DNA from: an uncultured candidatus Porisulfidus sp. | Lineage (GTDB): Bacteria; Pseudomonadota; Gammaproteobacteria; Poriferisulfidales; Oxydemutatoraceae | DNA length: 64,000 nucleotides | Direction of reading: 5' to 3' | NCBI GenBank assembly: GCA_965200865.1 | Contig: CBDAVG010000002.1 | Coordinates: 1,903,337 to 1,967,336, forward strand | Part shown: in pieces, positions 1 to 64,000 of the stretch | Position numbering within the stretch: position 1 is the first letter of the stretch | How the letters are laid out: each line of letters begins with the position of its first letter | The notes under the pieces: model-generated | Seen by the model: the letters and a program-made list of their open reading frames with translations, nothing else | Database searches by the model: none | What the model was told of the DNA's origin: nothing | Program-made: the position numbers and the translations under genes

Positions 1-2853
1 GTTTGACGCACCTCTGTCGTCGTTCACCGTCACGGTAATCATTGCCTTACCTACCTCTTCACCAGTAATTTTAATCGTACGTGTTGCATCGTTTCCTGCT
101 ACAGACACGCTCGCAACATTGGTGTTATTTGACTGAGCATCTAACCTTAGATTAGTAGGAGTGTCGTCATCGTCGGCATCAGATACCGTCACATTCAGCA
201 TGATCCCTGCTCCTTCCAACAGCCTGACGGGTTGTGTGGGAACACTGCCAATCGTCGGTATGATGTTTTCCTCTACTGTCACCAAGACGGGAACCGAAAC
301 CGACTTGGTGTGTTCATCGCTAACGGTGATATTGAGTTCTGTTGTGCCGGCTTTCAATCCTTTGATGGTTAGAGTTTGTGTCTCTCTTGTAGCACTACCG
401 TTGTTCATTACTACCACACTGGTGGTCACCAATTCCACTATATCTTGGCTCTCATCCATTGCAGTCAGTGATAAGGTCAAGCTGTCGTTGATGTCAGTGT
501 CGGACACTGACACCGCAATAGCCTGTGCTCTGCCTTCCTGAACCGAGATCATGTTGTCAAAAGATGTAATCATCGGCGGTGCATTGACTCGTACCGACAC
601 GGTTTCACTATCGCTTAACCTATCGCTGTCGGTTGCGGTGAATGTGATCATCGCTACTCCACTCTGCCCGGCAGTTAGGACAAAAGTGATACGCGTATTA
701 GTCGTTATGGGATTGGTCTGCATCGGCATCACCGAAACGACCGTTTGGCTTGATGACCTCGCCGTCACAACAACTTTATCCTTGACATCAAAGTTCTCAT
801 CCGACACTGATACCACAACATGCGTCGTGCTTTCCTGTTCTATCGTTTGCTTCGGCAGCGAAATAACCTCAAGCATAGGTGCTTTTCCCGATACTATCGG
901 TATGTCGTTGCTAACAAGTGGATTTCTGATGTTTGGGACAGTACTGGTCGTTGCGATAACCTGAAAGAGGCGATTCCCCGCAAAGCTGTCATCTAACGCA
1001 AGATTGAGCTGGACTTGTGTATCGGAAGTACGGCTTACACTTGCAATGTGCAACCCTGCCGGCGCATTTTGCAAACTAAAGTCGTTAGGCTGCAAATTTT
1101 TTTCCCAACTGGCACCAATCAAAGACAAAGACAATGGATTTACGGTTACATTGCTGTCCGACAACCTGACAACAGAGGCAGCATCCATTTTTATTTGATA
1201 GCCGCGTATTCTAACTCCCCACTCACTAAAAGTACCGATTGTGCCTCTGACATCTTCAAACCTTAATCTCCAAACCCCCGACGGATCTTCGCCTAAATGC
1301 GCGCTTGAACCGAAACTCCAAATCCCTCTAAGATTGCGTGCGAATCTGGTACCACTGAGGGAATCAGTGGATGGTATGAAAAGGTTGGAAGTAGTACCCG
1401 AAGGTGAGGTTAATTTAACGCTTAAATCTTGGATTAAGGGATGTGCAAATCCAATAGGAATCTCCACATATTCTATAAAATTGATATCAGATTGCACAGA
1501 TATCTCACTATTGATAACCGGATTATCGGCAGTTAGCCTAAGGTTTAGATTTCTGTTTCTTACTTCCGTATACGGTGCTGCCGGAGGAAGATTGATCCAC
1601 CCTTCCGCCAGTTCAACCGCTTTTTCTGCATCAACAACACCGAATCCATATTTGTGGTTAAAGTGATACTGCGCGCTGTCATCATCGCTAGACAAACCAT
1701 ACTTTACGGCACCTTGCATCCAGCCGTCATCTGTGGGGTCGTTGTGCCTTGCCGAATTAGCCAGAATGAGTTTCACATCGCGCCAGCTAAGGCTCGGGTT
1801 GACTTGCCGCATTAATGCCACCACACCGCTGACCATCGGGGTTGCTGCAGAGGTTCCACTAAATGACTCTGTGTATATGTCATGTGCATAAAGCCCACTG
1901 CTAGTTCCTCTGGAGGTTGTAACAATTCCTGGCGATCTGATAGAAAATCTTGGCGGCCCGGGGAAGATGAAAAGCCTAGTACCCCTTGATGGGGCACAGA
2001 CCCACAAATTGGCACCAAGTTGCGAAAACGAAGCATGTTCTCCCCGATTACCCACCGCACATACGGGAACGGTTGCATAATGCTTGGTAAAGCCGTCATA
2101 ATTTGAATTCGTTATGTTACATATCCCGCTAGCACAACGGTCGTTTCCGGCAGCCCAAATGTAGACCATACCTTTGCCGTGGAATCCCTCCTCAATGCCG
2201 GTTTCTATTGCCATTTCCCATGCCCTAAGAGTAGTACCGGATGGACTAAAAGAAGACGGACTCCCCCAGCTGTTGTTGGAAACTGCGGTTATTGTGCGAT
2301 GACGAACCATTGCGTCTAAGACTGCCAGATTTCTAGTATTTCTTGAAATACTTGTATTTCCACTGGGTATTCCTAAAATATTCAAGCCATAAATTCTTGC
2401 TTCAGGTGCGACACCTCGAACACCCATGTTGTTATAACCGCGCGCCGCAGCAATACCCGCTACGGCGGTAGCATGCCGACTGGTGTCAATCACCGAAGGA
2501 TAATAATCAACGCTGTGTTGGGTAGAGATATTGGCTATCAGATCCGGGTGAGCCCGTGTTTGGGGCGTAGCAGAATGGGAATCAAATGGCAGATCGTCGT
2601 CTACTATGGCAATGTATGTGCCTTGCCCTCTTATTTTCGTGAGTCCATCTTTGAGCGTTTTCTCCCATACTGGTTCTACATTGATATCCTCACCAGGGAT
2701 ACCCAAAAATTGCCCAGTATTCTTTAAGTGCCATTGCGTATCATATAGAGGATCGTCCATTCCCTGTGACTGAGCGACGGCAGGCTGCAAGCCTATGACC
2801 AAAAGCAATATCACGAGGGCATTTGCTAAGATTCTCAAAATTAAAATATTCAA
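1..2853 (-). CDS. Secreted S8 (kexin/furin-like) serine protease with probable P-domain and C-terminal Ig/cadherin-like repeats; runs off the window start
   Basis: Missing from the ORF track because it has no stop in the window. Hand translation from TTG 2853 gives a signal peptide, DPLYDTQWHLKNTG, IAIVDD, HATAVAGIAAA, WAAGND, SGTSAATPMVSGVVAL and FNHKYGFG, then repeats such as LNVTVSDAD...ITVTVND. Frame spot-checked at several points only. Confidence 0.88.
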   Translation of the reverse strand, partial: MNILILRILANALVILLLVIGLQPAVAQSQGMDDPLYDTQWHLKNTGQFLGIPGEDINVEPVWEKTLKDGLTKIRGQGTYIAIVDDDLPFDSHSATPQTRAHPDLIANISTQHSVDYYPSVIDTSRHATAVAGIAAARGYNNMGVRGVAPEARIYGLNILGIPSGNTSISRNTRNLAVLDAMVRHRTITAVSNNSWGSPSSFSPSGTTLRAWEMAIETGIEEGFHGKGMVYIWAAGNDRCASGICNITNSNYDGFTKHYATVPVCAVGNRGEHASFSQLGANLWVCAPSRGTRLFIFPGPPRFSIRSPGIVTTSRGTSSGLYAHDIYTESFSGTSAATPMVSGVVALMRQVNPSLSWRDVKLILANSARHNDPTDDGWMQGAVKYGLSSDDDSAQYHFNHKYGFGVVDAEKAVELAEGWINLPPAAPYTEVRNRNLNLRLTADNPVINSEISVQSDINFIEYVEIPIGFAHPLIQDLSVKLTSPSGTTSNLFIPSTDSLSGTRFARNLRGIWSFGSSAHLGEDPSGVWRLRFEDVRGTIGTFSEWGVRIRGYQIKMDAASVVRLSDSNVTVNPLSLSLIGASWEKNLQPNDFSLQNAPAGLHIASVSRTSDTQVQLNLALDDSFAGNRLFQVIATTSTVPNIRNPLVSNDIPIVSGKAPMLEVISLPKQTIEQESTTHVVVSVSDENFDVKDKVVVTARSSSQTVVSVMPMQTNPITTNTRITFVLTAGQSGVAMITFTATDSDRLSDSETVSVRVNAPPMITSFDNMISVQEGRAQAIAVSVSDTDINDSLTLSLTAMDESQDIVELVTTSVVVMNNGSATRETQTLTIKGLKAGTTELNITVSDEHTKSVSVPVLVTVEENIIPTIGSVPTQPVRLLEGAGIMLNVTVSDADDDDTPTNLRLDAQSNNTNVASVSVAGNDATRTIKITGEEVGKAMITVTVNDDRGASN

Positions 2854-2917
2854 CTATGCTGTATGAAATAAATAGAAGGGAATTAAAACATCTATTATAT
2901 TGCCATTAGCATAAATA

Positions 2918-3175
2918 GAGCTGTTGAAAAATAGAACCGCCGATTATGCAAAACCATAACGTAAACTACATGTGTAGGGGAGGGCTAACATGGGACTGTT
3001 GAAAAAGTACCATAATGCATCGTAGAGGGTAATTGTCTAGTGCAGAACCACCACAACCACCCCGTCAGGCTTCGCCTGCCACCTCTCCACAGGAGGGGAA
3101 TGTACTAATGCAGACACTTTTTCAACAATCCCACATGCCCCCCCTACGGCTCAAGGATACTTTTTCAACAGTCCC
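2918..3175. mobile_element. Nested MITE: inner element 2992-3132 (ACAT target duplication) inside an outer element
   Basis: Ends match GGGACTGTTGAAAAAGTA / TACTTTTTCAACAGTCCC. The inner copy is flanked by ACAT at 2988-2991 and 3133-3136 within a GTAGGGGAGGGCTAACATGCCC hairpin. Confidence 0.85.
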
Positions 3176-3240
3176 ATACCAGTCATTGCAAATTCTTGGT
3201 CAGGGCTGTATAATTCACCATTCAACTGAAAATAGATGCA

Positions 3241-3456
3241 ATGCCTACAGTACGAATAAAAGAAAATGAACCCCTAGATATCGCCATTAGACGCTTCAGG
3301 CGTACTTGCGAAAAAGCCGGTATTTTAACCGAAATCCGCTTTCGCGAGTTCTATGAAAAACCAACTACGGTGCGTCGCCGCAAGTCCATTTTGGCAAAAA
3401 GACGGCAGAGCAGGCATACTTTCAAAATTAGGTCTAAGCGTACCCGTTTATACTGA
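3241..3456 (+). CDS. rpsU: 30S ribosomal protein S21
   Basis: [27 protein letters not shown]...EFYEKPT signature. Confidence 0.97.
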
Positions 3457-3467
3457 CCCACCAATCC

Positions 3468-3911
3468 ATGAAACATCGTATTGAAGACGATGCCAAAATA
3501 GCAATGAAAAGCGGGGATAAACCTCGCTTGTCAGTATTGCGTTTGATACTATCCGAGATAAAACGTATAGAAATAGATTCTCGCGCACCTTTGGATGAAG
3601 CTGGCATTTTGGATACGCTAGCAAAAATGGCAAAGCAACGGCGTGAGTCTATAAAACAATTTGCCGATGCAGGACGTGCCGATTTACAGGAAAAAGAAAA
3701 CTTTGAACTAGAAGTCATTACCAGTTATATGCCGAAACAGCTAGATGAAACTGAACTTGAAGCTCTGATAAATGAAGCGATTGACAAGACTGGAGCGACC
3801 GGAATCAGAGATATGTCTAAAGTGATGGCAGAGATCAAAGCTCAAGCCCGCGGTAGCGCAGACCTATCGGCAGTTGGTCGTATCGTCAAAGCGAAACTAA
3901 CATCTGCATAA
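3468..3911 (+). CDS. yqeY: GatB/YqeY domain protein
   Basis: KQRRESI...AGRADL..KE motif; usual position after rpsU. Confidence 0.92.
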   Translation: MKHRIEDDAKIAMKSGDKPRLSVLRLILSEIKRIEIDSRAPLDEAGILDTLAKMAKQRRESIKQFADAGRADLQEKENFELEVITSYMPKQLDETELEALINEAIDKTGATGIRDMSKVMAEIKAQARGSADLSAVGRIVKAKLTSA

Positions 3912-4035
3912 TCTGCAAATAAACCAAATAAATGTACAATATATGACACCACTGGGAACGGGTACAATGCTTGTTTGTTTATTTCAGTTTTGTTTCAGTT
4001 TCTAAGTGATTTGTTATACCGCTACTACTAACGAT

Positions 4036-4896
4036 ATGGGAAAAAATTTAGTCAAAAGCAAAGATATGGCAATGGTGCCGGTAAGCAGTCTGAATGCTTA
4101 CATCTCCGCTGCTTACGGTATTCCGGTGTTGGATGCCGAAGAGGAGCAGCGGCTTGCACGCCTTTATAAACAAGAAAACGATGTAGAAGCGGCGCGCAAA
4201 TTAGCGATGCATAACCTACGTTTTGTTATACAGATTGCCCGTGGCTACAACGGATACGGACTAGCACTAGGCGATTTGATACAAGAGGGCAACATCGGAT
4301 TGTTGAAGGCGATACAACGTTTTGATCCTGCCATCGGCGTGCGCTTGGTTTCTTTTGCGGTGCATTGGATCCGCGCTGAAATTCATGAGTTTATCATTAA
4401 AAATTGGCGCATCGTCAAAGTTGCCACAACCAAAGCACAACGCAAACTTTTCTTCAACCTTAGGAGTTCCAAAAAAAGATTAGGTTGGATGAACCAACAA
4501 GAAGTTGAAGAGATTGCAAATCAACTCGGTGTTAAAGCCAAAGAGGTCACCGAAATGGAAAAGCGCATGGGGCAATCCGAAGTGAGCATAGACCCGATGC
4601 CTGATGCACACGAGGAAACAACTTTTTCACCTGTGGCGTACTTGACCGACGAGCGGGAAACAGATCCGGCAGAACATTTTGAAAATGTACAAGCAAGCAC
4701 CTATAATCGCAAAAAGCTCGACGAAGCACTAAAAACTTTAGATGAACGCAGTCTTGCCATCTTAAAAGCACGCTGGTTAAGCGATAAAAAGGCGACACTA
4801 CACACGCTGGCGGATCAATACAAAATCTCCGCAGAGCGCATTCGCCAAATTGAAAACCAAGCCCTGCAAAAACTCAGAAAAGCGATAGAAGCATAA
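4036..4896 (+). CDS. rpoH: RNA polymerase sigma-32 factor (start uncertain: 4006, 4036 or 4066)
   Basis: [30 protein letters not shown] (RpoH box), SAERIRQIE. Confidence 0.96.
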
Positions 4897-4915
4897 ATCG
4901 GCAGAGGCGGACCCG

Positions 4916-6793
4916 ATGATGGAATACCAACGAACATTTGATGTCATTGTTATCGGCGGCGGACACGCCGGCTGTGAGGCGGTGGCAGGTGCGGCGCGCA
5001 GCGGAGCGGCAGTGCTACTGCTGACACAAAACATAGACACCATCGGGCAGATGAGTTGTAATCCTGCCATCGGCGGCATTGGTAAAAGCCATTTAGTACG
5101 AGAGATTGATGCACTCGACGGATTGATGGCACGGTGCGCCGACCTGTCGGGCATACATTTTCGTATGCTGAACGCAAGCAAAGGACCGGCAGTACAAGCG
5201 ATACGGGCACAAGCAGACCGCCAGTTATACAAAACGGCAATGCGGAAGATGCTTGAACAATATCCCAACATCTATATATTTCAGCAAACGGTGGAGGATC
5301 TAATCGTTGATAAAGACCGTATTCAAGGAGTGATTACACAAATGGGGCTTCGCTTTCGCGCAAGTGCTGTCGTTTTAACCACTGGCACTTTTTTGGGTGG
5401 ACACATACATATAGGTACGCACAATTATCAAGGCGGACGCGCCGGTGAGGCACCGGCGAATGCACTGGCCAAGAGACTGCGCGCATTGCCATTACGAGTA
5501 GGACGATTGAAAACCGGCACACCCCCGCGCATCGCCAAAAACACCATAGACTTTTCCAGACTCACAGCACAGCATAGCGACACACCACAGCCAGTATTCT
5601 CTTATATGGCAAACCGAGAAGATCATCCGCCGCAACGCGAATGTTTTATAACCCGCACAAACGAAGAGACCCACGAAATTATACGCTCGGCATTGCATCA
5701 CTCACCACTCTACAACGGCACCATCCGTTCCACTGGACCACGCTACTGTCCCTCCATAGAAGATAAGGTTGTCCGCTTTGCCGACAAAGCATCTCATCAG
5801 ATTTTTATAGAACCCGAAGGTTTGGATAGCGGCGAGATTTACCCCAATGGGATTTCCACCTGCTTGGACTTTGATGTGCAGCTGGCGATGGTGCGCTCTA
5901 TCAAAGGTTTTGGAAATGCGCATATCACACGCCCGGCTTATGCGATTGAATACGATTATATGGATCCTCGTGACTTAGACGCATCGCTTGAAACCCAAGC
6001 CATAGAAGGTTTGTTTTTTGCCGGACAGATCAACGGCACGACCGGCTACGAGGAAGCAGCAGCACAAGGTTTAATCGCCGGGCTCAACGCAGCCCTTAAA
6101 GCACAAGACAAAGCATTATGGCACCCAACACGCGAGCAGGCCTACATCGGTGTGTTGATAGACGACCTGACCGTCTATGGCACCGACGAACCTTACCGGA
6201 TGTTCACAAGCCGTGCCGAATATAGATTGTCTTTGCGTCAAGACAATGCCGACTTGCGCCTTTGCGAACAAGGTAGAAAACTTGGCTTGGTCGGCGATGA
6301 ACGTTGGCATTTATTTGAACATAAACGCAAACAGATAGCAGCTGAACAAGCAAAACTGGAGACCCTGTCTATCAACCCCGAACAAGGTAGAAAACTCGGC
6401 ATAGAGCTTAAGCAAGCATGCAATGCCGCCGAACTGCTTAAAAGACCCGAAATCTGTTACCTAGACATCGTCAACGTTGCGAATGTCAATCAACCAGCCG
6501 ACGACGAGCAGGTTGTCTCGCAAATAGAAATACAGGCAAAATACAGCGGCTACTTAGCACGCCAACAAGATGAAATAGATCGGCTCGCACAGGCGCGCTC
6601 GCAACAAATCCCCGACAGTTTTGATTATTCTAAAGTCATCGGTCTATCAAACGAACTACGCGACAAACTCAACGAATCCAAACCCGCATCGATAGGACAA
6701 GCGGAACGCATACCGGGCATGACGCCGGCATCTTTGTCCTTATTACGTATTTATCTGAAAAAACATGATTTCGATTATCGGCGTAGTGCCTAA
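4916..6793 (+). CDS. mnmG: tRNA uridine 5-carboxymethylaminomethyl modification enzyme
   Basis: [53 protein letters not shown]. Confidence 0.98.
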
Positions 6794-7247
6794 TCTAATA
6801 TTAGGCTTGCTATTACTCGGTCTTATACCGACGGCAGACGCACAAGACCGTATAGAATCGGAACACACACGGCATATGAAAAGCAAACACAGCGTTGAAC
6901 TGACCATAGAACGTGCCAAGCGCATCGCAGAGCATAATGAACTTAGAGTATTCGGGGTGATAGACCACGCACAAAACGCCACCGACGCGGGCATGGAGCT
7001 ACTGCCCACTCAACTAATCGTCTTCGGCAACCCTGCCGTTGGCACTGAACTAATGCAAGCAAACCCACTCATCGGTCTTGACTTACCGCTCAAACTATTG
7101 GTGTGGGAAGACCGCGATGGTGTTGTTTGGATCAGCTACAGCTCGGCGGAGGCTATGCAAAAACGACACAATTTACTCGAGCATACCAAACAATTCCTCG
7201 ACACCGAAACCTTGTTGAAAGATTTGGCACAAGCTGCCGGACAATAA
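6765..7247 (+). CDS. Exported DUF302-family protein
   Basis: Signal peptide; IDHAQNA...[14 protein letters not shown]...[13 protein letters not shown]. Confidence 0.85.
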
Positions 7248-7248
7248 T

Positions 7249-7878
7249 TTGGAATATACGAAACTACTGTACAAACAATGCTCCGACCTCGGCATGAGTG
7301 CAACCGACCAGGAATTGAAAAAGATACTCCAGTGGATTGAATTACTACAAAAATGGAACCAAACATACAACCTGACGGCAATAAACGAAACCGAACAAAT
7401 CATCCACCGTTTGGTGGTCAATAGCCTTGCGGCGATACCCTATCTGCATGGCAATACCGTGTTGGATGTGGGTAGCGGCAGTGGCGTGCCGGGTATTCCG
7501 TTGGCAATCTTCGCACCACAATATCGCTATACACTAATAGACAGCAACGGTAAAAAAACCCGTTTTTTGGAACATTGTCGGATGTCTTTAGCACTGCCCA
7601 ACGTAGAAGTGAAACAAGTGCGCGCAGAAAATTTTAGAGCCGCGGTTAAATTTGACACGATAATCAGCCGTGCTTTTGGCAACTTAGACCAATTTATCTC
7701 TTTAACTCTGCATCTGGGACATAAACAAACCTGCTGGCTAACATTCAAGGGTAAAATAAGTCCACACGAGCTTCAACAATTCCGTGATACGGCAAGCGAT
7801 TCGGGGCTTCGGCATAGCCTGAAAAAGCTCAATACCGGGGAAGACGAAACTCAAAACTTAGTTCTGATGAGATATTAG
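7249..7878 (+). CDS. rsmG: 16S rRNA m7G527 methyltransferase
   Basis: WNQTYNLTAI, LDVGSGSGVPGIPL, SRAF; position between mnmG and parA. Confidence 0.96.
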   Translation: MEYTKLLYKQCSDLGMSATDQELKKILQWIELLQKWNQTYNLTAINETEQIIHRLVVNSLAAIPYLHGNTVLDVGSGSGVPGIPLAIFAPQYRYTLIDSNGKKTRFLEHCRMSLALPNVEVKQVRAENFRAAVKFDTIISRAFGNLDQFISLTLHLGHKQTCWLTFKGKISPHELQQFRDTASDSGLRHSLKKLNTGEDETQNLVLMRY

Positions 7879-7890
7879 ATTGATAGAGCA

Positions 7891-8667
7891 ATGACAACTA
7901 TCTATGCAATAACCAATCAAAAGGGTGGTGTTGGTAAAACCACAACCAGCGTGAATTTGGCAGCCGGATTGGCAGCTGCCAAACGACGGATACTATTAAT
8001 AGACATGGACCCACAAGGCAACGCAACATCGGGTAGCAACGTTGACAAAAATCAACTAACCACAACAACCGCAAATTTGCTGGAAGGCACACCACTTAAA
8101 GACTGCATCAATCGATGCGATGCTGCAGACTACGATCTGGTGGGCGCAAACTCTGCATTGACCGTCACCGAAGTCAATATGACACGAGAGGAAAACAGTA
8201 GCTTTTACTTACGAGATGCCTTAAAACAAACCAACCACTACGACTATATTTTATTAGACTGTCCACCGACACTCAATACACTGACGATGAACGCATTGGT
8301 CGCTGCCGAAGGCGTAATCATCCCGATACAATGCGAGTATTACGCTTTGGAAGGTCTCTCGGCTTTAGTTGAAACCATAGAGCGCATACGCCAAACCGTC
8401 AATCCTCGGTTGCGCATAGAAGGCGTATTACGAACGATGTATGACCCACGCAATAACCTCGCCCGTGACGTGTCCGAACAACTTAATGTCTTTTTTGGCA
8501 AAGAACTCTACCATACCGTTATCCCGCGTAATGTGACCCTTGCCGAGGCACCTAGCCATGGACTATCCATCATACAATACGATAAAGCCTCCAAAGGTGC
8601 CGTCGCTTATATAGAGCTCGTCGGCGAGATATTGAGGCGACAAAAGTCTGATGCAAAGGTAGGTTAA
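7891..8667 (+). CDS. parA: Chromosome partitioning ATPase ParA/Soj
   Basis: NQKGGVGKTT, DMDPQGNA, IQCEYYALEG, LAEAPSHG. Confidence 0.96.
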   Translation: MTTIYAITNQKGGVGKTTTSVNLAAGLAAAKRRILLIDMDPQGNATSGSNVDKNQLTTTTANLLEGTPLKDCINRCDAADYDLVGANSALTVTEVNMTREENSSFYLRDALKQTNHYDYILLDCPPTLNTLTMNALVAAEGVIIPIQCEYYALEGLSALVETIERIRQTVNPRLRIEGVLRTMYDPRNNLARDVSEQLNVFFGKELYHTVIPRNVTLAEAPSHGLSIIQYDKASKGAVAYIELVGEILRRQKSDAKVG

Positions 8668-8708
8668 GATATCCGTTCCCGTGATTTATTTAATGGAAGT
8701 GAACAACA

Positions 8709-9611
8709 GTGAATAAAAAGAAGGCACAAACCAAAAAACGAAGAGGGCTGGGTTCTTTGGGCGTTGATGCATTGCTGACAACACGTGCCGATGCCGAAAC
8801 GAACACCGACCAAGGCGAACAGATTTTGCATGTAGAAGCCGACCAAATACAGCCGAGCCGCTATCAACCACGCAAAAATATTGACAAAGATTCCTTGCGC
8901 GAACTCGCAGAATCAATAAAACATCAGGGGCTGTTGCAACCTATCGTGCTACGCATACAAAACGATACAGACAGCCACTACGAACTCATCGCCGGAGAAC
9001 GTCGTTGGCGTGCCGCGCAGTTAGCGGGTCTTAGGAAAATTCCTGCGATACTAAAAAAAGTGGATGAAAACACCGCCGCTGCCATTGCCCTCGTAGAAAA
9101 CATACAACGCGATGACCTAAGCGCAATAGAAGAGGCGATGGCAATCAAACAGCTATTAATAAAGTTTGATATGACCCACGAACAGGTGGCAACCGCAATA
9201 GGACGCTCGCGCCCTGCGGTTTCTAACCTGCTACGGCTTTTGGAACTCGCACCCGAAGTACGCGACTGGCTTGCCGAAGGTCGCCTAGAGATGGCACATG
9301 CACGCACCCTGCTGGCGTTGAATAAAACCGAACAAACCGACACCGCCCGCCTCATCATAGAGCGCAACATGAGCGTACGAGAAGTTGAAGAGTATGTGAG
9401 AAAACTTCTAGATAAGAAAAAGAAAAAAAAGACGAGCAAAAAGAAAAAAACTCGCGACGATACTGATATCGCACAACTAGAGCGGCACCTATCAGAACAT
9501 TTGGGTACGACGGTTAAGGTGAAATATAGCAAAAAAACCGGCAACGGCTCGCTAGTAATTTATTACACCTCGCTTGACGGGCTGGATGACATCTTAGACA
9601 AAATAACCTAA
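8709..9611 (+). CDS. parB: Chromosome partitioning protein ParB
   Basis: QPRK, LIAGERRWRA, ENIQRDDL, helix-turn-helix region. Confidence 0.96.
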   Translation: MNKKKAQTKKRRGLGSLGVDALLTTRADAETNTDQGEQILHVEADQIQPSRYQPRKNIDKDSLRELAESIKHQGLLQPIVLRIQNDTDSHYELIAGERRWRAAQLAGLRKIPAILKKVDENTAAAIALVENIQRDDLSAIEEAMAIKQLLIKFDMTHEQVATAIGRSRPAVSNLLRLLELAPEVRDWLAEGRLEMAHARTLLALNKTEQTDTARLIIERNMSVREVEEYVRKLLDKKKKKKTSKKKKTRDDTDIAQLERHLSEHLGTTVKVKYSKKTGNGSLVIYYTSLDGLDDILDKIT

Positions 9612-9782
9612 TCACATACCGCAAAGCGGTTGTATTTGTACAGACACGCTGAGGCTGCTGGAAAAGTATTTCAAGCACCGTAGGGGAGGACTAACATGCC
9701 CTCCCGAAACGCGTTGCGTCTGCACAATCAATACATTTATCCATTTCGTTTATGGTTACCCACCGTAGGGGAGGGCTAACAT

Positions 9783-11597
9783 GGGACTGTTGAAAAAGTA
9801 GTTCTATCCTTGGAAACTACACCGCAATAATAAAAATCTTTGTGTAAACCAAAATCTGATCCAACGAAAATAAAAATCTAAAGAAACCGCTAGTCTCTTT
9901 AGGTTCTGGGCGGTCCCAGTTAGGTAGGCTTGGATCTGCACTTTATCCGAACCTCTATATTTTGCTCGCCTCAATCCATGCCGCTCCTTTGCCTCAGCAA
10001 ATAAACCCTCTATCTTCCAACTCCTTTCTATCATTCTTTGCTTAAATACTGGACTGCTTTGTCGTTGTCTCACTCGTTCTATCGCCTCTTTATGCTCATT
10101 TCGGTATAGACCCGTATGACGCCTGCCCAAGTAGCAACTGTTCTGCCATTGACAGCTATTACAATGTGCTTTCTTGATGTGATAATACTTCGTCGCACCG
10201 ACTGCATGTTTGGGGTGTAACGCATGACCCGCCTGACAGGTATAGATGTCTTTATTGGGGTCATACTGGAAACTGCCTTCATGGGCTACTTGCTTACCAG
10301 GTGTCAGACGAAACTTGGCAGTCGGGATATAGCTGCGGATCTGGTGTTCTTCAAAGAACTTATAATTCTTGCCACTGCTATAGCCGACATCTGCTATCAC
10401 TTCTTCAACCGGCAAGCCAAAGCGTTGTTGTTGATATTGAATCCTCTGTGTTATCACATTAGTCTCATGATAGGCACCCGTGGTCACATGGCAATCCGTT
10501 ATCACTCGGCTGGTTGCATCGGCACAATAATGCACCTTATGATATAACTTTCTTGGATACCCCGCACGATTGACTAGAGTCGCATCGCTGTCTACTTTAC
10601 TCACATGCGTGCGGTTGCTGACTTTTTCTCTTTTTACTACCGCAGTTGGCGAGACTGCGCTCTTGCTCTGCTGCTTGTCATCCTTAACTTCTACTGCTGG
10701 TGTTGGTTCTTCTCGCCTCTCCAGTTTCTGTGCCGATAGGTTTGTCTCGCCCGCACTCGCATCATCATCTACTTTATCGGCATGGTTGCTGACTTTTTCT
10801 TTTTTTACTACCGCAGTTGGCGAGACTGCGCTCTTGCTCTGCTGCTTGTCATCCTTAACTTCTACTGCTGGTGTTGGTTCTTCTCGCCTCTCCAATTTCT
10901 GTGCCGGTAGGTTCGTCTCGCCCGCACTCGCATCATCATCTACTTTATCGGCATGGTTGCTGACTTTTTCTTTTTTTACTGATGCAGTTTGTGATACTAC
11001 CTCCTGGCTTTGTTGCCTCTCATCCTTGACTGCTATTGCCGCAGTCGGCTGCTCTCGTCTCTCTAGTTTCCTCGCCGACGCATTCGCCTCAACTAAACTC
11101 GCATCTGTTATGATCCGTTTCCCTTCAACTAATCCAGCCTCACGGCATTGTTCTACGACACGCTCAAATATCGCCTCAAAACATCCCACACCTAATCGGT
11201 CGCGGATACGAGTTAATGACGAGTGATCCGGCACCACATCACTCATAGTTAATCCGACAAACCAACGATAGCCAATGTTCATTCCAACCTCGTCGCACAG
11301 TTGACGATCCGACTTAATCCCATAGAGTTGTCCTAATATACACATACGAAAAAATACCTCCGGGTCTATTGACGGTCTACCTTGCGTATCACTATAGAAA
11401 CTTTGGGTTAATTGTTTGACAAAGCTCAAGTCTAAAACTTTATCAATACGCCTTAATATGTGATAGCTGGGAATGAGTGCCTGATAGTCTATTTGGACAA
11501 ATAGTTCAGGCTGAAAATTATGATTGCCTTGCATAAAAACCTCCGATTGAATCAGTTATCTATTTTCGCTTATATCAAATACTTTTTCAACAGTCCC
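9783..11597 (-). mobile_element. Complete IS1182-family insertion sequence
   Basis: Perfect 18-bp TIRs GGGACTGTTGAAAAAGTA (9783-9800, 11580-11597) and a 4-bp duplication ACAT (9779-9782, 11598-11601). Confidence 0.93.
9804..11534 (-). CDS. IS1182-family DDE transposase with an internal 57-aa tandem repeat
   Basis: GRPSIDP, YRWFVG, PDHSSLTRIR, DAS, ADVGY, IEGLFAEAKERHGLRR motifs; 171-bp repeats at about 10610-11070. Confidence 0.92.
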   Translation of the reverse strand: MQGNHNFQPELFVQIDYQALIPSYHILRRIDKVLDLSFVKQLTQSFYSDTQGRPSIDPEVFFRMCILGQLYGIKSDRQLCDEVGMNIGYRWFVGLTMSDVVPDHSSLTRIRDRLGVGCFEAIFERVVEQCREAGLVEGKRIITDASLVEANASARKLERREQPTAAIAVKDERQQSQEVVSQTASVKKEKVSNHADKVDDDASAGETNLPAQKLERREEPTPAVEVKDDKQQSKSAVSPTAVVKKEKVSNHADKVDDDASAGETNLSAQKLERREEPTPAVEVKDDKQQSKSAVSPTAVVKREKVSNRTHVSKVDSDATLVNRAGYPRKLYHKVHYCADATSRVITDCHVTTGAYHETNVITQRIQYQQQRFGLPVEEVIADVGYSSGKNYKFFEEHQIRSYIPTAKFRLTPGKQVAHEGSFQYDPNKDIYTCQAGHALHPKHAVGATKYYHIKKAHCNSCQWQNSCYLGRRHTGLYRNEHKEAIERVRQRQSSPVFKQRMIERSWKIEGLFAEAKERHGLRRAKYRGSDKVQIQAYLTGTAQNLKRLAVSLDFYFRWIRFWFTQRFLLLRCSFQG

Positions 11598-12265
11598 ACA
11601 TGCCCTCCCGAACGCGTTGCGTCTGCACAATCAATACATTCATTCATTTCGTTTATGGTTACCCACCGTAGGGGAGGGCTAACATGCCCTCCCGAACGCG
11701 TTGCGTCTGCACAAGTAGAACCGCCGATTATCGCCGAGTGAACCCGCCACTTGAGCCAGTAGGTCAAGTGGCGTAACTTTGTGCAAAATCTAAATACTGT
11801 GTTCGTTAAAAACATCACATATATCAAAATCAATCGGCGTGACATTGTGCAGAACCTCAGCATGGTTGCTTGTCGTACATTATCCTTCGTACGCTATCCA
11901 ATTTATGGGAACCAAAACCCGAGTGGTGCATAGCGGTTGGAGTAGTGCAGAACGGTACTTTAGGGAGGGCATGTGGGGCTGTTGAAAAAGTATCGTCATC
12001 GCATGAACCTAACCGCTTGCGCCATTGAATTTAAGAAAATGGTAGGAGCGGATTTGCATATCCGCCCTACGGTACCGTCCTGCAAAACCGTAACCGCTTT
12101 GCGCCACAAGATTATGGCTTGCATAAATTTGATGGATGAATGTATAAATCGTGCAAGTACGTCGCGTTAGGGCGGATATATAAATCCGCCCCTACGGTTC
12201 AAGAAATACTTTTTCAACAGTCCCATGTTAGCCCTCCCCTACAGGTGGTTATCATAAGCGGTGCA

Positions 12266-14140
12266 TTACTGGTTTTTTAGTAGGCCCTCTAAAAACACCC
12301 TGACAACGAAAGTCGGTGGGCCCGGTCGAATAATGCTTACCCTATGAAGTTGTTTGGTATCGTCTTCTGCGGTCACCTCAACCTGAATTATGTTTTCACC
12401 AATGCCCAATAGGACACCGTGCTCTATGTTTAGCGTATCGTCAACCACATCAATTTCTGTTCCGTTTACTGTAAGCCTAGTGATCCTTGCTTCCGGGTGA
12501 TTCACCATGGCTGTCACCGTTGTACTCTCTACATCTTGACCCACTGTTAAGTTATATGCAGTGGTGCTAGAACTAAAAGCTAACTCAATATCTTCTAGCT
12601 CCAAACTAAGCAGAGTCGAATCGGAAGAAGATTCGGCAATAAGGAAAATACCAACCTGTGCCAGCATATAATCTATAATTTTCATACATTGGTCGTGTGT
12701 AAGTTTGTCAAAACGACTACTACCAAATGGGTTGTTATAGAAATCACAGTCTGACATGCCAAATAAAAAATTAGTCTTCATCAGGGCATCTAGATTTGCG
12801 TACCTTTGACCCTCGTTGACATTTTCATATAATCCTTTTATCTGCTCATTCAATGTCGTTTCCTTTGTTTCTCGCAAACGCCGCATCCATGTAGCAGTAC
12901 TAGCCATGTCTACTTGAGGAGCAAATGTCTCATTTGTAAGAGGAGAAATAAGGCGATAGAGCCGATTGCGGCCGCTTTCACTGTGGCAATTTTTACAGCT
13001 AACTTGGTTATAGATTTGCTCGCCTGACAACCTATCTGTTTGCTCCGCTGTCGTCAACTTATAAATAGTTATACTATAATTTTGCATGCTGCCATTTTCT
13101 GCTGTCACCTCAAGCTCAATCAGATTGTCAGCTAGACCTAAAACGACATCTCTATTCAGACTTGTCACGCTAATATTTTGCTCTGTAACTAGGGTCTGTG
13201 GTACACCTCTAACTATGGACTGTGATACATTTCTAAATTTTGTAATTCTTGCTCCCGGGTTATTCACCATAGCCGTTATCCTTTTTTGGATTCCAATATC
13301 ATTGTTAACTTCTAAGTTATATTTAGTTGTGGTGGGGTTAAAAGTAAAATCAATATCCTTTATTTTCAAACTAGATAGAGTTGCATCAGGGGAACCTGCA
13401 CGCACAATGTTTATAGTATAAATTGTTGGTATTTGACCTCCTCCTGAGCTCACCCGAACTTCAACTGCATTTGAACCTGTAGCTAATGTGATACCGGCAT
13501 TTATATGAAACGCCCCGGATATGCCAGTCTCTATAAGAAGCTCCCGGTCAGCTATATTCGTGGATGTTCCATTTACCGTAAGACCAGTAATCAATGCCGA
13601 CGCATTATCCGGCACAGCCGTCACCGTTGTATTCGCCACATCATGGGCGACATTTATGTTATATGAAGTTGTTGCGGGGTTAAAACTCAACTCAATACCC
13701 TCCAGGTTCAAACTGTACAGTGCCGATGCAGCTCTACGAGAAACAGGAATACGAACCTGCCTCAGCATGTAAGCTATAACTCGATTACAGTGATTAGCAC
13801 TTACAACTCCAGTATATCTCAGACCAGGACAGGGGAAGTGATTAGAGAGTGGTGTGCCATCATCATTTGTGCTTCTTCTGATATTCTCCTCCAGCTGTCG
13901 TAGCCCACCGGGTATCAAACGTTCCCTCCATTCAGCTTCGTTTTGCTGATTGATTATAGGGGCATTAACTTTTCCACCATCATCGTGGCAATTTGCACAC
14001 CTACCCCGATCACCAGCCTGATATAAAACTATACCCGACTGTGCAATAGCCGCATTTGCAAATAACAGTATCGGCACTAAAACCAATAATAAACTAGAGT
14101 GTCTCAATGAATACATTGTCAAATCCTTTGAAAGTCCCAT
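12266..14140 (-). CDS. Exported fusion of two c-type heme domains and three cadherin-like beta-sandwich domains
   Basis: Signal peptide; CANCH and CKNCH; repeats of L.SL.L.....FNP.TT.Y...V....IEVTAE.G....Y.I.I.R. Confidence 0.8.
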   Translation of the reverse strand: MGLSKDLTMYSLRHSSLLLVLVPILLFANAAIAQSGIVLYQAGDRGRCANCHDDGGKVNAPIINQQNEAEWRERLIPGGLRQLEENIRRSTNDDGTPLSNHFPCPGLRYTGVVSANHCNRVIAYMLRQVRIPVSRRAASALYSLNLEGIELSFNPATTSYNINVAHDVANTTVTAVPDNASALITGLTVNGTSTNIADRELLIETGISGAFHINAGITLATGSNAVEVRVSSGGGQIPTIYTINIVRAGSPDATLSSLKIKDIDFTFNPTTTKYNLEVNNDIGIQKRITAMVNNPGARITKFRNVSQSIVRGVPQTLVTEQNISVTSLNRDVVLGLADNLIELEVTAENGSMQNYSITIYKLTTAEQTDRLSGEQIYNQVSCKNCHSESGRNRLYRLISPLTNETFAPQVDMASTATWMRRLRETKETTLNEQIKGLYENVNEGQRYANLDALMKTNFLFGMSDCDFYNNPFGSSRFDKLTHDQCMKIIDYMLAQVGIFLIAESSSDSTLLSLELEDIELAFSSSTTAYNLTVGQDVESTTVTAMVNHPEARITRLTVNGTEIDVVDDTLNIEHGVLLGIGENIIQVEVTAEDDTKQLHRVSIIRPGPPTFVVRVFLEGLLKNQ

Positions 14141-14209
14141 GATTTTTGCTTATGAAGAGAATTCACCTTATCATAATCATAAGTTTTTTCAAGTAAAAGA
14201 GACAAGTGA

Positions 14210-14554
14210 GGCTGCATTTGTGCGGACACGCCACAACCACCCCGTCAGATAGAACCACCAATTGATTCAGCAGGTCAATCGGCGTGACACTTTGCATAAC
14301 TTTAACTTGATTGCTGAATTCGTACATTACAAAATGCAATATCCGCTTTGCGCCACCAAATTATGGTTACCGTAAATCAATGAATAGGACTGTTGAAAAA
14401 GTACCGTCATCGCACAAACCCAACCACTACGCGCTACAAGATTATGGTTTGCATAAATTTGATGGATGAATGTATAAATCGTGCAAATACGTCGCATTAG
14501 GGCGGATATATAAATCCGCCCCTACGGCATATGAAATACTTTTTCAATAGTCCC
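14210..14554. mobile_element. MITE/REP-like composite
   Basis: GGACTGTTGAAAAAGTA near 14387, TACTTTTTCAATAGTCCC ending 14554, internal TAGGGCGGATATATAAATCCGCCCCTAC hairpin. Confidence 0.8.
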
Positions 14555-14587
14555 ACATTGGGACATGCCCAATGCTCGGCACAAATG

Positions 14588-15262
14588 CTAAGATTTCTCT
14601 TGTTCGAGGTTTATTAAATAATCCAAAGCACTAATCAGCCGTTGGGAACTTCCTACCATGCTCGGAGAGGTAAGATAACGACCGTTGACTATAAAAGTTG
14701 GCACACTCTTTATGGCGTATTCGCGAACCAAGCGATCGGCTTTTTGGGTTTTGGTATTAACGATGAAGGAATTGTAGGCTTTACTAAATTTATCCTCAGA
14801 AATACCTGAACTAAAAGAGGCAAAGAACTCGGCTATTCTGTCTTCGCTAACCAAATCGCGCCTTTGCTGTCTGCCATGTATTGCATTGAAAAACACTTCA
14901 TGCAAGTCAAGCCGATCTAGACTTTCTAAGGCATAGTAGACCTTGGCATGGATGATCCATCGTTCACTGAATGTGCCAGGTACGCGTACAAGCTCCACAT
15001 TCTCAGGCATCCTCCAGTTTTTGATATAAGGTTCTACGGTGTAGCAATGCGGGCAACCGTACCAGAAAAATTCTATAACTTCGATTTTATCTTCACCGAC
15101 GGTGGTTTCCATACGCGGAGAAATAACCGTATAGTCGCTACCTTCGGCAAACTCCGCAGCAGATGCTAGAGGGCTTAGCAATGCAAGAATAAGGGCAACA
15201 CTCAATACAAAAAGAGTTCTAAAGATATAAGTCATTAGATTATTATGCAGCGAGATCATCAT
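14588..15262 (-). CDS. dsbA: Thiol:disulfide interchange protein
   Basis: EFFWYGCPHCY and VPTFIVNGRY; downstream of cytochrome c4. Confidence 0.93.
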   Translation of the reverse strand: MMISLHNNLMTYIFRTLFVLSVALILALLSPLASAAEFAEGSDYTVISPRMETTVGEDKIEVIEFFWYGCPHCYTVEPYIKNWRMPENVELVRVPGTFSERWIIHAKVYYALESLDRLDLHEVFFNAIHGRQQRRDLVSEDRIAEFFASFSSGISEDKFSKAYNSFIVNTKTQKADRLVREYAIKSVPTFIVNGRYLTSPSMVGSSQRLISALDYLINLEQEKS

Positions 15263-15891
15263 TAGTGCAACCCTTGCATATATGAAGAGACCGCCTCTAT
15301 TTCTTCGTCAGTCAATTTAGCAGCAATGCCGTTCATAATCTCCACGCCGGCATAAGCCTCAGCGGCACTGCGATATTTTTTAAGACGTTCAATCAAATAC
15401 ACGGCGTGTTGATACGAAACATTGGGGAAACCTGCTGCCGGATTGCCTTTGCCGTTAGGACCGTGGCACGAGATGCACGCGGGAATACCACTCTCGGCGT
15501 TACCACCTCTGTACAGTTTCTCGCCTGCTTCAACCAATTTTTCATCGGCAGCACCAGGGCTACGCACAACCGATTCATAATAGGCAGCCAAGTGTTTCAT
15601 ATCATCATCGGATAGCGCGGCGGCTTGCGGGTTCATCAGCGGGTTGACACGTTCATTATTTTTGAAATGTTGTAACTGCTTGATGATATATTGTGCCGAC
15701 TGACCAGCAATTTTAGGCCACTGCGGATTAACGCTATTGCCGTCAGGCCCGTGGCAAGCAGCACAAGACATGGATTTTGATTTGCCGAGTTCCACATCAC
15801 TTTGTGCGCCGACCATGGCACTTAATAAAAAGCTCAAGACAACTAAGCATATTTTGTATTTCATGTAACTACTTTTTCCTTTGGTTAGCAA
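15262..15891 (-). CDS. Diheme cytochrome c4
   Basis: CAACHG...WPKIAGQ and CISCHG; signal peptide. Confidence 0.93.
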   Translation of the reverse strand: MLTKGKSSYMKYKICLVVLSFLLSAMVGAQSDVELGKSKSMSCAACHGPDGNSVNPQWPKIAGQSAQYIIKQLQHFKNNERVNPLMNPQAAALSDDDMKHLAAYYESVVRSPGAADEKLVEAGEKLYRGGNAESGIPACISCHGPNGKGNPAAGFPNVSYQHAVYLIERLKKYRSAAEAYAGVEIMNGIAAKLTDEEIEAVSSYMQGLH

Positions 15892-15987
15892 ACTATAGTG
15901 GGTTTAATGACAAGAAAAAATGAAAAATATTCATATTCCATTCGTTTGTTAGTGTAATTATACTCTACTTGAGCAGGAATGATACAT

Positions 15988-16262
15988 AGGGTTGTCGAAA
16001 ATGTATTTCACGCACCGTAGGAGGTAATTGTCTAGTGCAGAACCACCACAACCACCCCGTCAGGCTTCGCCTGCCACCCCTCCAGAGGAGGGGAATGTAC
16101 TAATGCAAACACTTTTTCAACAGTCCCATGTTAGCCCTCCCCTACCGTTTTCATAAATTCAATGGCGCAAGCGGATATTGCATTTTGTAATGCATGCGTT
16201 TAACAATCATGTTGGGATTCTGCACAATGTCACGCCGATTGACCCACTGGCTCAATCGGCGA
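15988..16262. mobile_element. MITE/REP-like composite at the downstream edge of the T3SS operon
   Basis: GGGTTGTCGAAAATGTA end, CTTTTTCAACAGTCCC-ATGT junction, CCACCCCGTCAGGCTTCGCCTGCCACCCC module. Confidence 0.78.
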
Positions 16263-16263
16263 T

Positions 16264-17079
16264 TCAATTGCCATCATCGTCTAGATCGGGGTTTATATAT
16301 TGTTGGCGGGAGCGACCTTCTCCTTGACCGCCGCGTGTTTGTTGGCTGTCCTGTACCGACACATTAACAGTTTCGTTCGACAGTCGTTCACCTAATATCT
16401 TTTGTATATCCGGCTGCCTTTGTTCTATGAACATTTGGCTGTCTTTAGATCCGGTTAGGAATTCAACTTGCAGACTACCGGCGTGACGATAAATACGAAC
16501 TTCGGTGTTAGGCAATATGGATTCCTTTAAGTGAATACGGATCTCCTGCATCCCGGAAGGGTTATCGGCAGGGGAGGACACCAATATACGGTCGGCAATT
16601 TCACCGACAATTTTACTCAGATCGGCAGGGGGTGCAGGAGAAATTTCCTCAACCGACGCGGCACTCTGAAGCGGAGCATGGTTTTGGGCAATCATGGAAG
16701 CAATATCAAATGCATCTAGACTTTGCGGCAGTGCTTCTTGATCGTTTGACTTTTGTTTATCGTTAGGTGATACGGTTTTGCCCGCAAATGTTTGTTGATC
16801 GGTCGTTTTAGTCTGCCCGACTTGTTCAGTTTTGCCCGCAGGTGTTTGTCGGTCGGTCGTTTTAACCTGCCCGACTTGTTTCGCCAATTCATGCTCTATC
16901 TTATCCAGGAATTTATTGAGTTTTTGGGGTTTGGAAACTCCCTTAAATAAGGTACTTTTTTTATTGATTAAGGACGAAAACTGTTCGGCCGCTTCGTTAG
17001 ACACGTTGCGTGCATCGGGCTTATTGGACTCGTTGGTCGGAGCGGTATTTTTTTCACCGGAAGAGATTTTTTTTATCAT
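16264..17079 (-). CDS. sctP: T3SS needle-length regulator / substrate-switch protein (YscP-like)
   Basis: Low-complexity N-terminus and a T3S4-like C-terminal domain (RILVS...EIRIHL...LPNTEVRI); follows sctO. Confidence 0.8.
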   Translation of the reverse strand: MIKKISSGEKNTAPTNESNKPDARNVSNEAAEQFSSLINKKSTLFKGVSKPQKLNKFLDKIEHELAKQVGQVKTTDRQTPAGKTEQVGQTKTTDQQTFAGKTVSPNDKQKSNDQEALPQSLDAFDIASMIAQNHAPLQSAASVEEISPAPPADLSKIVGEIADRILVSSPADNPSGMQEIRIHLKESILPNTEVRIYRHAGSLQVEFLTGSKDSQMFIEQRQPDIQKILGERLSNETVNVSVQDSQQTRGGQGEGRSRQQYINPDLDDDGN

Positions 17080-17081
17080 CG

Positions 17082-17552
17082 TTAGTGTGCCGGGCGGATA
17101 TTGAATTCTTCGGCTTCAAGTTCTTCGCGCTTTTCAGTTTCGCGATTTTCAATAGTTTGCATAATATCTCTATACTCCTCGTATTTCTTGACTGTTTTAT
17201 AGGCTTCCATACGCGCGTGTCTAGCTTCCTCCAAATGCTCGGTTGCGTCGGTCACTGCAGTGCGCGCTTTTTCTATCTCTTCTTTAAGTTGTTGTTGCTT
17301 TTCTCTAAAAAATTTAATCTGATCTCTCATAATATTGAGGTTGTATGCGTGGACTTCTCTGTCTAAAACTTCTTGGTATAAGCGTTTTTCCTCTTTTTTG
17401 CGCCATACCACATAGTCGTCGTGGTCGGCGATTTTGGTATCCAAAATTTTCTGACACTGTTCAAGTTGCAGTTGTTTCTCCTTCATCACTTTTATCGCTT
17501 CGTCTTCTCGCAAACGTTTAACATGAAGTAATTCATCCAATAATACCGTCAT
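17082..17552 (-). CDS. sctO: T3SS stalk protein (YscO-like)
   Basis: Coiled coil, LLHVKRLRE..A start, EELEAEEF end; directly after the ATPase. Confidence 0.85.
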   Translation of the reverse strand: MTVLLDELLHVKRLREDEAIKVMKEKQLQLEQCQKILDTKIADHDDYVVWRKKEEKRLYQEVLDREVHAYNLNIMRDQIKFFREKQQQLKEEIEKARTAVTDATEHLEEARHARMEAYKTVKKYEEYRDIMQTIENRETEKREELEAEEFNIRPAH

Positions 17553-17556
17553 TTAT

Positions 17557-18882
17557 TCAACCCTCTATCACCGCATGCATCGCATCCAAAATTTCTTGCA
17601 TAGAAAAAACTTCGTTCACTCCTTGCGTTAAAAATTCATTGATAGCCTCTACTTTAGCCACCGCCTCATCTGCCACTTGGTCGCTCCCTTCTTTGTATTC
17701 GCCTATCTTGATCAATAGTTCCACTTCTTTGTATTTAGCAAGAAGCTCTCGCATCCGCCCTGCCAACTGCACATGTTCCTCATCCACGATGGCACTCATC
17801 ACGCGACTAACGCTTGCTAATACATCAACTGCAGGGTAATGATTTGCACTGGCTAGCTGACGCGACAATATAATATGCCCATCTAATATAGAGCGAGTTT
17901 CATCGGCAACCGGTTCTGTCATATCGTCGCCTTCTACAAGCACCGTGTATAGCGCGGTAATAGAACCTTTATCAGATTGTCCGGCGCGCTCCATCAGTTG
18001 CGGCAAGGTCGCAAAAACCGACGGCGGGAAGCCGCGCCGTGTCGGTGGTTCACCGGCAGCCAATCCAATCTCGCGTTGGGCGCGGGCAAACCGTGTCACC
18101 GAATCCATCAAGAATAAAACCCGTTTGCCTTGATCTCTAAAATACTCAGCAATCGCAGTCGCAACATAAGCTGCTTTGACACGCTCCATAGAAGGACGAT
18201 CTGAGGTTGCCACCACCACTACGGAGTGTTTTAGATTTTTCGCACCAATGTCGCGTTCTATAAACTCCCGCACCTCTCGCCCACGTTCTCCGATCAACGC
18301 AAGTATGGTCACATCAGCATCGGCACTTCTAACAAGCATTGACAGCAGGGTACTTTTACCGCCGCCGGCAGCAGCAAAAATACCCATTCTTTGCCCTTCG
18401 CCACAGGTCAACAAACCATCCAAGACCTTCAACCCCATAGGCAATGGTTTATCGATGATTTTTCTTTTCATCGGTTCCGGCGGATCTGCATAGACTGGAT
18501 AAAAGGTAGTGGTTTCCAAAGCCGGGCCACCGTCAAAAGGATGCCCTAAACCGTTTAATACTCTCCCCAAAATCTCCGCACCCACCGGTACTCTATGGGA
18601 GTGTCCGGTCGGTAGAACCTGCGTACTATTGGAAATACCGAGCATCTCACCCATTGGGGTCAGCAAAACACGGCGGTCTTCAAAACCGACAACCTCCGCC
18701 ATCAACGAACCTTTTTCACCAGGGTTGCGTAGCGTGCAAAGCTCGCCTATTTTTACACCCGGCACAACGGCACGTATCAAGGTGCCCGTAACTTCTAAGA
18801 CAAAACCACAGACTTCAAGTAGCTCGGCATGTTCAATCGTGTCTTCCAGAGCTTCGGTAATATAGTTAAAACTAGTGTTCAT
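17557..18882 (-). CDS. sctN: T3SS ATPase (YscN)
   Basis: [47 protein letters not shown] 18882 has a GAGGG RBS; the 18915 start lies inside a MITE. Confidence 0.96.
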
Positions 18883-18900
18883 ATTGCCCTCGTATCGATT

Positions 18901-19153
18901 GGGACTGTTGAACAAGTACCGTCATTGTATGAACCCAGCCGCTTGCGCCATTGAATTTATGATAACCACCTGTAGGGGAGGGCACATGCCCTCCCTAAAG
19001 TACCGTTCTGCACTATTCCAACCGCTATGCGCCATTTGGTTTTGGTTCCCATGAACTGGGTGGTGTACGATTTCGTTTGTGCAAGCGCGTCGCGTTGCGG
19101 GAGGGCATGTTAGCCCTCCCCTACGGTTCATGAAATACTTTTTCAACAGTCTC
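18901..19153. mobile_element. MITE with a 20-bp flanking direct repeat
   Basis: TIRs start at 18901 and end at 19153; ATATTGCCCTCGTATC(G/A)AT(T/C) at 18881-18900 and 19154-19173. Confidence 0.87.
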
Positions 19154-19173
19154 ATATTGCCCTCGTATCAATC

Positions 19174-21561
19174 CTATACCCTCTTTTCTACCACTAAGAT
19201 ATTTCTACCATCGGCGTGGATATACGAACTATAATCGGTCAGTTGTTGACCAATGTGGATGCCTAATCCCCCCAAACGTCGTTCGCGCCAATCCTCGTGT
19301 ATATCAAGCGAGGAGGGTTGCAACGGATCAAAAGACTTTCCTTTATACTCTAATACCAAAAACAAAGTACTTCCTTTTTTCGCGAGTTGCGCCTTAATCA
19401 ATTCGGTGTCCTCGCTCGCTTCATTATGGCGGATGATGTTTGATATAAACTCGTCTGCAGCGACGCACAGATCAGTAGCTACCTCTTTTTCAACATCATG
19501 ATCGTTGCAGAAAGTGTTAATCAAATCAATGATTTTAGCAATTTCTTTTATGTCGTAACGAACACTTACTTGATGCTTAAATTGCAGATCACGTAATTCG
19601 GAAATATGCCCTTTAAGGTCGTCGGCTGACGAGCCGACACCGACACTCGGTAAGTTGTCACTGGTTTTTTGTCTCACCATACATAATAAAGTCATATCGT
19701 CAAACTGTACAGAGCCTCGTATGAACCGAGCGACATGCTTGATGATATTTTGTACACAACGTCTTGCCGGTTGGGTGGCAGTAATTTCGTCGTGCCCAGC
19801 GATACATTCAATTAATCTCTGCTCCCCAAATTCTTGCTCTTTTATATCGTGTGCTTCGGTAATACCGTCGGTATAAAGCAACAGCATATCACCGTAATCT
19901 AGCCATTGCGTGCAAACCTCATAGTGAGGATTCTCAGAAACCGCTAATGCAATACCGTGTTTTTGATCCAAGAACTCTACAGAACCGGACTTTCTCACTA
20001 TCAATGGCGGGTTATGCCCGGCATTTGCATAGTTTAATTCTCCACTGGCTGTGTTGAATATCGCATAAAACAAAGTCACAAAAGCGGATTGTTCGGAATC
20101 CTCCTGCATTAAAAAGTGGTTGATTTTGCGAAGGCACGCATCGGGTTGCGGCGTGTTAGCACTTTGTGCTTTGAACAAGCTAAGACACACTGCCATCATA
20201 ATCGCCGCCGGCATGCCCTTGCCTGATACATCTCCGATAAGCAAAGCCATGCGATATTTATCTATTTGGAAAAAATAGTAAAAATCCCCCCCAACTTCTT
20301 TGGCCGGCAAAGTGCATCCGTATATGTCTAAATCGCTGATGCCATCACCGGCCTTGTGATGCGGCAACAGCGACATCTGCACATCGTGAGAAATATTGAT
20401 CTCGCTATTGATTCTCTCGTTTTTTGCAGTAACTCGTTTGAGGTCAGAAAAATAACTTTGCAAACGCGTAACCGTTTGATTGAGGTTAGTCGATAGGCTA
20501 CTGAGCTCCTTACAAGAATCGGTTACTGGAAATTTAATGTTCAGATTGCCCGCCGCCAAAACTTCCACCCTTTGGGTCAGAGCAGAAATTGGTCTTGATA
20601 TAGACTTGGAAATCAGTAATATCAACAACACCAAACCTAAAAAGGCTATCAACACGGTTGCCGACTCTATAAGTTTTGCACGATAGATATACGAAAACAC
20701 TTTCTCTTTAGGCAACAGCACTATAAGTTGTACATTGGGACTAAAGCTCGCTGGCAATTGTGCAATGAATGTTTTGCCGGTGCCGTCTATGGGGTCGTCT
20801 ATTTGAGTAGTGTCTTCCGAAAGTCTAAGCATCGGCACTACATCATTGACATTGTCGGTCATATCTGGCAAGTTAAAATGCAGTTGTTCAAATTCATTGT
20901 TTGCTGAAGTATCCAATATCAGCATCTTCTTTTCACCGTTGTCTAAATGCACCAAAAACAATATCGTTGCATCCTCAGATATTTGTATATTGAAAAGTCT
21001 ATTGACTAGCCTGGACAACAAAACATCAATGACTACAATACCGTCGCTATGGTTGGATGCCTCCCTGAAAGGGACGACATAGCTGGTTTTCCAGTTGCCG
21101 TCTTCCAATACCAGCCGACTCCATACATCGCGCCGTTGAGCAATTTCGTAATAATGTCGGTAGCGCGATTCATCGGCACTGTTAAAGTCTCGCTGGCGGA
21201 TCTTTGATCGATTGTTGCCTTGTATATAACCCTCTATCACCAAAGGTTTATCAACTATAAAAACATCATATTTTTCATCGGCATCCAACAAATTGTCGAG
21301 TAATGGCCGGACGCGTGCTTTGTTCATATCAATATCTTGTTTGAGGTAAGCGGCAACAACTTTTGCCAATTCTTCAACTTCCTTTACCTGCACGTTGAGT
21401 TTGTTATCGACTTCAAGAGCCATGCTGTTGACATAAGAATCAGTCAACTCTCTAATTTGATAGTCAACATAAAAAAAGTTCGCAACCAATAATACAATCA
21501 CGAATAAAATTACTGGAAAGCCCAAACCCCATAGTATTTTTATGTGTAGCGTCTTCATCAA
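19174..21561 (-). CDS. Membrane sensor: Cache-like, HAMP, SpoIIE/PP2C phosphatase and RsbW-like HATPase domains
   Basis: Two TM segments; PAKEVGGDFY, IGDVSGKG, NAGHNPP, YTDGITEA, QFDDMT; C-terminal DEFISNIIRH...RRLGGLGI. Confidence 0.9.
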   Translation of the reverse strand: MMKTLHIKILWGLGFPVILFVIVLLVANFFYVDYQIRELTDSYVNSMALEVDNKLNVQVKEVEELAKVVAAYLKQDIDMNKARVRPLLDNLLDADEKYDVFIVDKPLVIEGYIQGNNRSKIRQRDFNSADESRYRHYYEIAQRRDVWSRLVLEDGNWKTSYVVPFREASNHSDGIVVIDVLLSRLVNRLFNIQISEDATILFLVHLDNGEKKMLILDTSANNEFEQLHFNLPDMTDNVNDVVPMLRLSEDTTQIDDPIDGTGKTFIAQLPASFSPNVQLIVLLPKEKVFSYIYRAKLIESATVLIAFLGLVLLILLISKSISRPISALTQRVEVLAAGNLNIKFPVTDSCKELSSLSTNLNQTVTRLQSYFSDLKRVTAKNERINSEINISHDVQMSLLPHHKAGDGISDLDIYGCTLPAKEVGGDFYYFFQIDKYRMALLIGDVSGKGMPAAIMMAVCLSLFKAQSANTPQPDACLRKINHFLMQEDSEQSAFVTLFYAIFNTASGELNYANAGHNPPLIVRKSGSVEFLDQKHGIALAVSENPHYEVCTQWLDYGDMLLLYTDGITEAHDIKEQEFGEQRLIECIAGHDEITATQPARRCVQNIIKHVARFIRGSVQFDDMTLLCMVRQKTSDNLPSVGVGSSADDLKGHISELRDLQFKHQVSVRYDIKEIAKIIDLINTFCNDHDVEKEVATDLCVAADEFISNIIRHNEASEDTELIKAQLAKKGSTLFLVLEYKGKSFDPLQPSSLDIHEDWRERRLGGLGIHIGQQLTDYSSYIHADGRNILVVEKRV

Positions 21562-21603
21562 ACTAAAAATTGCAGCTACTTCTAAAAACCATGCGGATAA
21601 CCG

Positions 21604-22047
21604 TTACGGCGTAATAATCATCGTATTTGTAGTGGGGTGGTCGGTAGGCTCGGCAACTACAAAGTGCCGATACTCTTCTAAAGCATTGACGAACCTCTCA
21701 AGTAGGTCTGAGAAATCGTATAGATTCATCACATCCATATCAAATCTTTCAAACAAAATTAAATTGTTATCGGCGTCCAAACCCAAACCACATGTCTGGG
21801 ACTTAATTCTTGCCAATGAATGGTTCATCAAATTTTTCAGTACCGTCGGCATCGTATTCTTTTGTGCCGATAGGGTCATCAACTTTGAGTAAAAATAGCC
21901 CTTGCCTAATTTCTCAAAACACGCGATTTCCATATCGTCAATGATTAAATGATAGATACTTTTTTCATTCGGAGTCGGTTCGTCCAAATGGTGCTGATCG
22001 GCAAATTCTTTCAACAACAAATTAAGTTTAATCATCGTATTAACCAA
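21604..22047 (-). CDS. T3SS class I chaperone (CesT/YscB-like)
   Basis: 147-aa protein, YHLIIDD, LERFVNALEEYR C-terminal helix; inside the T3SS operon. Confidence 0.75.
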   Translation of the reverse strand: MVNTMIKLNLLLKEFADQHHLDEPTPNEKSIYHLIIDDMEIACFEKLGKGYFYSKLMTLSAQKNTMPTVLKNLMNHSLARIKSQTCGLGLDADNNLILFERFDMDVMNLYDFSDLLERFVNALEEYRHFVVAEPTDHPTTNTMIITP

Positions 22048-22066
22048 GCGATTCCAAAATCAGCAA

Positions 22067-22702
22067 TCATTCAGAGAGTGCTACTTGAGAGGCAAAATTA
22101 TTTGACAACGCGGTGCGCAAGGCTCGCAGTTGCAGATCTACACTGGTGTCAACCGACCCCATTTCGGTTTCTACCTTACATGCAGTCTCAGGAATGTGGC
22201 TGTCGGCAACCACATCTATAAAACCGATGTTGGCATAATTTGCGGTAATTTCTCTGAGTTTTGTTCGCACTGCATCAGCATGTTCGGGATAAACCCGCAA
22301 GGTAATCTTGCTCTCGTTGCGGACTTTATCGAGGGCTTGCCTCACTATGCCTTGGGTCAGTTCTACATCATCAAAACTATCCAAAATTTTCTTGGTTGAC
22401 GACATTACGATATCAACCAATTTGTTTTCCACTTCAGAAAAATAATGTACTGACTCTATCATCGCACCAATCATTTTTTCCGATTGCTTAGCCTTTCCTT
22501 CTTCGGAGCCGTCTTCATAACCCCGTGCTTTTTCGCTCTCGTAGGCAGCTTTGGCATCGGCAACTATTTTCTGCGCCTCCTTCTCAGCCTGTTTCACCAA
22601 ATCTGCGGCTTGCAAAACCATTGCATAGTCTTCGGCTTTCAACACACGGCTGTGAGACTGTATCTTGATGTTTTTATTTTTAACTAAGGTGAACCCACTC
22701 AT
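22067..22702 (-). CDS. sctL: T3SS stator (YscL)
   Basis: RVLKAEDY, YESEKARGYEDG, VETEMGSVDTS. Confidence 0.9.
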   Translation of the reverse strand: MSGFTLVKNKNIKIQSHSRVLKAEDYAMVLQAADLVKQAEKEAQKIVADAKAAYESEKARGYEDGSEEGKAKQSEKMIGAMIESVHYFSEVENKLVDIVMSSTKKILDSFDDVELTQGIVRQALDKVRNESKITLRVYPEHADAVRTKLREITANYANIGFIDVVADSHIPETACKVETEMGSVDTSVDLQLRALRTALSNNFASQVALSE

Positions 22703-23349
22703 TGCGTATTTATCTCCTTCAATAGACGCGGCAAATAGGTCCTAATTACCTGATAATCGTCTTCGTTCCCACGAGAAATCTCGCTCCATGATTTGGGGAG
22801 TTTGAATAATAAACGCTGAATGAATCCCTGTGGCATATTGTCAAGTAGACCAAGTAGACAACGCAAGCCGCTTTGATGTATATAATTATTGAAATCGGTG
22901 CCACCGCCGGTCTGCTCAACCGCAGGCAAAACTTTGTTTGAGGCACGCGGATAATCGATAGAAATTCTATTCTTCAATGCGTATAAATAGTCCGCTTCTC
23001 CCAGAGATTTTTTTATCGCTTGCTGTGCCTTTCTTTCAATTACATTTGCTATTGTGTCTGATTCCATGACCAAACCGATTTTGTAAAGTAAAGCCTTTAA
23101 GTCTACACTGCTCAACAAAGCTGCTTTTTGTTCATGGCTCCCAAAATCAAAATAATTTTCTCGCTCCATTTGATAGCTCTCCAAAATAAAATCGGATAAC
23201 TGGCGATGGGCAGCTTTAACATTTTTGATACGAGCAATCAAGGGGGTAGCCAACCAGTTTGATTCCCACCAACTATCATCCATTTCCAATGACGGGAAAA
23301 AATTGAAATCAATCACCCGACGCAAGGTGTCGTCCGACATTGTGGTCAT
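22699..23349 (-). CDS. sctK: T3SS sorting-platform protein (YscK-like)
   Basis: Between sctJ and sctL; FNFFP start and RLLFKLP end. Confidence 0.75.
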   Translation of the reverse strand: MTTMSDDTLRRVIDFNFFPSLEMDDSWWESNWLATPLIARIKNVKAAHRQLSDFILESYQMERENYFDFGSHEQKAALLSSVDLKALLYKIGLVMESDTIANVIERKAQQAIKKSLGEADYLYALKNRISIDYPRASNKVLPAVEQTGGGTDFNNYIHQSGLRCLLGLLDNMPQGFIQRLLFKLPKSWSEISRGNEDDYQVIRTYLPRLLKEINTQ

Positions 23350-24218
23350 GTGGTACTCTCTTGCTTGTCGGCGATTGGGTCGGACTCTTTGATGCCCTCC
23401 TCTGGCATACCTACTTTGTTCCTTCGCCCCATATATAAATAGATGTTGCCGGAAAAAACCGCAAAAATTAAGGTGATTAGTACGGTCAGTAAAACATACA
23501 AATGCCCGATTGAATCAGGGCTTACCTTTAAGCCTAAAACCGAACGATACTCAACTGGATAAAAATCGGAACGAGCTTCATTCTCCGCTGGGAACAGAGA
23601 AACACTTACTTGAGCATAAGAAAGTCCCTCTATGGCATTTGCAACGATAGATTTTATCTGCGGTATATACGAATCTAAGTCGTAATCTGAGTTATATTTG
23701 ATAAAAACCGATGCCGAAGCCGGAAATTCAACTTTTTTATTGCCGATGCCAGATGACGGTTCGGCAGGTAACACAATATGAACGCGAGCAACCAACACGC
23801 CGTCTATCTTAGACAAAGTCTCGGAAACCTCTTGTGATAAACCATAGATATAACGGGTTCGTTCCTCAAAAGGTGTAGACACCAAACCATCATCGCTGAA
23901 AACATCGTTAATCGTTGAAAATCTAGTTTTGGGGTAGCCGTTTCTGCTAAGTATTTCAACAGCTCGCGCCGTTTGATCTTCCTCTATGAATAGACTAACC
24001 ATGTTATCCTTACCCGGCTGTTTTTCGCTTTGTATGCCGTGCTTGAGCAACAGTGCCAACATTTCGTTGCCCTCTTGTTCTTGCAAGCCAGTATAAAGTT
24101 CTACTTTACAACCACTGAGCAGCAACAATAATAATGCGGCGAGTGTCAGTCTGATTATGGCGTTTTGCCATATCAACCGATGCCTAGGTTTATGTTCCTT
24201 ATGTGTTTCGGTATACAT
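23346..24218 (-). CDS. sctJ: T3SS inner-membrane ring lipoprotein (YscJ)
   Basis: LSGC lipobox, ELYTGLQEQEGNEM, IDGVLVARVH, ASASVFIKY. Confidence 0.95.
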   Translation of the reverse strand: MYTETHKEHKPRHRLIWQNAIIRLTLAALLLLLLSGCKVELYTGLQEQEGNEMLALLLKHGIQSEKQPGKDNMVSLFIEEDQTARAVEILSRNGYPKTRFSTINDVFSDDGLVSTPFEERTRYIYGLSQEVSETLSKIDGVLVARVHIVLPAEPSSGIGNKKVEFPASASVFIKYNSDYDLDSYIPQIKSIVANAIEGLSYAQVSVSLFPAENEARSDFYPVEYRSVLGLKVSPDSIGHLYVLLTVLITLIFAVFSGNIYLYMGRRNKVGMPEEGIKESDPIADKQESTT

Positions 24219-24410
24219 TGTCCCTCTATGACCATCGGGCTTTTAACCCGATGCTTTGTTTATGCTCGCTGTATGTTCAATATACATTGCGCCCCTCCTT
24301 CGCTTTCGTATAAAAGTCAAATGGCTTTAATAACCCTTCATAGTTCCCATAGCGGCAGTACTATCTAATAACATGCTGCTGTAGAGAAGTGTTGCCAAAT
24401 GTTATAGCAC

Positions 24411-24809
24411 TTACTTTCCTCTGAGTTCTTCTAACAGGGTGTTGGCTAAATCCATTGCATCAGGGTCGCCACCGTCGCTCGCCTCCATCATTTCCTTGAG
24501 TACTTGTTCGCTTTCCGAGCGCCGTTTTGCAAGATATAAACACAAGCCCAAGAAAGACCGGCAAACCAGCGCACCTGAACTACCCGATACATTATGTTTT
24601 TTAAGAAAAGCGACTGCGCCCTCAGGGTCGTTGTCACAATTCAAGTAGACCATCGTCTTGCCGATAAGGCCTACCGGGCTCTCAGGACGAGCAACGCAAA
24701 CCGCATTAAAAATAGCTAAAGTATGTTCTTTCAGGGCTGGCCATCTACACGCAATAAAACCTAATTGCGTGGCATCAACCAGTGCCTCCCTATCAAACTT
24801 AAAATTCAT
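24411..24809 (-). CDS. TPR-like needle chaperone (YscG/SsaH/HrpB1-like)
   Basis: Helical 132-aa protein immediately after the needle gene; call rests mostly on position. Confidence 0.6.
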   Translation of the reverse strand: MNFKFDREALVDATQLGFIACRWPALKEHTLAIFNAVCVARPESPVGLIGKTMVYLNCDNDPEGAVAFLKKHNVSGSSGALVCRSFLGLCLYLAKRRSESEQVLKEMMEASDGGDPDAMDLANTLLEELRGK

Positions 24810-24827
24810 GATCTTATTAACCCTGCG

Positions 24828-25049
24828 CTACATGCGCTGGGTTATGTTATCAATCATCTTTTTTACCGAAGATACTAACGCAGCCACCGTTTCCTCCTCC
24901 ATAGAATACTTGCTGTATTCCATCTGTAATTGCATTACGTCTTGTACATTTGAAGGATCCATGTTCTTAGACATGTCAGCGATTTTGCTTTCTTCCTTAT
25001 TTACTTGAGAGGTGATTCCCCCTATTGCACTATCTATATTAATACCCAT
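24828..25049 (-). CDS. sctF: T3SS needle subunit
   Basis: 73 aa, DPSN turn, LQMEYSKYS....A.LV..VKKMIDNITQRM; strong AAGGAGG RBS. Confidence 0.85.
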   Translation of the reverse strand: MGINIDSAIGGITSQVNKEESKIADMSKNMDPSNVQDVMQLQMEYSKYSMEEETVAALVSSVKKMIDNITQRM

Positions 25050-25191
25050 TTTATACCTCCTTAGTTATATAGTTAGTCTGAATAATTAAACTAACACAAA
25101 CCAGCGAATAAAACAACCGAAATCGTAAAATTTGGTTGACGCATTTTCTAAAATTTAGTGCAAGATGGCTAGCCTATGATAAAATGCCATT

Positions 25192-25425
25192 ATGCGCACA
25201 ATAGATGTACTTCAAGTATTAAGAAAGATCCTAGAAGTATCGGAGCAAGAAGCGCAAGCTGCGGCAGACACAATTGCTAATGCTGACGATGTAGTTACTA
25301 AAGCAGACTTTAAAACCGCTATTGCCGAGCTAGAAACTCGAATACAAAAACAACTTACGGCACACACTGCGATTACTATTGGTGCCCTAGGACTGTTGAT
25401 GGTTCTTCTCAAATTTTTTGAGTAA
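25192..25425 (+). CDS. Small coiled-coil protein with C-terminal TM segment (DUF1640/CCDC90-like)
   Basis: SEQEAQAAA...VVTKADF...LETRI then a hydrophobic tail; similar to 56573-56803. Confidence 0.7.
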   Translation: MRTIDVLQVLRKILEVSEQEAQAAADTIANADDVVTKADFKTAIAELETRIQKQLTAHTAITIGALGLLMVLLKFFE

Positions 25426-25531
25426 CCTTCAAGCAGAGACCATCGCTAACTTTTTAGATGGCCCTAAAAATGGGGTAACGTAAAAATTGTTCCATAATGT
25501 GGATAATTTTTGCAACTAACTAACCATTGCT

Positions 25532-26617
25532 ATGACTTGTCCGATATACATTATCCACCTGAAGCGGAATCCGGAGAGGAAACTTTATATGCAAAGGCAG
25601 CTAGATGCCTTCGGCTTGGATTACCGTTTTGTAGAGGTAGATATTTTTGATAAATACGAATTGGAATCCAAAGCTTACCGCATCCGTGTTGCCCGAATGT
25701 TGGATATTGACGCGCAGGCTTTGGAAAGTAAATATGCGGCGGTGTTCAATTATGCAACAAGACACTCTAGAGTTGATTATAGTGAATTAGCATCACTTGC
25801 TGTCGGTTTGAGCCATATAAAAGTCTACAACTTAATGATAGAAAATAATCATGAGATGGCTTGTATATTAGAAGATGATGCTAAATTATTACCGACTTTC
25901 CCTGAGGTTCTTAAAACCACACTTGATTTAGAGTGGGATATATTACAGTTTTGTCACCAGCCTGATTTGTCTTTTTTTTATCCATTTTTGATCCGTTATT
26001 TTCGTGAGGGGCGTTTCCTCAAATTTCCTAATTTTCGGTTGCTTTCCCCTAATAATACAATAGATAAACAGATGATAAGAGAATATGGTTTTGATGACCC
26101 CAAATATTCAAAGCCGGCGGCATATATAAAAAAAACCATGCAACTATATCGTAATAGGTACAAAAGCATAATTAAACCACCTCTACTTCCGATAATTCGA
26201 ACACTTCCTGGGGCAATTAGGAAATTCCTAATTCCTAAAAGTGATTTACCATTTATAAACAACCTCTGGGGTAATAGACTATTATTAGAAATAAATACTA
26301 TAATAGAACTGGGTGTGCCTCCTAGAGAATCCAAGCCAAGCCTGATAACCAAAGATCACTGCATTGCTGAGCCTAGAAGTGGAGTTCTATCGACAACGGC
26401 TTATTTAGTAAAACGATCGGCTACAGCTAAATGGAAACAAGAATTACTCTCTGAGAATCTTTTAGCCGTAGATCAGATTCCTTGGGAGTTATACAAGAAA
26501 GGGCAGGTGAAACTACGCATCATTAGCCCGCCTTGTACAACGGCTACTTGTAATTACCTAAAATATACGACACGTCGTCCAAACAGTCACTTTAGTATGG
26601 CTAACATAAATTTTTAG
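25532..26617 (+). CDS. Glycosyltransferase family 25, paralog A1
   Basis: IYIIHLKRNPERK, LSHIKVY, ILEDDA, WDIL, STTAYLV. Confidence 0.88.
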   Translation: MTCPIYIIHLKRNPERKLYMQRQLDAFGLDYRFVEVDIFDKYELESKAYRIRVARMLDIDAQALESKYAAVFNYATRHSRVDYSELASLAVGLSHIKVYNLMIENNHEMACILEDDAKLLPTFPEVLKTTLDLEWDILQFCHQPDLSFFYPFLIRYFREGRFLKFPNFRLLSPNNTIDKQMIREYGFDDPKYSKPAAYIKKTMQLYRNRYKSIIKPPLLPIIRTLPGAIRKFLIPKSDLPFINNLWGNRLLLEINTIIELGVPPRESKPSLITKDHCIAEPRSGVLSTTAYLVKRSATAKWKQELLSENLLAVDQIPWELYKKGQVKLRIISPPCTTATCNYLKYTTRRPNSHFSMANINF

Positions 26618-26631
26618 GTTGCAACCTATAG

Positions 26632-26897
26632 TCAACTGTTGAAAAGTACCGTCATCACTCAAACGTAAACGCTCGCGCGATTGAATTTATGATAACCACC
26701 CGAACACGCTGTTCTCGCGCCAACAATCGATTCATCCATTTCGTTTATGGTAACCATAATTCGGTGGCGCGTGGCGGTTAGATTCGTGCAAGTACTAAAC
26801 TTTAGGGCAAACATATCAAATTGCCGATTGACCTACTGGCTCAATCGGCGGCTTGATTCTGCCCCTACGGTGCATGAAATACTTTTTCAACAGCTCC
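26632..26897. mobile_element. MITE
   Basis: CTGTTGAAAAGTACC ... TACTTTTTCAACAGCTCC. Confidence 0.8.
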
Positions 26898-27007
26898 ACG
26901 TTACTACTTTGTGCTTACAGTACTGTCATGGCATCGCACAACAATTTGCACCGTGGCTCAGATTGTTACATAATGTGGATAATTTTTGCAATTAACTAAC
27001 CATTGCT

Positions 27008-28096
27008 ATGACTTGTCCGATATACATTATCCACCTGAAGCGGAATCCGGAGAGGAAGCTTTATATACAAAGACAGCTAGATGCCTTTGGTTTGGATTAC
27101 CGTTTTGTAGAGGTAGATGTTTTTGATAAATACGAATTGGAATCCAAAGCCTACCGCATCCGTGTTGCCCGAATGTTGGGTATTGACGAACAGGCTTTGG
27201 AAAATAAATATGCGACGGTGGTCAATGATGCCAAAAAGCATTATCCTAAAATGAAATATAGGGAATTAGCATCACTTGCTATTGGTTTGAGCCATATAAA
27301 AGTCTACAACTTGATGATAGAAAATAATCATGAGATGGCTTGTATATTAGAAGATGATGTTAAATTATTGCCAACCTTCCCTGAGGTTCTTAAAACCACA
27401 CTTGATCTAGAGTGGGATATATTACAGTTTTGTCATCAGCCTGATTGGTCTGTCTTTTATCCATTTTTGATCCGTTATTTTCGTAAGGTAGGTTTCCTCA
27501 CATTTCCTAATTTTCGGTTACTTTTTTCCAATGACAAGGTAGATAAACAGATAATAAGAGAATATGGTTTTGATAATCCTAGATATTCAAAGCCAACGGA
27601 ATATATAAAAAAAACCATGCAACTATATCGTAATAGGTACAAAAGCATAATTAAACCACCTCTACTTCCGATAATTCGAACACTTCCTGGGGCAATTAGG
27701 AAATTCCTAATTCCTAAAAGTGATTTACCATTTATAAACAACCTCTGGGGTAATAGACTATTATTAGAACAAAATACTATAATAGAACTAGGTGTGCCTC
27801 CTAGAGAATCCAAGCCAAGCCTGATAACCAAAGATCACTGCATTGCTGAGCCTAGAAGTGGGGTTTTATCGACAACGGCTTATTTAGTAAGACAATCGGC
27901 TACAGCTAAATGGAAACAAGAATTACTCTCTGAGAATCTTTTAGCTGTAGATCAAATTCCTTGGGAGTTATACCAGAAAGGACAAGTAAAACTACGCATC
28001 ATTAGCCCGCCTTGTGCGACGGCTACTTGTAATTACCTAAAATATACGATGCGTCGTCCAAACAGTCACTTTAGCAAAAGTAAAATAAATTTTTAG
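27008..28096 (+). CDS. Glycosyltransferase family 25, paralog A2
   Basis: Close paralog of A1 and A3 with the same motifs. Confidence 0.88.
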   Translation: MTCPIYIIHLKRNPERKLYIQRQLDAFGLDYRFVEVDVFDKYELESKAYRIRVARMLGIDEQALENKYATVVNDAKKHYPKMKYRELASLAIGLSHIKVYNLMIENNHEMACILEDDVKLLPTFPEVLKTTLDLEWDILQFCHQPDWSVFYPFLIRYFRKVGFLTFPNFRLLFSNDKVDKQIIREYGFDNPRYSKPTEYIKKTMQLYRNRYKSIIKPPLLPIIRTLPGAIRKFLIPKSDLPFINNLWGNRLLLEQNTIIELGVPPRESKPSLITKDHCIAEPRSGVLSTTAYLVRQSATAKWKQELLSENLLAVDQIPWELYQKGQVKLRIISPPCATATCNYLKYTMRRPNSHFSKSKINF

Positions 28097-28187
28097 GTTG
28101 CAACCTATGGACAGCTGTTGAAAAAGTATCATGAAAAGAAAAATAATGTCATAGCATAAACCCAACATTTCTAAAATCTCCTTAAGT

Positions 28188-29243
28188 ATGAGTGCCAATC
28201 CTTACCCTATCTATATAATAAGTCTTAAGCGAAATCCTGAGCGCAGATTATATGTACAAAGACAGCTTGACGCACTGCACTTAGACTATCAATTTGTAGA
28301 TGCCATAGATAAACATGATTTGGAATCTTCTGAATGTCAAGCTGAAATTTGCGAATTATTGGGTGCAGATAAAAACAACATCAAGAAAAAATACAGAGGT
28401 ATGTGCAATAGTAAAGAACTTGCGACTACATTAAGCCATATAAAAGCATATAAATTAATGGCGGAACATAATGAATCTGCCGCTTGCATATTGGAAGACG
28501 ATGCCCAAATATCACCTGATTTTCCAGCGATATTACGCGTAGCCAAAAAAAAATCTTGGGACATACTGATGCTATCCAGCCAATCTGTAGTTATTAGAGC
28601 CATCATCAGTAGAAATATAAATTTACGAAAAAGCATAATAGAATCTCCGCAAACAAATTGTTCTTTGTTCCCGAAATTGAGAAAAACTAGAAGAGGGAAG
28701 GAATTACTCCCTCCCACTCCTACATCTAGTTCTGAATTAGACTGGGCTCTTATCCCCAAATCACAGTGGCAACAGTTAATGTTTTTGAGCAGCGGCTCAG
28801 CCAATAAGCCTAAGAATACAAATAAGTCTAGGGAGTTTAGGAATAATATAACTGAACCTCATTGGAGTCTTGGGAGCGTTCCCATCCCTGATTGTCCAAT
28901 GCCTTCAGGATTACTAACCTCTTATATTGCTTGTAAAATAGGTGCTTTGCCTCTTAGGGTGAGTCAAAAAAATCTATATGGGGGCTACGACATAGCTATT
29001 CCTGCCGAAAGGCCGACATCAGGAATGGCTTATCTATTAACTGCGGAAATGACCAAAAAAGTTATAGAAAGTTTTACTAAAAAAGAGAGGGTTGTTATAG
29101 ATATTATTCCATGGCATTTGTATCAAAAATATGGCATTAAACTTAGGATACTTACACCTCCTTGTGTGACAGCCTCACTAATCTATCTGCTATATTCCAA
29201 CCCAAAATATAGACAACTAAAAGATCAGCTTAATACCAATTAA
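28188..29243 (+). CDS. Glycosyltransferase family 25, paralog B1
   Basis: IYIISLKRNPERR, FVDAID, LSHIKAY, ILEDDA, TSGMAYLL. Confidence 0.88.
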   Translation: MSANPYPIYIISLKRNPERRLYVQRQLDALHLDYQFVDAIDKHDLESSECQAEICELLGADKNNIKKKYRGMCNSKELATTLSHIKAYKLMAEHNESAACILEDDAQISPDFPAILRVAKKKSWDILMLSSQSVVIRAIISRNINLRKSIIESPQTNCSLFPKLRKTRRGKELLPPTPTSSSELDWALIPKSQWQQLMFLSSGSANKPKNTNKSREFRNNITEPHWSLGSVPIPDCPMPSGLLTSYIACKIGALPLRVSQKNLYGGYDIAIPAERPTSGMAYLLTAEMTKKVIESFTKKERVVIDIIPWHLYQKYGIKLRILTPPCVTASLIYLLYSNPKYRQLKDQLNTN

Positions 29244-29389
29244 AAAGGTCTTTCATATCTTGTCACCTCAAACGTGTTGCAGCTGGTCTGTTGCCTGGCA
29301 TAGCTTTAGATTAGAACATGTCGGTCTTGATCTTTCTCCAAAAAGTGGACAAAAAAAAGTTGGTGGTCAGCTTATATAATTAAGCGCAT

Positions 29390-29700
29390 TGTAAAAACTC
29401 AACTGCTTGCGCCATTGAATTTATGATAACCAACTGTAGGGGAGGGCTAACATGGGACTGTTGAAAAAGTATTTCATGTACCGTAGGGGCGGATTTATAT
29501 ATCCGCCCTAACGCAACGTACTTGCACGATTTATACATTCATTTCGTTTATGGAAACCAAAACCAAATGGCGCAAAGCGATTGGGTTTGTGCGAGACGGT
29601 ACCGTAGGGCGGATATATAAATCCGCCCCTACCGTTTTCATAAATTAGAGGGCGCAGGGCGGTTACGTTTGAGCGGTGACGGTACTTTTTCAACAGCCGC
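29390..29700. mobile_element. MITE/REP-like composite
   Basis: GGGCTAACAT-GGGACTGTTGAAAAAGTA junction; two oppositely oriented GGGCGGAT...ATCCGCCC hairpins; TACTTTTTCAACAGCC end. Confidence 0.8.
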
Positions 29701-29812
29701 CCACATTACTACTTTGTGCTTACAGTACTGTCATGGCATCGTACAACAATTTGCACCGTGGCTCAGATTGTTACATAATGTGGATAATTTTTGCAACTGA
29801 TTAACCACCGCT

Positions 29813-30901
29813 ATGACTTGCCCGATATACATTATTCACCTGAAACGGAATCCGGAGAGGAAACTTTATATGCAAAGACAGCTAGATGCCTTCGGCTTGG
29901 ATTGCCGTTTTGTAGAGGTAGATATTTTTGATAAATACGAATTGGAATCCAAAGCCTACCGTATCCGTGTTGCCCGAATGTTGAGCATTGACGAGCAGGC
30001 TTTGGAAAATAAATATACGGCGGTGGTCAATCATGCCAAAAAGCATTTTCCTAAAATGAAATATAGGGAATTAGCATCACTTGCTGTCGGTTTGAGCCAT
30101 ATAAAAGTCTACAACTTGATGGTAGAAAACAACCACGAGATGGCTTGTATATTAGAAGATGATGTTAAATTATTGCCGACTTTCCCTGAGGTTCTTAAAA
30201 CTACACTTGATCTAGAGTGGGATATATTACAGTTTTGTCACCAGCCTGATTGGTCCTTCTTTTATCCATTTTTTATCCGTTATTTTCGTAAGGTAGGCTT
30301 TCTCAAATTTCCTAATTTTCGGTTACTTTTTTCCAATGACAAGGTAGATAAACAGATAATAAGAGAATATGGTTTTGATAATCCTAGATATTCAAAGCCA
30401 GCGGAATATATAAAAAAAACCATGCAACTATATCGTAATAGGTACAAAAACATAATTAAACCACCGCTACTTCCGATAATTCGCGCACTTCCCAACGCAA
30501 TTAAGAAATCCTTGCTTCCTAAGAGTGATTTACTATTTATAAACAACCTCTGGGGTAATAGACTATTATTAGAACTAAATACTATAATTGAGCTAGGTAT
30601 GCTTCCTAAAGAATCCAACCCAAATCTGATAACCGAACATCACTGTATTGCTGAGCCCAGACGTGAAGTTCTATCGACAACGGCTTATTTAGTAAGACAA
30701 TCGGTTACAGTTAAATGGAAACAAGAATTACTCTCCGAGAATTCTCTAGCTGTAGATCAAATTCCCTGGGAGTTATACAACAAAAGGCAAGTAAAACTAC
30801 GTATTATTAGCCCGCCTTGTGCGACAGCTACTTTTAATTACCTAAAATATACGATGCGTGACTCAAACAGTCACTTTAGCATAGGTAAAATAAATTTTTA
30901 G
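29813..30901 (+). CDS. Glycosyltransferase family 25, paralog A3
   Basis: Close paralog of A1 and A2. Confidence 0.88.
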   Translation: MTCPIYIIHLKRNPERKLYMQRQLDAFGLDCRFVEVDIFDKYELESKAYRIRVARMLSIDEQALENKYTAVVNHAKKHFPKMKYRELASLAVGLSHIKVYNLMVENNHEMACILEDDVKLLPTFPEVLKTTLDLEWDILQFCHQPDWSFFYPFFIRYFRKVGFLKFPNFRLLFSNDKVDKQIIREYGFDNPRYSKPAEYIKKTMQLYRNRYKNIIKPPLLPIIRALPNAIKKSLLPKSDLLFINNLWGNRLLLELNTIIELGMLPKESNPNLITEHHCIAEPRREVLSTTAYLVRQSVTVKWKQELLSENSLAVDQIPWELYNKRQVKLRIISPPCATATFNYLKYTMRDSNSHFSIGKINF

Positions 30902-30915
30902 GTTGCAACCTATGG

Positions 30916-31172
30916 CCAACTGTTGAAAAAGTATTCCATAGAATTGTAGGGGCGGATTTATATATCCGCCCTAACGCGTTGTGTCTGTAAGGGCAATCCA
31001 TTCTATCCATTTCGTTTATGGTAACCATGATTTGGTGGCGCAGAGCGGTTATGCATGTGCAAGACGGTACTTTAGGGTGGACATGTGAGTCCCCCCTACA
31101 GGTGATTATCGTTAATTTGGTGGCGCGTAGCGGTTAAGTTTGTGCGATGATTGTACTTTTTCAATAGTTCCA
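30916..31172. mobile_element. MITE
   Basis: ACTGTTGAAAAAGTA ... TACTTTTTCAATAGTTCC with GTAG hairpins. Confidence 0.8.
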
Positions 31173-31236
31173 CGTTGCATGGTGTGGCTTTAGATTAGAA
31201 CGTACCAATCTTGCAAGCTGATATAATAAAGTTTCA

Positions 31237-31770
31237 ATGGAAATGTTTCACGGAACCACAATTTTATCGATACGCAAAGACGGTTGCCTGGTAATGGGCG
31301 GCGATGGTCAGGTCACAATGGGCAATACCATCGTCAAACATAGTGCGCGCAAGGTACGGCGTTTGAACAACAATCAGGTTTTGGCAGGGTTTGCTGGTAG
31401 TACCGCCGATGCGTTTACCTTGTTTGAACGTTTTGAGGGCAAATTGCAGGAGCACGGCGGTCAATTATTGCGTGCTGCCGTCGAATTGGCTAAAGATTGG
31501 CGTATGGATCGTAATCTAAGACAACTGCAAGCGTTGCTGGCAGTTGCCGATAAGCACACCTCTCTGCTGGTGTCGGGTACCGGAGATGTTATAGAACCTG
31601 AGCATGATTTGATTTCCATCGGTTCGGGAGGAGATTATGCTCGCGCTGCCGCACTTGCTCTGCTTGAACATTCATCGCTGGATGCAAAAACTTTAGTTGA
31701 ACAGGCATTGACAATCGCAAGTGAGATTTGCGTATTCACAAACCGAGAACTTGTGCTAGAGACTTTATAA
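31237..31770 (+). CDS. hslV: ATP-dependent protease subunit HslV
   Basis: [30 protein letters not shown]. Confidence 0.97.
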
Positions 31771-31802
31771 CACAGCTTTTTATATATAACTGAGTAGATT
31801 TT

Positions 31803-33146
31803 ATGTCCGATATGACGCCCAAAGAAATAGTTGCCCAATTAGATCAGTTCATCATCGGGCAAGATAACGCAAAACGTGCGGTTGCCATCGCCTTGCGCAA
31901 TCGCTGGCGGCGGATGCAAGTTGACGAACCATTGCGTAGCGAGATCACGCCTAAGAATATCTTGATGATAGGCCCCACCGGAGTTGGTAAAACCGAAATC
32001 GCAAAACGTCTTTCGGATATAGAGGAAGCACCTTTTCTGAAAGTAGAAGCGACCAAGTTCACCGAAGTCGGATATGTGGGGCGAGATGTGGAATCAATTG
32101 TGCGAGATCTAGCTCAAATCGCTTTCAACAAGGTGCGCGAACGAGAATTTGCAAAGCACGATAGCCTCGCACAAAAATTAGCAGTAGACAAGGTTATAGA
32201 TAGCTTGGTGGATAACTTGAAAGAAACATACAACCAGCAAGAGAGGTTGGATGAACACCAGCTGCGTGAAGATATGCGTAGGTCGGTTGAACAGGGTGGC
32301 TTAGACGATCAAAAGATTAAAATTGCCGTCTCCAAACCGCAGGTTAATCTTGGTGTGATGTCGGTACCGGGGCTGGAGAGCATTGGTGAGCAAATGCAAG
32401 ATATGTTCAAAAATCTAGGCAATCTAGGCTTGGGTGCGCGCAAGGAACACCGAACGATGACCGTAAAACACGCGCTGAAAATGTTGAAACAAGAAGAATT
32501 GGAAAAAATGATAGACCAAGAAAGCCTGCACGCATTGGTCGTAGAAGAAACCGAACAGCACGGCATCGTTTTTATAGACGAAATAGATAAGCTGGCACGC
32601 CGCTCTCAAGGATCCACACAAGGCGAAGTTTCGCGCGAAGGCGTGCAACGAGATCTGCTCCCTTTGATAGAAGGGTCTACCGTCAGCACCCGCTACGGGA
32701 TGATCAAAACCAACCATATATTATTCATCGCTGCCGGTGCTTTCCACTTCTCTAAACCCTCGGAACTAATACCTGAATTGCAAGGTCGCTTGCCGATACG
32801 GGTTGAGCTTGAACCGCTGGATATAGAGGCGTTCATTAAAATTCTAAGAGACACTGGTAATTCTTTAATCAAACAATATCAAGCCTTGCTTGCCCAAGAA
32901 GGCTTGAATATAACGTTCAGCGAAAGTGCAATTAAGCGCATCGCAACGATTGCCTTTGAGATCAATAAAAACACTGAGAACATAGGCGCACGACGTTTGC
33001 AGACGGTAATGGAGCGACTGCTGGAGGACATTTCTTTCACTGCCCCCGAGTTAAGCAAAAAGAAAATAAGCATCAGCGAAAAGGTCGTCAACAAGCAATT
33101 AGAAGATATCGCTAAGGATCAAGACCTCAGCTCGTACATTCTCTAA
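31803..33146 (+). CDS. hslU: ATP-dependent protease ATPase subunit HslU
   Basis: GPTGVGKTEIA, EATKFTEVGYVG, ENIGARRL. Confidence 0.97.
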   Translation: MSDMTPKEIVAQLDQFIIGQDNAKRAVAIALRNRWRRMQVDEPLRSEITPKNILMIGPTGVGKTEIAKRLSDIEEAPFLKVEATKFTEVGYVGRDVESIVRDLAQIAFNKVREREFAKHDSLAQKLAVDKVIDSLVDNLKETYNQQERLDEHQLREDMRRSVEQGGLDDQKIKIAVSKPQVNLGVMSVPGLESIGEQMQDMFKNLGNLGLGARKEHRTMTVKHALKMLKQEELEKMIDQESLHALVVEETEQHGIVFIDEIDKLARRSQGSTQGEVSREGVQRDLLPLIEGSTVSTRYGMIKTNHILFIAAGAFHFSKPSELIPELQGRLPIRVELEPLDIEAFIKILRDTGNSLIKQYQALLAQEGLNITFSESAIKRIATIAFEINKNTENIGARRLQTVMERLLEDISFTAPELSKKKISISEKVVNKQLEDIAKDQDLSSYIL

Positions 33147-33149
33147 ACT

Positions 33150-33521
33150 ATGTCGGATACCCAACTCAGTGAAATTCATCTGCACCAAACCTCTAGAGTT
33201 CTAGAGCTGGTGTTTGACAATGGCAAGAAGTTTAACTTGAGCTGCGAGTATTTGCGTGTATATTCGCCTTCGGCAGAAGTTGCCGGACACGGTCCCGGAC
33301 AGGAAGTATTGCAGGTAGGCAAAGAAGATGTCAATATCTCGGCATTGGAGCCGGTCGGCAACTACGCAGTTAAAATAATCTTTGACGACGGGCATAGTAC
33401 TGGCATCTACACTTGGGATTATTTATACGATTTGGGTGCAAACTACGACCCCAAGTGGCGTAGCTATTTACAAAGGCTTGAAGATGCCGGCTTTGAGCGC
33501 AAAGAAAATCGCTTAGGTTGA
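33150..33521 (+). CDS. DUF971 family protein
   Basis: EYLRVYSPSAEV.GHG, PVGNYAV, FDDGHSTGIY. Confidence 0.9.
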   Translation: MSDTQLSEIHLHQTSRVLELVFDNGKKFNLSCEYLRVYSPSAEVAGHGPGQEVLQVGKEDVNISALEPVGNYAVKIIFDDGHSTGIYTWDYLYDLGANYDPKWRSYLQRLEDAGFERKENRLG

Positions 33522-33575
33522 GTATATAAACCTGCGAATAATTTGACCATATCCTCAACCCGATAAATATAAGCT

Positions 33576-34316
33576 ATGGGAGACTCAAAGACACATTTCG
33601 GTTTTCGCGAAGTCAACCGTGCCGATAAACGCAAACTAGTCGACGAAGTGTTTAGTTCGGTGGCAAATCGCTACGACTTGATGAACGACCTGATGTCTTT
33701 GGGGTTGCACCGGTTATGGAAATGGATTGCAACGGCAGCTTGTGGAATAAGACCTAATATGCGTGTTTTAGACCTTGCCGGCGGTACCGCCGATATGGCA
33801 ATACGTATCAAACCTTTTATGCAAGCCAAAGGGTTGCTGACGGTTGCCGATATCAACCATGCAATGTTATTGGAAGGACAGAACCGTCTGTTTGATCTCG
33901 GTTATGCCGATGTGCCTTTTGTTCGTTGTGATGCTGAAAACCTACCTTTCCCTGACCATTCTTTTAATTGCGTAGTAGTCGCCTTCGGGCTGAGGAATAT
34001 GAGCTCTAAACAAGCTGCACTGGGTTCTATATTGCGTGTGCTCAAGCCTGCCGGTCGGTTGGTGGTGCTTGAGTTTTCCGAGCCACACGCATGGTTAAGA
34101 CGCTTGTACCATTGGTATTCTTTCAATGTGATACCTAAACTGGGAGATTGTGTGACCGGAGACGAGGGCAGTTATCGTTATTTGGTTGAGTCTATTCGCG
34201 TCCACCCAAACCAGCAAGCACTACGCGAAATGATTACTCAGAGCGGGTTTGCACGCTGCGAAATCTTTAATCTGGCGGGTGGCATCGTTGCGATACACCG
34301 TGCGTATAAACCATGA
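33576..34316 (+). CDS. ubiE: Ubiquinone/menaquinone C-methyltransferase
   Basis: THFGF, YDLMNDLMSLGLHRLWK, LDLAGGT, FGLRN. Confidence 0.96.
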   Translation: MGDSKTHFGFREVNRADKRKLVDEVFSSVANRYDLMNDLMSLGLHRLWKWIATAACGIRPNMRVLDLAGGTADMAIRIKPFMQAKGLLTVADINHAMLLEGQNRLFDLGYADVPFVRCDAENLPFPDHSFNCVVVAFGLRNMSSKQAALGSILRVLKPAGRLVVLEFSEPHAWLRRLYHWYSFNVIPKLGDCVTGDEGSYRYLVESIRVHPNQQALREMITQSGFARCEIFNLAGGIVAIHRAYKP

Positions 34317-34924
34317 CAATGAATGTTAGTTCTGAAAAACTAGCCCCACTGCTAGATTATGCAGTCGCACGTTATTTGCAAGCGGATCCGCTGCTGGTTA
34401 CATCGTCGTTAAAAAAAATGGCTGGCAAAGCGGTCGGAGTATCGCTTGAGGTTCCAAAGCTAGAGTTTTTTTTGTTAATCAGAGAAGATACGATACGCGT
34501 TTGTGCCGATTATAACGAACAACCGGATACCTGGATACGTGGAAATTTTTTTGATTTAGTAAAACTAGGATTGGATACAGACGGCGATACATCGGCAACA
34601 CATCTAGAAATTATAGGTGATGTGCAGTTGGGGCAAAGACTGCAGCAACTGTTCTCCGAGATAGAGTTTGATTGGGAAGAACTGCTTGCCCCAATAATTG
34701 GTGACATCCCAACACATCAGCTCAGTGAAGGCGTGCGTGTAGCCAACGACTTCGTAGCTCGCTGTATGGATTCTTTAGCCTTTAGCAGTGGTGAGTTTCT
34801 GCGCGAAGAGTTGAAAATAACACCGACACAGCAAGAGATCAGAGACTTTATAGACAATGTAGAAAAGCTACGCGACACCGTCGAACGCTTGGATGCAAGA
34901 CTAAATCGCATAATACGCGCATAA
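34313..34924 (+). CDS. ubiJ: Ubiquinone biosynthesis accessory factor (SCP2 domain)
   Basis: IIGDVQL, DWEELL..IIGD; between ubiE and ubiB. Confidence 0.88.
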   Translation: MTMNVSSEKLAPLLDYAVARYLQADPLLVTSSLKKMAGKAVGVSLEVPKLEFFLLIREDTIRVCADYNEQPDTWIRGNFFDLVKLGLDTDGDTSATHLEIIGDVQLGQRLQQLFSEIEFDWEELLAPIIGDIPTHQLSEGVRVANDFVARCMDSLAFSSGEFLREELKITPTQQEIRDFIDNVEKLRDTVERLDARLNRIIRA

Positions 34925-36468
34925 TGTTTATCTTGAAATTGTGGCGGCTGCTCGCCATCAACCTAGTGCTGGTTCGGCACGGCTTGGACGAGATTGTATT
35001 GGCTATTCATTTGTTCAGACCAATCCACTTTGTTTTTTATCTACTGCCGTGGAATTGGTTGGGTAAGAAGAAAAAACCGCTTGCAGTCAGAATAAGATTA
35101 GCACTGGAAGACTTAGGTCCGATATTCGTTAAATTCGGACAAGCCCTTTCTACTCGACCGGATTTATTATCGCCTGAACTGATTGCTGAATTGGAGAAAC
35201 TGCAAGATAAAGTGCCGCCGTTTGCAGGTGATGTCGCCCAAGCTAAAGTGGAGCAGGTTATGGGGGCACCGATAAACGAGGTGTTTGCACATTTTGATAC
35301 CACGCCACTGGCTTCAGCATCTATTGCACAAGTGCATGCGGCGCAGTTGGACGATGGTAGCGATGTAGTCGTGAAAATCCTACGCCCGAATGTTCAGAAA
35401 CGAATCAACCGCGACCTTGAATTGCTTCATACAATGGCGCGTCTTGCCGAGCGTTATTGGTCTGAGGGCAAACGTCTGCGTGCGGTTGATGTGGTACACG
35501 AATACGAAAAAACCATAACCGACGAACTCGATTTATTGCGCGAGGCAGCGAATGCCGGACAACTACGGAGAAACTTTGAGGGTTCTGATTTGCTTTATGT
35601 GCCTAAAATCCACTGGCAGTATTGCCGGCGCGAAGTCATCGTGATGGAGCGTATATACGGTGTGCCGGTCAACGATATAGCAGAGTTAAAACGCCACGAT
35701 ACCGATATGCAAAAGCTCGCACATCGCGGTGTGGAAATTTTTTTCACCCAAGTATTTGACCACAACTTTTTTCATGCCGACATGCACCCCGGCAATATAT
35801 TCGTGTCGATAGAGAACCCACAAGAACCTTATTATATGGGCGTTGACTTTGGCATTGTCGGTAGTTTGGACTTGAGTGATCAACGTTATCTTGCGGAAAA
35901 TTTTTTGGCATTCTTCAATAACGACTACCGGCGCGTTGCCGAACTTCATATAGAGTCGGGGTGGATACCTGCGGATGTGCGCCTAGACGAGTTTGAATCA
36001 GCAATTCGGACAGTATGCGAACCCATTTTTCAACAACCTTTGAACCAAATATCTTTTGGCGCGTTGCTGTTGCGCCTATTCCAAACCGCCCGGCGTTTTA
36101 ATATGGAGGTTCAACCGCAACTGATTTTATTGCAGAAAACCTTACTCAACATAGAAGGTTTAGGGCGACAGTTATACCCAGAACTGGATTTGTGGGATAC
36201 CGCAAAACCTTTCTTGGAACGTTGGATGCGACGGCGCAGACACCCAGCGACTTTGTTAAAGAGATTTCTTAAACAACTGCCAGCGTTGATTGAGAAAGGT
36301 GCCGACATGATAGAGGCAAATGGCAACCCACCGACCGCCGAGACTGAGCGTGCGCAGCTACGCGAAGAAATTTCTCGCTTGAGTAGCGAACTGAAACGAT
36401 GGCGTATCGCGTTGATTGCCATCGTGATAGCCGCAGCGATAGCATTCGGCCTAACATGGTGGACTTGA
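34924..36468 (+). CDS. ubiB: Ubiquinone biosynthesis regulatory kinase
   Basis: LGPIFVKFGQ, ASASIAQVH, FFHADMHPGN. Confidence 0.96.
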   Translation: MFILKLWRLLAINLVLVRHGLDEIVLAIHLFRPIHFVFYLLPWNWLGKKKKPLAVRIRLALEDLGPIFVKFGQALSTRPDLLSPELIAELEKLQDKVPPFAGDVAQAKVEQVMGAPINEVFAHFDTTPLASASIAQVHAAQLDDGSDVVVKILRPNVQKRINRDLELLHTMARLAERYWSEGKRLRAVDVVHEYEKTITDELDLLREAANAGQLRRNFEGSDLLYVPKIHWQYCRREVIVMERIYGVPVNDIAELKRHDTDMQKLAHRGVEIFFTQVFDHNFFHADMHPGNIFVSIENPQEPYYMGVDFGIVGSLDLSDQRYLAENFLAFFNNDYRRVAELHIESGWIPADVRLDEFESAIRTVCEPIFQQPLNQISFGALLLRLFQTARRFNMEVQPQLILLQKTLLNIEGLGRQLYPELDLWDTAKPFLERWMRRRRHPATLLKRFLKQLPALIEKGADMIEANGNPPTAETERAQLREEISRLSSELKRWRIALIAIVIAAAIAFGLTWWT

Positions 36469-36486
36469 ACAGGATGGCTTTGAGCA

Positions 36487-38691
36487 ATGCCCGATAGTAT
36501 GGATATCAAGGCACAGATATTAGCCGAGTTGAACGACGAGCAACAATCGGCAGTCGCAGCACAGCCGAGTTCAGCCTTGGTATTGGCAGGTGCCGGTAGC
36601 GGCAAGACCCGAGTATTAGTTCATCGTATTGCCTGGTTATGCGCCGTAGAAGGAATCCCGGAGCATGCAATAATGGCAGTCACATTCACCAATAAGGCAG
36701 CAGGTGAAATGCGCACACGCATCGCATCACTCAACGGCAGGTCGCCAAGCACCATGTGGGTCGGCACCTTTCACGGTCTGTGCCACAGATTTTTACGCCT
36801 TCATGGCGAACAAATAGGTCTGCCTAAAACATTTCAGGTAATTGATGCGGCAGATCAACTGAGGCTGGTTAAACGGATTACCCGAGACCTTGAAATCAAC
36901 GAAGAAAAATGCGCACCGAAGAACACCCGCTACCTGATAACCCAGTGCAAAGAAGAGGGTTTGAGGGCAGATGCCGTTCCGTCCGACTACAGTGCACACC
37001 CGATGTTTAAGCACTTCTTGAGGATTTATCGCCGCTATGAAAACCTTTGTACGGAAAGGTATTTAGTCGATTTCAGTGAGTTACTGCTCGCAACTCACGA
37101 GATGTTTCGCGATCATGATGCGATTAGGCAACAATATCAAAACCGTTTCAAGCATATTTTGGTTGATGAGTTTCAAGATACCAACCGATTGCAATACGCA
37201 TGGCTACGAGTATTGGCAGGCGAGCAAATTCCGGTGTTTGCAGTCGGCGACGACGATCAATCTATATACGGATGGCGAGGTGCGTGTGTTGAGAACCTGC
37301 AAAGTTTTAGAAAAGATTTTAAGGATGTGCATATCTACCGTTTGGAGCGCAATTATCGCTCTACCTCAATAATATTGGATGCCGCCAATGCCCTGATAGA
37401 AAACAACGGCGGACGCATGGGCAAGCGGTTGTGGACAGCCGAAAAAGGTGGCAACAAAATAAAGCTATTCACAGCATTTAACGAAGAAGACGAAGCGAAC
37501 TATGTTGTAGAAACCATCAATCAATGGCAAACACAACGGCGTGCATTATCCGAAATCGCAGTGTGCTACCGTGCGAATGCACAATCACGCATCATAGAAA
37601 GTGTTTTAGCAGGCGCAGGTATTCCCTATCGCGTCTACGGCGGTCTTAGATTTTTTGAACGAGCGGTTATCAAGCACGCACTGGCGTATTTGCGATTGAT
37701 TGCCAACCATAACGACGACCCTTCTTTTGAACGCATCGTCAATTATCCACCACGCGGCATTGGTTCTCGTACCGTAGGGATAATCACTGAACACGCTGGC
37801 AATACAAATGCAAGCCTGTGGGAAACCGCACTACAAATGATGAAAAACAAAACCTTGAGCACGCGGGCAAGCACTGCAGTGCGAGATTTCTTTGAGTTGA
37901 TTAAGAATCTTGGTGCCGATTTCCAAGTCCAACCACTTCCCAAGAAGGTAGAAAAGGTGACGCAGTTAATCATTTCACATCTTGAAAAACAACGTAGCGA
38001 AAATGCACAATCGGATATAGAAAATCTTGAGGAATTAGTCAAAGCTGCCGAACAATTTGTCAAACAATGGCAGAGAACCGGAGATGCCGATATAGACGAA
38101 CTTGATGCCTTTTTATCGCATACCGCTTTGGAGGCCGGCGACAACGAAGCCGAAAGCGACGAAGACAGTGTGCAACTTATGACTTTACATTCATCTAAGG
38201 GATTGGAGTTTCCATTAGTGGTTATCACTGGCATGGAAGAAGGTTTATTTCCACACAGCCGTTCTTTAAGTGACGGAAGTGGTGCGGATGCTTTAGAAGA
38301 AGAACGCAGACTATGCTATGTCGGCATCACTCGCGCCCGCGAGCAATTAATTTTATGCCATGCACGGTTGCGCAACCTATCGTACGGCTCAACCACATAT
38401 AATCAACCCTCTCGCTTTTTGGGCGAATTGCCGGCTGACTTGCTTGAAGAAGTACGACCGCAATGGGATGATGCATCGTACCATAAATCATCCAATTTGG
38501 ATGATTCCGCAAGACATGCTGGGAATATCGGAGGGCTGGTTGCAGGACAACGCGTAACACATCCTGTTTTTGGCAACGGGGTGGTGCTTGATTTTGAAGG
38601 CACCGACAAAAACACTCGCATCCAAGTCCGCTTTGATAAAGCCGGTACTAAATGGATAGTATCAGAATATGCTAGGTTACAGAAAATCTAG
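36487..38691 (+). CDS. uvrD: DNA helicase II
   Basis: AGAGSGKT, DEFQDTN, GDDDQSIY, EEERRLCYVGITRA, C-terminal Tudor-like domain. Confidence 0.96.
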   Translation: MPDSMDIKAQILAELNDEQQSAVAAQPSSALVLAGAGSGKTRVLVHRIAWLCAVEGIPEHAIMAVTFTNKAAGEMRTRIASLNGRSPSTMWVGTFHGLCHRFLRLHGEQIGLPKTFQVIDAADQLRLVKRITRDLEINEEKCAPKNTRYLITQCKEEGLRADAVPSDYSAHPMFKHFLRIYRRYENLCTERYLVDFSELLLATHEMFRDHDAIRQQYQNRFKHILVDEFQDTNRLQYAWLRVLAGEQIPVFAVGDDDQSIYGWRGACVENLQSFRKDFKDVHIYRLERNYRSTSIILDAANALIENNGGRMGKRLWTAEKGGNKIKLFTAFNEEDEANYVVETINQWQTQRRALSEIAVCYRANAQSRIIESVLAGAGIPYRVYGGLRFFERAVIKHALAYLRLIANHNDDPSFERIVNYPPRGIGSRTVGIITEHAGNTNASLWETALQMMKNKTLSTRASTAVRDFFELIKNLGADFQVQPLPKKVEKVTQLIISHLEKQRSENAQSDIENLEELVKAAEQFVKQWQRTGDADIDELDAFLSHTALEAGDNEAESDEDSVQLMTLHSSKGLEFPLVVITGMEEGLFPHSRSLSDGSGADALEEERRLCYVGITRAREQLILCHARLRNLSYGSTTYNQPSRFLGELPADLLEEVRPQWDDASYHKSSNLDDSARHAGNIGGLVAGQRVTHPVFGNGVVLDFEGTDKNTRIQVRFDKAGTKWIVSEYARLQKI

Positions 38692-38723
38692 AGGTCAACA
38701 GCCATAGTGTAGAATATGCAAAC

Positions 38724-39167
38724 ATGGAACTGCTGAAAAAGTACTGTTATCGCTCAAACTTAACCGCTTGCGCCACCAAATTTATGATAACCACCCGTAG
38801 GGGAGGGCTAACATGCCCTCCCTAAAGTACCGTTCTGCACAAACCCAACCGCTTGCGCCACTTGATTGTGGTTTCCATGAATTGGATGGTGTACGATTTT
38901 ATTTGCGCAGGCACAACGCGTTTTGGGAGAGCATATGGGGCTGTTGAGAAAGTATCGCTATGCACCCGCAGAGGGTGACTGTCTAGCGCAGAACCACCAC
39001 AACCACCCCGTCAGATGGAATCGCCGATTGAGCCAGTAGGTCAATCGGCGTAACATTGTGCAGAACCATAGCATGATTGCTAAACACATACATTACAAAA
39101 TGCATAGGCCTGCCACCCCTCCACAGGAGGGGAATGTACTAATGCAGACACTTTTTCAACAGTTCCA
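38724..39167. mobile_element. Nested MITE composite
   Basis: GGAACTGCTGAAAAAGTA start, internal GGGGCTGTTGAGAAAGTA, CTTTTTCAACAGTTCC end. Confidence 0.8.
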
Positions 39168-39207
39168 TATATTCTGAATCGCAAAATACTGGGAAGTAGA
39201 CTGAAAC

Positions 39208-40311
39208 ATGAAAAGAAGAGACTTTATCAATAAAGCAACAGGGGCACTTTTAGCGGCTCCACTCGTCGGGTGCACTCAAGGCGAGCAAACAGCCGCCAAG
39301 CAGCCCAGCGATAACAAAACATATAAGTGGAAGATGGTGACTTGCTGGCCCAAAAATTATCCGGGATTGGGTGCCAGTGCCGAGCGTATTGCCGAAAACA
39401 TCAATAGAATGTCAAACGGTCGGTTGCAAGTGACAGTTTACGGTGCAGGCGAATTGGTTTCAGCGTTTGAAGTCTTTGATACGGTACGCAGTGGGGCGGT
39501 TGCTATGGGACATTCTGCCGCTTATTACTGGCAAGGTAAAAATCGTGCATTTAATTTCTTCGGAGCGGTACCGTTTGGTATGAACATCGTTGAAATGATT
39601 GCGTGGTTCAATCATGGCGGTGGCCAAGCACTATGGGACGAAGGCTATAGCGAGTTTGGCTTGATACCGATTGCGGTCGGCGGCACCGGCATACAAATGG
39701 GCGGCTGGTTTAATCGCGAGATTAATAGCATTGAAGACCTAAAAGGAATAAAGATAAGAATACCAGGACTTGCCAGTCAAATCTATGAGCAATTGGGTAT
39801 GATACCGGTTAATCTGCCGGGCGGCGAATTGTTCACCGCACTACAAACTGGGATGATCGATGCGGTTGAGTGGGTTTCACCATACAACGACTTGACTTTG
39901 GGTTTTTATAAAATCGCTAAATACTATTATTATCCGGGCTGGCAAGAACCAGGGGTGATGATAGAGTGCATACTCAACAAAGAAATGTTTATGGAATTGC
40001 CGGAAGATTTACAAGCAGTCGTGCGTAATGCCTGCAATGCCGAAAGCATGCGTTTGCTTACCGAATATTTAGCACTAAACCCCGACTCACTAAAGATATT
40101 ACAAGATAAACACGGCGTGGAGTTGCGCAAATTCCCTGATGCGGTACTTAATCGCATACGCGAAGTTGCCAACGACGCACTTCAACAAGTAGCCTCCGAG
40201 AGCGATTATGCCCAACGGGTATACCAATCATATAATGATTTTCTGGGAAAAATGAAGATGTGGTCGCAATATTCCGAGAAAATGGTATATGATATACGCA
40301 ACGCTAAGTAA
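39208..40311 (+). CDS. dctP: TRAP transporter solute-binding protein with Tat signal (TakP-like)
   Basis: KRRDFI Tat motif, QMGGWFNREI, KIRIPG, YYYYPGWQEP. Confidence 0.92.
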   Translation: MKRRDFINKATGALLAAPLVGCTQGEQTAAKQPSDNKTYKWKMVTCWPKNYPGLGASAERIAENINRMSNGRLQVTVYGAGELVSAFEVFDTVRSGAVAMGHSAAYYWQGKNRAFNFFGAVPFGMNIVEMIAWFNHGGGQALWDEGYSEFGLIPIAVGGTGIQMGGWFNREINSIEDLKGIKIRIPGLASQIYEQLGMIPVNLPGGELFTALQTGMIDAVEWVSPYNDLTLGFYKIAKYYYYPGWQEPGVMIECILNKEMFMELPEDLQAVVRNACNAESMRLLTEYLALNPDSLKILQDKHGVELRKFPDAVLNRIREVANDALQQVASESDYAQRVYQSYNDFLGKMKMWSQYSEKMVYDIRNAK

Positions 40312-40344
40312 TACAACGGAAACAAACAAATCACGGGAGAAAAA

Positions 40345-40632
40345 ATGGAAGTATTTGGTTATGACATAGGCACTTTTACCTTTTTTACATTTAGCTTTTT
40401 AGCGGCACTTTTTATTTTGCTATCTGCTATATTCGGATGCAAAGAAGAAACCAACATGCATCGCTGGGTGCGAGGTGCTTTGGGGTTTGCTTATTTGTTT
40501 GTGGCTTACGCTGCCTTCATACAGCTGGAAGGAGTAGATTCACCTTACCAGCAACAACTGCTGCCGTTCGTGATGATGTTTGCGAGCAAAAGCGCAGTTA
40601 TCGGAAAGTTATCTGCCTCAAAAATCTTATAG
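40345..40632 (+). CDS. Small hypothetical membrane protein
   Basis: GGAG RBS; 2-3 hydrophobic segments. Confidence 0.6.
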   Translation: MEVFGYDIGTFTFFTFSFLAALFILLSAIFGCKEETNMHRWVRGALGFAYLFVAYAAFIQLEGVDSPYQQQLLPFVMMFASKSAVIGKLSASKIL

Positions 40633-40649
40633 ACTTCACCCTCCTTCTT

Positions 40650-40975
40650 TTATTGAAAAAGTATCGTCATTGCTCAAACTGAACCGCTTGCGCCATTGAA
40701 TTTATGAAAATGGTAGGGGCGGATTTATATATCCGCCCTACGGTACCGTTTCGCACAAACGTAACCGCTTGCGCCCCCAAATCATGCAAACCATTTGCCG
40801 CGTACTCGCACAACTCCTCCCGCCTTGCGTCACCGAGTCATGGTTACCGTAAATAAAATGGATAAATGGATTGGTGCTGCAGACGCAACACGTTAGGGCA
40901 GAATAGAGCCGCCGATTGAACCAGTAGGTCAATCAGTGGCGTCACTCGGCGATACTCGGCGGTTCTATTTTTGAG
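40650..40975. mobile_element. MITE/REP-like composite
   Basis: TTGAAAAAGTATCGTCAT start; GTAGGGGCGGATTTATATATCCGCCCTAC; GCCGATTGAACCAGTAGGTCAATC module. Confidence 0.75.
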
Positions 40976-40980
40976 AAACC

Positions 40981-41982
40981 TTAAACTAACCCCTTAGGAA
41001 GATATTTGCGAGATGAGTATGTCAAATAAACTCGTGAAGCTATAGCACAAGGTGGGGTGAGAATCCGCAATTTAAGATTGTACTTTTTAGATAATTGCCA
41101 AAAATGATCTGCAGCAGGTATGCTGCCTCTAGTAATCACTCTAGAGAAGTTTTCCTTATACTTGTTTGCTGTATCCGCAGTTAATAGATAGGCCATGCCC
41201 AAGTTCGGTATCTCAGCAGGAATAGCTATGTCGTAGTTCCTATATAAAGCCTGTTGGCTGGACCCAACAGGAATAGCTCCTGCTTTGCAGGAGATATAAG
41301 GTATTATTCGCCATCCTGTCGTATTAATAGAATTCTTAAACAACTTATTAACAATTTTCAACCGCTTTGAAAGCCTTAGCCAATAACGCTCTAATTTAGG
41401 GATAGCGGCCCAACCTACAGAGCAAACTGTGGGGGTGGATGGAAATAATCTTCTAGAAAACTTTATCCTTCTCAACTTGGGGTATAGAGAGCACTCTATT
41501 TCAGGAAATTCTGCTTTGCTTTCCTGTATACTAAGATTATTTCTCAGTATAGAAGCCACGGCTCGAGATCGGCTGGCTAGCATGAGTATATCCCAAGATT
41601 TTTCTTGTGCTGCGCGTAATATCTCTGCGAAACCAGGTAATATTTCAACATCGTCTTCCAACACACAGGCAGCAGAATGATTATGCTTCATCATTAATCT
41701 ATGTGCCTTCATATGGCTAAATGTACACGCAGCCTTTCTTATGTCCTCATTAATGCGTTTACTAAACTTAGCTATATATCCATCAATGCCTAACAAATCG
41801 AAAACTTTGGCTTGGTATTGCGGAGAATTCAAATCATAAATGTCTATAGCATCTACAAATTGGTAATCCAAGTTCAGCGCATCAAGTTGTCTTTGCATAT
41901 ATAGTCTACGCTCAGGATTACGCTTGAGGCTTATTACATAAATAGGATAAGAATTAGTACTCATGCCTATGACATTATCCAA
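40981..41982 (-). CDS. Glycosyltransferase family 25, paralog B2
   Basis: IYVISLKRNPERR, FVDAID, FSHMKAH, VLEDD, GMAYLL. Confidence 0.88.
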   Translation of the reverse strand: MDNVIGMSTNSYPIYVISLKRNPERRLYMQRQLDALNLDYQFVDAIDIYDLNSPQYQAKVFDLLGIDGYIAKFSKRINEDIRKAACTFSHMKAHRLMMKHNHSAACVLEDDVEILPGFAEILRAAQEKSWDILMLASRSRAVASILRNNLSIQESKAEFPEIECSLYPKLRRIKFSRRLFPSTPTVCSVGWAAIPKLERYWLRLSKRLKIVNKLFKNSINTTGWRIIPYISCKAGAIPVGSSQQALYRNYDIAIPAEIPNLGMAYLLTADTANKYKENFSRVITRGSIPAADHFWQLSKKYNLKLRILTPPCAIASRVYLTYSSRKYLPKGLV

Positions 41983-42073
41983 CCCAAAAATTTATAGACT
42001 GCAACATCTCTCTTTGGGAGATGTGGTAAGTAAAGCATAATGCGGTAGTTTTGTTTTTTTAGAAGCTTCAAGT

Positions 42074-43075
42074 TTAGCCTTTTAGCATATAGTTGCGAGA
42101 TGAGTATTTCAGATAAACTAGCGAAGCTATGGCACAAGGGGGGGTGAGAATCCGTAATTTAATATCGTACAATCTCCTAAAATTATCTGCAGCGACTATT
42201 TCACCGTTAGTAATCATTCTAGAAAAGTTGTCCTTATACTTGTTTGATGTATCTGCAGTCAATAGGTAAGCCATACCCGATGTCGGTTTTTCGGCAGGAA
42301 TAGCTATATTGTAGTTCTTGTATAAAGCTTGTTGGCTGGATCCAACAGGAAGACCTCCTACTTTGCAGGCAATATAAGCTGGTGTTGGCAATCCCTTTGT
42401 ATTGATAGAATACCTAAACAATTTATTGAAAATTGACTGGCTTGAAAGCTTCAACCAATACCATTGTAATTTAGGGATAACGGTCCAACCTACAGAACAA
42501 ACTGTGGGAGTGGATAGCAATAATCTTCTAAAAAACTTTATTTTTCTTAACCCAGGGTATAGAGAGCAGTCTATTTCAGGAAATTGTGTTTTGCTTTTCT
42601 GTATACTAAGATGCTCTCGCAGTATAGTAAGCACGGCTATAGATCGGTTAGACAACATGAGTATATCCCAAGATTTTTTTTGTGCTGCGCGTAGTATCTG
42701 TGCGAAATTAGGCGATATTTGAGCATCGTCTTCCAACACACAAGCAGCAGAATGATTATTTCTCATCATTAATTTATGTGCCTTCATATGGCTAAATGTG
42801 CACGCAGCTACAGTTATTTCCTTATTAATGTATTCACTAAACTCAGTAATATATCCATCAATGCCTAACAAATCGAAAACTTCGGCTTGGTATTCCGGAG
42901 ACTTCAAATCATAAATGTCTATAGCATCTACGAATTGGTAATCCAAGTTCAACGCATCAAGTTGTCTTTGCATATGTAGTCTACGCTCGGGAGTACGCTT
43001 GAGGCTTATTACATAGATAGGATAAGAATTAGTATTCATGTTTAGAGTTGATTTAAGCAATAATGGTGAAACCAC
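42074..43075 (-). CDS. Glycosyltransferase family 25, paralog B3 (start may be 43039)
   Basis: Tandem paralog of B2 with the same motifs. Confidence 0.88.
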   Translation of the reverse strand: MVSPLLLKSTLNMNTNSYPIYVISLKRTPERRLHMQRQLDALNLDYQFVDAIDIYDLKSPEYQAEVFDLLGIDGYITEFSEYINKEITVAACTFSHMKAHKLMMRNNHSAACVLEDDAQISPNFAQILRAAQKKSWDILMLSNRSIAVLTILREHLSIQKSKTQFPEIDCSLYPGLRKIKFFRRLLLSTPTVCSVGWTVIPKLQWYWLKLSSQSIFNKLFRYSINTKGLPTPAYIACKVGGLPVGSSQQALYKNYNIAIPAEKPTSGMAYLLTADTSNKYKDNFSRMITNGEIVAADNFRRLYDIKLRILTPPCAIASLVYLKYSSRNYMLKG

Positions 43076-43103
43076 ATTGTAACATGTGCCTTGCGTGCAT
43101 CTT

Positions 43104-44474
43104 TTAGTTAAATAAAACCTTCGGTAGCCATGTTGCCAATTCCGGCCACAGTGCCAATATCAACAAGGCAAATAGTTGCAGCCCGACAAACGGAATAACC
43201 CCCTTATAGATCTGTTTGGTATGTATCTTTTGGCTGACAACACCGCGCAAATAGAACAGCGAAAAACCGAAAGGTGGGGTCATAAAAGAAGTCTGCAAAT
43301 TGACCGCAATCATAATCGCAAGCCAGATAGGATCTGCACCCATAATAATCAAGGTGGGTGCCACCACTGGAACGACGACAAACATAATCTCTATGAAATC
43401 TAGCACAAAACCTAGTATGAATATTGCCAACATAACGACTATCATCGTCACCCATAAATCGCCTGGGAGTGCAACCAACATCTCGTGAATAAGGCTATCC
43501 CCCTCCAATCCCCTGAATACCAAAGAAAATATCGTCGCACCTATTAAGATCATAAAAACCATGCAGCTGATTTTGACAGTCTCTTTAGTGACTTCTCTTA
43601 GCTTCGGTATAGAGAACTCACGCCGCAACATGGCAAGCAGCATGGCACCAATTGCACCGACTGATGCTGCCTCAGTCGGCGACGCTGCACCGCTCAATAT
43701 AGATCCCAAGACGACCAAAATGAGAACCAATGGCAATAGCAAGGTATAGAGTTGCAACTTAGACCGGCGTTGCGGTCGTTGTTCGGCAGTATCGGCAATA
43801 GGGGTCGGCATCCATTGCGGCTTAAAGATGCCTGCTGCATAAATATATATCACATAAAAAACCACCAGCAACAGTCCCGGTAGCAAAGCACCAGCAAATA
43901 GATCACTCACTGAAACCGAATCGGAAGCAAACAATCCTTGTTTATAGTGCGCTTGCTGATAACTTGCGGAGATAACATCTCCTAACAATATCAACATAAT
44001 GGAAGGCGGAATAATCTGCCCAAGCGTGCCCGACGCACAAACCGTGCCGCACGCCAAGCCGGGATGATATCGGCGTTTGAGCATGGCAGGCACTGATAAC
44101 AACCCCATTGTCGTCACGGTTGCGCCGACAATTCCGGTGCTCGCTGCCAACAACGCACCGACCAAGATAATGGAAATACCTAATCCGCTACGCAAGCGAT
44201 GCATCATATCAGCACTGGCGAGCAGTAGTTCTTCGGCAAGTCTGGTTTTTTGCAAGGTCACACCCATAAAAACAAACATCGGAATGGCAATCAGAGTGCT
44301 GTTTGTCAGAATACTAAATAGCCTATTCGGCAATGCGTGCAAGATGTTGACATCAAAAATACCCAAAGCGGTACAGATTCCAGCAAACAACAATGACACG
44401 CCGGCAAGCGTGAACGCAACCGGATAGCCGGCGAGTATCACCAGAATAACAAGAAAAAATAGTACTAATGCCAT
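43104..44474 (-). CDS. dctM: TRAP transporter large permease
   Basis: AIPMFVFMG, GTLGQIIPPS, QTSFMTPPFG. Confidence 0.94.
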   Translation of the reverse strand: MALVLFFLVILVILAGYPVAFTLAGVSLLFAGICTALGIFDVNILHALPNRLFSILTNSTLIAIPMFVFMGVTLQKTRLAEELLLASADMMHRLRSGLGISIILVGALLAASTGIVGATVTTMGLLSVPAMLKRRYHPGLACGTVCASGTLGQIIPPSIMLILLGDVISASYQQAHYKQGLFASDSVSVSDLFAGALLPGLLLVVFYVIYIYAAGIFKPQWMPTPIADTAEQRPQRRSKLQLYTLLLPLVLILVVLGSILSGAASPTEAASVGAIGAMLLAMLRREFSIPKLREVTKETVKISCMVFMILIGATIFSLVFRGLEGDSLIHEMLVALPGDLWVTMIVVMLAIFILGFVLDFIEIMFVVVPVVAPTLIIMGADPIWLAIMIAVNLQTSFMTPPFGFSLFYLRGVVSQKIHTKQIYKGVIPFVGLQLFALLILALWPELATWLPKVLFN

Positions 44475-44490
44475 ATTTTTTGATTGATGA

Positions 44491-44994
44491 CTAAGTGGTG
44501 TGCCGCAACATCATATATGCCTGACGAACAACCCAAATCATCCCCTGCCAGAAAAGTAGCCCTGCCATTACTGGGATTAAAGTTTTCAGCACAAAAATTA
44601 GCGGCAATCCGGCGGCTTCTTGCGACCGTTCTAGCAAATGCCAAGAGGTTGCAACATAATCGCTACTATAGAAAATGATTGCCGCACAAGTCGGCAATAG
44701 AAATAAAACATCACCGATTAGGTTGACCTTTGCTTTGGTCTTCGCTCGCATCCTACTGTAAAAGACATCAACACGCACATGCCCGTCAAGACGCATCGTA
44801 TAACCCATACACAAACATAATATAAAGACATGCAGATAAACGACACCCTCCTGCATATCCACACGACCGTAATTAAAGCCGTAGCGCAATACAACGATTA
44901 CGAAGGCTAGGCATATCATCAGTGGCAATAGCCAAATCGCAACTTGCCCGACCCGCTTATTAACCTGATCGAGATGGGTTAATAGTTTAGGCAT
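44491..44994 (-). CDS. dctQ: TRAP transporter small permease
   Basis: VVLRY, GHVRVDVFY; four TM segments. Confidence 0.92.
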   Translation of the reverse strand: MPKLLTHLDQVNKRVGQVAIWLLPLMICLAFVIVVLRYGFNYGRVDMQEGVVYLHVFILCLCMGYTMRLDGHVRVDVFYSRMRAKTKAKVNLIGDVLFLLPTCAAIIFYSSDYVATSWHLLERSQEAAGLPLIFVLKTLIPVMAGLLFWQGMIWVVRQAYMMLRHTT

Positions 44995-45007
44995 TGCGTG
45001 GATTGTT

Positions 45008-45135
45008 CAGTCTGTTGAAAAGGTACCCGCATTAGTACATTCCCCTCCTTTGGAGGGGTGGCAGGCGAAGCCTGACGGGGTGGTTGTGGTGGTTCGGCAC
45101 TAGACAATTACCTCCTACGGTGCATGAAATACACC
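45008..45135. mobile_element. Short MITE remnant
   Basis: CTGTTGAAAAGGTA followed by the GGAGGGGTGGCAGGCGAAGCCTGACGGGGTGG module. Confidence 0.72.
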
Positions 45136-45166
45136 TTCATCTGCCCCCGCTCAGTGTATGGATAAC

Positions 45167-46105
45167 TTAGCAAAGCTCGTAGTCCTCTTCCCGGCAAAGT
45201 AACAGTATGTTCTTGAAAACATCCGGATCTTTGATGTGGGTTATAGCACCGTCTTTGGGAAAAAGTTTATCGCGTAGCCGCGACAACCAAAAGCGCAGTG
45301 CTGCCCGACGCAAGATATTCCGCCATTCGTCTCTCTCAGTCGGTTCAAAAGGACGTCTTAGATGGTATGCGTTAATCAATGCCTCGTAGTGCGGGTGCGA
45401 CAGATGCTGATCTGCCGAACGGCACCAATCGTTAACCGCAACCGCAACATCATACAAAAGTTTGGCATGGCAGGCATAATAAAAATCTATCACACCGCTT
45501 AATCGCTCGCCTTCAAACAATGCATTGTCTTTGAATAGATCGGCATGGATGGTGCCTGCCGGCAAGGCATCCGATAACTGCTTGCTTTGATGTTTGATCT
45601 CATCGTTTAGCAACGCACTATCATCCTTACTCAACTTTGATTGTATGTTATCCGATTGCATCTTAAACCAGCCAATATCCCTAATATTCTCGCTATGACC
45701 GTCAAAAGCATGCATTACCAAATGCATCCTTGCCAAAATATCGCCAACCTGTTGGCATTGTGCAACACTGGGTGCTTTGATAGTACGCCCCGGCAAGCGC
45801 GTAATCAGTGCAGCAGGTTTGTCCTTTAACTCGTGCAAAGTGCGACCTTGCCGGTCAGCAATAGGGTGCGGACACGGTAAACCAGCATCTGCAACATGAC
45901 ACATCAAGTTAATAAAATAAGGCAACTGATCCGCTTCCAACCACTCAAACAATGTCAGCACATAATCGCCTCGATCAGTGTCCACAAAGTAGTTGGTGTT
46001 TTCTATACCCTCATCTATGCCTCGGTATGAAAGCAGAGAACCTATATCAAACCCTTGTATGAATCGCCCTAACTCCTCTTCAGAAATAACCGTATAAACC
46101 GACAT
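45167..46105 (-). CDS. thrB: Homoserine kinase, type II (APH family)
   Basis: MSVYT, GIENTNYF, IHADLFKDN, IDFYYAC, ALRFWLSRL, KDP. Confidence 0.93.
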   Translation of the reverse strand: MSVYTVISEEELGRFIQGFDIGSLLSYRGIDEGIENTNYFVDTDRGDYVLTLFEWLEADQLPYFINLMCHVADAGLPCPHPIADRQGRTLHELKDKPAALITRLPGRTIKAPSVAQCQQVGDILARMHLVMHAFDGHSENIRDIGWFKMQSDNIQSKLSKDDSALLNDEIKHQSKQLSDALPAGTIHADLFKDNALFEGERLSGVIDFYYACHAKLLYDVAVAVNDWCRSADQHLSHPHYEALINAYHLRRPFEPTERDEWRNILRRAALRFWLSRLRDKLFPKDGAITHIKDPDVFKNILLLCREEDYELC

Positions 46106-46170
46106 GCCGTATAGAAATCCAATATCAAAAAAGGATAATTATAAAGGATTATTATTGCTATACATATAAC

Positions 46171-46670
46171 GGGGCTGTTGAAAAAGTACTGCCATTGCAC
46201 AAACTCAACCGCCACGCGCCACTAAATTAACGATAACCACCTGCAGGGGAGGGCTAACATGGGACTGTTGAAAAAGTGTCTGCATTAGTACATTCCTCTC
46301 CTGTGGAGGGGTGGCAGGCGAAGCCTGACGGGGTGGTTGTTAAGGTTCTGAACAATTTTACGCCGATTGATTTTGATATATGTGATGTTTTTAACGAACA
46401 CAGCATTTAGATTTTGTACAAAGTTACGCCACTTGACCTACTGGCTCAAGTGGCGGGTTCACTCGGCGATAATCGGCGGTTCTACTTGTGCAGACGCAAC
46501 GCGTTTCGGGAGGGCATGTTAGCCTGTTGAAAAAGTGTCTGCATTGGTACATTCCCCTCCTGTGGAGGGGTGGCAGGCGAAGCCTGACGGGGTGGTTGTT
46601 AAGGTTCTGAACAATGTTACGCCGATTGACCTACTGGCTCAATCGGCGGTTCTATTTTTCAACAGTTCCG
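46171..46670. mobile_element. Multiply nested MITE composite
   Basis: Three left ends (about 46171, 46261, 46523) and one right end (about 46669); duplicated module at 46264-46370 and 46524-46630. Confidence 0.8.
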
Positions 46671-46833
46671 CATTACTACTTTGGGCTTACACTGACAGTC
46701 TTGTAAATTGAAAATTAAAGGTGGTTTTGTTAAAATGCCAAATTATGACAACAAAAACATCGTCGTATAAAAGCTGTGTCATGCTTACCATATCAAGTTC
46801 CACTAAAAGAAAAGAGGTTCTTCTAAATTTGAA

Positions 46834-47565
46834 ATGAAAGATAATAAGAAAGCGATTGCAGACCTGGACAAAGCGATCAAACTAGACCCGAAGAATGTTG
46901 CTGCTTACGGTAGTAGAGGCGTTGCTAAAGTTGAAACAGGAGACTATGAGGGAGCAATTACAGACTTTAGCAAAGCGATTGAGCTAGACCCGAAGAATGC
47001 TTATGCTTACGCTAGTAGAGGCTTTGCTAAAAGTGCAATAGGAGACTACAAAGAGGCGATTGCAGACTTGGACATAGCGATTGGACTAAACTCCAAAAGT
47101 TCTGTTGCTTACAGTACTAGAGGCTTTGCTAACAGCCGAATAGGAGATTATACGCAAGCGATTGCAGACTACGACATGGCAATTGAACTAGACCCGAATC
47201 ATGCTGATGATTACTCGTATAGAGGCATGGCTAAAAACGAAATAAAAGACTTTGTGGGGGCGATTGCAGACTACGACATGGCAATTGAACTAGACCCGGA
47301 TCATGCCGATGATTACTTGTCTAGAGGCATTGCTAAAGTTGAAATAGAAGACTACGAGGAAGCGATTGTAGACTTGGACAAAGCGATTGAACTAGACTCT
47401 GGAAATGCTGGATCCTACTGTGGTAGAGGTTTTGCTAAAAGCCAAATAGGAGACTATAGAGGGGCACTTGCAGACTTCAACAAAACGATTGAACTAGACC
47501 CTAAAAATGCAGATCGCTATAAACAATTAATAAAGGCTGTTAAGGAACAACCTGATAATCTTTGA
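46834..47565 (+). CDS. Tetratricopeptide repeat protein
   Basis: 34-aa repeats AY.SRG.AK..IGDY.GAIAD.DKAIELDP. Confidence 0.93.
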   Translation: MKDNKKAIADLDKAIKLDPKNVAAYGSRGVAKVETGDYEGAITDFSKAIELDPKNAYAYASRGFAKSAIGDYKEAIADLDIAIGLNSKSSVAYSTRGFANSRIGDYTQAIADYDMAIELDPNHADDYSYRGMAKNEIKDFVGAIADYDMAIELDPDHADDYLSRGIAKVEIEDYEEAIVDLDKAIELDSGNAGSYCGRGFAKSQIGDYRGALADFNKTIELDPKNADRYKQLIKAVKEQPDNL

Positions 47566-47599
47566 TTCAAACTCACACAATTTAGATTATAGCTGCGAA

Positions 47600-47821
47600 A
47601 TGAAAGATAATAAGAGAGCGATTGCAGACTTGGACAGAACGATTGAACTAAACCCGAATCATGCTGTTGCTTACAGTAGTAGAGGCATTGCTAAAAGCGC
47701 AATAAAAGATTACAAAGGGGCGATTGCAGACTTGGACAAAGTGATTGAGCTAAACCCTGAAAATGCAGATCAATATAGACAATTAATGAAGACTGTTAAG
47801 GAAAAACTTTATAGTCTTTAA
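47600..47821 (+). CDS. Short TPR protein (internally deleted paralog, possibly non-functional)
   Basis: Same N- and C-termini as 46834-47565 but only about 1.5 repeats. Confidence 0.7.
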   Translation: MKDNKRAIADLDRTIELNPNHAVAYSSRGIAKSAIKDYKGAIADLDKVIELNPENADQYRQLMKTVKEKLYSL

Positions 47822-47849
47822 TTGAAACTTACACAATTTAGATGATAGT

Positions 47850-48073
47850 CTCACTTAACCGCTTGCGCTATATAATTATGTTAACCAACTATAGGGGAGG
47901 GCTATCATGCTCTCCCTAAAGTACCGTTCTTCATCAGGAAAACCGCTTGCGCCACTTGGTTTTAGTTCCCGTAAATTGGATGGCGTACGACTTTATTTGT
48001 GCAGACGTATTGCGTTTCGGGAGGACATGATAGCCCTCTCCTACAATTCTATAAAATACTTTTTCAACAGCCG
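47850..48073. mobile_element. Partial MITE
   Basis: TAGGGGAGGGCTATCATGCTCTCCCTA hairpins; TACTTTTTCAACAGCC end. Confidence 0.72.
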
Positions 48074-48134
48074 TACGGTGCGATGACTATCATATCAAGT
48101 TCTACTAAAGAAAAGAGAGCCTTCTAAATTTGAA

Positions 48135-48866
48135 ATGAAAGATGATACGAAAGAGATTACAGACTCCAATAAAGCAATTGAGCTAGAACCGAAGAATGCT
48201 GATGCTTACGGTAGTAGAGGCATTGATAAAGTTAAAAGAGGGGACTTTAAGGGGGCAATTACAGACTTTAGCAAAGCAATTGAGCTAGAGCCGAAGAATG
48301 CTGATGCTTACAGTAGTAGGGGCTTTGCTAAAAATGCAATGAAGGACTACAAAGAGGCGATTGCAGACTTAGACAAAGCGATTGAACTAAACCCGAATCA
48401 TGCTGCTGCTTACAGTAGTAGGGGCTTTGCTAAAGGTGGAATAAAAGATTACAAAGGGGCGATTGCAGACTTCAACATAGCAATTGAACTAGACCCGAAC
48501 CATGCTGAGGATTACTCGTTTAGAGGCATTGCTAAAAACAAAATAAAAGACTTTAAGGAGGCGATTGCAGACTTCAATATAGCAATTGAATTAGACCCGG
48601 ATCATGTCGATAATTACTCGTTTAGAGGCATTGCTAAAAAAGAAATAAAAGACTTTAAGGGGGCAATTGCAGACTTAGATAAAGCGATTAAACTAAACCC
48701 TAAAAATGCTGGAGCCTACTGTGGTAGAGGTTTTTCTAAAAGCCAAATAGGAGACTATAGAGGGGCACTTGCAGACTTCAAAAAAGTGATTAAACTAGAT
48801 CCTAAAAATGCAAATCAGTATAAAAAATTAATAAAGGCTACTAAGAAAAAACTTGATAATTTTTAA
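48135..48866 (+). CDS. Tetratricopeptide repeat protein
   Basis: Same length (243 aa) and layout as 46834-47565. Confidence 0.93.
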   Translation: MKDDTKEITDSNKAIELEPKNADAYGSRGIDKVKRGDFKGAITDFSKAIELEPKNADAYSSRGFAKNAMKDYKEAIADLDKAIELNPNHAAAYSSRGFAKGGIKDYKGAIADFNIAIELDPNHAEDYSFRGIAKNKIKDFKEAIADFNIAIELDPDHVDNYSFRGIAKKEIKDFKGAIADLDKAIKLNPKNAGAYCGRGFSKSQIGDYRGALADFKKVIKLDPKNANQYKKLIKATKKKLDNF

Positions 48867-48967
48867 TTCAAACTTACACAATTTAGATGATAGCTTTGTG
48901 AAATTTGGTTGAGCGTGGCAACCTCGCCTGTTTCCCTAAAGTTTTAGTTTAGATATCATTTCCCCTA

Positions 48968-49033
48968 AAAAGCAAAAGCCACCGCCGAAGCAGTGGCCTT
49001 GCACCCGCCAAACCGAAGTCGGACGGGAGGATT
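48968..49033 (-). ncRNA. Putative two-hairpin small RNA, copy 1 (no ORF downstream)
   Basis: Promoter TTGATT(49067-49062)-16 nt-TATAAT(49045-49040), then CCCGTCCGAC-TTCG-GTTTGGCGGG, GCCACTGC-TTCG-GCGGTGGC and a T run. Confidence 0.65.
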
Positions 49034-49122
49034 ACATATATTATATGTGTGGTTGGTAAGAAATCAAGAATTTGGGTAGATGAAATTTAGTGCGTTGGAC
49101 AAGTATTACAAAATGAAAATAC

Positions 49123-49375
49123 GGAGCTGTTGAAAAAGTACCGTTATCGCCTAAACGTAACCGCTTGCGCCATCAAATTTATGAAAACAGTAGGGGCGGA
49201 TTTGCATATCCGCCCTAAAGTTGGGTCCTCGCATAAATCTACCCGCTTCGCGCCACCAAATCATGGTTACCGTAAATAAAATGGATAGAGTGGATTGTCC
49301 GTACAGACACAACGCGTTAGGGCGGATATATAAATCCGCCCCTACAATTCTACGGAATACTTTTTCAACAGTCCC
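49123..49375. mobile_element. MITE
   Basis: GGAGCTGTTGAAAAAGTA ... TACTTTTTCAACAGTCCC. Confidence 0.82.
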
Positions 49376-49451
49376 ATACCATCCCGTCAGGTGGTTATCA
49401 TAATTTAGTGGCGTGCGGCGGTTAGGTTTGTATCTTAGCGTTGATTTTCAA

Positions 49452-49681
49452 TTATCTCAAAAGTACTGCAAGGAGAATCGCCACCCCGACACCAATAATC
49501 CACAGGATAGTACGGTTATTCAAACGATACATCTCACCCATAAGCCTTGTTTCTAGTTCTGCCAAATCTACTTTAGTTACTACCTCTTTCGAAGCTGCAT
49601 ATTGGCTACGGCTTCCTTTGCCTCAGCATCGGATAATTCAGGGATTTTTCTTAATGCATTGTATAGGGCTATATCAGTCAT
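49452..49681 (-). pseudogene. Frameshifted copy of the DUF1640-like gene at 56573-56803
   Basis: 230 bp versus 231 bp; 1-nt deletion near 49597 (gctgcatattgg versus gctgcaataatgg). Confidence 0.75.
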
Positions 49682-49789
49682 ATCTTAATATCATTATGTT
49701 GCTTGAAAGCCGTAATATAAATGAAGTGGATACGAAATTGGTTCGCCTAGATATTTTATGTTCGCAAACATTCTCTAGCACTTTCCTTA

Positions 49790-49854
49790 AAAAGCATAAG
49801 CCACCGCCGAAGCAGTGGCCTGCACTCGCCAAACCAAAGTCGGACGATGGGATT
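49790..49854 (-). ncRNA. Putative two-hairpin small RNA, copy 2
   Basis: TTGATT(49888-49883)-16 nt-TACAAT(49866-49861); hairpin 1 has a compensatory U-A pair in place of C-G. Confidence 0.62.
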
Positions 49855-49939
49855 GCGTATATTGTATGTGTAGTTGGAGAGAAATCAAGAATTGAGGTAA
49901 ACGAAAGTTGGCGCGTCAGATAAGTACTACAAAATGAAA

Positions 49940-50075
49940 AAACCACCCCGTCAGATAGAACCGCCGATTGAACCAGTAGGTCAATCGGCGTGGCATTGTG
50001 CAGAACCTTGACATGATTGTTAAACGCATGCATTACAAAATGCATAGGCTTGCCACCCCTCTAGAGGAGGAGAAT
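49940..50075. repeat. MITE-internal module remnant downstream of atpC
   Basis: AACCACCCCGTCAGATAGAACCGCCGATTGAACCAGTAGGTCAATCGGCG, as at about 14237 and 39001. Confidence 0.7.
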
Positions 50076-50081
50076 GGCGGG

Positions 50082-50501
50082 TTAGCGGCCGCGTTGGCGC
50101 AGGCGTTGTATCATGCGAAGTTGCGCTGCGACTTCGGCAAGTTCGGTCATTGTTTTGGCAGTTTCTATATCGGTGAGTTGGGTTTGTAGCAGTTCTTCGG
50201 CACGCTGCTTGGCTTCCAATGCCCTGGCTTCGTCCAAATCCTCGCCACGCAAAGCAGTGTCGGTTAGGACTGTGACCATGTGCGGTTGCACTTCTATCAC
50301 TCCGCCAGAGACATAGAAGTGGCGGTCATCTTGACCTTCTATGCGCACCCGCACTTCGCCGGGGCGTAGGGTTGATAGAAACGGGGCATGCTGCGGATAG
50401 ATGCCGACTTCGCCCAGCTCGGCTTCGGCAAAAACCGCATTGACCTCGCCGTTGAAGATCTCCGCTTCGGCACTAACTATATAAGTACGTATCGTGTTCA
50501 T
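50082..50501 (-). CDS. atpC: F0F1 ATP synthase epsilon subunit
   Basis: IVSAEAEIF.G, GEVGIYPQHAP, VSGGVIEVQP; full length. Confidence 0.95.
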   Translation of the reverse strand: MNTIRTYIVSAEAEIFNGEVNAVFAEAELGEVGIYPQHAPFLSTLRPGEVRVRIEGQDDRHFYVSGGVIEVQPHMVTVLTDTALRGEDLDEARALEAKQRAEELLQTQLTDIETAKTMTELAEVAAQLRMIQRLRQRGR

Positions 50502-50522
50502 CTGCTACCGCGCATGATTAGC

Positions 50523-51263
<741 letters not shown>

Positions 51264-51629
51264 TCAAACGTAACCGCTTGCGCTATTAAATTTATGATAA
51301 CCACCCGTAGGGGCGGACTCGCATGTCCGCCCTCATATGGATGACCAACTTGTCAAGATGCAAATTTTTACCAAAGTCTACGCTCCCGAAGCCTATGCCT
51401 CTGGAGGCTACACGCAAAAAGTCACCAAAACTCAAGGGCTAAATTACGACACAGGTGATGCCAACCAGGAGCGAGTGATAGCAGTAGGCTACCGCTCTTA
51501 AAGCATGCATAATTTATAATGCGCCACTCCTGGTGGCGACTTCCGTGCACGTGCTTAATCTCCTGTTTTACGGCATCATCCGGTGTCAGGGTGAGGAAGA
51601 GTGGAACTTGAGTAAAGTGCTTAACTAAT

Positions 51630-51790
51630 GAGTCGTTCGTGATTATCAACCTCATATTCGTGTACTCTGTTTTCACATTACCACATGATAATTCAATCGG
51701 ATGAACTTTGCCCCTTAATCTAAAGCCAGTTGCTCTACCACGCATGGCAGTTTACTACGGGCGGAACTCTAGGACGGCATATAAGTTCGA
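51630..51790 (-). ncRNA. Predicted bridge/seek RNA of the IS1111 element (ends approximate)
   Basis: Four short matches to the target and donor junctions in canonical order; detailed in findings. Confidence 0.7.
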
Positions 51791-51854
51791 AACTTATCAT
51801 TGACTTTACTCTCACTCCCTCTTCCTCGCGAAACGCTGGGTGGCGGCTTGCTGA

Positions 51855-52982
51855 TTAGTCAGCTAGCTCAGCTGCCGCTGCGGCATGCAACGCTTCCCAG
51901 ATAAAGCCCAACAGCTCTCTGGCACACGCCACCTTAATCTTGTTGAAGTGTTTGTTGGCATGAAACATTTGATGATACTTCTTATACAGACGTCTCATGC
52001 AACGGTCGCCAATGTCTATAGCAACCAGGTCTTGGTCTGCGCGTCGACCCCGCAACGCTTTGTTAACCGTGCAACGGCTACCCGCCAACTGGCACGCTTC
52101 TACTGCCGCAGTGCGGATATATTTGTTGCCCATATTAGTAATACCTCCTTTGCGACTTTTGCCACCCGAACTATACTCGCAAACGCTCAAGCCGGCATAG
52201 CTCATGAGCTTGCGCGGATGAGCAAAGCGATGGATGTCGCCTATCTCAACGATGAACGTCATCGCCGTCAACTCAGCAATCCCTCGGATACAACATAAAT
52301 AGCCGACTGCCTGGCGATATCGCTTGGACATCGCTAACTGATGGATATCGTTATCGTATTGTTTGACAACTCCTTGGTGCGTTGCCAGTAGATAGAGCTT
52401 ATACTCTAAATCTTTGCGGAAATGTAGATTGAACCTTTCATCTTTAAGCAAGCCACTTAAGAACGCCAGGTGTCCTTTCGTCCAATAACTCTTGCACTGC
52501 GTGCTGCTACGATAATCAATCCCTTGGCAACGGCATGCCGACAAAATCTGCTGCTTGCAGATCTTGCACGCATCCACCGCTTGGTTGCGTCCACGAATGA
52601 GTAGACGATGCCCCTCGCTCTCCTCATCAATCGCACGGACGATTTTTAACAGACCTTGCTTATAGTATCTGGCCAGCTTCTCGCTATCTAAGCGATCGGT
52701 CTTGATGCGATCTGAGGCACACACTGGGATCTGCGATGGTGCGATCAGATCGCAGTGAATGCCGACCTTGTCAAATTGTCTCTTTAGCGAAAAACCTAAA
52801 TAGCTCGCCTCATAACAGACCTTGATAAACTCTTTCGGCAATGCAGTCTTGATGATTGCCTTATGCAATGCCTTAAAGTTTGGGGCGGTTTTAATGGTAT
52901 GATAATGATTGTGTTTGTTAATGAAGGTGGCGGTGAAACGATTATCGTCAACATCAACGCCAACATAAAGTATACTAGTCAT
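51855..52982 (-). CDS. IS110-family DEDD recombinase
   Basis: YVGVDV, CYEA, KTDRLD, YAGL...EYSSG, GNKYIRT, VACAREL. Confidence 0.93.
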   Translation of the reverse strand: MTSILYVGVDVDDNRFTATFINKHNHYHTIKTAPNFKALHKAIIKTALPKEFIKVCYEASYLGFSLKRQFDKVGIHCDLIAPSQIPVCASDRIKTDRLDSEKLARYYKQGLLKIVRAIDEESEGHRLLIRGRNQAVDACKICKQQILSACRCQGIDYRSSTQCKSYWTKGHLAFLSGLLKDERFNLHFRKDLEYKLYLLATHQGVVKQYDNDIHQLAMSKRYRQAVGYLCCIRGIAELTAMTFIVEIGDIHRFAHPRKLMSYAGLSVCEYSSGGKSRKGGITNMGNKYIRTAAVEACQLAGSRCTVNKALRGRRADQDLVAIDIGDRCMRRLYKKYHQMFHANKHFNKIKVACARELLGFIWEALHAAAAAELAD

Positions 52983-53158
52983 GGATGACCTCCTTTGTTT
53001 AGTAATTTATCGGACCCCTCCAAAGAGGGGATTAAAGTGAAAGTTTAACTGACTTTCGGCAGAGTTGGTCATCCATATTATCTAAAGTACCGTTCGGCAC
53101 TACTGCAACCGCTTGCGCCACATAATTACGCGAAACACCGTAGGGGAGGGCTAGCATG

Positions 53159-54534
53159 ATGCCTTATTTAAAATCAAGTCATTTTACTCATTTTTAATCT
53201 CCTTTTCTGAATATCTATTTAGGCCGCAGCCGGACACTCATGACGCGGGTCAAACGGCTTATTGTGCTTGAGTACTCCATGAATAATACGGGCGAGCTTA
53301 TGTGCACAAGCGACAATGATTTCCTTTTTGCTTAACTCCGGGCGTCGGCGTTGCAAGCGGTTGGCAAAGTCGCGGATAATGGGGTTATGAAGCCGTGCCG
53401 AGAGTGCCGCCATAAACAAAGCGGTGCGTAGGCAGCGTTTGCCAATTTTAGAGATATGAGCCCGTGCTTCGCAGTTGCCGGATTGTCTGCGCATTGGTGC
53501 GATGCCGATAAAAGCAGCGAGTTGCTTGGGATGCTCAAACGTATTATCATCTAATACTGCACACAGGGTGGCTGCGATTTGCATACCGATACCGGGTATC
53601 GAACACAATAATTTGCAGGTCTGTGCAAGTTGTTCGTTTTCGGCAATAAGCCTTTCGATTGAAGCATCAATCTGATCGATGCGTTGCTCAAGGTGTCTCA
53701 AGTCTGCAGCCGCACTGCGCTTTTGTCCAGCGGTGCGCAAAGTCTTTTCACTATTCCTTAACATCGTCTTCGCTAATGTCAGTTTGTGTCTGCGTTTGAG
53801 AGCATCCTTCAAGGTCTGGATAGCCTGTGACGAACTGGTCCACCGATAATTAGGGTTTGACACTGCGAAGCGTGCAATTAAGCGCGCATCATCGCCATCA
53901 GTTTTATTACGCATATTAAGACTTTTGCGAAAATAGGCAACTTGAGCCGGGGGTGCCACCTGTATCGGATGTTTAGCCCGGGAAGCTCGCTCGCAAAGGT
54001 TTGTCTCCAAGCCACCAGTGGCTTCAACGCAGATCGGGCAGCACTTTGCGCCCTGTTTAGCAAGCCAAGCTAACAGCTGTTTAATACCTTTGATATTATT
54101 TCTAAATTGTGCTTCCGAGAAACTCTCGTCAACGAATAATAATGCCACCTCTAAAGTGTCTTTAGAGACATCAATGCCGATTGCGGCAGGTTGTTTGTGT
54201 TTCACCATAATTTCCTCCATAATAGTTATTGAATGAATGAATTACTAGGTATCAAGCAGTGTTTAGGAAAGTATGACTACGCCGCCCAAACAGGTAAATA
54301 CGAGATCTAAAGTCCCAAGCTGCCTTACGAGCTCTATAGTCATAACGCCGGAGGAGTGCTTATCATGTTAACAGGCTTTAATGCCTAATCCTCTCTTGAG
54401 CGTGTCTCCTCCGACTTCCTAGGCACTGCATCTACCTAAGCGTTTATCTTATATCAAATAAGCCATAGTTAAATATACCTGCATCTACCTAAGCGTTTAT
54501 CTTATATCAAATAAGCCATAGTTAAATATACCTG
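53159..54534 (-). mobile_element. IS110-type element inserted in a REP-like hairpin
   Basis: Splits GGGAGGGCTAGCA-TG-CCCTCCC with a TG core at 53157-53158 and 54533-54534; about 300 bp of non-coding sequence upstream of the recombinase. Confidence 0.82.
53219..54220 (-). CDS. IS110-family DEDD recombinase
   Basis: IGIDVSK, VEATG, KTDGDDA, SIPGIG, RRQSG, ACAHKL. Confidence 0.93.
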   Translation of the reverse strand: MEEIMVKHKQPAAIGIDVSKDTLEVALLFVDESFSEAQFRNNIKGIKQLLAWLAKQGAKCCPICVEATGGLETNLCERASRAKHPIQVAPPAQVAYFRKSLNMRNKTDGDDARLIARFAVSNPNYRWTSSSQAIQTLKDALKRRHKLTLAKTMLRNSEKTLRTAGQKRSAAADLRHLEQRIDQIDASIERLIAENEQLAQTCKLLCSIPGIGMQIAATLCAVLDDNTFEHPKQLAAFIGIAPMRRQSGNCEARAHISKIGKRCLRTALFMAALSARLHNPIIRDFANRLQRRRPELSKKEIIVACAHKLARIIHGVLKHNKPFDPRHECPAAA

Positions 54535-54535
54535 C
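54426..54535. repeat. Perfect 53-bp tandem duplication at the IS110 end
   Basis: CTGCATCTACCTAAGCGTTTATCTTATATCAAATAAGCCATAGTTAAATATAC at 54426 and 54479. Confidence 0.92.
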
Positions 54536-54791
54536 CCTCCCTAAAGTACCGTTCTGTATCACTACAACCGCTTGCGCCATTTGGTTTTGGTTCCCATGAA
54601 TTGGATGGCGTACGATTTTATTTTTGCAGGCGCAACCCGTTCTGCAAAATGTTACGCTGTTCGTGCTACTGCAACAAACGGCGGGTATTGCATTTTGCAA
54701 TGCATGCGTTTAGCAATCATGTTGAGGTTCTACAGAACGTCACGCCGATTGACCTGTTGGTTCAAGCGGCGATTCTTTTTTCAACAGCCCC

Positions 54792-54995
54792 AACATCGGA
54801 GCCTCGTTTGAGACCTTCCGATGAGCCTAATGCAATCGTGCGAACCACGCCGTCGCCCAATTGCTGCTGCACTTCCAATGTTAAATCGCTCTCACCTTCA
54901 ACATTCAATGCGTCGTATATTTGCGGTATCTGCTCACGCGGAAACTCCACGTCAACTACCGCGCCTACGATTTGTACGATTTGTCCAGAATCCAT
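54792..54995 (-). pseudogene. atpD: ATP synthase beta subunit, N-terminal fragment, copy 1
   Basis: [15 protein letters not shown]...[23 protein letters not shown]; truncated at GSDV by a MITE end. Confidence 0.92.
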
Positions 54996-55022
54996 TTTCT
55001 CCTCCGACAGTATTTCTATAGG

Positions 55023-55340
55023 TTAAATTGCTGCAGCGCCGCCGACAATCTCGGACAACTCCTGCGTAATCGCTGCCTGACGCGCTTTGTTATACGCCAG
55101 TTGCAGCTCGTCAATTAGTGATCCGGCGTTCTCGGATGCGCTCTTCATCGCCACCATGCGCGCCGCCATCTCGCAGGCGACATTCTCCACCACCGCCTGA
55201 TAAACTTGTGATTCGATATAACGCTTGAGTACAAAATCAAGCACAGTGTGCGAACCCGGCTCATAAATATAATCCCAATAATACTTCATACTCTCGTCCT
55301 CTATCGGCAGTACTGGCAAAAGCTGTAACGCCTGCGGCTT
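55023..55340 (-). pseudogene. atpG: ATP synthase gamma subunit, C-terminal fragment, copy 1
   Basis: QLLP...WDYIYEP...[13 protein letters not shown]...[22 protein letters not shown]. Confidence 0.92.
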
Positions 55341-55572
55341 TGCCGCCGATCGTTCGCAGTCGGTTTGATCTAGCTATAACTACTTTGAGTAATTGACAGC
55401 CTCGTAAATTGAAAATCAAAGATGGTTTTATTAAACTGCCAAATTATGACAACGGCAACATCGTCGTATAAAAAATTGTGTCATGATTATCATGTCAAGT
55501 TATACTAAAAAAAGTTTTGACTGCATGAAAAGTTAAGCCAAAGCATGGAATACGACTGTAGGATCTGTCAAG

Positions 55573-56487
55573 TTGAATAATATCCTTAAATTTGTTTGTA
55601 ATTTTTATAGTATAAGAAAGTTTTTTGCTATTTTAATAGTACTTCTTGTCTTATCGGTATTCATTAATTCTTTTATCTTTTTTGCGATAGGAGCCTTCAT
55701 AGCCACGGTATTGTATATAGTCTGTAAGTTTGCTGATGCTAATGCTTACTATAAAAAAGGCCTTTCTCAATTTGTAATGAAAGATCACAGGAAGGCGGTT
55801 GAATTAAATTCAGAGTCTGCTGAAGCCTACCATAGTAGAGGTTTTACTAAATTTGAAATGAAAGATTATAAAGGGGCGATTGCAGATTATGACAAGGCGA
55901 TTGAACTAGATCCAAATCATCCTGCTAATTACTGTATTAGAGGTGTTGCTAAAAGTGAAATAGGAGACCAAAAGGGAGCAATTGCAGACTACGACAAAGC
56001 GATTGAACTAGACTCGAATTGTACCGATGCTTACTGTGCTAGAGGTGCTACTAAAAGCGAAATGAGAGACTATAAGGGGGCGGTTGCAGACTATGACAAA
56101 GCGATCAAACTAGACCCGGATGATGTTGCTGCTTACGGTAGTAGAGGTGCTGCTAAAAGTGAAATAAGAGACTACAAGGGAGCGATTGCAGACTACGACA
56201 GAGCGATTGAATTAAACCCGAATTATGCTGCTACTTACGGTAGTAGAGGTGCTACTAAAAGCGAAATAGGCGACTATAAGGGAGCGATTGCAGACTACGA
56301 CATAGCGATTGAATTAGACCCGAATTATGCTGCTGCTTACGGTAGTAGAGGCATTGCTAAATGCGAGATAGGGGACTACAAGGAGGCAATTTCAGACTTG
56401 GACAAAATAATTGAACTTGACTCCCAAAATGCAGATCGTTATAGAAAATTAATGGAGGATACTGAAAAGAAACTTAATCATCTTTAA
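55573..56487 (+). CDS. Membrane-anchored TPR protein
   Basis: N-terminal hydrophobic hairpin, then about six TPRs. Confidence 0.92.
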   Translation: MNNILKFVCNFYSIRKFFAILIVLLVLSVFINSFIFFAIGAFIATVLYIVCKFADANAYYKKGLSQFVMKDHRKAVELNSESAEAYHSRGFTKFEMKDYKGAIADYDKAIELDPNHPANYCIRGVAKSEIGDQKGAIADYDKAIELDSNCTDAYCARGATKSEMRDYKGAVADYDKAIKLDPDDVAAYGSRGAAKSEIRDYKGAIADYDRAIELNPNYAATYGSRGATKSEIGDYKGAIADYDIAIELDPNYAAAYGSRGIAKCEIGDYKEAISDLDKIIELDSQNADRYRKLMEDTEKKLNHL

Positions 56488-56572
56488 TTCAAACTTACAC
56501 AATTTAGACTACAGGCTCCGTAAATCTGATGGCGCAGTGCGGTTGGGATTGTATCTTAGCTTTGATTCCCAA

Positions 56573-56803
56573 TTACTTCAAAAGTACTGCGAGGAGAATC
56601 GCCACCCCGGCACCAATAATCCACAGGATAGTACGGTTATGCAAACGATACATCTCACCCATAAGCCTTGTTTCTAGTTCTGCCAAATCTACTTTAGTTG
56701 CTACCTCTTTTGAAGCTGCAATAATGGCTACGGCTTCATTCGCCTCAGCATCGGATAATTCAGGGATTTTTTTTAATGCATTGTATAGGGCTATACCAGT
56801 CAT
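56573..56803 (-). CDS. Small DUF1640/CCDC90-like coiled-coil protein with TM tail
   Basis: LYNALK...SDAEA...VATKVDLAELETRL...ILWIIG. Confidence 0.72.
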   Translation of the reverse strand: MTGIALYNALKKIPELSDAEANEAVAIIAASKEVATKVDLAELETRLMGEMYRLHNRTILWIIGAGVAILLAVLLK

Positions 56804-56911
56804 ATCTTAATATCATTATGCTGCTTGAAAGCCATATTGTACATAAAGTGGAAGTGTGATTGGTTCGCCTAGATATTTTATGTTCGCAAACATTCTCTGG
56901 TACTTTCCCTA

Positions 56912-56977
56912 GAAAGCAAAAGCCACCGCCGAAGCAGTGGCTCTGCGCCCGCCAAACCGAAGTCGGGCAGGGAAATT
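56912..56977 (-). ncRNA. Putative two-hairpin small RNA, copy 3
   Basis: TTGATT(57011-57006)-16 nt-TATAAT(56989-56984), two UUCG hairpins, T run. Confidence 0.68.
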
Positions 56978-57065
56978 ACTTACATTATATGTGTGACAAA
57001 AGAAAAATCAATAGTCCTTAGCATATACTGTCAAAATAGTAATGCTGCCATCTTAAATCCCGATA

Positions 57066-57698
57066 CTAACGCCATTCTTTAGGATAAGAAAATTCGCCCT
57101 GATTATCTTTAAGTTTGCGAGGAAATTGAGCAATTTTAAGTTGTTCATCGGATATTTTCCTCTTGAAAAAAGAGTATCGCTTTAACTCTGCTACAAAAAA
57201 ATCGGCAGGTGTAATAAGACCAACAGGTAATTTCAAAGTCGTTTTTATATATTTCAAAGGTTCGGCAAGATCCGAGTCGTTTGACAGAAGAATAGGAACA
57301 TCGCATTCGTTCTGAAAACAATCTATCAACATAAAAGTTGCGATGTTAACATCCGAACCTTTCTCTTCAAATTTAGAAATTTTCACTATCTGTTCGTGTA
57401 AAGGGTTACCTTCTGCTAAAAGTTTTCCCTTGACGTTTTGTTTCTTAAACAATCCAAAATGGATTTCTATTTCTGGAATTGTTCGTAAGGCTCTTAGATA
57501 GACATCCTGTCTTTGTCTTACACCAGGGTTACTATCGTTGGGAATCACCTTTGCTGTAAAATACCGTATTTTTGAAATTTTGCAGTCTTCAAAACTGAAA
57601 GACTCAATCAGTGCCTTCAAATCTAGCCACTTATATTTTGTCTTTTTTAGACGGTAATAAAGATTGAAACCATCTACATAGATAATATAATTTTTCAA
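57066..57698 (-). CDS. NYN-domain (LabA/DUF88, PIN-like) putative ribonuclease
   Basis: YVDGFNLYY, IRYFTA, RQDVYLRAL, EEKGSDVNIA, LSNDSDL acidic motifs; TTG start with AAGGTAGG RBS. Confidence 0.9.
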   Translation of the reverse strand: MKNYIIYVDGFNLYYRLKKTKYKWLDLKALIESFSFEDCKISKIRYFTAKVIPNDSNPGVRQRQDVYLRALRTIPEIEIHFGLFKKQNVKGKLLAEGNPLHEQIVKISKFEEKGSDVNIATFMLIDCFQNECDVPILLSNDSDLAEPLKYIKTTLKLPVGLITPADFFVAELKRYSFFKRKISDEQLKIAQFPRKLKDNQGEFSYPKEWR

Positions 57699-57713
57699 AT
57701 TAGACCTACCTTA

Positions 57714-57778
57714 GAAAGCAAAAGCCACCGCCGAAGCGGTGGCCTGCACCCGCCAAACCGAAGTCGGGCAGGGAAATT
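57714..57778 (-). ncRNA. Putative two-hairpin small RNA, copy 4, directly upstream of the NYN gene
   Basis: CCCTGCCCGAC-TTCG-GTTTGGCGGG, then GCCACCGC-TTCG-GCGGTGGC-TTTTGCTTT, ending about 15 nt before the start codon. Confidence 0.7.
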
Positions 57779-57784
57779 ACTTAT

Positions 57785-57812
57785 ATTATATGTGCGGTTA
57801 GAGAGAAATCAA
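57785..57812 (-). promoter_or_regulatory. Sigma70-type promoter of the sRNA-NYN unit
   Basis: TTGATT-16 nt-TATAAT; boxes and spacing conserved in all four copies while the spacer sequence varies. Confidence 0.75.
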
Positions 57813-57846
57813 GAAGCGAGGCAATGTCAACCCAGAGTGCAAATGT

Positions 57847-58191
57847 GGAACTGCTGAAAAAATACTGTCATCGCACAAATTCAATCGCTTGCGTCATATA
57901 ATTACGCGAAACACCGTAGGAGAGGGCTAGCATTCCCCCCCTAAAGTACCGTTCTGTATCACTACAACCGCTTGCGCCATTTGGTTTTGGTTCCCATGAA
58001 TTGGATAGCGTACGATTTTATTTTTGCAGGCGCAACCCGTTCTGCAAAATGTTACGCCGTTTGTGCTACTGCAACAAACGGCGGGTATTGCATTTTGCAA
58101 TGCATGCGTTTAGCAATCATGTTGAGGTTCTACAGAACGTCACGCCGATTGACCTACTGGTTCAATCGGCGATTCTTTTTTCAACAGCCCC
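57847..58191. mobile_element. MITE; counterpart of the IS110-occupied copy, without the insertion
   Basis: GGAACTGCTGAAAAAATA ... TTTTTCAACAGCCCC; 57941-58190 differs from 54541-54790 at about 6 positions. Confidence 0.85.
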
Positions 58192-58395
58192 AACATCGGA
58201 GCCTCGTTTGAGACCTTCCGATGAACCCAATGCAATCGTGCGAACCACGCCGTCGCCTAATTGCTGTTGTACTTCCAATGTTAAATCGCTCTCACCTTCA
58301 ACATTCAATGCGTCGTATATTTGCGGTATATGCTCACACGGAAACTCCACGTCAACCACCGCACCTACGATTTGTACGATTTGCCCAGAACTCAT
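58192..58395 (-). pseudogene. atpD: ATP synthase beta subunit, N-terminal fragment, copy 2
   Basis: Same breakpoint as copy 1, offset by exactly 3400 bp. Confidence 0.92.
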
Positions 58396-58422
58396 GTTTT
58401 CCTCCGACAGTATTTCTATAGG

Positions 58423-58746
58423 TTAAATTGCTGCAGCGCCTCCGACAATCTCGGAAAGCTCTTGCGTAATCGCTGCCTGACGCGCCTTGTTATACGCCAG
58501 TTGCAGCTCGTCAATCAGTGAACCGGCGTTCTCGGATGCGCTTTTCATTGCAACCATTCGCGCCGCCATCTCGCAGGCGACATTCTCCACCACCGCCTGA
58601 TACACTTGTGATTCGATATAACGCTTGAGTACAAAATCAAGCACATTGTGCGAATCCGGTTCATAAATATAACCCCAATAATGCTTCATGCTCTCGTCCT
58701 CTATTGGTGGCACTGGCAAAAGCTGCAACGCTTGCGGCTTTGCCAC
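58423..58746 (-). pseudogene. atpG: ATP synthase gamma subunit, C-terminal fragment, copy 2
   Basis: Same extent as copy 1. Confidence 0.92.
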
Positions 58747-58846
58747 CGATCGTTCGCGATTGGTTTGAACTAGCTATACCATTTTTTTAGATTATTATTG
58801 CTATACTATTGCGGTTATTCAACCTAAATACGTGGAAAGCTAAACA

Positions 58847-60045
58847 ATGATAAAGAAAATAACGATACTTAAAATAGTGGTAGTTGCCATGATATGGGGG
58901 GGATTTGTTGTCCAAACAGTATCAGGCAATCAAGAGATTATCCATGAGGATAGTGCGGATGTAGTGAGAGACTACCAGAAAGCGGCAGAACAAGGAGATG
59001 TGAATGCTCAATCCATACTTGGAGCAATGTATTACGAAGGCAAGGGCGTGCAAAAAAACTATGCAAAAGCATTTGAATGGTTTGAAAAAGCAGCCAAGCA
59101 AGGAGATGCAGATGCTCAAAACATCCTTGGATTGAGGTATTACAATGGCGAGGGGGTACCAAAAGATTACACAAAAGCGTTTGAATGGTTTGAAAAGCAG
59201 TCAAGCAAGGACATGCAGATGCTCAAAACAACTTAGGGGTGATGTATGAGAGTGGCAATGGTGTGCCGAAAGATTATAAGAAAGCAGCTGAATGGTACCA
59301 AAAAGCAGCTGAGCAAGGACACGCAAATGCTCAATACAACTTAGGGGTAATGTATGCCAATGGCGAGAGTGTGCCAAAGGACTATACAAGGGCAATTGCC
59401 TGGTATCAAAAAGCAGCCGAGCAAGGATTTGCAAAAGCTCAACACAACTTAGGGGTAATGTATGCCAATGGCGAGGGTGTGCCAAAAGACTATGCAAAAG
59501 CAATTGCCTGGTACCAAAAAGCAGCCGAGCAAGGATTCGCAGATGCTCAATATAACTTAGGGGTGATGTATGTCAATGGCGAAGGTATGCTAAAAGATTA
59601 CACGAAAGCGTTTGAATGGTTTGAAAGAGCGGCGGCACAAGGATTTGCAGATGCGCAATATAACTTGGGGGTGATGCATGCCAATGGCGACGGTATGCCA
59701 AAAGACTATACAAAGGCAATTGCATGGTACCAAAAAGCAGCCGAGCAAGGATTTGCAAAAGCTCAACACAACTTAGGGGTGATATATTACAACGGCCAAG
59801 GCGTGCCAAAAGACCATACAAAAGCAGTTAGTTTGTTGGAAAAAGCGGCCGAGCAAGGATTTGCAAATGCTCAGGATGCTCTTAACAAAATTAAACAGTC
59901 AACAGTCTCTTTCTCTGATATGCTAGATAAAAGTTTGTCAGCAGGAGTTGTGGGCGCGTTTGTAGGTGGCACTGCGGTTCTTCTCTTCATTATAATTAGA
60001 TTGTTTTATAATTTCTTTGTTTTTAAGATTAAAGATAAAGTTTAA
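58847..60045 (+). pseudogene. Sel1-repeat protein (signal peptide, about 8 repeats, C-terminal TM) split by a 1-nt frameshift
   Basis: AQYNLGVMY.NG.GVPKDY.KA..WYQKAAEQG repeats; A4 at 59193-59196 where the preceding repeat has A5 (59085-59089). Confidence 0.82.
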
Positions 60046-60095
60046 AGAAGTAGAGGCTATAACCTAAATGAAATACGACTATAGGATCTATTAAA

Positions 60096-62855
60096 TTGAG
60101 TAATATCCTTAAATCTATTAGTAATTTTTATAAGTTTGTTAAAAAATCAACTTACCATAACAAAGATCGCGCCAAAGGCGAAATGGGAGGTTATAAAGAG
60201 GCAATTGCAGATTTAAATAAAAAGATCAAACTAGATCCGAAGGCTGCTAATACTTACTTTAACAGAGGGGTTGATAAATATAAAATGGCAGACTACAAAG
60301 GGGCAATTTCGGCCTTGAACAAAGCGATTGAACTGGACTCGAATCATGCTGATGCTTACTGGTTTAGAGGTTCTACTAAACATAAAATGAAAGACTGCAA
60401 AGGGGCAATTGCAGACTTTGACAAAGTAATTGGACTAGACCCGAATCATGCTATGGCTTATCATGGTAGAAGTTTTGTTAAATATACAATAGGAGACTAT
60501 AAGGGAGCGATTGCAGATTTAAATAAAAAAATTGAACTAGACCCAAAGGATGCTGACTCTTATAAAGAGACAATACAAAATATTAAAAGGGAAGTAAAGG
60601 ATGTATATAAAAGAGGTCTTTATAAACTTAAAGTGGAAGATTATACAGGAGCAATTGCAGACTTGGACATAGCCATTGAACTAGAAATAAATCATGCTGT
60701 TGCTTATCATGGTAGAGGTTTTGCTAAAAGTAAAACAGGAGACCCCAAAGGGGCGATTGCAGACTTGGACATAGCCATTGAACTAAATTCAAAATCTGCT
60801 AATGCCTACCACAGCAGAGGCATTTCTAAATATACAATAGGAGACTACGAGGGAGCGATTGCCGACTATGACAAAGCTATTGAACTAAAGCCGAATTATG
60901 CTGATGCTTACCATAACAGAGGCATTGCTGAGAGTAGCATAGGAAACCTCAAAAGGGCAGTTGCAGACCTGGACATAGCGATTGAACTAAATCCAGCGTA
61001 TGCTAATGCCTACCATAGTAGAGGCGTTGCTAAATATAATTTAGGAGACTACGAGAAAGCAATTGCCGACTATGACAAGGCAACTGAACTAGACCCACAT
61101 CATGCTGGCACCTACTATAGTAAAGGCATTGCTAAAAGTGCAATAGAGGACTATGAGGGGGCGATTGCAGACTTGGACAAAGCGACTGAACTAAACCCAG
61201 CATCTGCTAATACTTATAAAGAAACAATACAAAGTATTAAAGAGAAAAAGATATATAAAAGAGGCATTTCTAAACTTGCAATAGAAGACTATAAGGGAGC
61301 AATTGCAGACTTGGACAAAGCGATTGAACTAGACTCGAAGCATGTTGTTGCTTACGGTAGTAGGGGCATGGCTAAAAGCGAAATCGGAGACCACAAGGGG
61401 GCGATTGCAGACTTGGACAAAGCGATTGAACTAGACCCGAAACATGCTATTACTTACAGTAGTAGAGGCACCGCTAAAAGCAAAATAGGAGACTATAAGG
61501 GAGCGATTGCAGACTACGACATAGCGATTCAACTAGATCCGAAGCATGTTACTGCTTACGGTTGTAGAGGCATGGCTAAAAGCGAAATCGGAGACTACAA
61601 GGGGGCGATTGCAGACTACAGCATGGCGATTGAACTAGAACCGAAGGATCCTGTTGCTTACAACAGTAGAGGCATGGCTAAAAGTGTAATAGAAGACTAT
61701 GAGGAGGCGATTGCAGACTTTGACAAAGCAATAAAACTTGACCCGAAACATGCTGCTGCTTACGGTAGTAGAGGTATTGCTAAAAGCAAAATAGGGGACT
61801 ATAGGGAGGCAATTGCAGACTTTGATATGGCGATTGAACTAGAACCGAGGGATGCTGTTGCTTACAGTAATAGAGGTATTGCCAAAAGTATAATAGAAGA
61901 CTATGAGGGGGCAGTTGCAGATCTAAACAAAGCGACTGAACTAAATCCAGAATCTGCTAATGCTTATAAAGAAACAATACAAAGTATTAAAAAGGAGGCG
62001 GCTAAACTAAATCCAGCGTCTGCTGATGCCTACCATAACAGAGGTTCTTCTAAATATAAAGTAGGAGATTACAATGGGGCGATTGTAGACTACGACAAAG
62101 CGATTGAGCTAGACCCGAAGCATGCCGTCGCTTACTATAGCAGAGGCGTTGCTGAGGGTAGAATAGGAAACCACAAAAAGGCGATTGCAGACTTCGATAA
62201 AGCAATTGAACTAGACCCGAATCATGCTGCTTACGATAGCAGAAGTTTTGCTAAATATAAAATAGGAGATTATGAGGGAGCGGTTGCAGATCTAAACAAA
62301 GCGACTGAACTAAATCCAGCGTATGCTAATGCTTATAAAGAAGCAATACAAGTTATTAAAAAGGAGGCGACTGAACCAAATCCAACATCTGCTAATGACT
62401 ACCATAGCAGAGGTTCCGCTAGATATAAAATAGGGCACTATGAGGAAGCGATTACAGACTACGACAAGGCGATTGAATTAGATCCGAATTATGCTGTCGC
62501 TTACCATAACAGAGGTTTTGCTAAACATAACATAGGAGACTATGAGGGGGCGGTTGCGGACTACGACAAGGCGATTGAACTAGATCCGAATCATGCCGTC
62601 GCTTACAATAGCAGAGGTTTTGCTAAATATAGAATGGGAGACTATGATGGAATGATCTCAGACTTAGACAAAATGATTGAACTAACCCCTCTGTTTGCCG
62701 CCGCCTACCATAGCAGAGGTTTTGCTAGACATAAAATGGGAGACCAGAAGGGGGCGATTGCGGATTTGAACAGGGCAATTGAACTAGACCCGAAAAATGC
62801 AGATCATTATGGAGAATTAATGAAGGATGCTAAAGAAAAACTTTATAATCCTTAA
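60096..62855 (+). CDS. Large TPR protein (more than 20 repeats)
   Basis: Continuous 34-aa TPRs with recurring YKETIQ.IK linkers. Confidence 0.93.
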   Translation: MSNILKSISNFYKFVKKSTYHNKDRAKGEMGGYKEAIADLNKKIKLDPKAANTYFNRGVDKYKMADYKGAISALNKAIELDSNHADAYWFRGSTKHKMKDCKGAIADFDKVIGLDPNHAMAYHGRSFVKYTIGDYKGAIADLNKKIELDPKDADSYKETIQNIKREVKDVYKRGLYKLKVEDYTGAIADLDIAIELEINHAVAYHGRGFAKSKTGDPKGAIADLDIAIELNSKSANAYHSRGISKYTIGDYEGAIADYDKAIELKPNYADAYHNRGIAESSIGNLKRAVADLDIAIELNPAYANAYHSRGVAKYNLGDYEKAIADYDKATELDPHHAGTYYSKGIAKSAIEDYEGAIADLDKATELNPASANTYKETIQSIKEKKIYKRGISKLAIEDYKGAIADLDKAIELDSKHVVAYGSRGMAKSEIGDHKGAIADLDKAIELDPKHAITYSSRGTAKSKIGDYKGAIADYDIAIQLDPKHVTAYGCRGMAKSEIGDYKGAIADYSMAIELEPKDPVAYNSRGMAKSVIEDYEEAIADFDKAIKLDPKHAAAYGSRGIAKSKIGDYREAIADFDMAIELEPRDAVAYSNRGIAKSIIEDYEGAVADLNKATELNPESANAYKETIQSIKKEAAKLNPASADAYHNRGSSKYKVGDYNGAIVDYDKAIELDPKHAVAYYSRGVAEGRIGNHKKAIADFDKAIELDPNHAAYDSRSFAKYKIGDYEGAVADLNKATELNPAYANAYKEAIQVIKKEATEPNPTSANDYHSRGSARYKIGHYEEAITDYDKAIELDPNYAVAYHNRGFAKHNIGDYEGAVADYDKAIELDPNHAVAYNSRGFAKYRMGDYDGMISDLDKMIELTPLFAAAYHSRGFARHKMGDQKGAIADLNRAIELDPKNADHYGELMKDAKEKLYNP

Positions 62856-62920
62856 CTTTAAACTTACACAATTTAGATTACAGGCTCAAAGCATGGAACA
62901 TGACTATAGGATCTATTAAA

Positions 62921-64000
62921 TTGAGTAATATTCTTAAATCTATTTGTGATTTTTATAGTGCAAAAAAGTTTTTTGCCGTTTTAATCGTACTTCTTGTCTT
63001 ATCAGTATTCATTAATTCTTTTATCTTTTTTGGGGCAGGAGCCTTCATAGCCACAGCATTGTACATAACTTGTAAGTTGACTAATACTAATACTTACCTT
63101 AGCACGGGTGTTGCTAAACATGCAATAGGAGACTATGAAGGAGCGATTGCAAACTTGGATAAAGCAATTGAACTAGATCCGAATCATGCTGGTGCTTACC
63201 GTAGTAGAAGTTCTGCTAAAGATGCAATAGGAGACTATCAAGGAGCGATTGCAGACTTGAACAACGCAATTGAACTAGATCCGAATCATGTTGTTGCTCA
63301 CCTTTGGAGAGGTTCTGATAAACATAAAATAGGAGACTATAGGGGGGCGATTATAGATTACGATAAAGCGATTCAATTTGACCCAAAGAATGTTTATGCT
63401 TACGGTCTCAGAGGCATTTCTAAAAATGAAATGGGAGACTACAAGGGGGCGATTGCAGACTACGACAGAGCGATTGAACTAGAACCGAATCGTGCTGTTG
63501 CTTACGGTAGCAGAGGCACCGCTAAAAGTGAAATAGGAGATTATGAAGGGGCGATTGCAGACTTCAACAAGGCAATTGAACTAGATCCGAAGGATGCTCA
63601 TTTTTATAAAGAAAAAATACAAAATATTAAAAATGATGTACATAAAAGAGGTTCTTCTAAATTTGAAACGAAAGATGATAAGGAGGCGATTATAGACTTA
63701 GGCGAAGTGACTGAACTAGACCGCAAGAATGCTGATGCTTACGGTGAGCAAGGTTTTGCTAAAGTTGAAATAGGAGACTACAAGGGAGCGATTGCAGACT
63801 TTGACAAAGCAATTAAACTAGACCCAAATTGTGCTGCTGCTTACGCTAGTAGAGGCTTTGCTAAAAGTGAAATAGGAGACTACAAGGGGGCGATTGCAGA
63901 CTTGGATAAAGCGATTGAACTAGACCTCAATCATGCTGTCGCTTACTGTGGTAGAGGCATTGCTAAAAATAAAATAGGAGACTACAAGGGGGCGATTGCA
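62921..64000 (+). CDS. Membrane-anchored TPR protein, runs off the window end
   Basis: TTG 62921 gives MSNILKSICDFYSAKKFFAVLIVLLVLSVF..., paralogous to 55573-56487, followed by TPRs. Confidence 0.9.
   Translation, partial: MSNILKSICDFYSAKKFFAVLIVLLVLSVFINSFIFFGAGAFIATALYITCKLTNTNTYLSTGVAKHAIGDYEGAIANLDKAIELDPNHAGAYRSRSSAKDAIGDYQGAIADLNNAIELDPNHVVAHLWRGSDKHKIGDYRGAIIDYDKAIQFDPKNVYAYGLRGISKNEMGDYKGAIADYDRAIELEPNRAVAYGSRGTAKSEIGDYEGAIADFNKAIELDPKDAHFYKEKIQNIKNDVHKRGSSKFETKDDKEAIIDLGEVTELDRKNADAYGEQGFAKVEIGDYKGAIADFDKAIKLDPNCAAAYASRGFAKSEIGDYKGAIADLDKAIELDLNHAVAYCGRGIAKNKIGDYKGAIA

Follow-up and report, generated by a model that had tools for sequence, protein, structure and literature searches.

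The analysed window is a 64,000-nt stretch from an uncultured candidatus Porisulfidus sp. (GCA_965200865.1 CBDAVG010000002.1:1903337-1967336; the genome is called G000 below). All coordinates are positions in this window unless stated otherwise. The window contains two repeat units, A (54535-55378) and B (57935-58778). As originally predicted, they are duplicates at an offset of 3400: they align without gaps over 844 bp, with 50 mismatches (94.08% identity). Each unit joins a MITE-like composite, the start of atpD (atpD'), the end of atpG (atpG') and a short non-atp flank (Table 1). The atp genes in both units read on the minus strand. In unit A, atpD' has retained its native RBS and ATG, and its ORF extends 9 codons into the MITE. 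Between atpD' and atpG' lie a 27-bp spacer and the atpG stop (55023-55025).

Both breakpoints are identical in A and B. This much had been predicted, but the true atpG breakpoint is at 55341/55342 and not at 55378. The 37-bp flank joined to it is found in A and B, in a remnant that lies beyond the window, and in a fragment of a sister species (G001). The 256-bp composite is made of at least three modules, which occur in hundreds of copies. In full length it is found only in units A and B; elsewhere there are hundreds of partial matches genome-wide. Rfam gave no match across 49000-60000.

Table 1 Features of the atp fragments and their surroundings, in window coordinates.
Feature	Position	Strand	Basis
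Second complete atpC (139 aa)	50082..50501	-	Pfam ATP-synt_DE_N, ATP-synt_DE
atpD 3' piece, model positions 222-462	50523..51260	-	TIGR01039 463.5 bits
IS110-family transposase gene (375 aa)	51855..52982	-	Pfam Transposase_20, DEDD_Tnp_IS110
IS110-family element 'IS110b'	53137..54531 (transposase 53219-54220)	-	Pfam
Unit A, MITE-like composite	54535-54790	.	Assembled from genome-abundant repeat modules
Unit A, atpD' codons 1-68	54792..54995	-	TIGR01039 75.6 bits, positions 2-79; translation
Unit A, atpG' last 105 codons	55026..55340	-	TIGR01146 135.2 bits, positions 183-286
Unit A, 37-bp non-atp flank	55342-55378	.	Joined to atpG breakpoint
TPR repeat protein gene (304 aa), cargo right of unit A	55573..56487	+	Pfam TPR_1 and related
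NYN-domain gene (210 aa)	57066..57698	-	Pfam NYN 2.3e-7
Unit B, MITE-like composite	57935-58190	.	Alignment to unit A
Unit B, atpD' codons 1-68	58192..58395	-	TIGR01039 73.3 bits
Unit B, atpG' last 105 codons	58426..58740	-	TIGR01146 138.4 bits
Unit B, 37-bp flank	58742-58778	.	Alignment to unit A
Cargo right of unit B	58847..64000	+	Pfam; 102-bp and 108-bp repeat families
Sel1 genes	58847-59236, 59239-60045	+	Pfam
TPR gene (919 aa)	60096-62855	+	Pfam
TPR/Sel1 gene	62900 on, past window end	+	Pfam

A third piece, at 50073-51243, is homologous to the intact atp operon and 95.8% identical to it over 1171 bp. It holds atpC and the last 239 codons of atpD. Its atpC adjoins the native downstream flank (APH, DctQ and DctM at 43104-46105), and the upstream end of its atpD part abuts repeat-family sequence. 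The intact operon lies 20 kb to the right, and the island continues up to the intact atpC at genome position C2:1977490. The atp pieces bracket an island of TPR, Sel1 and NYN genes located 3' of atpC. Among the extra copies in G000, atpC alone is complete; atpD is present in two non-contiguous pieces (1-68 and 222-462), and atpG as its last 105 codons. G000 does not have the complete genes of a second functional ATP synthase set.

Mobile elements are part of the island. The element 'IS110b' has inserted at the left edge of unit A, and 53 bp are tandemly duplicated at its end (54426-54531). Contig C2 has 16 copies of this element that are at least 98% identical; their ends coincide near 53136-53140 and 54482-54497, and one copy lies next to the intact atpC, pointing the other way. 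The NYN gene lies between direct repeats of about 110 bp (56902-57011 and 57704-57812; repeat families D10 and D13). Parts of the cargo are also found in G001: a TPR gene region there matches the block 55394-56421 at 92% identity, and its NYN region matches the block 56539-58041 at 82%. A Pfam scan found neither an integrase nor a tRNA gene among 30 + 28 ORFs.

Partial atp duplications of a comparable kind are present in three of the five species of the genus (G000, G001 and G004), and an island between direct atp repeats likewise in three of five. The recurring layout adjoins the same backbone: DctQM, APH, then atpC. In G003, a single operon is found next to DctM-DctQ-APH, which makes it the empty site. 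In the three species with duplications, a partial second copy sits at this flank, and the intact operon is across the cargo. G004 carries atpC-atpD-atpG' in full a second time, together with Sel1 and IS cargo that includes IS3-type and ISAZ013-type transposases. Its second atpD is a full-length ORF of 463 aa in which all three Pfam domains are recognised, and its atpC is likewise duplicated. The G001 fragment has the same atpG breakpoint and 37-bp flank as A and B; in the same genome, a methylase gene and the ORF beside it (possibly R-M) lie between two atpC' direct repeats. IS110-family elements adjoin the atp repeats in G000 and G004. The direct repeats of atpG-atpD-atpC measure 551 to 2055 bp and differ by 2.2-7%, nearly all at synonymous sites.

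The differences between A and B are also mostly silent. Over 173 codons (Nei-Gojobori), there are 26 synonymous and 10 non-synonymous differences (Sd and Nd), giving a dS of 0.26, a dN of 0.025 and a dN/dS of 0.097. Compared with the intact genes over the same codons, A has 18 synonymous to 6 non-synonymous differences (dN/dS 0.089), and B has 15 to 6 (0.108). A and B differ at 27 of 173 third positions (15.6%) versus 9 of 346 first and second positions (2.6%). The dN/dS near 1 on a fragment's own branch that is typical of a decaying pseudogene is not found for A-B. The original prediction held that dead copies should not diverge this way, and with dN/dS properly computed at about 0.1 instead of 1, this stands.

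A recount agrees with the numbers claimed earlier. The last 73 atpG codons have 12 nucleotide differences, all synonymous, and of the codon changes in atpD' 8 are synonymous and 3 non-synonymous. The MITE-like part differs at 7 of 256 positions, where about 6 in 250 bp had been claimed. The divergence of atpG' is mainly synonymous overall, as stated, but the first 32 atpG' codons had been overlooked, and these carry all 6 of its non-synonymous differences between A and B. The 37-bp flank differs at 5 of 37 positions (13.5%). The non-synonymous A-B divergence (0.025) is about that of the MITE (0.027), and that of third positions about that of the flank. Splitting the A-B rate in two at 54930 gives 2dlnL = 11.7.

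One account would be ordinary neutral decay: truncated fragments were duplicated, and the silent bias comes from chance or mutation bias. The common breakpoints and the common MITE composite do suggest that an already truncated unit was duplicated. However, when random substitutions were simulated with the observed transition and transversion counts (20000 runs), the number of non-synonymous A-B changes averaged 25.1 with a minimum of 15, and 10 or fewer were reached in 0 of 20000. In all 6 pairs simulated, the observed value was reached in 0 of 20000. Neutral decay has next to no chance of being right, refuted as it is by dN/dS, the simulations and the codon-position counts.

The third piece is more pristine still. 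Compared with the intact operon, its atpD part has 27 synonymous differences and 1 non-synonymous one in 239 codons, and its atpC has 17 and 0. The resulting 44 to 1 is in line with the ortholog pair G000-G001, which differs by 70 to 3 over atpD and atpC. The complete second copy in G004 differs from that genome's own intact copy by 42 to 3. Another account, limited to this piece and the G004 duplicate, is that a second, complete atpD-atpC pair worked and was selected in place for a long time, and was broken only recently in G000. The full-length second genes of G004 fit this, as do the private changes: 11 synonymous and 2 non-synonymous in the second copy of G004, 8 and 1 in the G000 piece. 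But atpG' is then unexplained, being a 105-codon 3' piece that was never functional, yet has a dN/dS of 0.06-0.13. In addition, if unit A and the atpD'-atpC piece are the halves of one copy, the break predates the split of A and B (MITE 2.7%). About 12 changes would then be expected at the 870 non-synonymous sites of the piece, and 1 was found. This account is unlikely.

The allele states suggest where the differences come from. Of the 23 sites that separate B from the local intact gene, 18 have in B a state that occurs in an intact allele of another species, including Ser2 and His22 of atpD. For the G001 fragment this is so at 14 of 20 sites, and for copy A at 9 of 24. That both states are seen elsewhere is partly expected through homoplasy at fast third positions. 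Private changes are few: 3 synonymous and 2 non-synonymous in B, 4 and 2 in the atpG'-atpD' part of the G001 fragment. In two atpC' scraps of G001, the private changes are 3 synonymous to 10 non-synonymous and 4 to 4, which shows that atp DNA of this genus does decay neutrally once it is dead.

In a maximum-likelihood tree the fragments form no clade of their own. Root-to-tip lengths are 0.031 for B and 0.021 for the G001 fragment, with intact alleles at 0.032-0.033; copy A, at 0.072, is about twice as long as these functional-like lengths. A tree constrained to group A with B is 10.3 lnL units worse (AU p = 0.049) and has a zero-length branch. With weak tree support (34-64%) and borderline AU tests (0.045-0.126), A and B do not appear to behave as sister copies.

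The original prediction also offered that the short peptides are themselves under selection, namely a gamma C-terminal helix fragment, a 77-aa beta N-terminal barrel fragment, or both. In favour of this, the dN/dS of atpG' is 0.06-0.09 even between fragments (A-B, and A or B with the G001 fragment), and all three atpG'-atpD' fragments are free of stops and indels over 551 bp. There is also the start signal kept by atpD', and extra gamma C-terminal pieces are found in 4 of 19 genomes of the family. But the start of atpG' is not conserved: the first start in A is an internal TTG at 55319, and in B it is a GTG at 58746, where A has GCG. The extent of the pieces varies, with 67 residues in G004 and 57 in G007, and the most pristine piece, at 44 to 1, is a beta fragment without model positions 1-221. 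No derived state is peculiar to the fragments as a group, and most of their states are ancestral or found in other species. Two private changes in B (Arg20Cys and Asp23Gly) are non-synonymous, and the G001 atpC' scraps decay neutrally. Peptide selection is thus disfavoured, and we regard it as highly improbable.

It might also be that the assembly stitched together two or three co-occurring strains, in which case the 'copies' are alleles of different genomes. The genome consists of 3 contigs with an estimated contamination of 2.8%, and contigs C1 and C3 match parts of C2 at 86-95% identity. The copies are 4-7% apart, as strains or species would be, and unitigs of four runs contain several atpD alleles within the same sponge metagenomes. 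However, the junctions join non-homologous DNA and so are not haplotype switches. Unitigs bridge the right end of A (55378/55379) without differences in both X9 and X1, from two studies, as well as the left end of B (X9) and its right end (X1, 2 differences). Depths are alike (13.3, 12.1 and 10.4 in X9; 15.4, 8.5 and 10.7 in X1). G001 has the same atpG breakpoint and G004 a comparable layout, and both are single-contig genomes. The large 'tandem duplicates' of about 92% that occur elsewhere in C2 are repeats within giant ORFs and do not come from haplotype stitching. Finally, placing A and B in different strains would leave their shared dead junctions, with a dN/dS of 0.1, unexplained. A stitched assembly is very unlikely.

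The best explanation is that recombination at the 3' end of the atp operon left the fragments behind as scars, and that they are not genes themselves. They would mark a recombination hot spot rather than a new type of gene. With a probability of roughly 0.6, the fragments represent alternative functional alleles, which homologous recombination between related lineages deposited or overwrote where an 'insertion with long target duplication' took place. The mostly silent differences suggest that each fragment was recently copied from the working gene of a different related lineage.

Events could have gone as follows. The TPR/Sel1/NYN island follows atpC, with the intact operon on one side and, on the other, a partial second copy (the atpG 3' end, atpD and atpC) that adjoins the native downstream flank, a layout of the long target duplication type. 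In G000, MITE and IS110 insertions would have broken this second copy into unit A and the atpD'-atpC piece, with the further unit B located within the island. The synonymous differences would then be those between functional atp alleles of related lineages, not gained by dead pieces. Until a point in the past that equals roughly 0.1-1.5% neutral divergence, each piece would have belonged to a working allele or received its sequence from one, and homologous recombination among co-resident lineages would then have united different alleles.

We infer recombination as the source of the fragment alleles. Of the possibilities raised at the outset, exchange with diverged functional alleles is the best fit: it accords with the other-species states, the few private changes, the root-to-tip lengths of B and the G001 fragment, and A and B not being sisters. 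Also in favour of recombination are the silent bias in every comparison, the agreement of A-B divergence with MITE and flank, the recurrence of the layout beside one backbone, and the several atpD alleles that occur together in the same sponge metagenomes. No donor has turned up, however: among the intact operons of the four other species of the genus, none is closer than 95-96% to A or B, and scans of genome and metagenome collections gave nothing above 77% protein identity. All three atpG'-atpD' fragments are distant from their own genome's intact allele (dS 0.14-0.30), so frequent conversion by the local gene cannot by itself account for the data. Given this and the lack of a donor, overwriting in place and import of units with their cassettes fit equally well. 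Since the MITE composite is 2.7% diverged yet the A-B dS is 0.26, an extra event is needed. Possibly one interior was overwritten, or A and B exchanged sequence later, on the side of the MITE. Differences extend to 10-16 bp from the atpG breakpoint, which is close for conversion by a donor without the same flank.

The atp repeats may also act as anchors for cassette turnover. This role had been proposed before, and it is consistent with the architecture in three of five species and with the G001 methylase pair between atpC' repeats. More tentatively, and on balance doubtful, the end of the atp operon in this sponge-associated genus could be an integrase-free landing pad. The dead atpG'-atpD' units that recur between TPR/Sel1 cassettes would be overwritten with working alleles, and used to add, swap or loop out cassettes, by general homologous recombination with DNA of co-resident lineages.

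Insertion with long target duplication was reportedly described by Nobusato et al. in 2000. The atp island resembles it in having foreign genes between long direct repeats (well over 30 bp) of a sequence that is single in the empty site of G003, in repeats that cover the 3' end of a gene, in the scanned ORFs including no integrase or tRNA gene, and in the G001 methylase gene and neighbouring ORF between atpC' repeats. Examples in Furuta, Abe and Kobayashi 2010 (PMC2853133) have repeats of 46 to about 420 bp, and the authors hypothesise that DNA inserts, is amplified by way of the repeats and is released again, in a cycle. The atp repeats are up to about 2.1-2.2 kb of a housekeeping operon, longer than in those examples. 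They are present as several units, and are diverged (4-7%) with a signature of purifying selection instead of near-identical. The cargo is mainly TPR/Sel1 repeat-protein genes and not R-M, and the island is not free of mobile elements, with IS110 and other IS. The diverged repeats mean either old events with later allele turnover, or that one repeat is donor-derived.

A further parallel is the recombination of imported DNA through homologous flanks (PMC3240628). It includes allelic replacement, Campbell-type single crossover and homology-facilitated illegitimate recombination, the last of which has by definition one homologous and one illegitimate end. Housekeeping homology beside foreign DNA would similarly make a dedicated recombinase unnecessary for the entry or exit of cassettes, and would carry donor alleles into the recipient. 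Unlike in those systems, the process here is deduced from sequence and not from an observed transfer event.

In Neisseria, gene conversion takes place between silent partial pilS copies and the expressed pilE gene. The atp fragments are likewise partial, presumably non-expressed copies near a functional locus that would exchange sequence by homologous recombination. The direction appears to be reversed, from functional allele to dead copy, and there is no sign of atp gene diversification.

Like an integron cassette array, the island has accessory genes with a recurring short unit between them at one fixed chromosomal site. Unlike an integron, it is without integrase and attC sites, its recurring unit is a fragment of a housekeeping gene, and exchange would rely on general recombination. 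If the landing-pad reading is true, this would be a recombination-driven functional analogue of the integron, built on a housekeeping gene.

Units A and B are two atpG'-atpD' fragments on contig C2 of a genome of 2.56 Mb in three contigs; the window covers C2:1903337-1967336. They align over 844 bp with 50 mismatches and 0 gaps. Read on the minus strand, each starts with 37 bp of non-atp DNA, followed by the last 105 codons of atpG, the native spacer, codons 1-68 of atpD and a 256-bp MITE-like composite. The atpG breakpoint is at 55341/55342, because this is where atp homology ends in unit A. The modules that make up the MITE part have hundreds of copies in the genome, and the full composite is confined to A and B. 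An Rfam search of 49000-60000 gave no family match. Positions 53097-53157 and 57873-57933 are identical at 54 of 61 positions, a possible leftward extension of the A/B repeat across the second IS110-family element; both stretches are members of a repeated module family, and they reach into the IS end that 16 copies define.

The whole genome was searched for atp sequence with profiles as well as DNA. Besides A, B and a single intact operon, this count, which the original prediction had called for, came to an atpD'-atpC piece and a remnant.

Coordinates of features discussed in the text; plain numbers are window positions, others carry their contig or locus
Feature	Position	Description
Unit A	54535-55378	atp homology 54791-55341
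Unit B	57935-58778	
atpD'-atpC piece	50073-51243	complete atpC and last 239 atpD codons
Remnant, beyond window	C2:1970133-1970442	about 49 bp of atpG', 37-bp flank and A-like flank, about 80% identity
Intact operon, single	atpD C2:1977934-1979304; atpG C2:1979341-1980198	20 kb right of A
Twin TPR genes, 243 aa	46834-47565; 48135-48866	1301 bp apart, between APH gene and second atpC
IS110-family element, second of two	53137-54531	16 copies of at least 98% identity in C2, each adjoining the same repeat module
Terminal tandem duplication of this IS110 copy	54426-54531	53 bp
NYN gene	57066-57698	
Direct repeats flanking NYN gene	56902-57011; 57704-57812	about 110 bp, 88-90% identical, each with a GC-rich hairpin
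Open frame, 454 aa	17602-18732 (C2:1920938-1922068), minus strand	atpD model 200.8 bits, below cut-off
Methylase locus of another species (G001)	L025 (G001:C1:2425001-2445000) 10005-14229	N6_N4 DNA methylase gene and 378-aa ORF between two direct atpC' fragments
Duplication in another genus of the family (G007)	L193 (G007:C1:1176001-1192000) 7034-7547; L194 6628-7191	

The 454-aa open frame is an alpha/beta-family ATPase outside the atp operon.

Nei-Gojobori counts over 173 codons give 26 synonymous and 10 non-synonymous differences between A and B, which is a dN/dS of 0.097. Earlier hand counts of both classes proved correct on recount. Compared to the intact operon, A has 18 synonymous and 6 non-synonymous differences, and B has 15 and 6. 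If the observed numbers of transitions and transversions are placed randomly, the mean is 25.1 non-synonymous differences, and none of 20000 trials had 10 or fewer. This bears out the expectation that dead fragments should not diverge in such a way. All 6 non-synonymous differences in atpG' are within its first 32 codons.

Selection on the short peptides would explain a low dN/dS between the fragments, and the start of atpD', a frame of 77 aa, is indeed intact. However, atpG', the part with the lowest dN/dS, comes without a conserved start codon, and the best-preserved piece, from the beta subunit, misses its first 221 positions. The pieces also vary in extent among genomes, and fragment-specific derived states are absent.

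In recombining populations, a fragment dN/dS far below 1 need not imply function. The clearest case for caution is the atpD'-atpC piece, a part of the beta subunit that is unable to work. Of its 1171 positions, 49 differ from the intact copy: 44 synonymous, 1 non-synonymous and 4 non-coding. The same pattern is found between the orthologs of this genome and G001, another species of the genus (atpD 57 to 3, atpC 13 to 0).

The differences were polarised against the intact alleles of other species. B differs from the local intact copy at 23 sites, and at 18 of these its state is present in another species' intact allele, including the 'non-synonymous' atpD Ser2 and His22. This leaves 5 private changes, 3 synonymous and 2 non-synonymous. 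The G001 fragment has a shared state at 14 of 20 sites, with 4 synonymous and 2 non-synonymous private changes in its atpG'-atpD' part; for A the shared states number 9 of 24, and the private changes 10 and 5. The atpD'-atpC piece has 8 synonymous private changes and 1 non-synonymous one, and the duplicate in a further species, G004, has 11 and 2. Two atpC' scraps in G001 show a neutral pattern, with 3 synonymous to 10 non-synonymous private changes and 4 to 4, so dead atp DNA in this genus does decay.

In a maximum likelihood tree with the intact operons of the genus, as had been proposed beforehand, there is no fragment clade; within-clade support is weak (34-64%). Root distances are 0.031 for B and 0.021 for the G001 fragment, with intact alleles at 0.032-0.033 and A roughly twice as far. 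A topology in which A and B are sisters is 10.3 lnL units worse (AU p = 0.049), and one that joins all fragments has an AU p of 0.045 or 0.126. Given the polarised states, the root distances and the lack of a fragment clade, the fragments resemble snapshots of functional alleles. Judged by their sequence, they look like such snapshots with short neutral tails, and not like old dead DNA.

None of the three atpG'-atpD' fragments is close to the intact allele of its own genome (dS 0.14-0.30). Conversion by the local gene alone is therefore insufficient, and alleles of other lineages are needed. The original prediction had the fragments drawn by recombination from diverged functional atp alleles. 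The states shared with other species' intact alleles agree with this, but a donor was not found: scans of genomes and metagenome contigs with the 105-aa atpG' peptide gave relatives of at most 77% identity among the matches listed. Unitigs from four runs contain several atpD alleles, of which some match the intact copy and others match neither. In a check for mosaic blocks, differences between duplicates and intact copies were evenly spread, and the intact operons of this genome and G001 have only a mild dip in atpG.

The MITE composite diverges by 2.7% between A and B, next to 2.6% for first and second codon positions and a dN of 0.025. Third positions (15.6%) and the 37-bp flank (5/37) are far above the composite. 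A two-rate model places a break at 54930: the 395 bp on its left have 12 mismatches, and the 449 bp on its right have 38 (2dlnL 11.7). This contrast fits a recent duplication, after which the atp interior of one unit was overwritten. It also fits units from long-separated lineages, with the MITE side homogenised between them later.

The surroundings, from left to right on the plus strand, start with DctM, DctQ and an APH-family kinase. Then come the two TPR genes, atpC with the 3' piece of atpD, a 107-aa ORF without assignment, two IS110-family elements and unit A. A TPR gene, a 93-aa ORF and the NYN gene lead to unit B, and Sel1 and TPR genes over 15 kb to an IS110 copy and the intact atpC-atpD-atpG-atpA. 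Partial atp copies therefore bracket and punctuate an island of repeat-protein genes directly after atpC.

One of the 16 IS110 copies sits beside the intact atpC. One contig from the public run X4 has one 53-mer fewer in the terminal duplication (joint 54425 to 54479). With its flanking repeats, the NYN gene resembles a separate cassette. The TPR and Sel1 genes are made of 102-bp and 108-bp units of 60-85% identity, of which 50000-64000 holds 27 and 6 copies. Compared to G001, the TPR block is 92% and the NYN block 82% identical. These unequal distances are in line with a mosaic origin.

Within the genus, five species including this one were sampled. G002 and G003 have one atp operon each, and G003 shares the DctQM-APH flank. 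In G004, a second, complete atpC-atpD with 67 atpG residues adjoins that flank; then come IS110, Sel1 genes, two transposases and the intact operon. In G001, the intact operon is followed by a TPR gene, a 3004-aa GLUG/PKD/Big_2 protein and an atp fragment. This fragment shares its atpG breakpoint and 37-bp flank with A and B; its internal deletion is a different one, which fuses atpD codon 31 to atpC codon 16. Then come the N6_N4 methylase gene with its adjacent ORF, possibly a restriction-modification pair, and a second atpC' piece. Between the two atpC' fragments there are 17 synonymous and 9 non-synonymous changes.

Of the 5 genomes of the genus, 3 have extra matches to the gamma C-terminus; the figures are 4 of 19 for the family and 8 of 300 for an even class sample. 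Relatives are not independent, and the 6 class-sample matches outside the family may be complete second genes instead of fragments. One genome in the class sample is unpublished and gave a single ordinary match. G007, the fourth case in the family, carries a local tandem duplication of 246-251 bp that spans the atpG/atpD junction and is 93% identical to the genome's own gene. Import from the genus studied here was rejected, as the fragment shares 93.6% identity with the atpG of its own genome and 76-79% with the genus. The 8 synonymous and 5 non-synonymous changes counted for it are too few to be informative. In a third genome, G011, an inserted 187-aa ORF separates atpG from atpD.

The stretch is contained in runs from sponge metagenomes and one coded organism; the sponge metagenomes with the locus amount to 12 runs from 3 studies. 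The A/B junctions are not haplotype switches, because the joined sequences are unrelated. Unitigs bridge the right end of A (55378/55379) with 0 differences in X9 and X1, runs from two studies, and also the left end of B (X9) and its right end (X1, 2 differences). Depths at the unit ends are alike within each run. In the records listed, whose unitigs are short, neither the atpG breakpoints nor the MITE/atpD' junctions are bridged by 31 letters on both sides. Linkage of A to B is taken from the assembly, since short unitigs cannot show it. The X9 joint 53158 to 54536, with a 21-letter side, was set aside as junction evidence; it may stem from any copy of the repeat family.

Contig C1, of 21.7 kb, aligns collinearly with C2:1294116-1316359 (92-95% identity), and C3 (46 kb) matches C2:508505-522016 and C2:893500-899069 at 86-93%. 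These may represent a second lineage in the sample, or diverged second copies. C2:850000-891000 and C2:983000-1020000 hold giant open frames (more than 6030 and 5528 aa within 20-kb slices) whose internal tandem repeats are 5.8 to 18 kb long and 86-93% identical. That the large repeats of about 92% in C2 are stitched haplotypes was rejected, as they lie inside open frames of over 5500 aa.

From its sequence layout, it is plausible that the atp units serve as anchors for cassette exchange. The layout suggests that symbionts may acquire and reshuffle TPR and Sel1 genes without dedicated recombinases, via the conserved end of an essential operon as common homology. Should strain-resolved data agree, the fragments would also provide a dated record of how alleles at a core locus turn over.

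Among known systems, insertion with long target duplication comes closest to this layout. PMC2853133 describes it mainly for restriction-modification genes, mostly in naturally competent species, and puts forward as a hypothesis a cycle in which insertion is followed by amplification through the repeats and then by release. Here, however, the repeat is kilobase-scale and stems from a housekeeping operon, the cargo consists of repeat-protein genes, the unit recurs several times, and the repeats are different alleles, not twins.

Follow-up and report, generated by a model that had tools for sequence, protein, structure and literature searches.

The locus studied here raises the question of whether a small structured RNA, encoded between a promoter and the gene for a NYN-domain nuclease, is a partner of that nuclease or only a part of its leader. 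The gene lies in a stretch of 64,000 nucleotides from an uncultured candidatus Porisulfidus sp. (the window), and the arrangement around it was originally predicted from the letters of the DNA. We approached the question through the features of the window, the evolution of the RNA and its linkage to NYN genes in other genomes.

A NYN nuclease gene between two small-RNA units

The original prediction described a minus-strand TTGATT-16-TATAAT promoter and, after it, a pair of UUCG-capped hairpins. The second of these was taken as a terminator, immediately ahead of the ribosome-binding site (RBS) of a 210-aa NYN gene with a TTG start codon, and a second promoter and RNA unit was placed past the stop codon. 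Promoter and terminator scans, minimum free energy (MFE) folds, the open reading frame (ORF) and the Pfam match to PF01936 bear out each of these features (Table 1); 55 nt separate the NYN stop from the start of the second unit (U2). From 5′ to 3′, the RNA of the first unit (U1) comprises a short C-rich tail, hairpin 1, hairpin 2 (the terminator) and a U-rich tail, its 5′ end being provisionally placed from the promoter spacing and a conserved A. The U1 and U2 RNAs each fold into two adjacent UUCG-loop hairpins, at −34.5 and −34.1 kcal/mol (z −4.37 and −3.88), and none of 200 shuffles was equally stable in either case. With up to 3 mismatches allowed, the 25-nt core of hairpin 1 occurs three times in the window (0 expected from 100 shuffles), and the 1.6-kb region holds three terminator-like sites against a shuffle mean of 1.3.

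Table 1 Features of the NYN locus and of related RNA copies in the window
Feature	Position	Strand	Evidence
U1 promoter, sigma-70-type, TTGATT-16-TATAAT	57785..57812	−	Promoter scan, 10/12 consensus positions
U1 small RNA, ~66 nt, predicted ends	57713..57778	−	MFE fold; R1 match 57709-57782, E 1.7e-5
U1 hairpin 1, UUCG loop	57749-57772	−	MFE fold
U1 hairpin 2, UUCG loop, terminator	57718-57747	−	MFE fold
U1 terminator stem-loop and T-rich tail	57745-57722	−	Terminator scan
RBS-like AAGGTAGG, between U1 terminator tail and NYN start	57705..57712	−	Read directly
NYN nuclease gene, 210 aa, TTG start	57066..57698	−	ORF, Pfam, PADLOC
U2 promoter, TTGATT-16-TATAAT	56984..57011	−	Promoter scan, 10/12 consensus positions
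U2 small RNA, U1 paralog	56912..56977	−	MFE fold; R1 match 56907-56981, E 2.1e-5
U2 hairpin 1	56948-56971	−	MFE fold
U2 hairpin 2	56916-56946	−	MFE fold
U2 terminator stem-loop and T-rich tail	56944-56919	−	Terminator scan
76-aa ORF, C-terminal hydrophobic helix, downstream of U2	56573..56803	−	ORF list
U4, degenerate copy (TACAAT −10 box, UUUG loop)	49785..49871	−	Blast match 82%; R1 at 49785-49857, E 0.19
U3, promoter-bearing orphan RNA, no downstream gene on its strand	48963..49067	−	R1 match 48963-49036, E 1.8e-8; sequence

The protein scored 31.8 bits against the Pfam NYN model PF01936 (cut-off 24.2), and the Pfam search found no other domain, Abi_2 included. It matched the PADLOC HEC-09 profile over its full length (E 1.3e-39), with residues 2-210 aligned to positions 2-203 of the profile's 203. 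Searching the PDB by sequence gave no real match. The AF2 model (pLDDT 92.1) confirmed the NYN fold, its best Foldseek matches in the PDB being 2qip (VPA0982) and the MARF1 NYN domains 5yaa and 6fdl (E 5.6e-9 to 7.8e-6; TM on target 0.70-0.75; sequence identity 10-15%). An alignment of 20 sequences shows no variation at D9, E111, E112, D116, D141 and D143, and we count these acidic positions, together with the fold, as indicating nuclease competence. The last ~40 residues are conserved in the protein's own family and have no counterpart in the LabA/MARF1 domains. Around the gene lie TPR/Sel1 genes, atp fragments and IS110; it is not inside Hma or another multi-gene defence system.

The RNA forms a covarying family

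To define the RNA we used a covariance model (R1) of 16 sequences, all from other phyla, which describes an RNA of ~70 nt. R1 recovered U1 and U2 although it had been built without any sequence of their genus. All 18 base pairs of the model showed changes on both sides, G-U pairs occurring among the covarying positions; 94.6% of cells were paired, and none of 500 shuffles equalled this. When the 108 nt preceding 54 starts were aligned with plain MAFFT, RNAalifold recovered both helices with compensatory changes in all 16 predicted pairs, and MFE folds agreed with the model in 7 of 7 sequences tested. The covariation check upstream of homologues that accompanied the original prediction came out in its favour.

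Near the start of the 5′ tail stands a conserved A (73 of 84 copies), with a C run after it. Hairpin 1, with its UUCG loop and a 3′ arm ending in GGG, is joined by a single base to hairpin 2, a long, bulged, G+C-rich hairpin that constitutes an intrinsic terminator. TTGACA/TAnnAT boxes precede the RNA at a fixed distance, whatever its position relative to the gene. The unpaired parts of the RNA are its most conserved parts, and no segment is variable in the manner of a guide. Rfam 15 returned no family at the units of the window (E up to 10) or in eight other loci (E up to 1), RefSeq annotates no ncRNA at the site of the RNA on an E. coli plasmid, and no paper in the literature searched links an RNA to the HEC-09 NYN family. 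The expectation that no NYN system of the type III kind had been described agrees with these searches, in which neither a paper nor an Rfam family describing the RNA–NYN pairing was found. Counts from cruder scans, namely a terminator pattern upstream in 21 of 76 loci and 17 matches to a hairpin regular expression in 15 loci, were superseded by R1 and set aside, because they undercount badly by comparison with the covariance model.

The RNA accompanies NYN genes in many phyla

NYN homologues number more than 7,900. We examined 80 genome loci of 6.6 kb from many phyla, out of at least 557 that matched. As had been predicted, a structured RNA is found at the homologues: the covarying two-hairpin RNA adjoins the NYN gene in 79 of the 80 loci, the exception having just 57 nt of upstream sequence, and none of the 84 full-length R1 matches in these loci is more than 150 nt from the gene. 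This consistency strongly supports a functional pairing of RNA and NYN, as judged from comparative evidence.

In 54 loci the RNA precedes the gene on the same strand; in 14 it is downstream and convergent, and in 11 upstream and divergent. Two copies are present in five of the 79 loci, and each of these seems to have a promoter of its own. On a quick NYN tree built without bootstrap, the layout changed three times, against a mean of 23.2 after shuffling. Comparison of the loci shows that the RNA stayed with NYN while their relative orientation changed at least two to three times, and also during horizontal transfer. Across five whole genomes, each of the 10 full-length NYN genes has its own RNA. 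In three of these genomes (G042, G044 and G045) every RNA match found adjoins NYN, and in G044 and G045 that match is the only one in the genome.

Among close homologues we saw no NYN gene without the RNA. At distant homologues the RNA is weak or undetected, with none in six viral loci at 25-32% identity. In a sample of eight NYN loci from the same class, a direct search found the RNA in L114 (9.6e-8), L112 and L118 (~5e-4) and L117 (0.019) and did not find it in L111, L113, L115 and L116. Among 151 genomes of the class, the RNA was found in four and NYN (E up to 1e-20) in eight, the two sets overlapping in the genome of the window only; this co-occurrence is uninformative, because just 33 candidates were scored per genome. 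Two RNA-only matches in G+C-rich genomes (L108 and L109) look like generic terminators and were discarded.

NYN homologues run to thousands across many phyla, and they occur on 422 plasmids (some of only 3.5-4.6 kb) and in prophages. R1 places the RNA beside NYN on viral contigs (25 of 38 loci), as well as on an E. coli plasmid of 3.46 kb and in a Mycobacterium prophage, and one NYN homologue occupies a prophage slot between integrase and repressor. At the NYN genes of IncN-type E. coli/Klebsiella plasmids and of a Granulicella plasmid, R1 matches are weak (E 0.085 and 0.06) but correctly positioned, and the regions fold as two hairpins of which the first is larger; we regard these cases as no more than suggestive. 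Neighbouring genes at the 80 loci are heterogeneous, in part defence or mobile genes. Because no family recurs among the closest flanking ORFs with a length of 100 aa or more (122 ORFs), a protein antitoxin is unlikely, and we dropped the idea of a conserved protein partner.

Additional copies of the RNA in the genus

The genome of the window carries five copies of the RNA unit, all on one strand and within 18 kb, in an IS-ridden, rearranged island downstream of the atp operon. Two of the five are followed by no gene of their own strand, and in this genome the unit is not peculiar to the NYN gene. The bracketing of NYN by two units, also part of the original prediction, is present in the window and is a local trait of the genus: it recurs in only one of the 80 other loci, and U2 precedes a 76-aa ORF that matches no Pfam, NCBIfam or PADLOC family. 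A unit and its 76-aa ORF are duplicated at 49418-49871 (89% identical), and the ORF adjoins units also in the related genomes G001 and G003.

The best R1 match of the whole window is U3, an orphan whose neighbour is a convergent TPR gene (48135-48866), and the degenerate U4 lies directly downstream of a duplicated atpC. The 76-aa ORF comes before NYN in G003 and after it in G000 and G001, and G004 has a single promoterless copy straight after atpC, where the others carry cassettes; IS110 copies and duplications abound in the region. Of the 11 copies with a promoter in the genus, 10-11 keep the hexamers. Such copies occur solely where NYN or a NYN remnant is present, and the RNA has also come to occupy positions that lack NYN. 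Orphan RNAs adjoin other genes, the 76-aa ORF in the window and HNH, Fic and AbiEii-like genes elsewhere, which means that the RNA may have a NYN-independent role; their position beside HNH, Fic and AbiEii-like genes hints that other toxins too may make use of this RNA. A dedicated RNA gene accounts for the five repeated promoter-hairpin units in the island beside the atp operon.

A putative RNA antidote to a NYN nuclease

We put at about one half the probability that the ~65-nt structured RNA gene is the conserved partner of the stand-alone NYN nuclease HEC-09 and forms with it a type III-like RNA-antitoxin/NYN-RNase module. The pair probably works like a toxin–antitoxin or defence module. 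The RNA would bind the NYN RNase and keep it inactive, in the manner of a type III antitoxin or of AbiF/RCd22. Where a terminator lies between RNA and gene, as in the window and in two thirds of loci, only read-through transcripts would encode NYN, so that the RNA would be made in excess. If the supply of RNA were to fail, through plasmid loss or a shut-off of transcription by phage, free NYN would cleave cellular or phage RNA; extra antitoxin copies, such as those of the genus, would be harmless. Consistent with such a scheme, the convergent and divergent layouts cannot be leaders and point to action in trans, and the existence of orphan RNAs, with no RNA-less NYN seen among close homologues, is the asymmetry expected of an antitoxin. 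The plasmids, the prophage slot and the Hma systems in which NYN homologues occur give a selfish or defence setting. Counted against it are the single, non-repeated unit, the NYN/PIN-like fold, the lack of protection by a HEC-09 representative, the orphan RNAs beside other genes and the weak or undetected RNA of distant homologues. Sequence alone does not separate an inhibitory role from an activating, scaffolding or substrate role.

The RNA could accordingly be a cofactor, scaffold or dedicated substrate, part of a ribonucleoprotein in which it activates or targets the nuclease or is matured by it, with no toxin–antitoxin logic, an account we consider unlikely. Tight linkage and covariation fit it equally well, recognition or cleavage could take place at the conserved single-stranded 5′ tail and at the helix junction, and the HEC-09 representative tested was clonable and inert in E. 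coli, according to the available part of its description (bioRxiv 10.1101/2024.01.29.577857). It fits less well with the absence of a variable, guide-like segment from an RNA conserved most where it is unpaired, with the carriage of the module by tiny plasmids and in the accessory slot of a prophage, and with orphan RNAs being common when NYN without RNA is not, for which an antidote is the better fit.

It is decidedly improbable that the hairpins are a purely cis-acting leader or attenuator that controls read-through only, the short transcript itself being functionless. The same-strand layout, which the window shares with the majority of loci, is what a leader would produce, and in 48 of these 54 loci the 3′ end of R1 is no more than 38 nt from the first aligned NYN codon, leaving no room for a second promoter. 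By contrast, 25 of 79 loci are convergent or divergent, so that terminator attenuation is not the universal logic; promoter-bearing orphans with no gene downstream exist both here (U3) and elsewhere; and loop, 5′ tail and junction are conserved beyond the needs of a terminator. Having its own promoter and occurring in layouts other than that of a leader, the RNA is best described as a linked gene and not only as a leader.

We give very little credence to an element that acts as DNA, whether a recombination or insertion site, the end of a mobile element or a terminator cassette, linked to NYN by co-mobility only. The units do flank cassettes whose order differs between genomes of the genus (G000, G001, G003 and G004), in a region full of IS110 copies and duplications, but homologous recombination between 100-nt repeats suffices for such local shuffling. 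No recombinase is consistently near NYN at the 80 loci, and promoters at fixed distance in all orientations and across phyla, with RNA-type covariation that extends to G-U pairs, indicate a transcribed RNA. Antisense control of a type I-like kind, with the C-rich RNA pairing to the G-rich ribosome-binding region of the NYN mRNA and blocking translation, could draw on the 5′ C run, on G-rich sequence past the terminator in several copies and on complementarity created by overlapping transcription in convergent or divergent layouts, but is scarcely credible and was rejected as the main mechanism, because 79 cognate pairs of RNA and NYN start region scored barely better in RNAduplex than non-cognate ones (−27.3 versus −25.6 kcal/mol; mean z −0.29), part of the C run is locked inside hairpin 1 and the commonest layout gives no complementarity by construction.

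Returning to the RNA as antidote, it is a slightly worse than even bet that HEC-09 was never a single-gene system and is half of a widespread module in which a non-repetitive, independently transcribed 65-nt RNA restrains a PIN-like RNase. With odds just as close to even, the module would be the first class of protein–RNA toxin–antitoxin or abortive-infection system whose toxin is a NYN protein. Compared with the nucleases of the known RNA-antitoxin families, the one here has a fold that is different and far more widespread, and it carries a dedicated small RNA that is absent from Rfam, from annotation and from the literature searched. If the pair is a toxin–antitoxin or abortive-infection module, it would be a new class in bacterial immunity and plasmid maintenance, it would change how the defence candidate HEC-09 is cloned and tested, and it would offer a compact RNA-controlled RNase. 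Its occurrence on 3.5-kb E. coli plasmids makes direct laboratory testing possible.

Comparison with known systems

To our knowledge, RNA antitoxins that act on proteins comprise only a few families (ToxIN, CptIN, TenpIN and, lately, AbiF). Among NYN proteins, the window protein has its fold in common with 2qip and MARF1 at low sequence identity, and we know of no RNA partner for either of these. According to the available portions of the sources, type III systems (ToxIN, CptIN and TenpIN) pair an endoribonuclease with a non-coding RNA gene in the order promoter, RNA, terminator, nuclease, with the RNA in excess; they are found on plasmids and in phage-related DNA, and their antitoxins are tandem repeats processed by the toxin (PMC8860590, PMC13682666, PMC5086642).

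The type III layout proposed originally stands in part. A nuclease gene is paired with an RNA gene, and the order promoter, RNA, terminator, nuclease, with the terminator followed by RBS and start, is found in the window and in 54 of 79 loci. In the remaining 25 the RNA is convergent or divergent to the gene. The tandem-repeat array is absent: each promoter and terminator encloses a single two-hairpin RNA, and TRF found 0 tandem arrays at 56400-58100. The toxins of type III systems are ToxN/AbiQ, CptN and TenpN, whereas the protein here has a NYN/PIN-like fold that is not ToxN-like. The likeness is drawn from genes and sequences, with toxicity, neutralisation and RNA processing putative in the present case. 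Nearest in logic is AbiF (Abi_2/HEPN) of Clostridioides difficile with its abiF-motif ncRNA RCd22; the protein there is HEPN and here NYN, and the RNAs also differ, with no match to Rfam abiF at the locus of the window or at eight others.

By its protein the locus belongs to HEC-09, of which the window protein is a full-length member. In the available part of the paper that describes it (Payne et al., bioRxiv 10.1101/2024.01.29.577857), HEC-09 has a NYN domain like that of MARF1, which our fold search also retrieved, with three conserved aspartates, and the family is found embedded in Hma defence systems. That text treats HEC-09 as a single protein gene, does not mention an RNA partner and reports that the sole representative tested in print gave no protection against the phages tried. 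If HEC-09 belongs to an RNA–protein module, this may explain why defence screens of the protein alone were negative.

Two promoter–RNA units bracket a gene for an NYN protein

The original prediction described a promoter, a two-hairpin RNA, a terminator, a ribosome-binding site (RBS), a TTG-initiated NYN gene and a second unit, and every element was confirmed by promoter and terminator scans, folding and Pfam. In both U1, the unit upstream of the NYN gene, and U2, which starts 55 nt past the NYN stop, two adjacent UUCG-loop hairpins (about 65 nt) start about 8 nt past the −10 box, and the second is called as a terminator and followed by a T-rich tail. Both units fold stably (−34.5 kcal/mol, z = −4.4 for U1; −34.1 kcal/mol, z = −3.9 for U2; 0 of 200 shuffles equally stable). 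The segment AAGGTAGG lies between U1 and the TTG start of the ORF, which matches Pfam NYN at 31.8 bits (cut-off, 24.2). On the opposite strand, a near-consensus promoter-like site within the first NYN codons is directed back over the RBS and RNA unit, perhaps simply reflecting AT-rich codons there.

The protein belongs to the NYN superfamily and to HEC-09, a PADLOC candidate defence family (full-length profile match, E = 1.3e-39), and the best 8,000 candidates include more than 7,900 homologs, comparable in length and drawn from many phyla. A preprint on HEC-09 (bioRxiv 10.1101/2024.01.29.577857) presents it as a gene with an NYN domain that lies inside Hma defence systems, with a MARF1-like structure and three conserved aspartates, and reports that the representative tested gave no protection against any phage tried. 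In a 20-sequence alignment, D9, E111, E112, D116, N140, D141 and D143 are invariant. In structure, an AlphaFold2 model (mean pLDDT 92.1) best matches 2qip (E = 5.6e-9) and the NYN domains of MARF1 (5yaa and 6fdl); sequence-only searches of the PDB with the protein gave no real match.

Features of the window and of other genomes (window numbering unless a locus is named)
Feature	Position	Strand	Remarks
U1 promoter	57812-57785	minus	TTGATT-16-TATAAT; consensus-like, promoter scan
U2 promoter	57011-56984	minus	TTGATT-16-TATAAT; consensus-like, promoter scan
Unit U1	57714-57812	same strand as other units
Unit U2	56912-57030	same strand
Degenerate unit U4	49791-49871	same strand
Orphan unit U3	48969-49051	same strand
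Fifth unit	just past window end	same strand
NYN ORF	57066-57698	minus	210 aa, TTG start
Promoter-like site	57664-57691	plus	TTGAAA-16-TATAAT, 11/12
76-aa ORF	56573-56803	minus	follows U2
Duplicate of unit + 76-aa ORF region	49418-49871		89% identity
IS110-family transposase genes	53219-54220; 51855-52982	minus	Pfam DEDD_Tnp_IS110, Transposase_20
Further IS110 copy	~72981-73982		beyond window
atpC + atpD 3' half	50073-51243		96% identical to 74145-75315 beyond window
atpG 3' end + atpD 5' end	54535-55378; 57935-58778		94% identity
TPR/Sel1-like genes	46834-48866; 55573-56487; 58847-63999 and on		up to 1,018 aa
Palindromic hairpin segment	58120-58187		3' of atpD 5' fragments
Same segment, inverted	49957-50044		between duplicated atpC and U4; 86-90% identity
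Orphan RNA copies, other genomes	L164:1001-1071; L165:990-1058; L106:1501-1565; L163:1009-1200

The units lie in a rearranged island

The genome carries five unit copies on one strand within 18 kb. Among 40 related genomes, convincing copies are restricted to the same genus (four in G001, three in G003, one in G004 and none in G002), three others having matches of 21-32 nt only, and, of a genome's copies, only one precedes NYN. The NYN gene is intact in this genome and G001 and absent from G002 and G004; in G003 a 224-aa transposase gene interrupts it, leaving pieces that cover residues 2-125 and 121-211, with both flanking RNA units retained. The 76-aa ORF, which has a C-terminal hydrophobic helix and matched no family in profile searches, adjoins units in G001 and G003 too, and the order of NYN and this ORF varies within the genus. 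U3 and the copy beyond the window have a convergent gene ahead and nothing downstream on their own strand; a promoterless copy lies directly 3' of atpC in G004 and G003.

The units sit in an island where pieces of the atp operon are duplicated alongside copies of IS110 and TPR/Sel1 genes. One IS110 copy recurs inverted at 99% identity, and the pair flanks the rearranged island. Duplicated atp pieces lie within the window and, beyond it, at about 74145-76000; the intact atpD apparently also lies beyond the window, and the operon is undisturbed in G003 and G004. The TPR/Sel1 genes are densely clustered, and many of their products share an N-terminal membrane segment and strong mutual similarity. 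The genus data alone suggested a genus-specific repeat rather than an NYN partner, a reading countered by the RNA adjoining NYN at 79 of 80 foreign loci.

The RNA accompanies NYN genes across phyla

These 80 loci, from species-representative genomes, carry homologs of 37-48% identity (the best 80 of at least 557). A crude terminator scan followed by sequence reading revealed a common upstream design in unrelated phyla: a promoter, a conserved A and C run, a UUCG hairpin with a 3' arm ending in GGG, a one-base joint, a long G+C-rich hairpin and a U-rich tail. We built a covariance model, R1, from 16 aligned sequences, none from this genus, and applied it to the full set of 80 loci as well as to the window and three sister-genome regions. 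A full-length match lies within 150 nt of NYN in 79 of 80 (E = 2e-18 to 1.5e-4, rough values from a shortened calibration), the exception being a contig with just 57 nt upstream of NYN; the 6.6-kb loci contain no full-length match elsewhere. Structured RNA was found beside NYN homologs, with covariation in all pairs, the opposite of what the original prediction named as its refutation. R1 also recovered the window units (E = 1.8e-8, 1.7e-5 and 2.1e-5; 0.19 for the degenerate copy).

The RNA is likewise in place beside all ten full-length NYN genes of five whole genomes and at 25 of 38 NYN loci on IMG/VR contigs, where the misses include two loci without upstream sequence and all six at 25-32% identity. 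For NYN homologs sharing less than about 33% identity, the RNA is found weakly or not at all; the sequence upstream of them still forms two hairpins when folded. In the Mycobacterium prophage prophiGD43A-1, NYN is gene 6, between integrase and immunity repressor, and the RNA (E = 1.1e-14) is convergent, directly after the NYN stop. On the 3,461-bp E. coli plasmid NZ_CP091696.1 it lies directly upstream of NYN (E = 8.3e-6), at a site with no RefSeq RNA annotation, and the match at the same place on a 4.6-kb mobilisable plasmid is weak (E = 0.0035). The only annotated genes of NZ_CP091696.1 encode NYN, a VbhA-family antitoxin and an HTH protein; identical NYN–RNA DNA occurs in 4 of 5,426 complete E. 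coli genomes, each time on such a plasmid.

Copies without an NYN gene occur in two genomes (four in G041, one of them seen in a single search only, and one in G043), and extra copies also in this genus; no RNA-less NYN was seen among close homologs. This asymmetry is consistent with an antidote. Orphan copies in other genomes adjoin other toxin-like or nuclease genes, the neighbours being labelled by motif reading of ORF translations. A Fic/DOC gene with an HTH partner is convergent with one copy and a gene for an HNH-motif protein with another, and a third copy follows an AbiEii-like gene with an integrase nearby. Two convergent copies adjoin an IS1595-like transposase.

Covariation supports a structured transcript

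Across 103 R1-aligned matches, 94.6% of cells pair and all 18 pairs show two-sided changes (346 cells); none of 500 column shuffles reached this signal, and shifting partners by 1-3 columns collapsed it. Because this alignment was fitted to R1 and its seeds were chosen by a hairpin scan, we added a plain MAFFT alignment of the 108 nt upstream of 54 same-strand NYN starts, from which RNAalifold regained both helices, with compensatory changes in 16 of 16 predicted pairs. All seven sequences folded singly, which represent five phyla and two mobile elements, gave the same two hairpins. Matches have a median length of 70 nt, and 56 of 84 copies have a UUCG loop. Whatever their orientation, copies are preceded at a fixed distance by TTGACA-like and TAnnAT boxes, and an A five bases before the helix (73 of 84 copies) is followed by C's (64-82 of 84); this pattern puts the likely transcript start at the A. 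These patterns argue for a structured RNA, not a mere DNA feature. The Rfam search proposed originally yielded no known family: nothing in Rfam 15 matches the window units or the other loci scanned.

The RNA as a partner of NYN

At 54 loci the RNA precedes NYN on the same strand (one with a second copy downstream, as in the window); at 14 it is just past the NYN stop on the opposite strand, and at 11 it is upstream on the opposite strand. On a quick maximum-likelihood tree of 79 proteins, only 3 changes account for these layouts; shuffles need 23.2 on average, and none of 200 gets as low. The tree also cuts across taxonomy; the linkage has therefore outlived rare rearrangements and horizontal transfer. 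Such conservation points to a partner of NYN and to more than a leader. Among 122 flanking ORFs scanned, each 100 aa or longer, many are housekeeping genes and some have defence or mobile functions (AbiEii-type ATPase, TrwC relaxases, PIN, HEPN, SAVED, a restriction-modification pair and an integrase). No family recurs among them, so a protein antitoxin is unlikely.

We propose that the RNA would bind and silence the NYN RNase. It could instead serve NYN as a cofactor, substrate or scaffold, an unlikely role. Improbable, too, is an attenuator acting on NYN only in cis, which the layouts at 25 of 79 loci contradict. A DNA-level recombination site would agree with the local cassette shuffling but not with the promoters or the G-U-tolerant covariation, and we give it very little credence; antisense control of NYN translation is rated lowest, since the RNA pairs no better with its own NYN start region than with non-cognate ones (z = −0.29).

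Comparison with known systems

In the openly searchable literature, judged on listings and abstracts, we found no paper linking a non-coding RNA to NYN or HEC-09. The compared loci show a promoter-driven, terminator-ended small RNA obligately adjacent to an NYN gene predicted to be catalytically intact; at two thirds of loci, the window included, the terminator is positioned so that NYN would arise solely through read-through. The pair falls outside ToxIN, CptIN and TenpIN, which have a repeat array that this locus lacks and a toxin fold different from NYN. The proposed silencing of an RNase by RNA would resemble the action of type III antitoxins, or of RCd22 with AbiF (PMC12373285); of the known protein–RNA pairs, those of type III and of the AbiF type are the closest in how the NYN–RNA pair would work.
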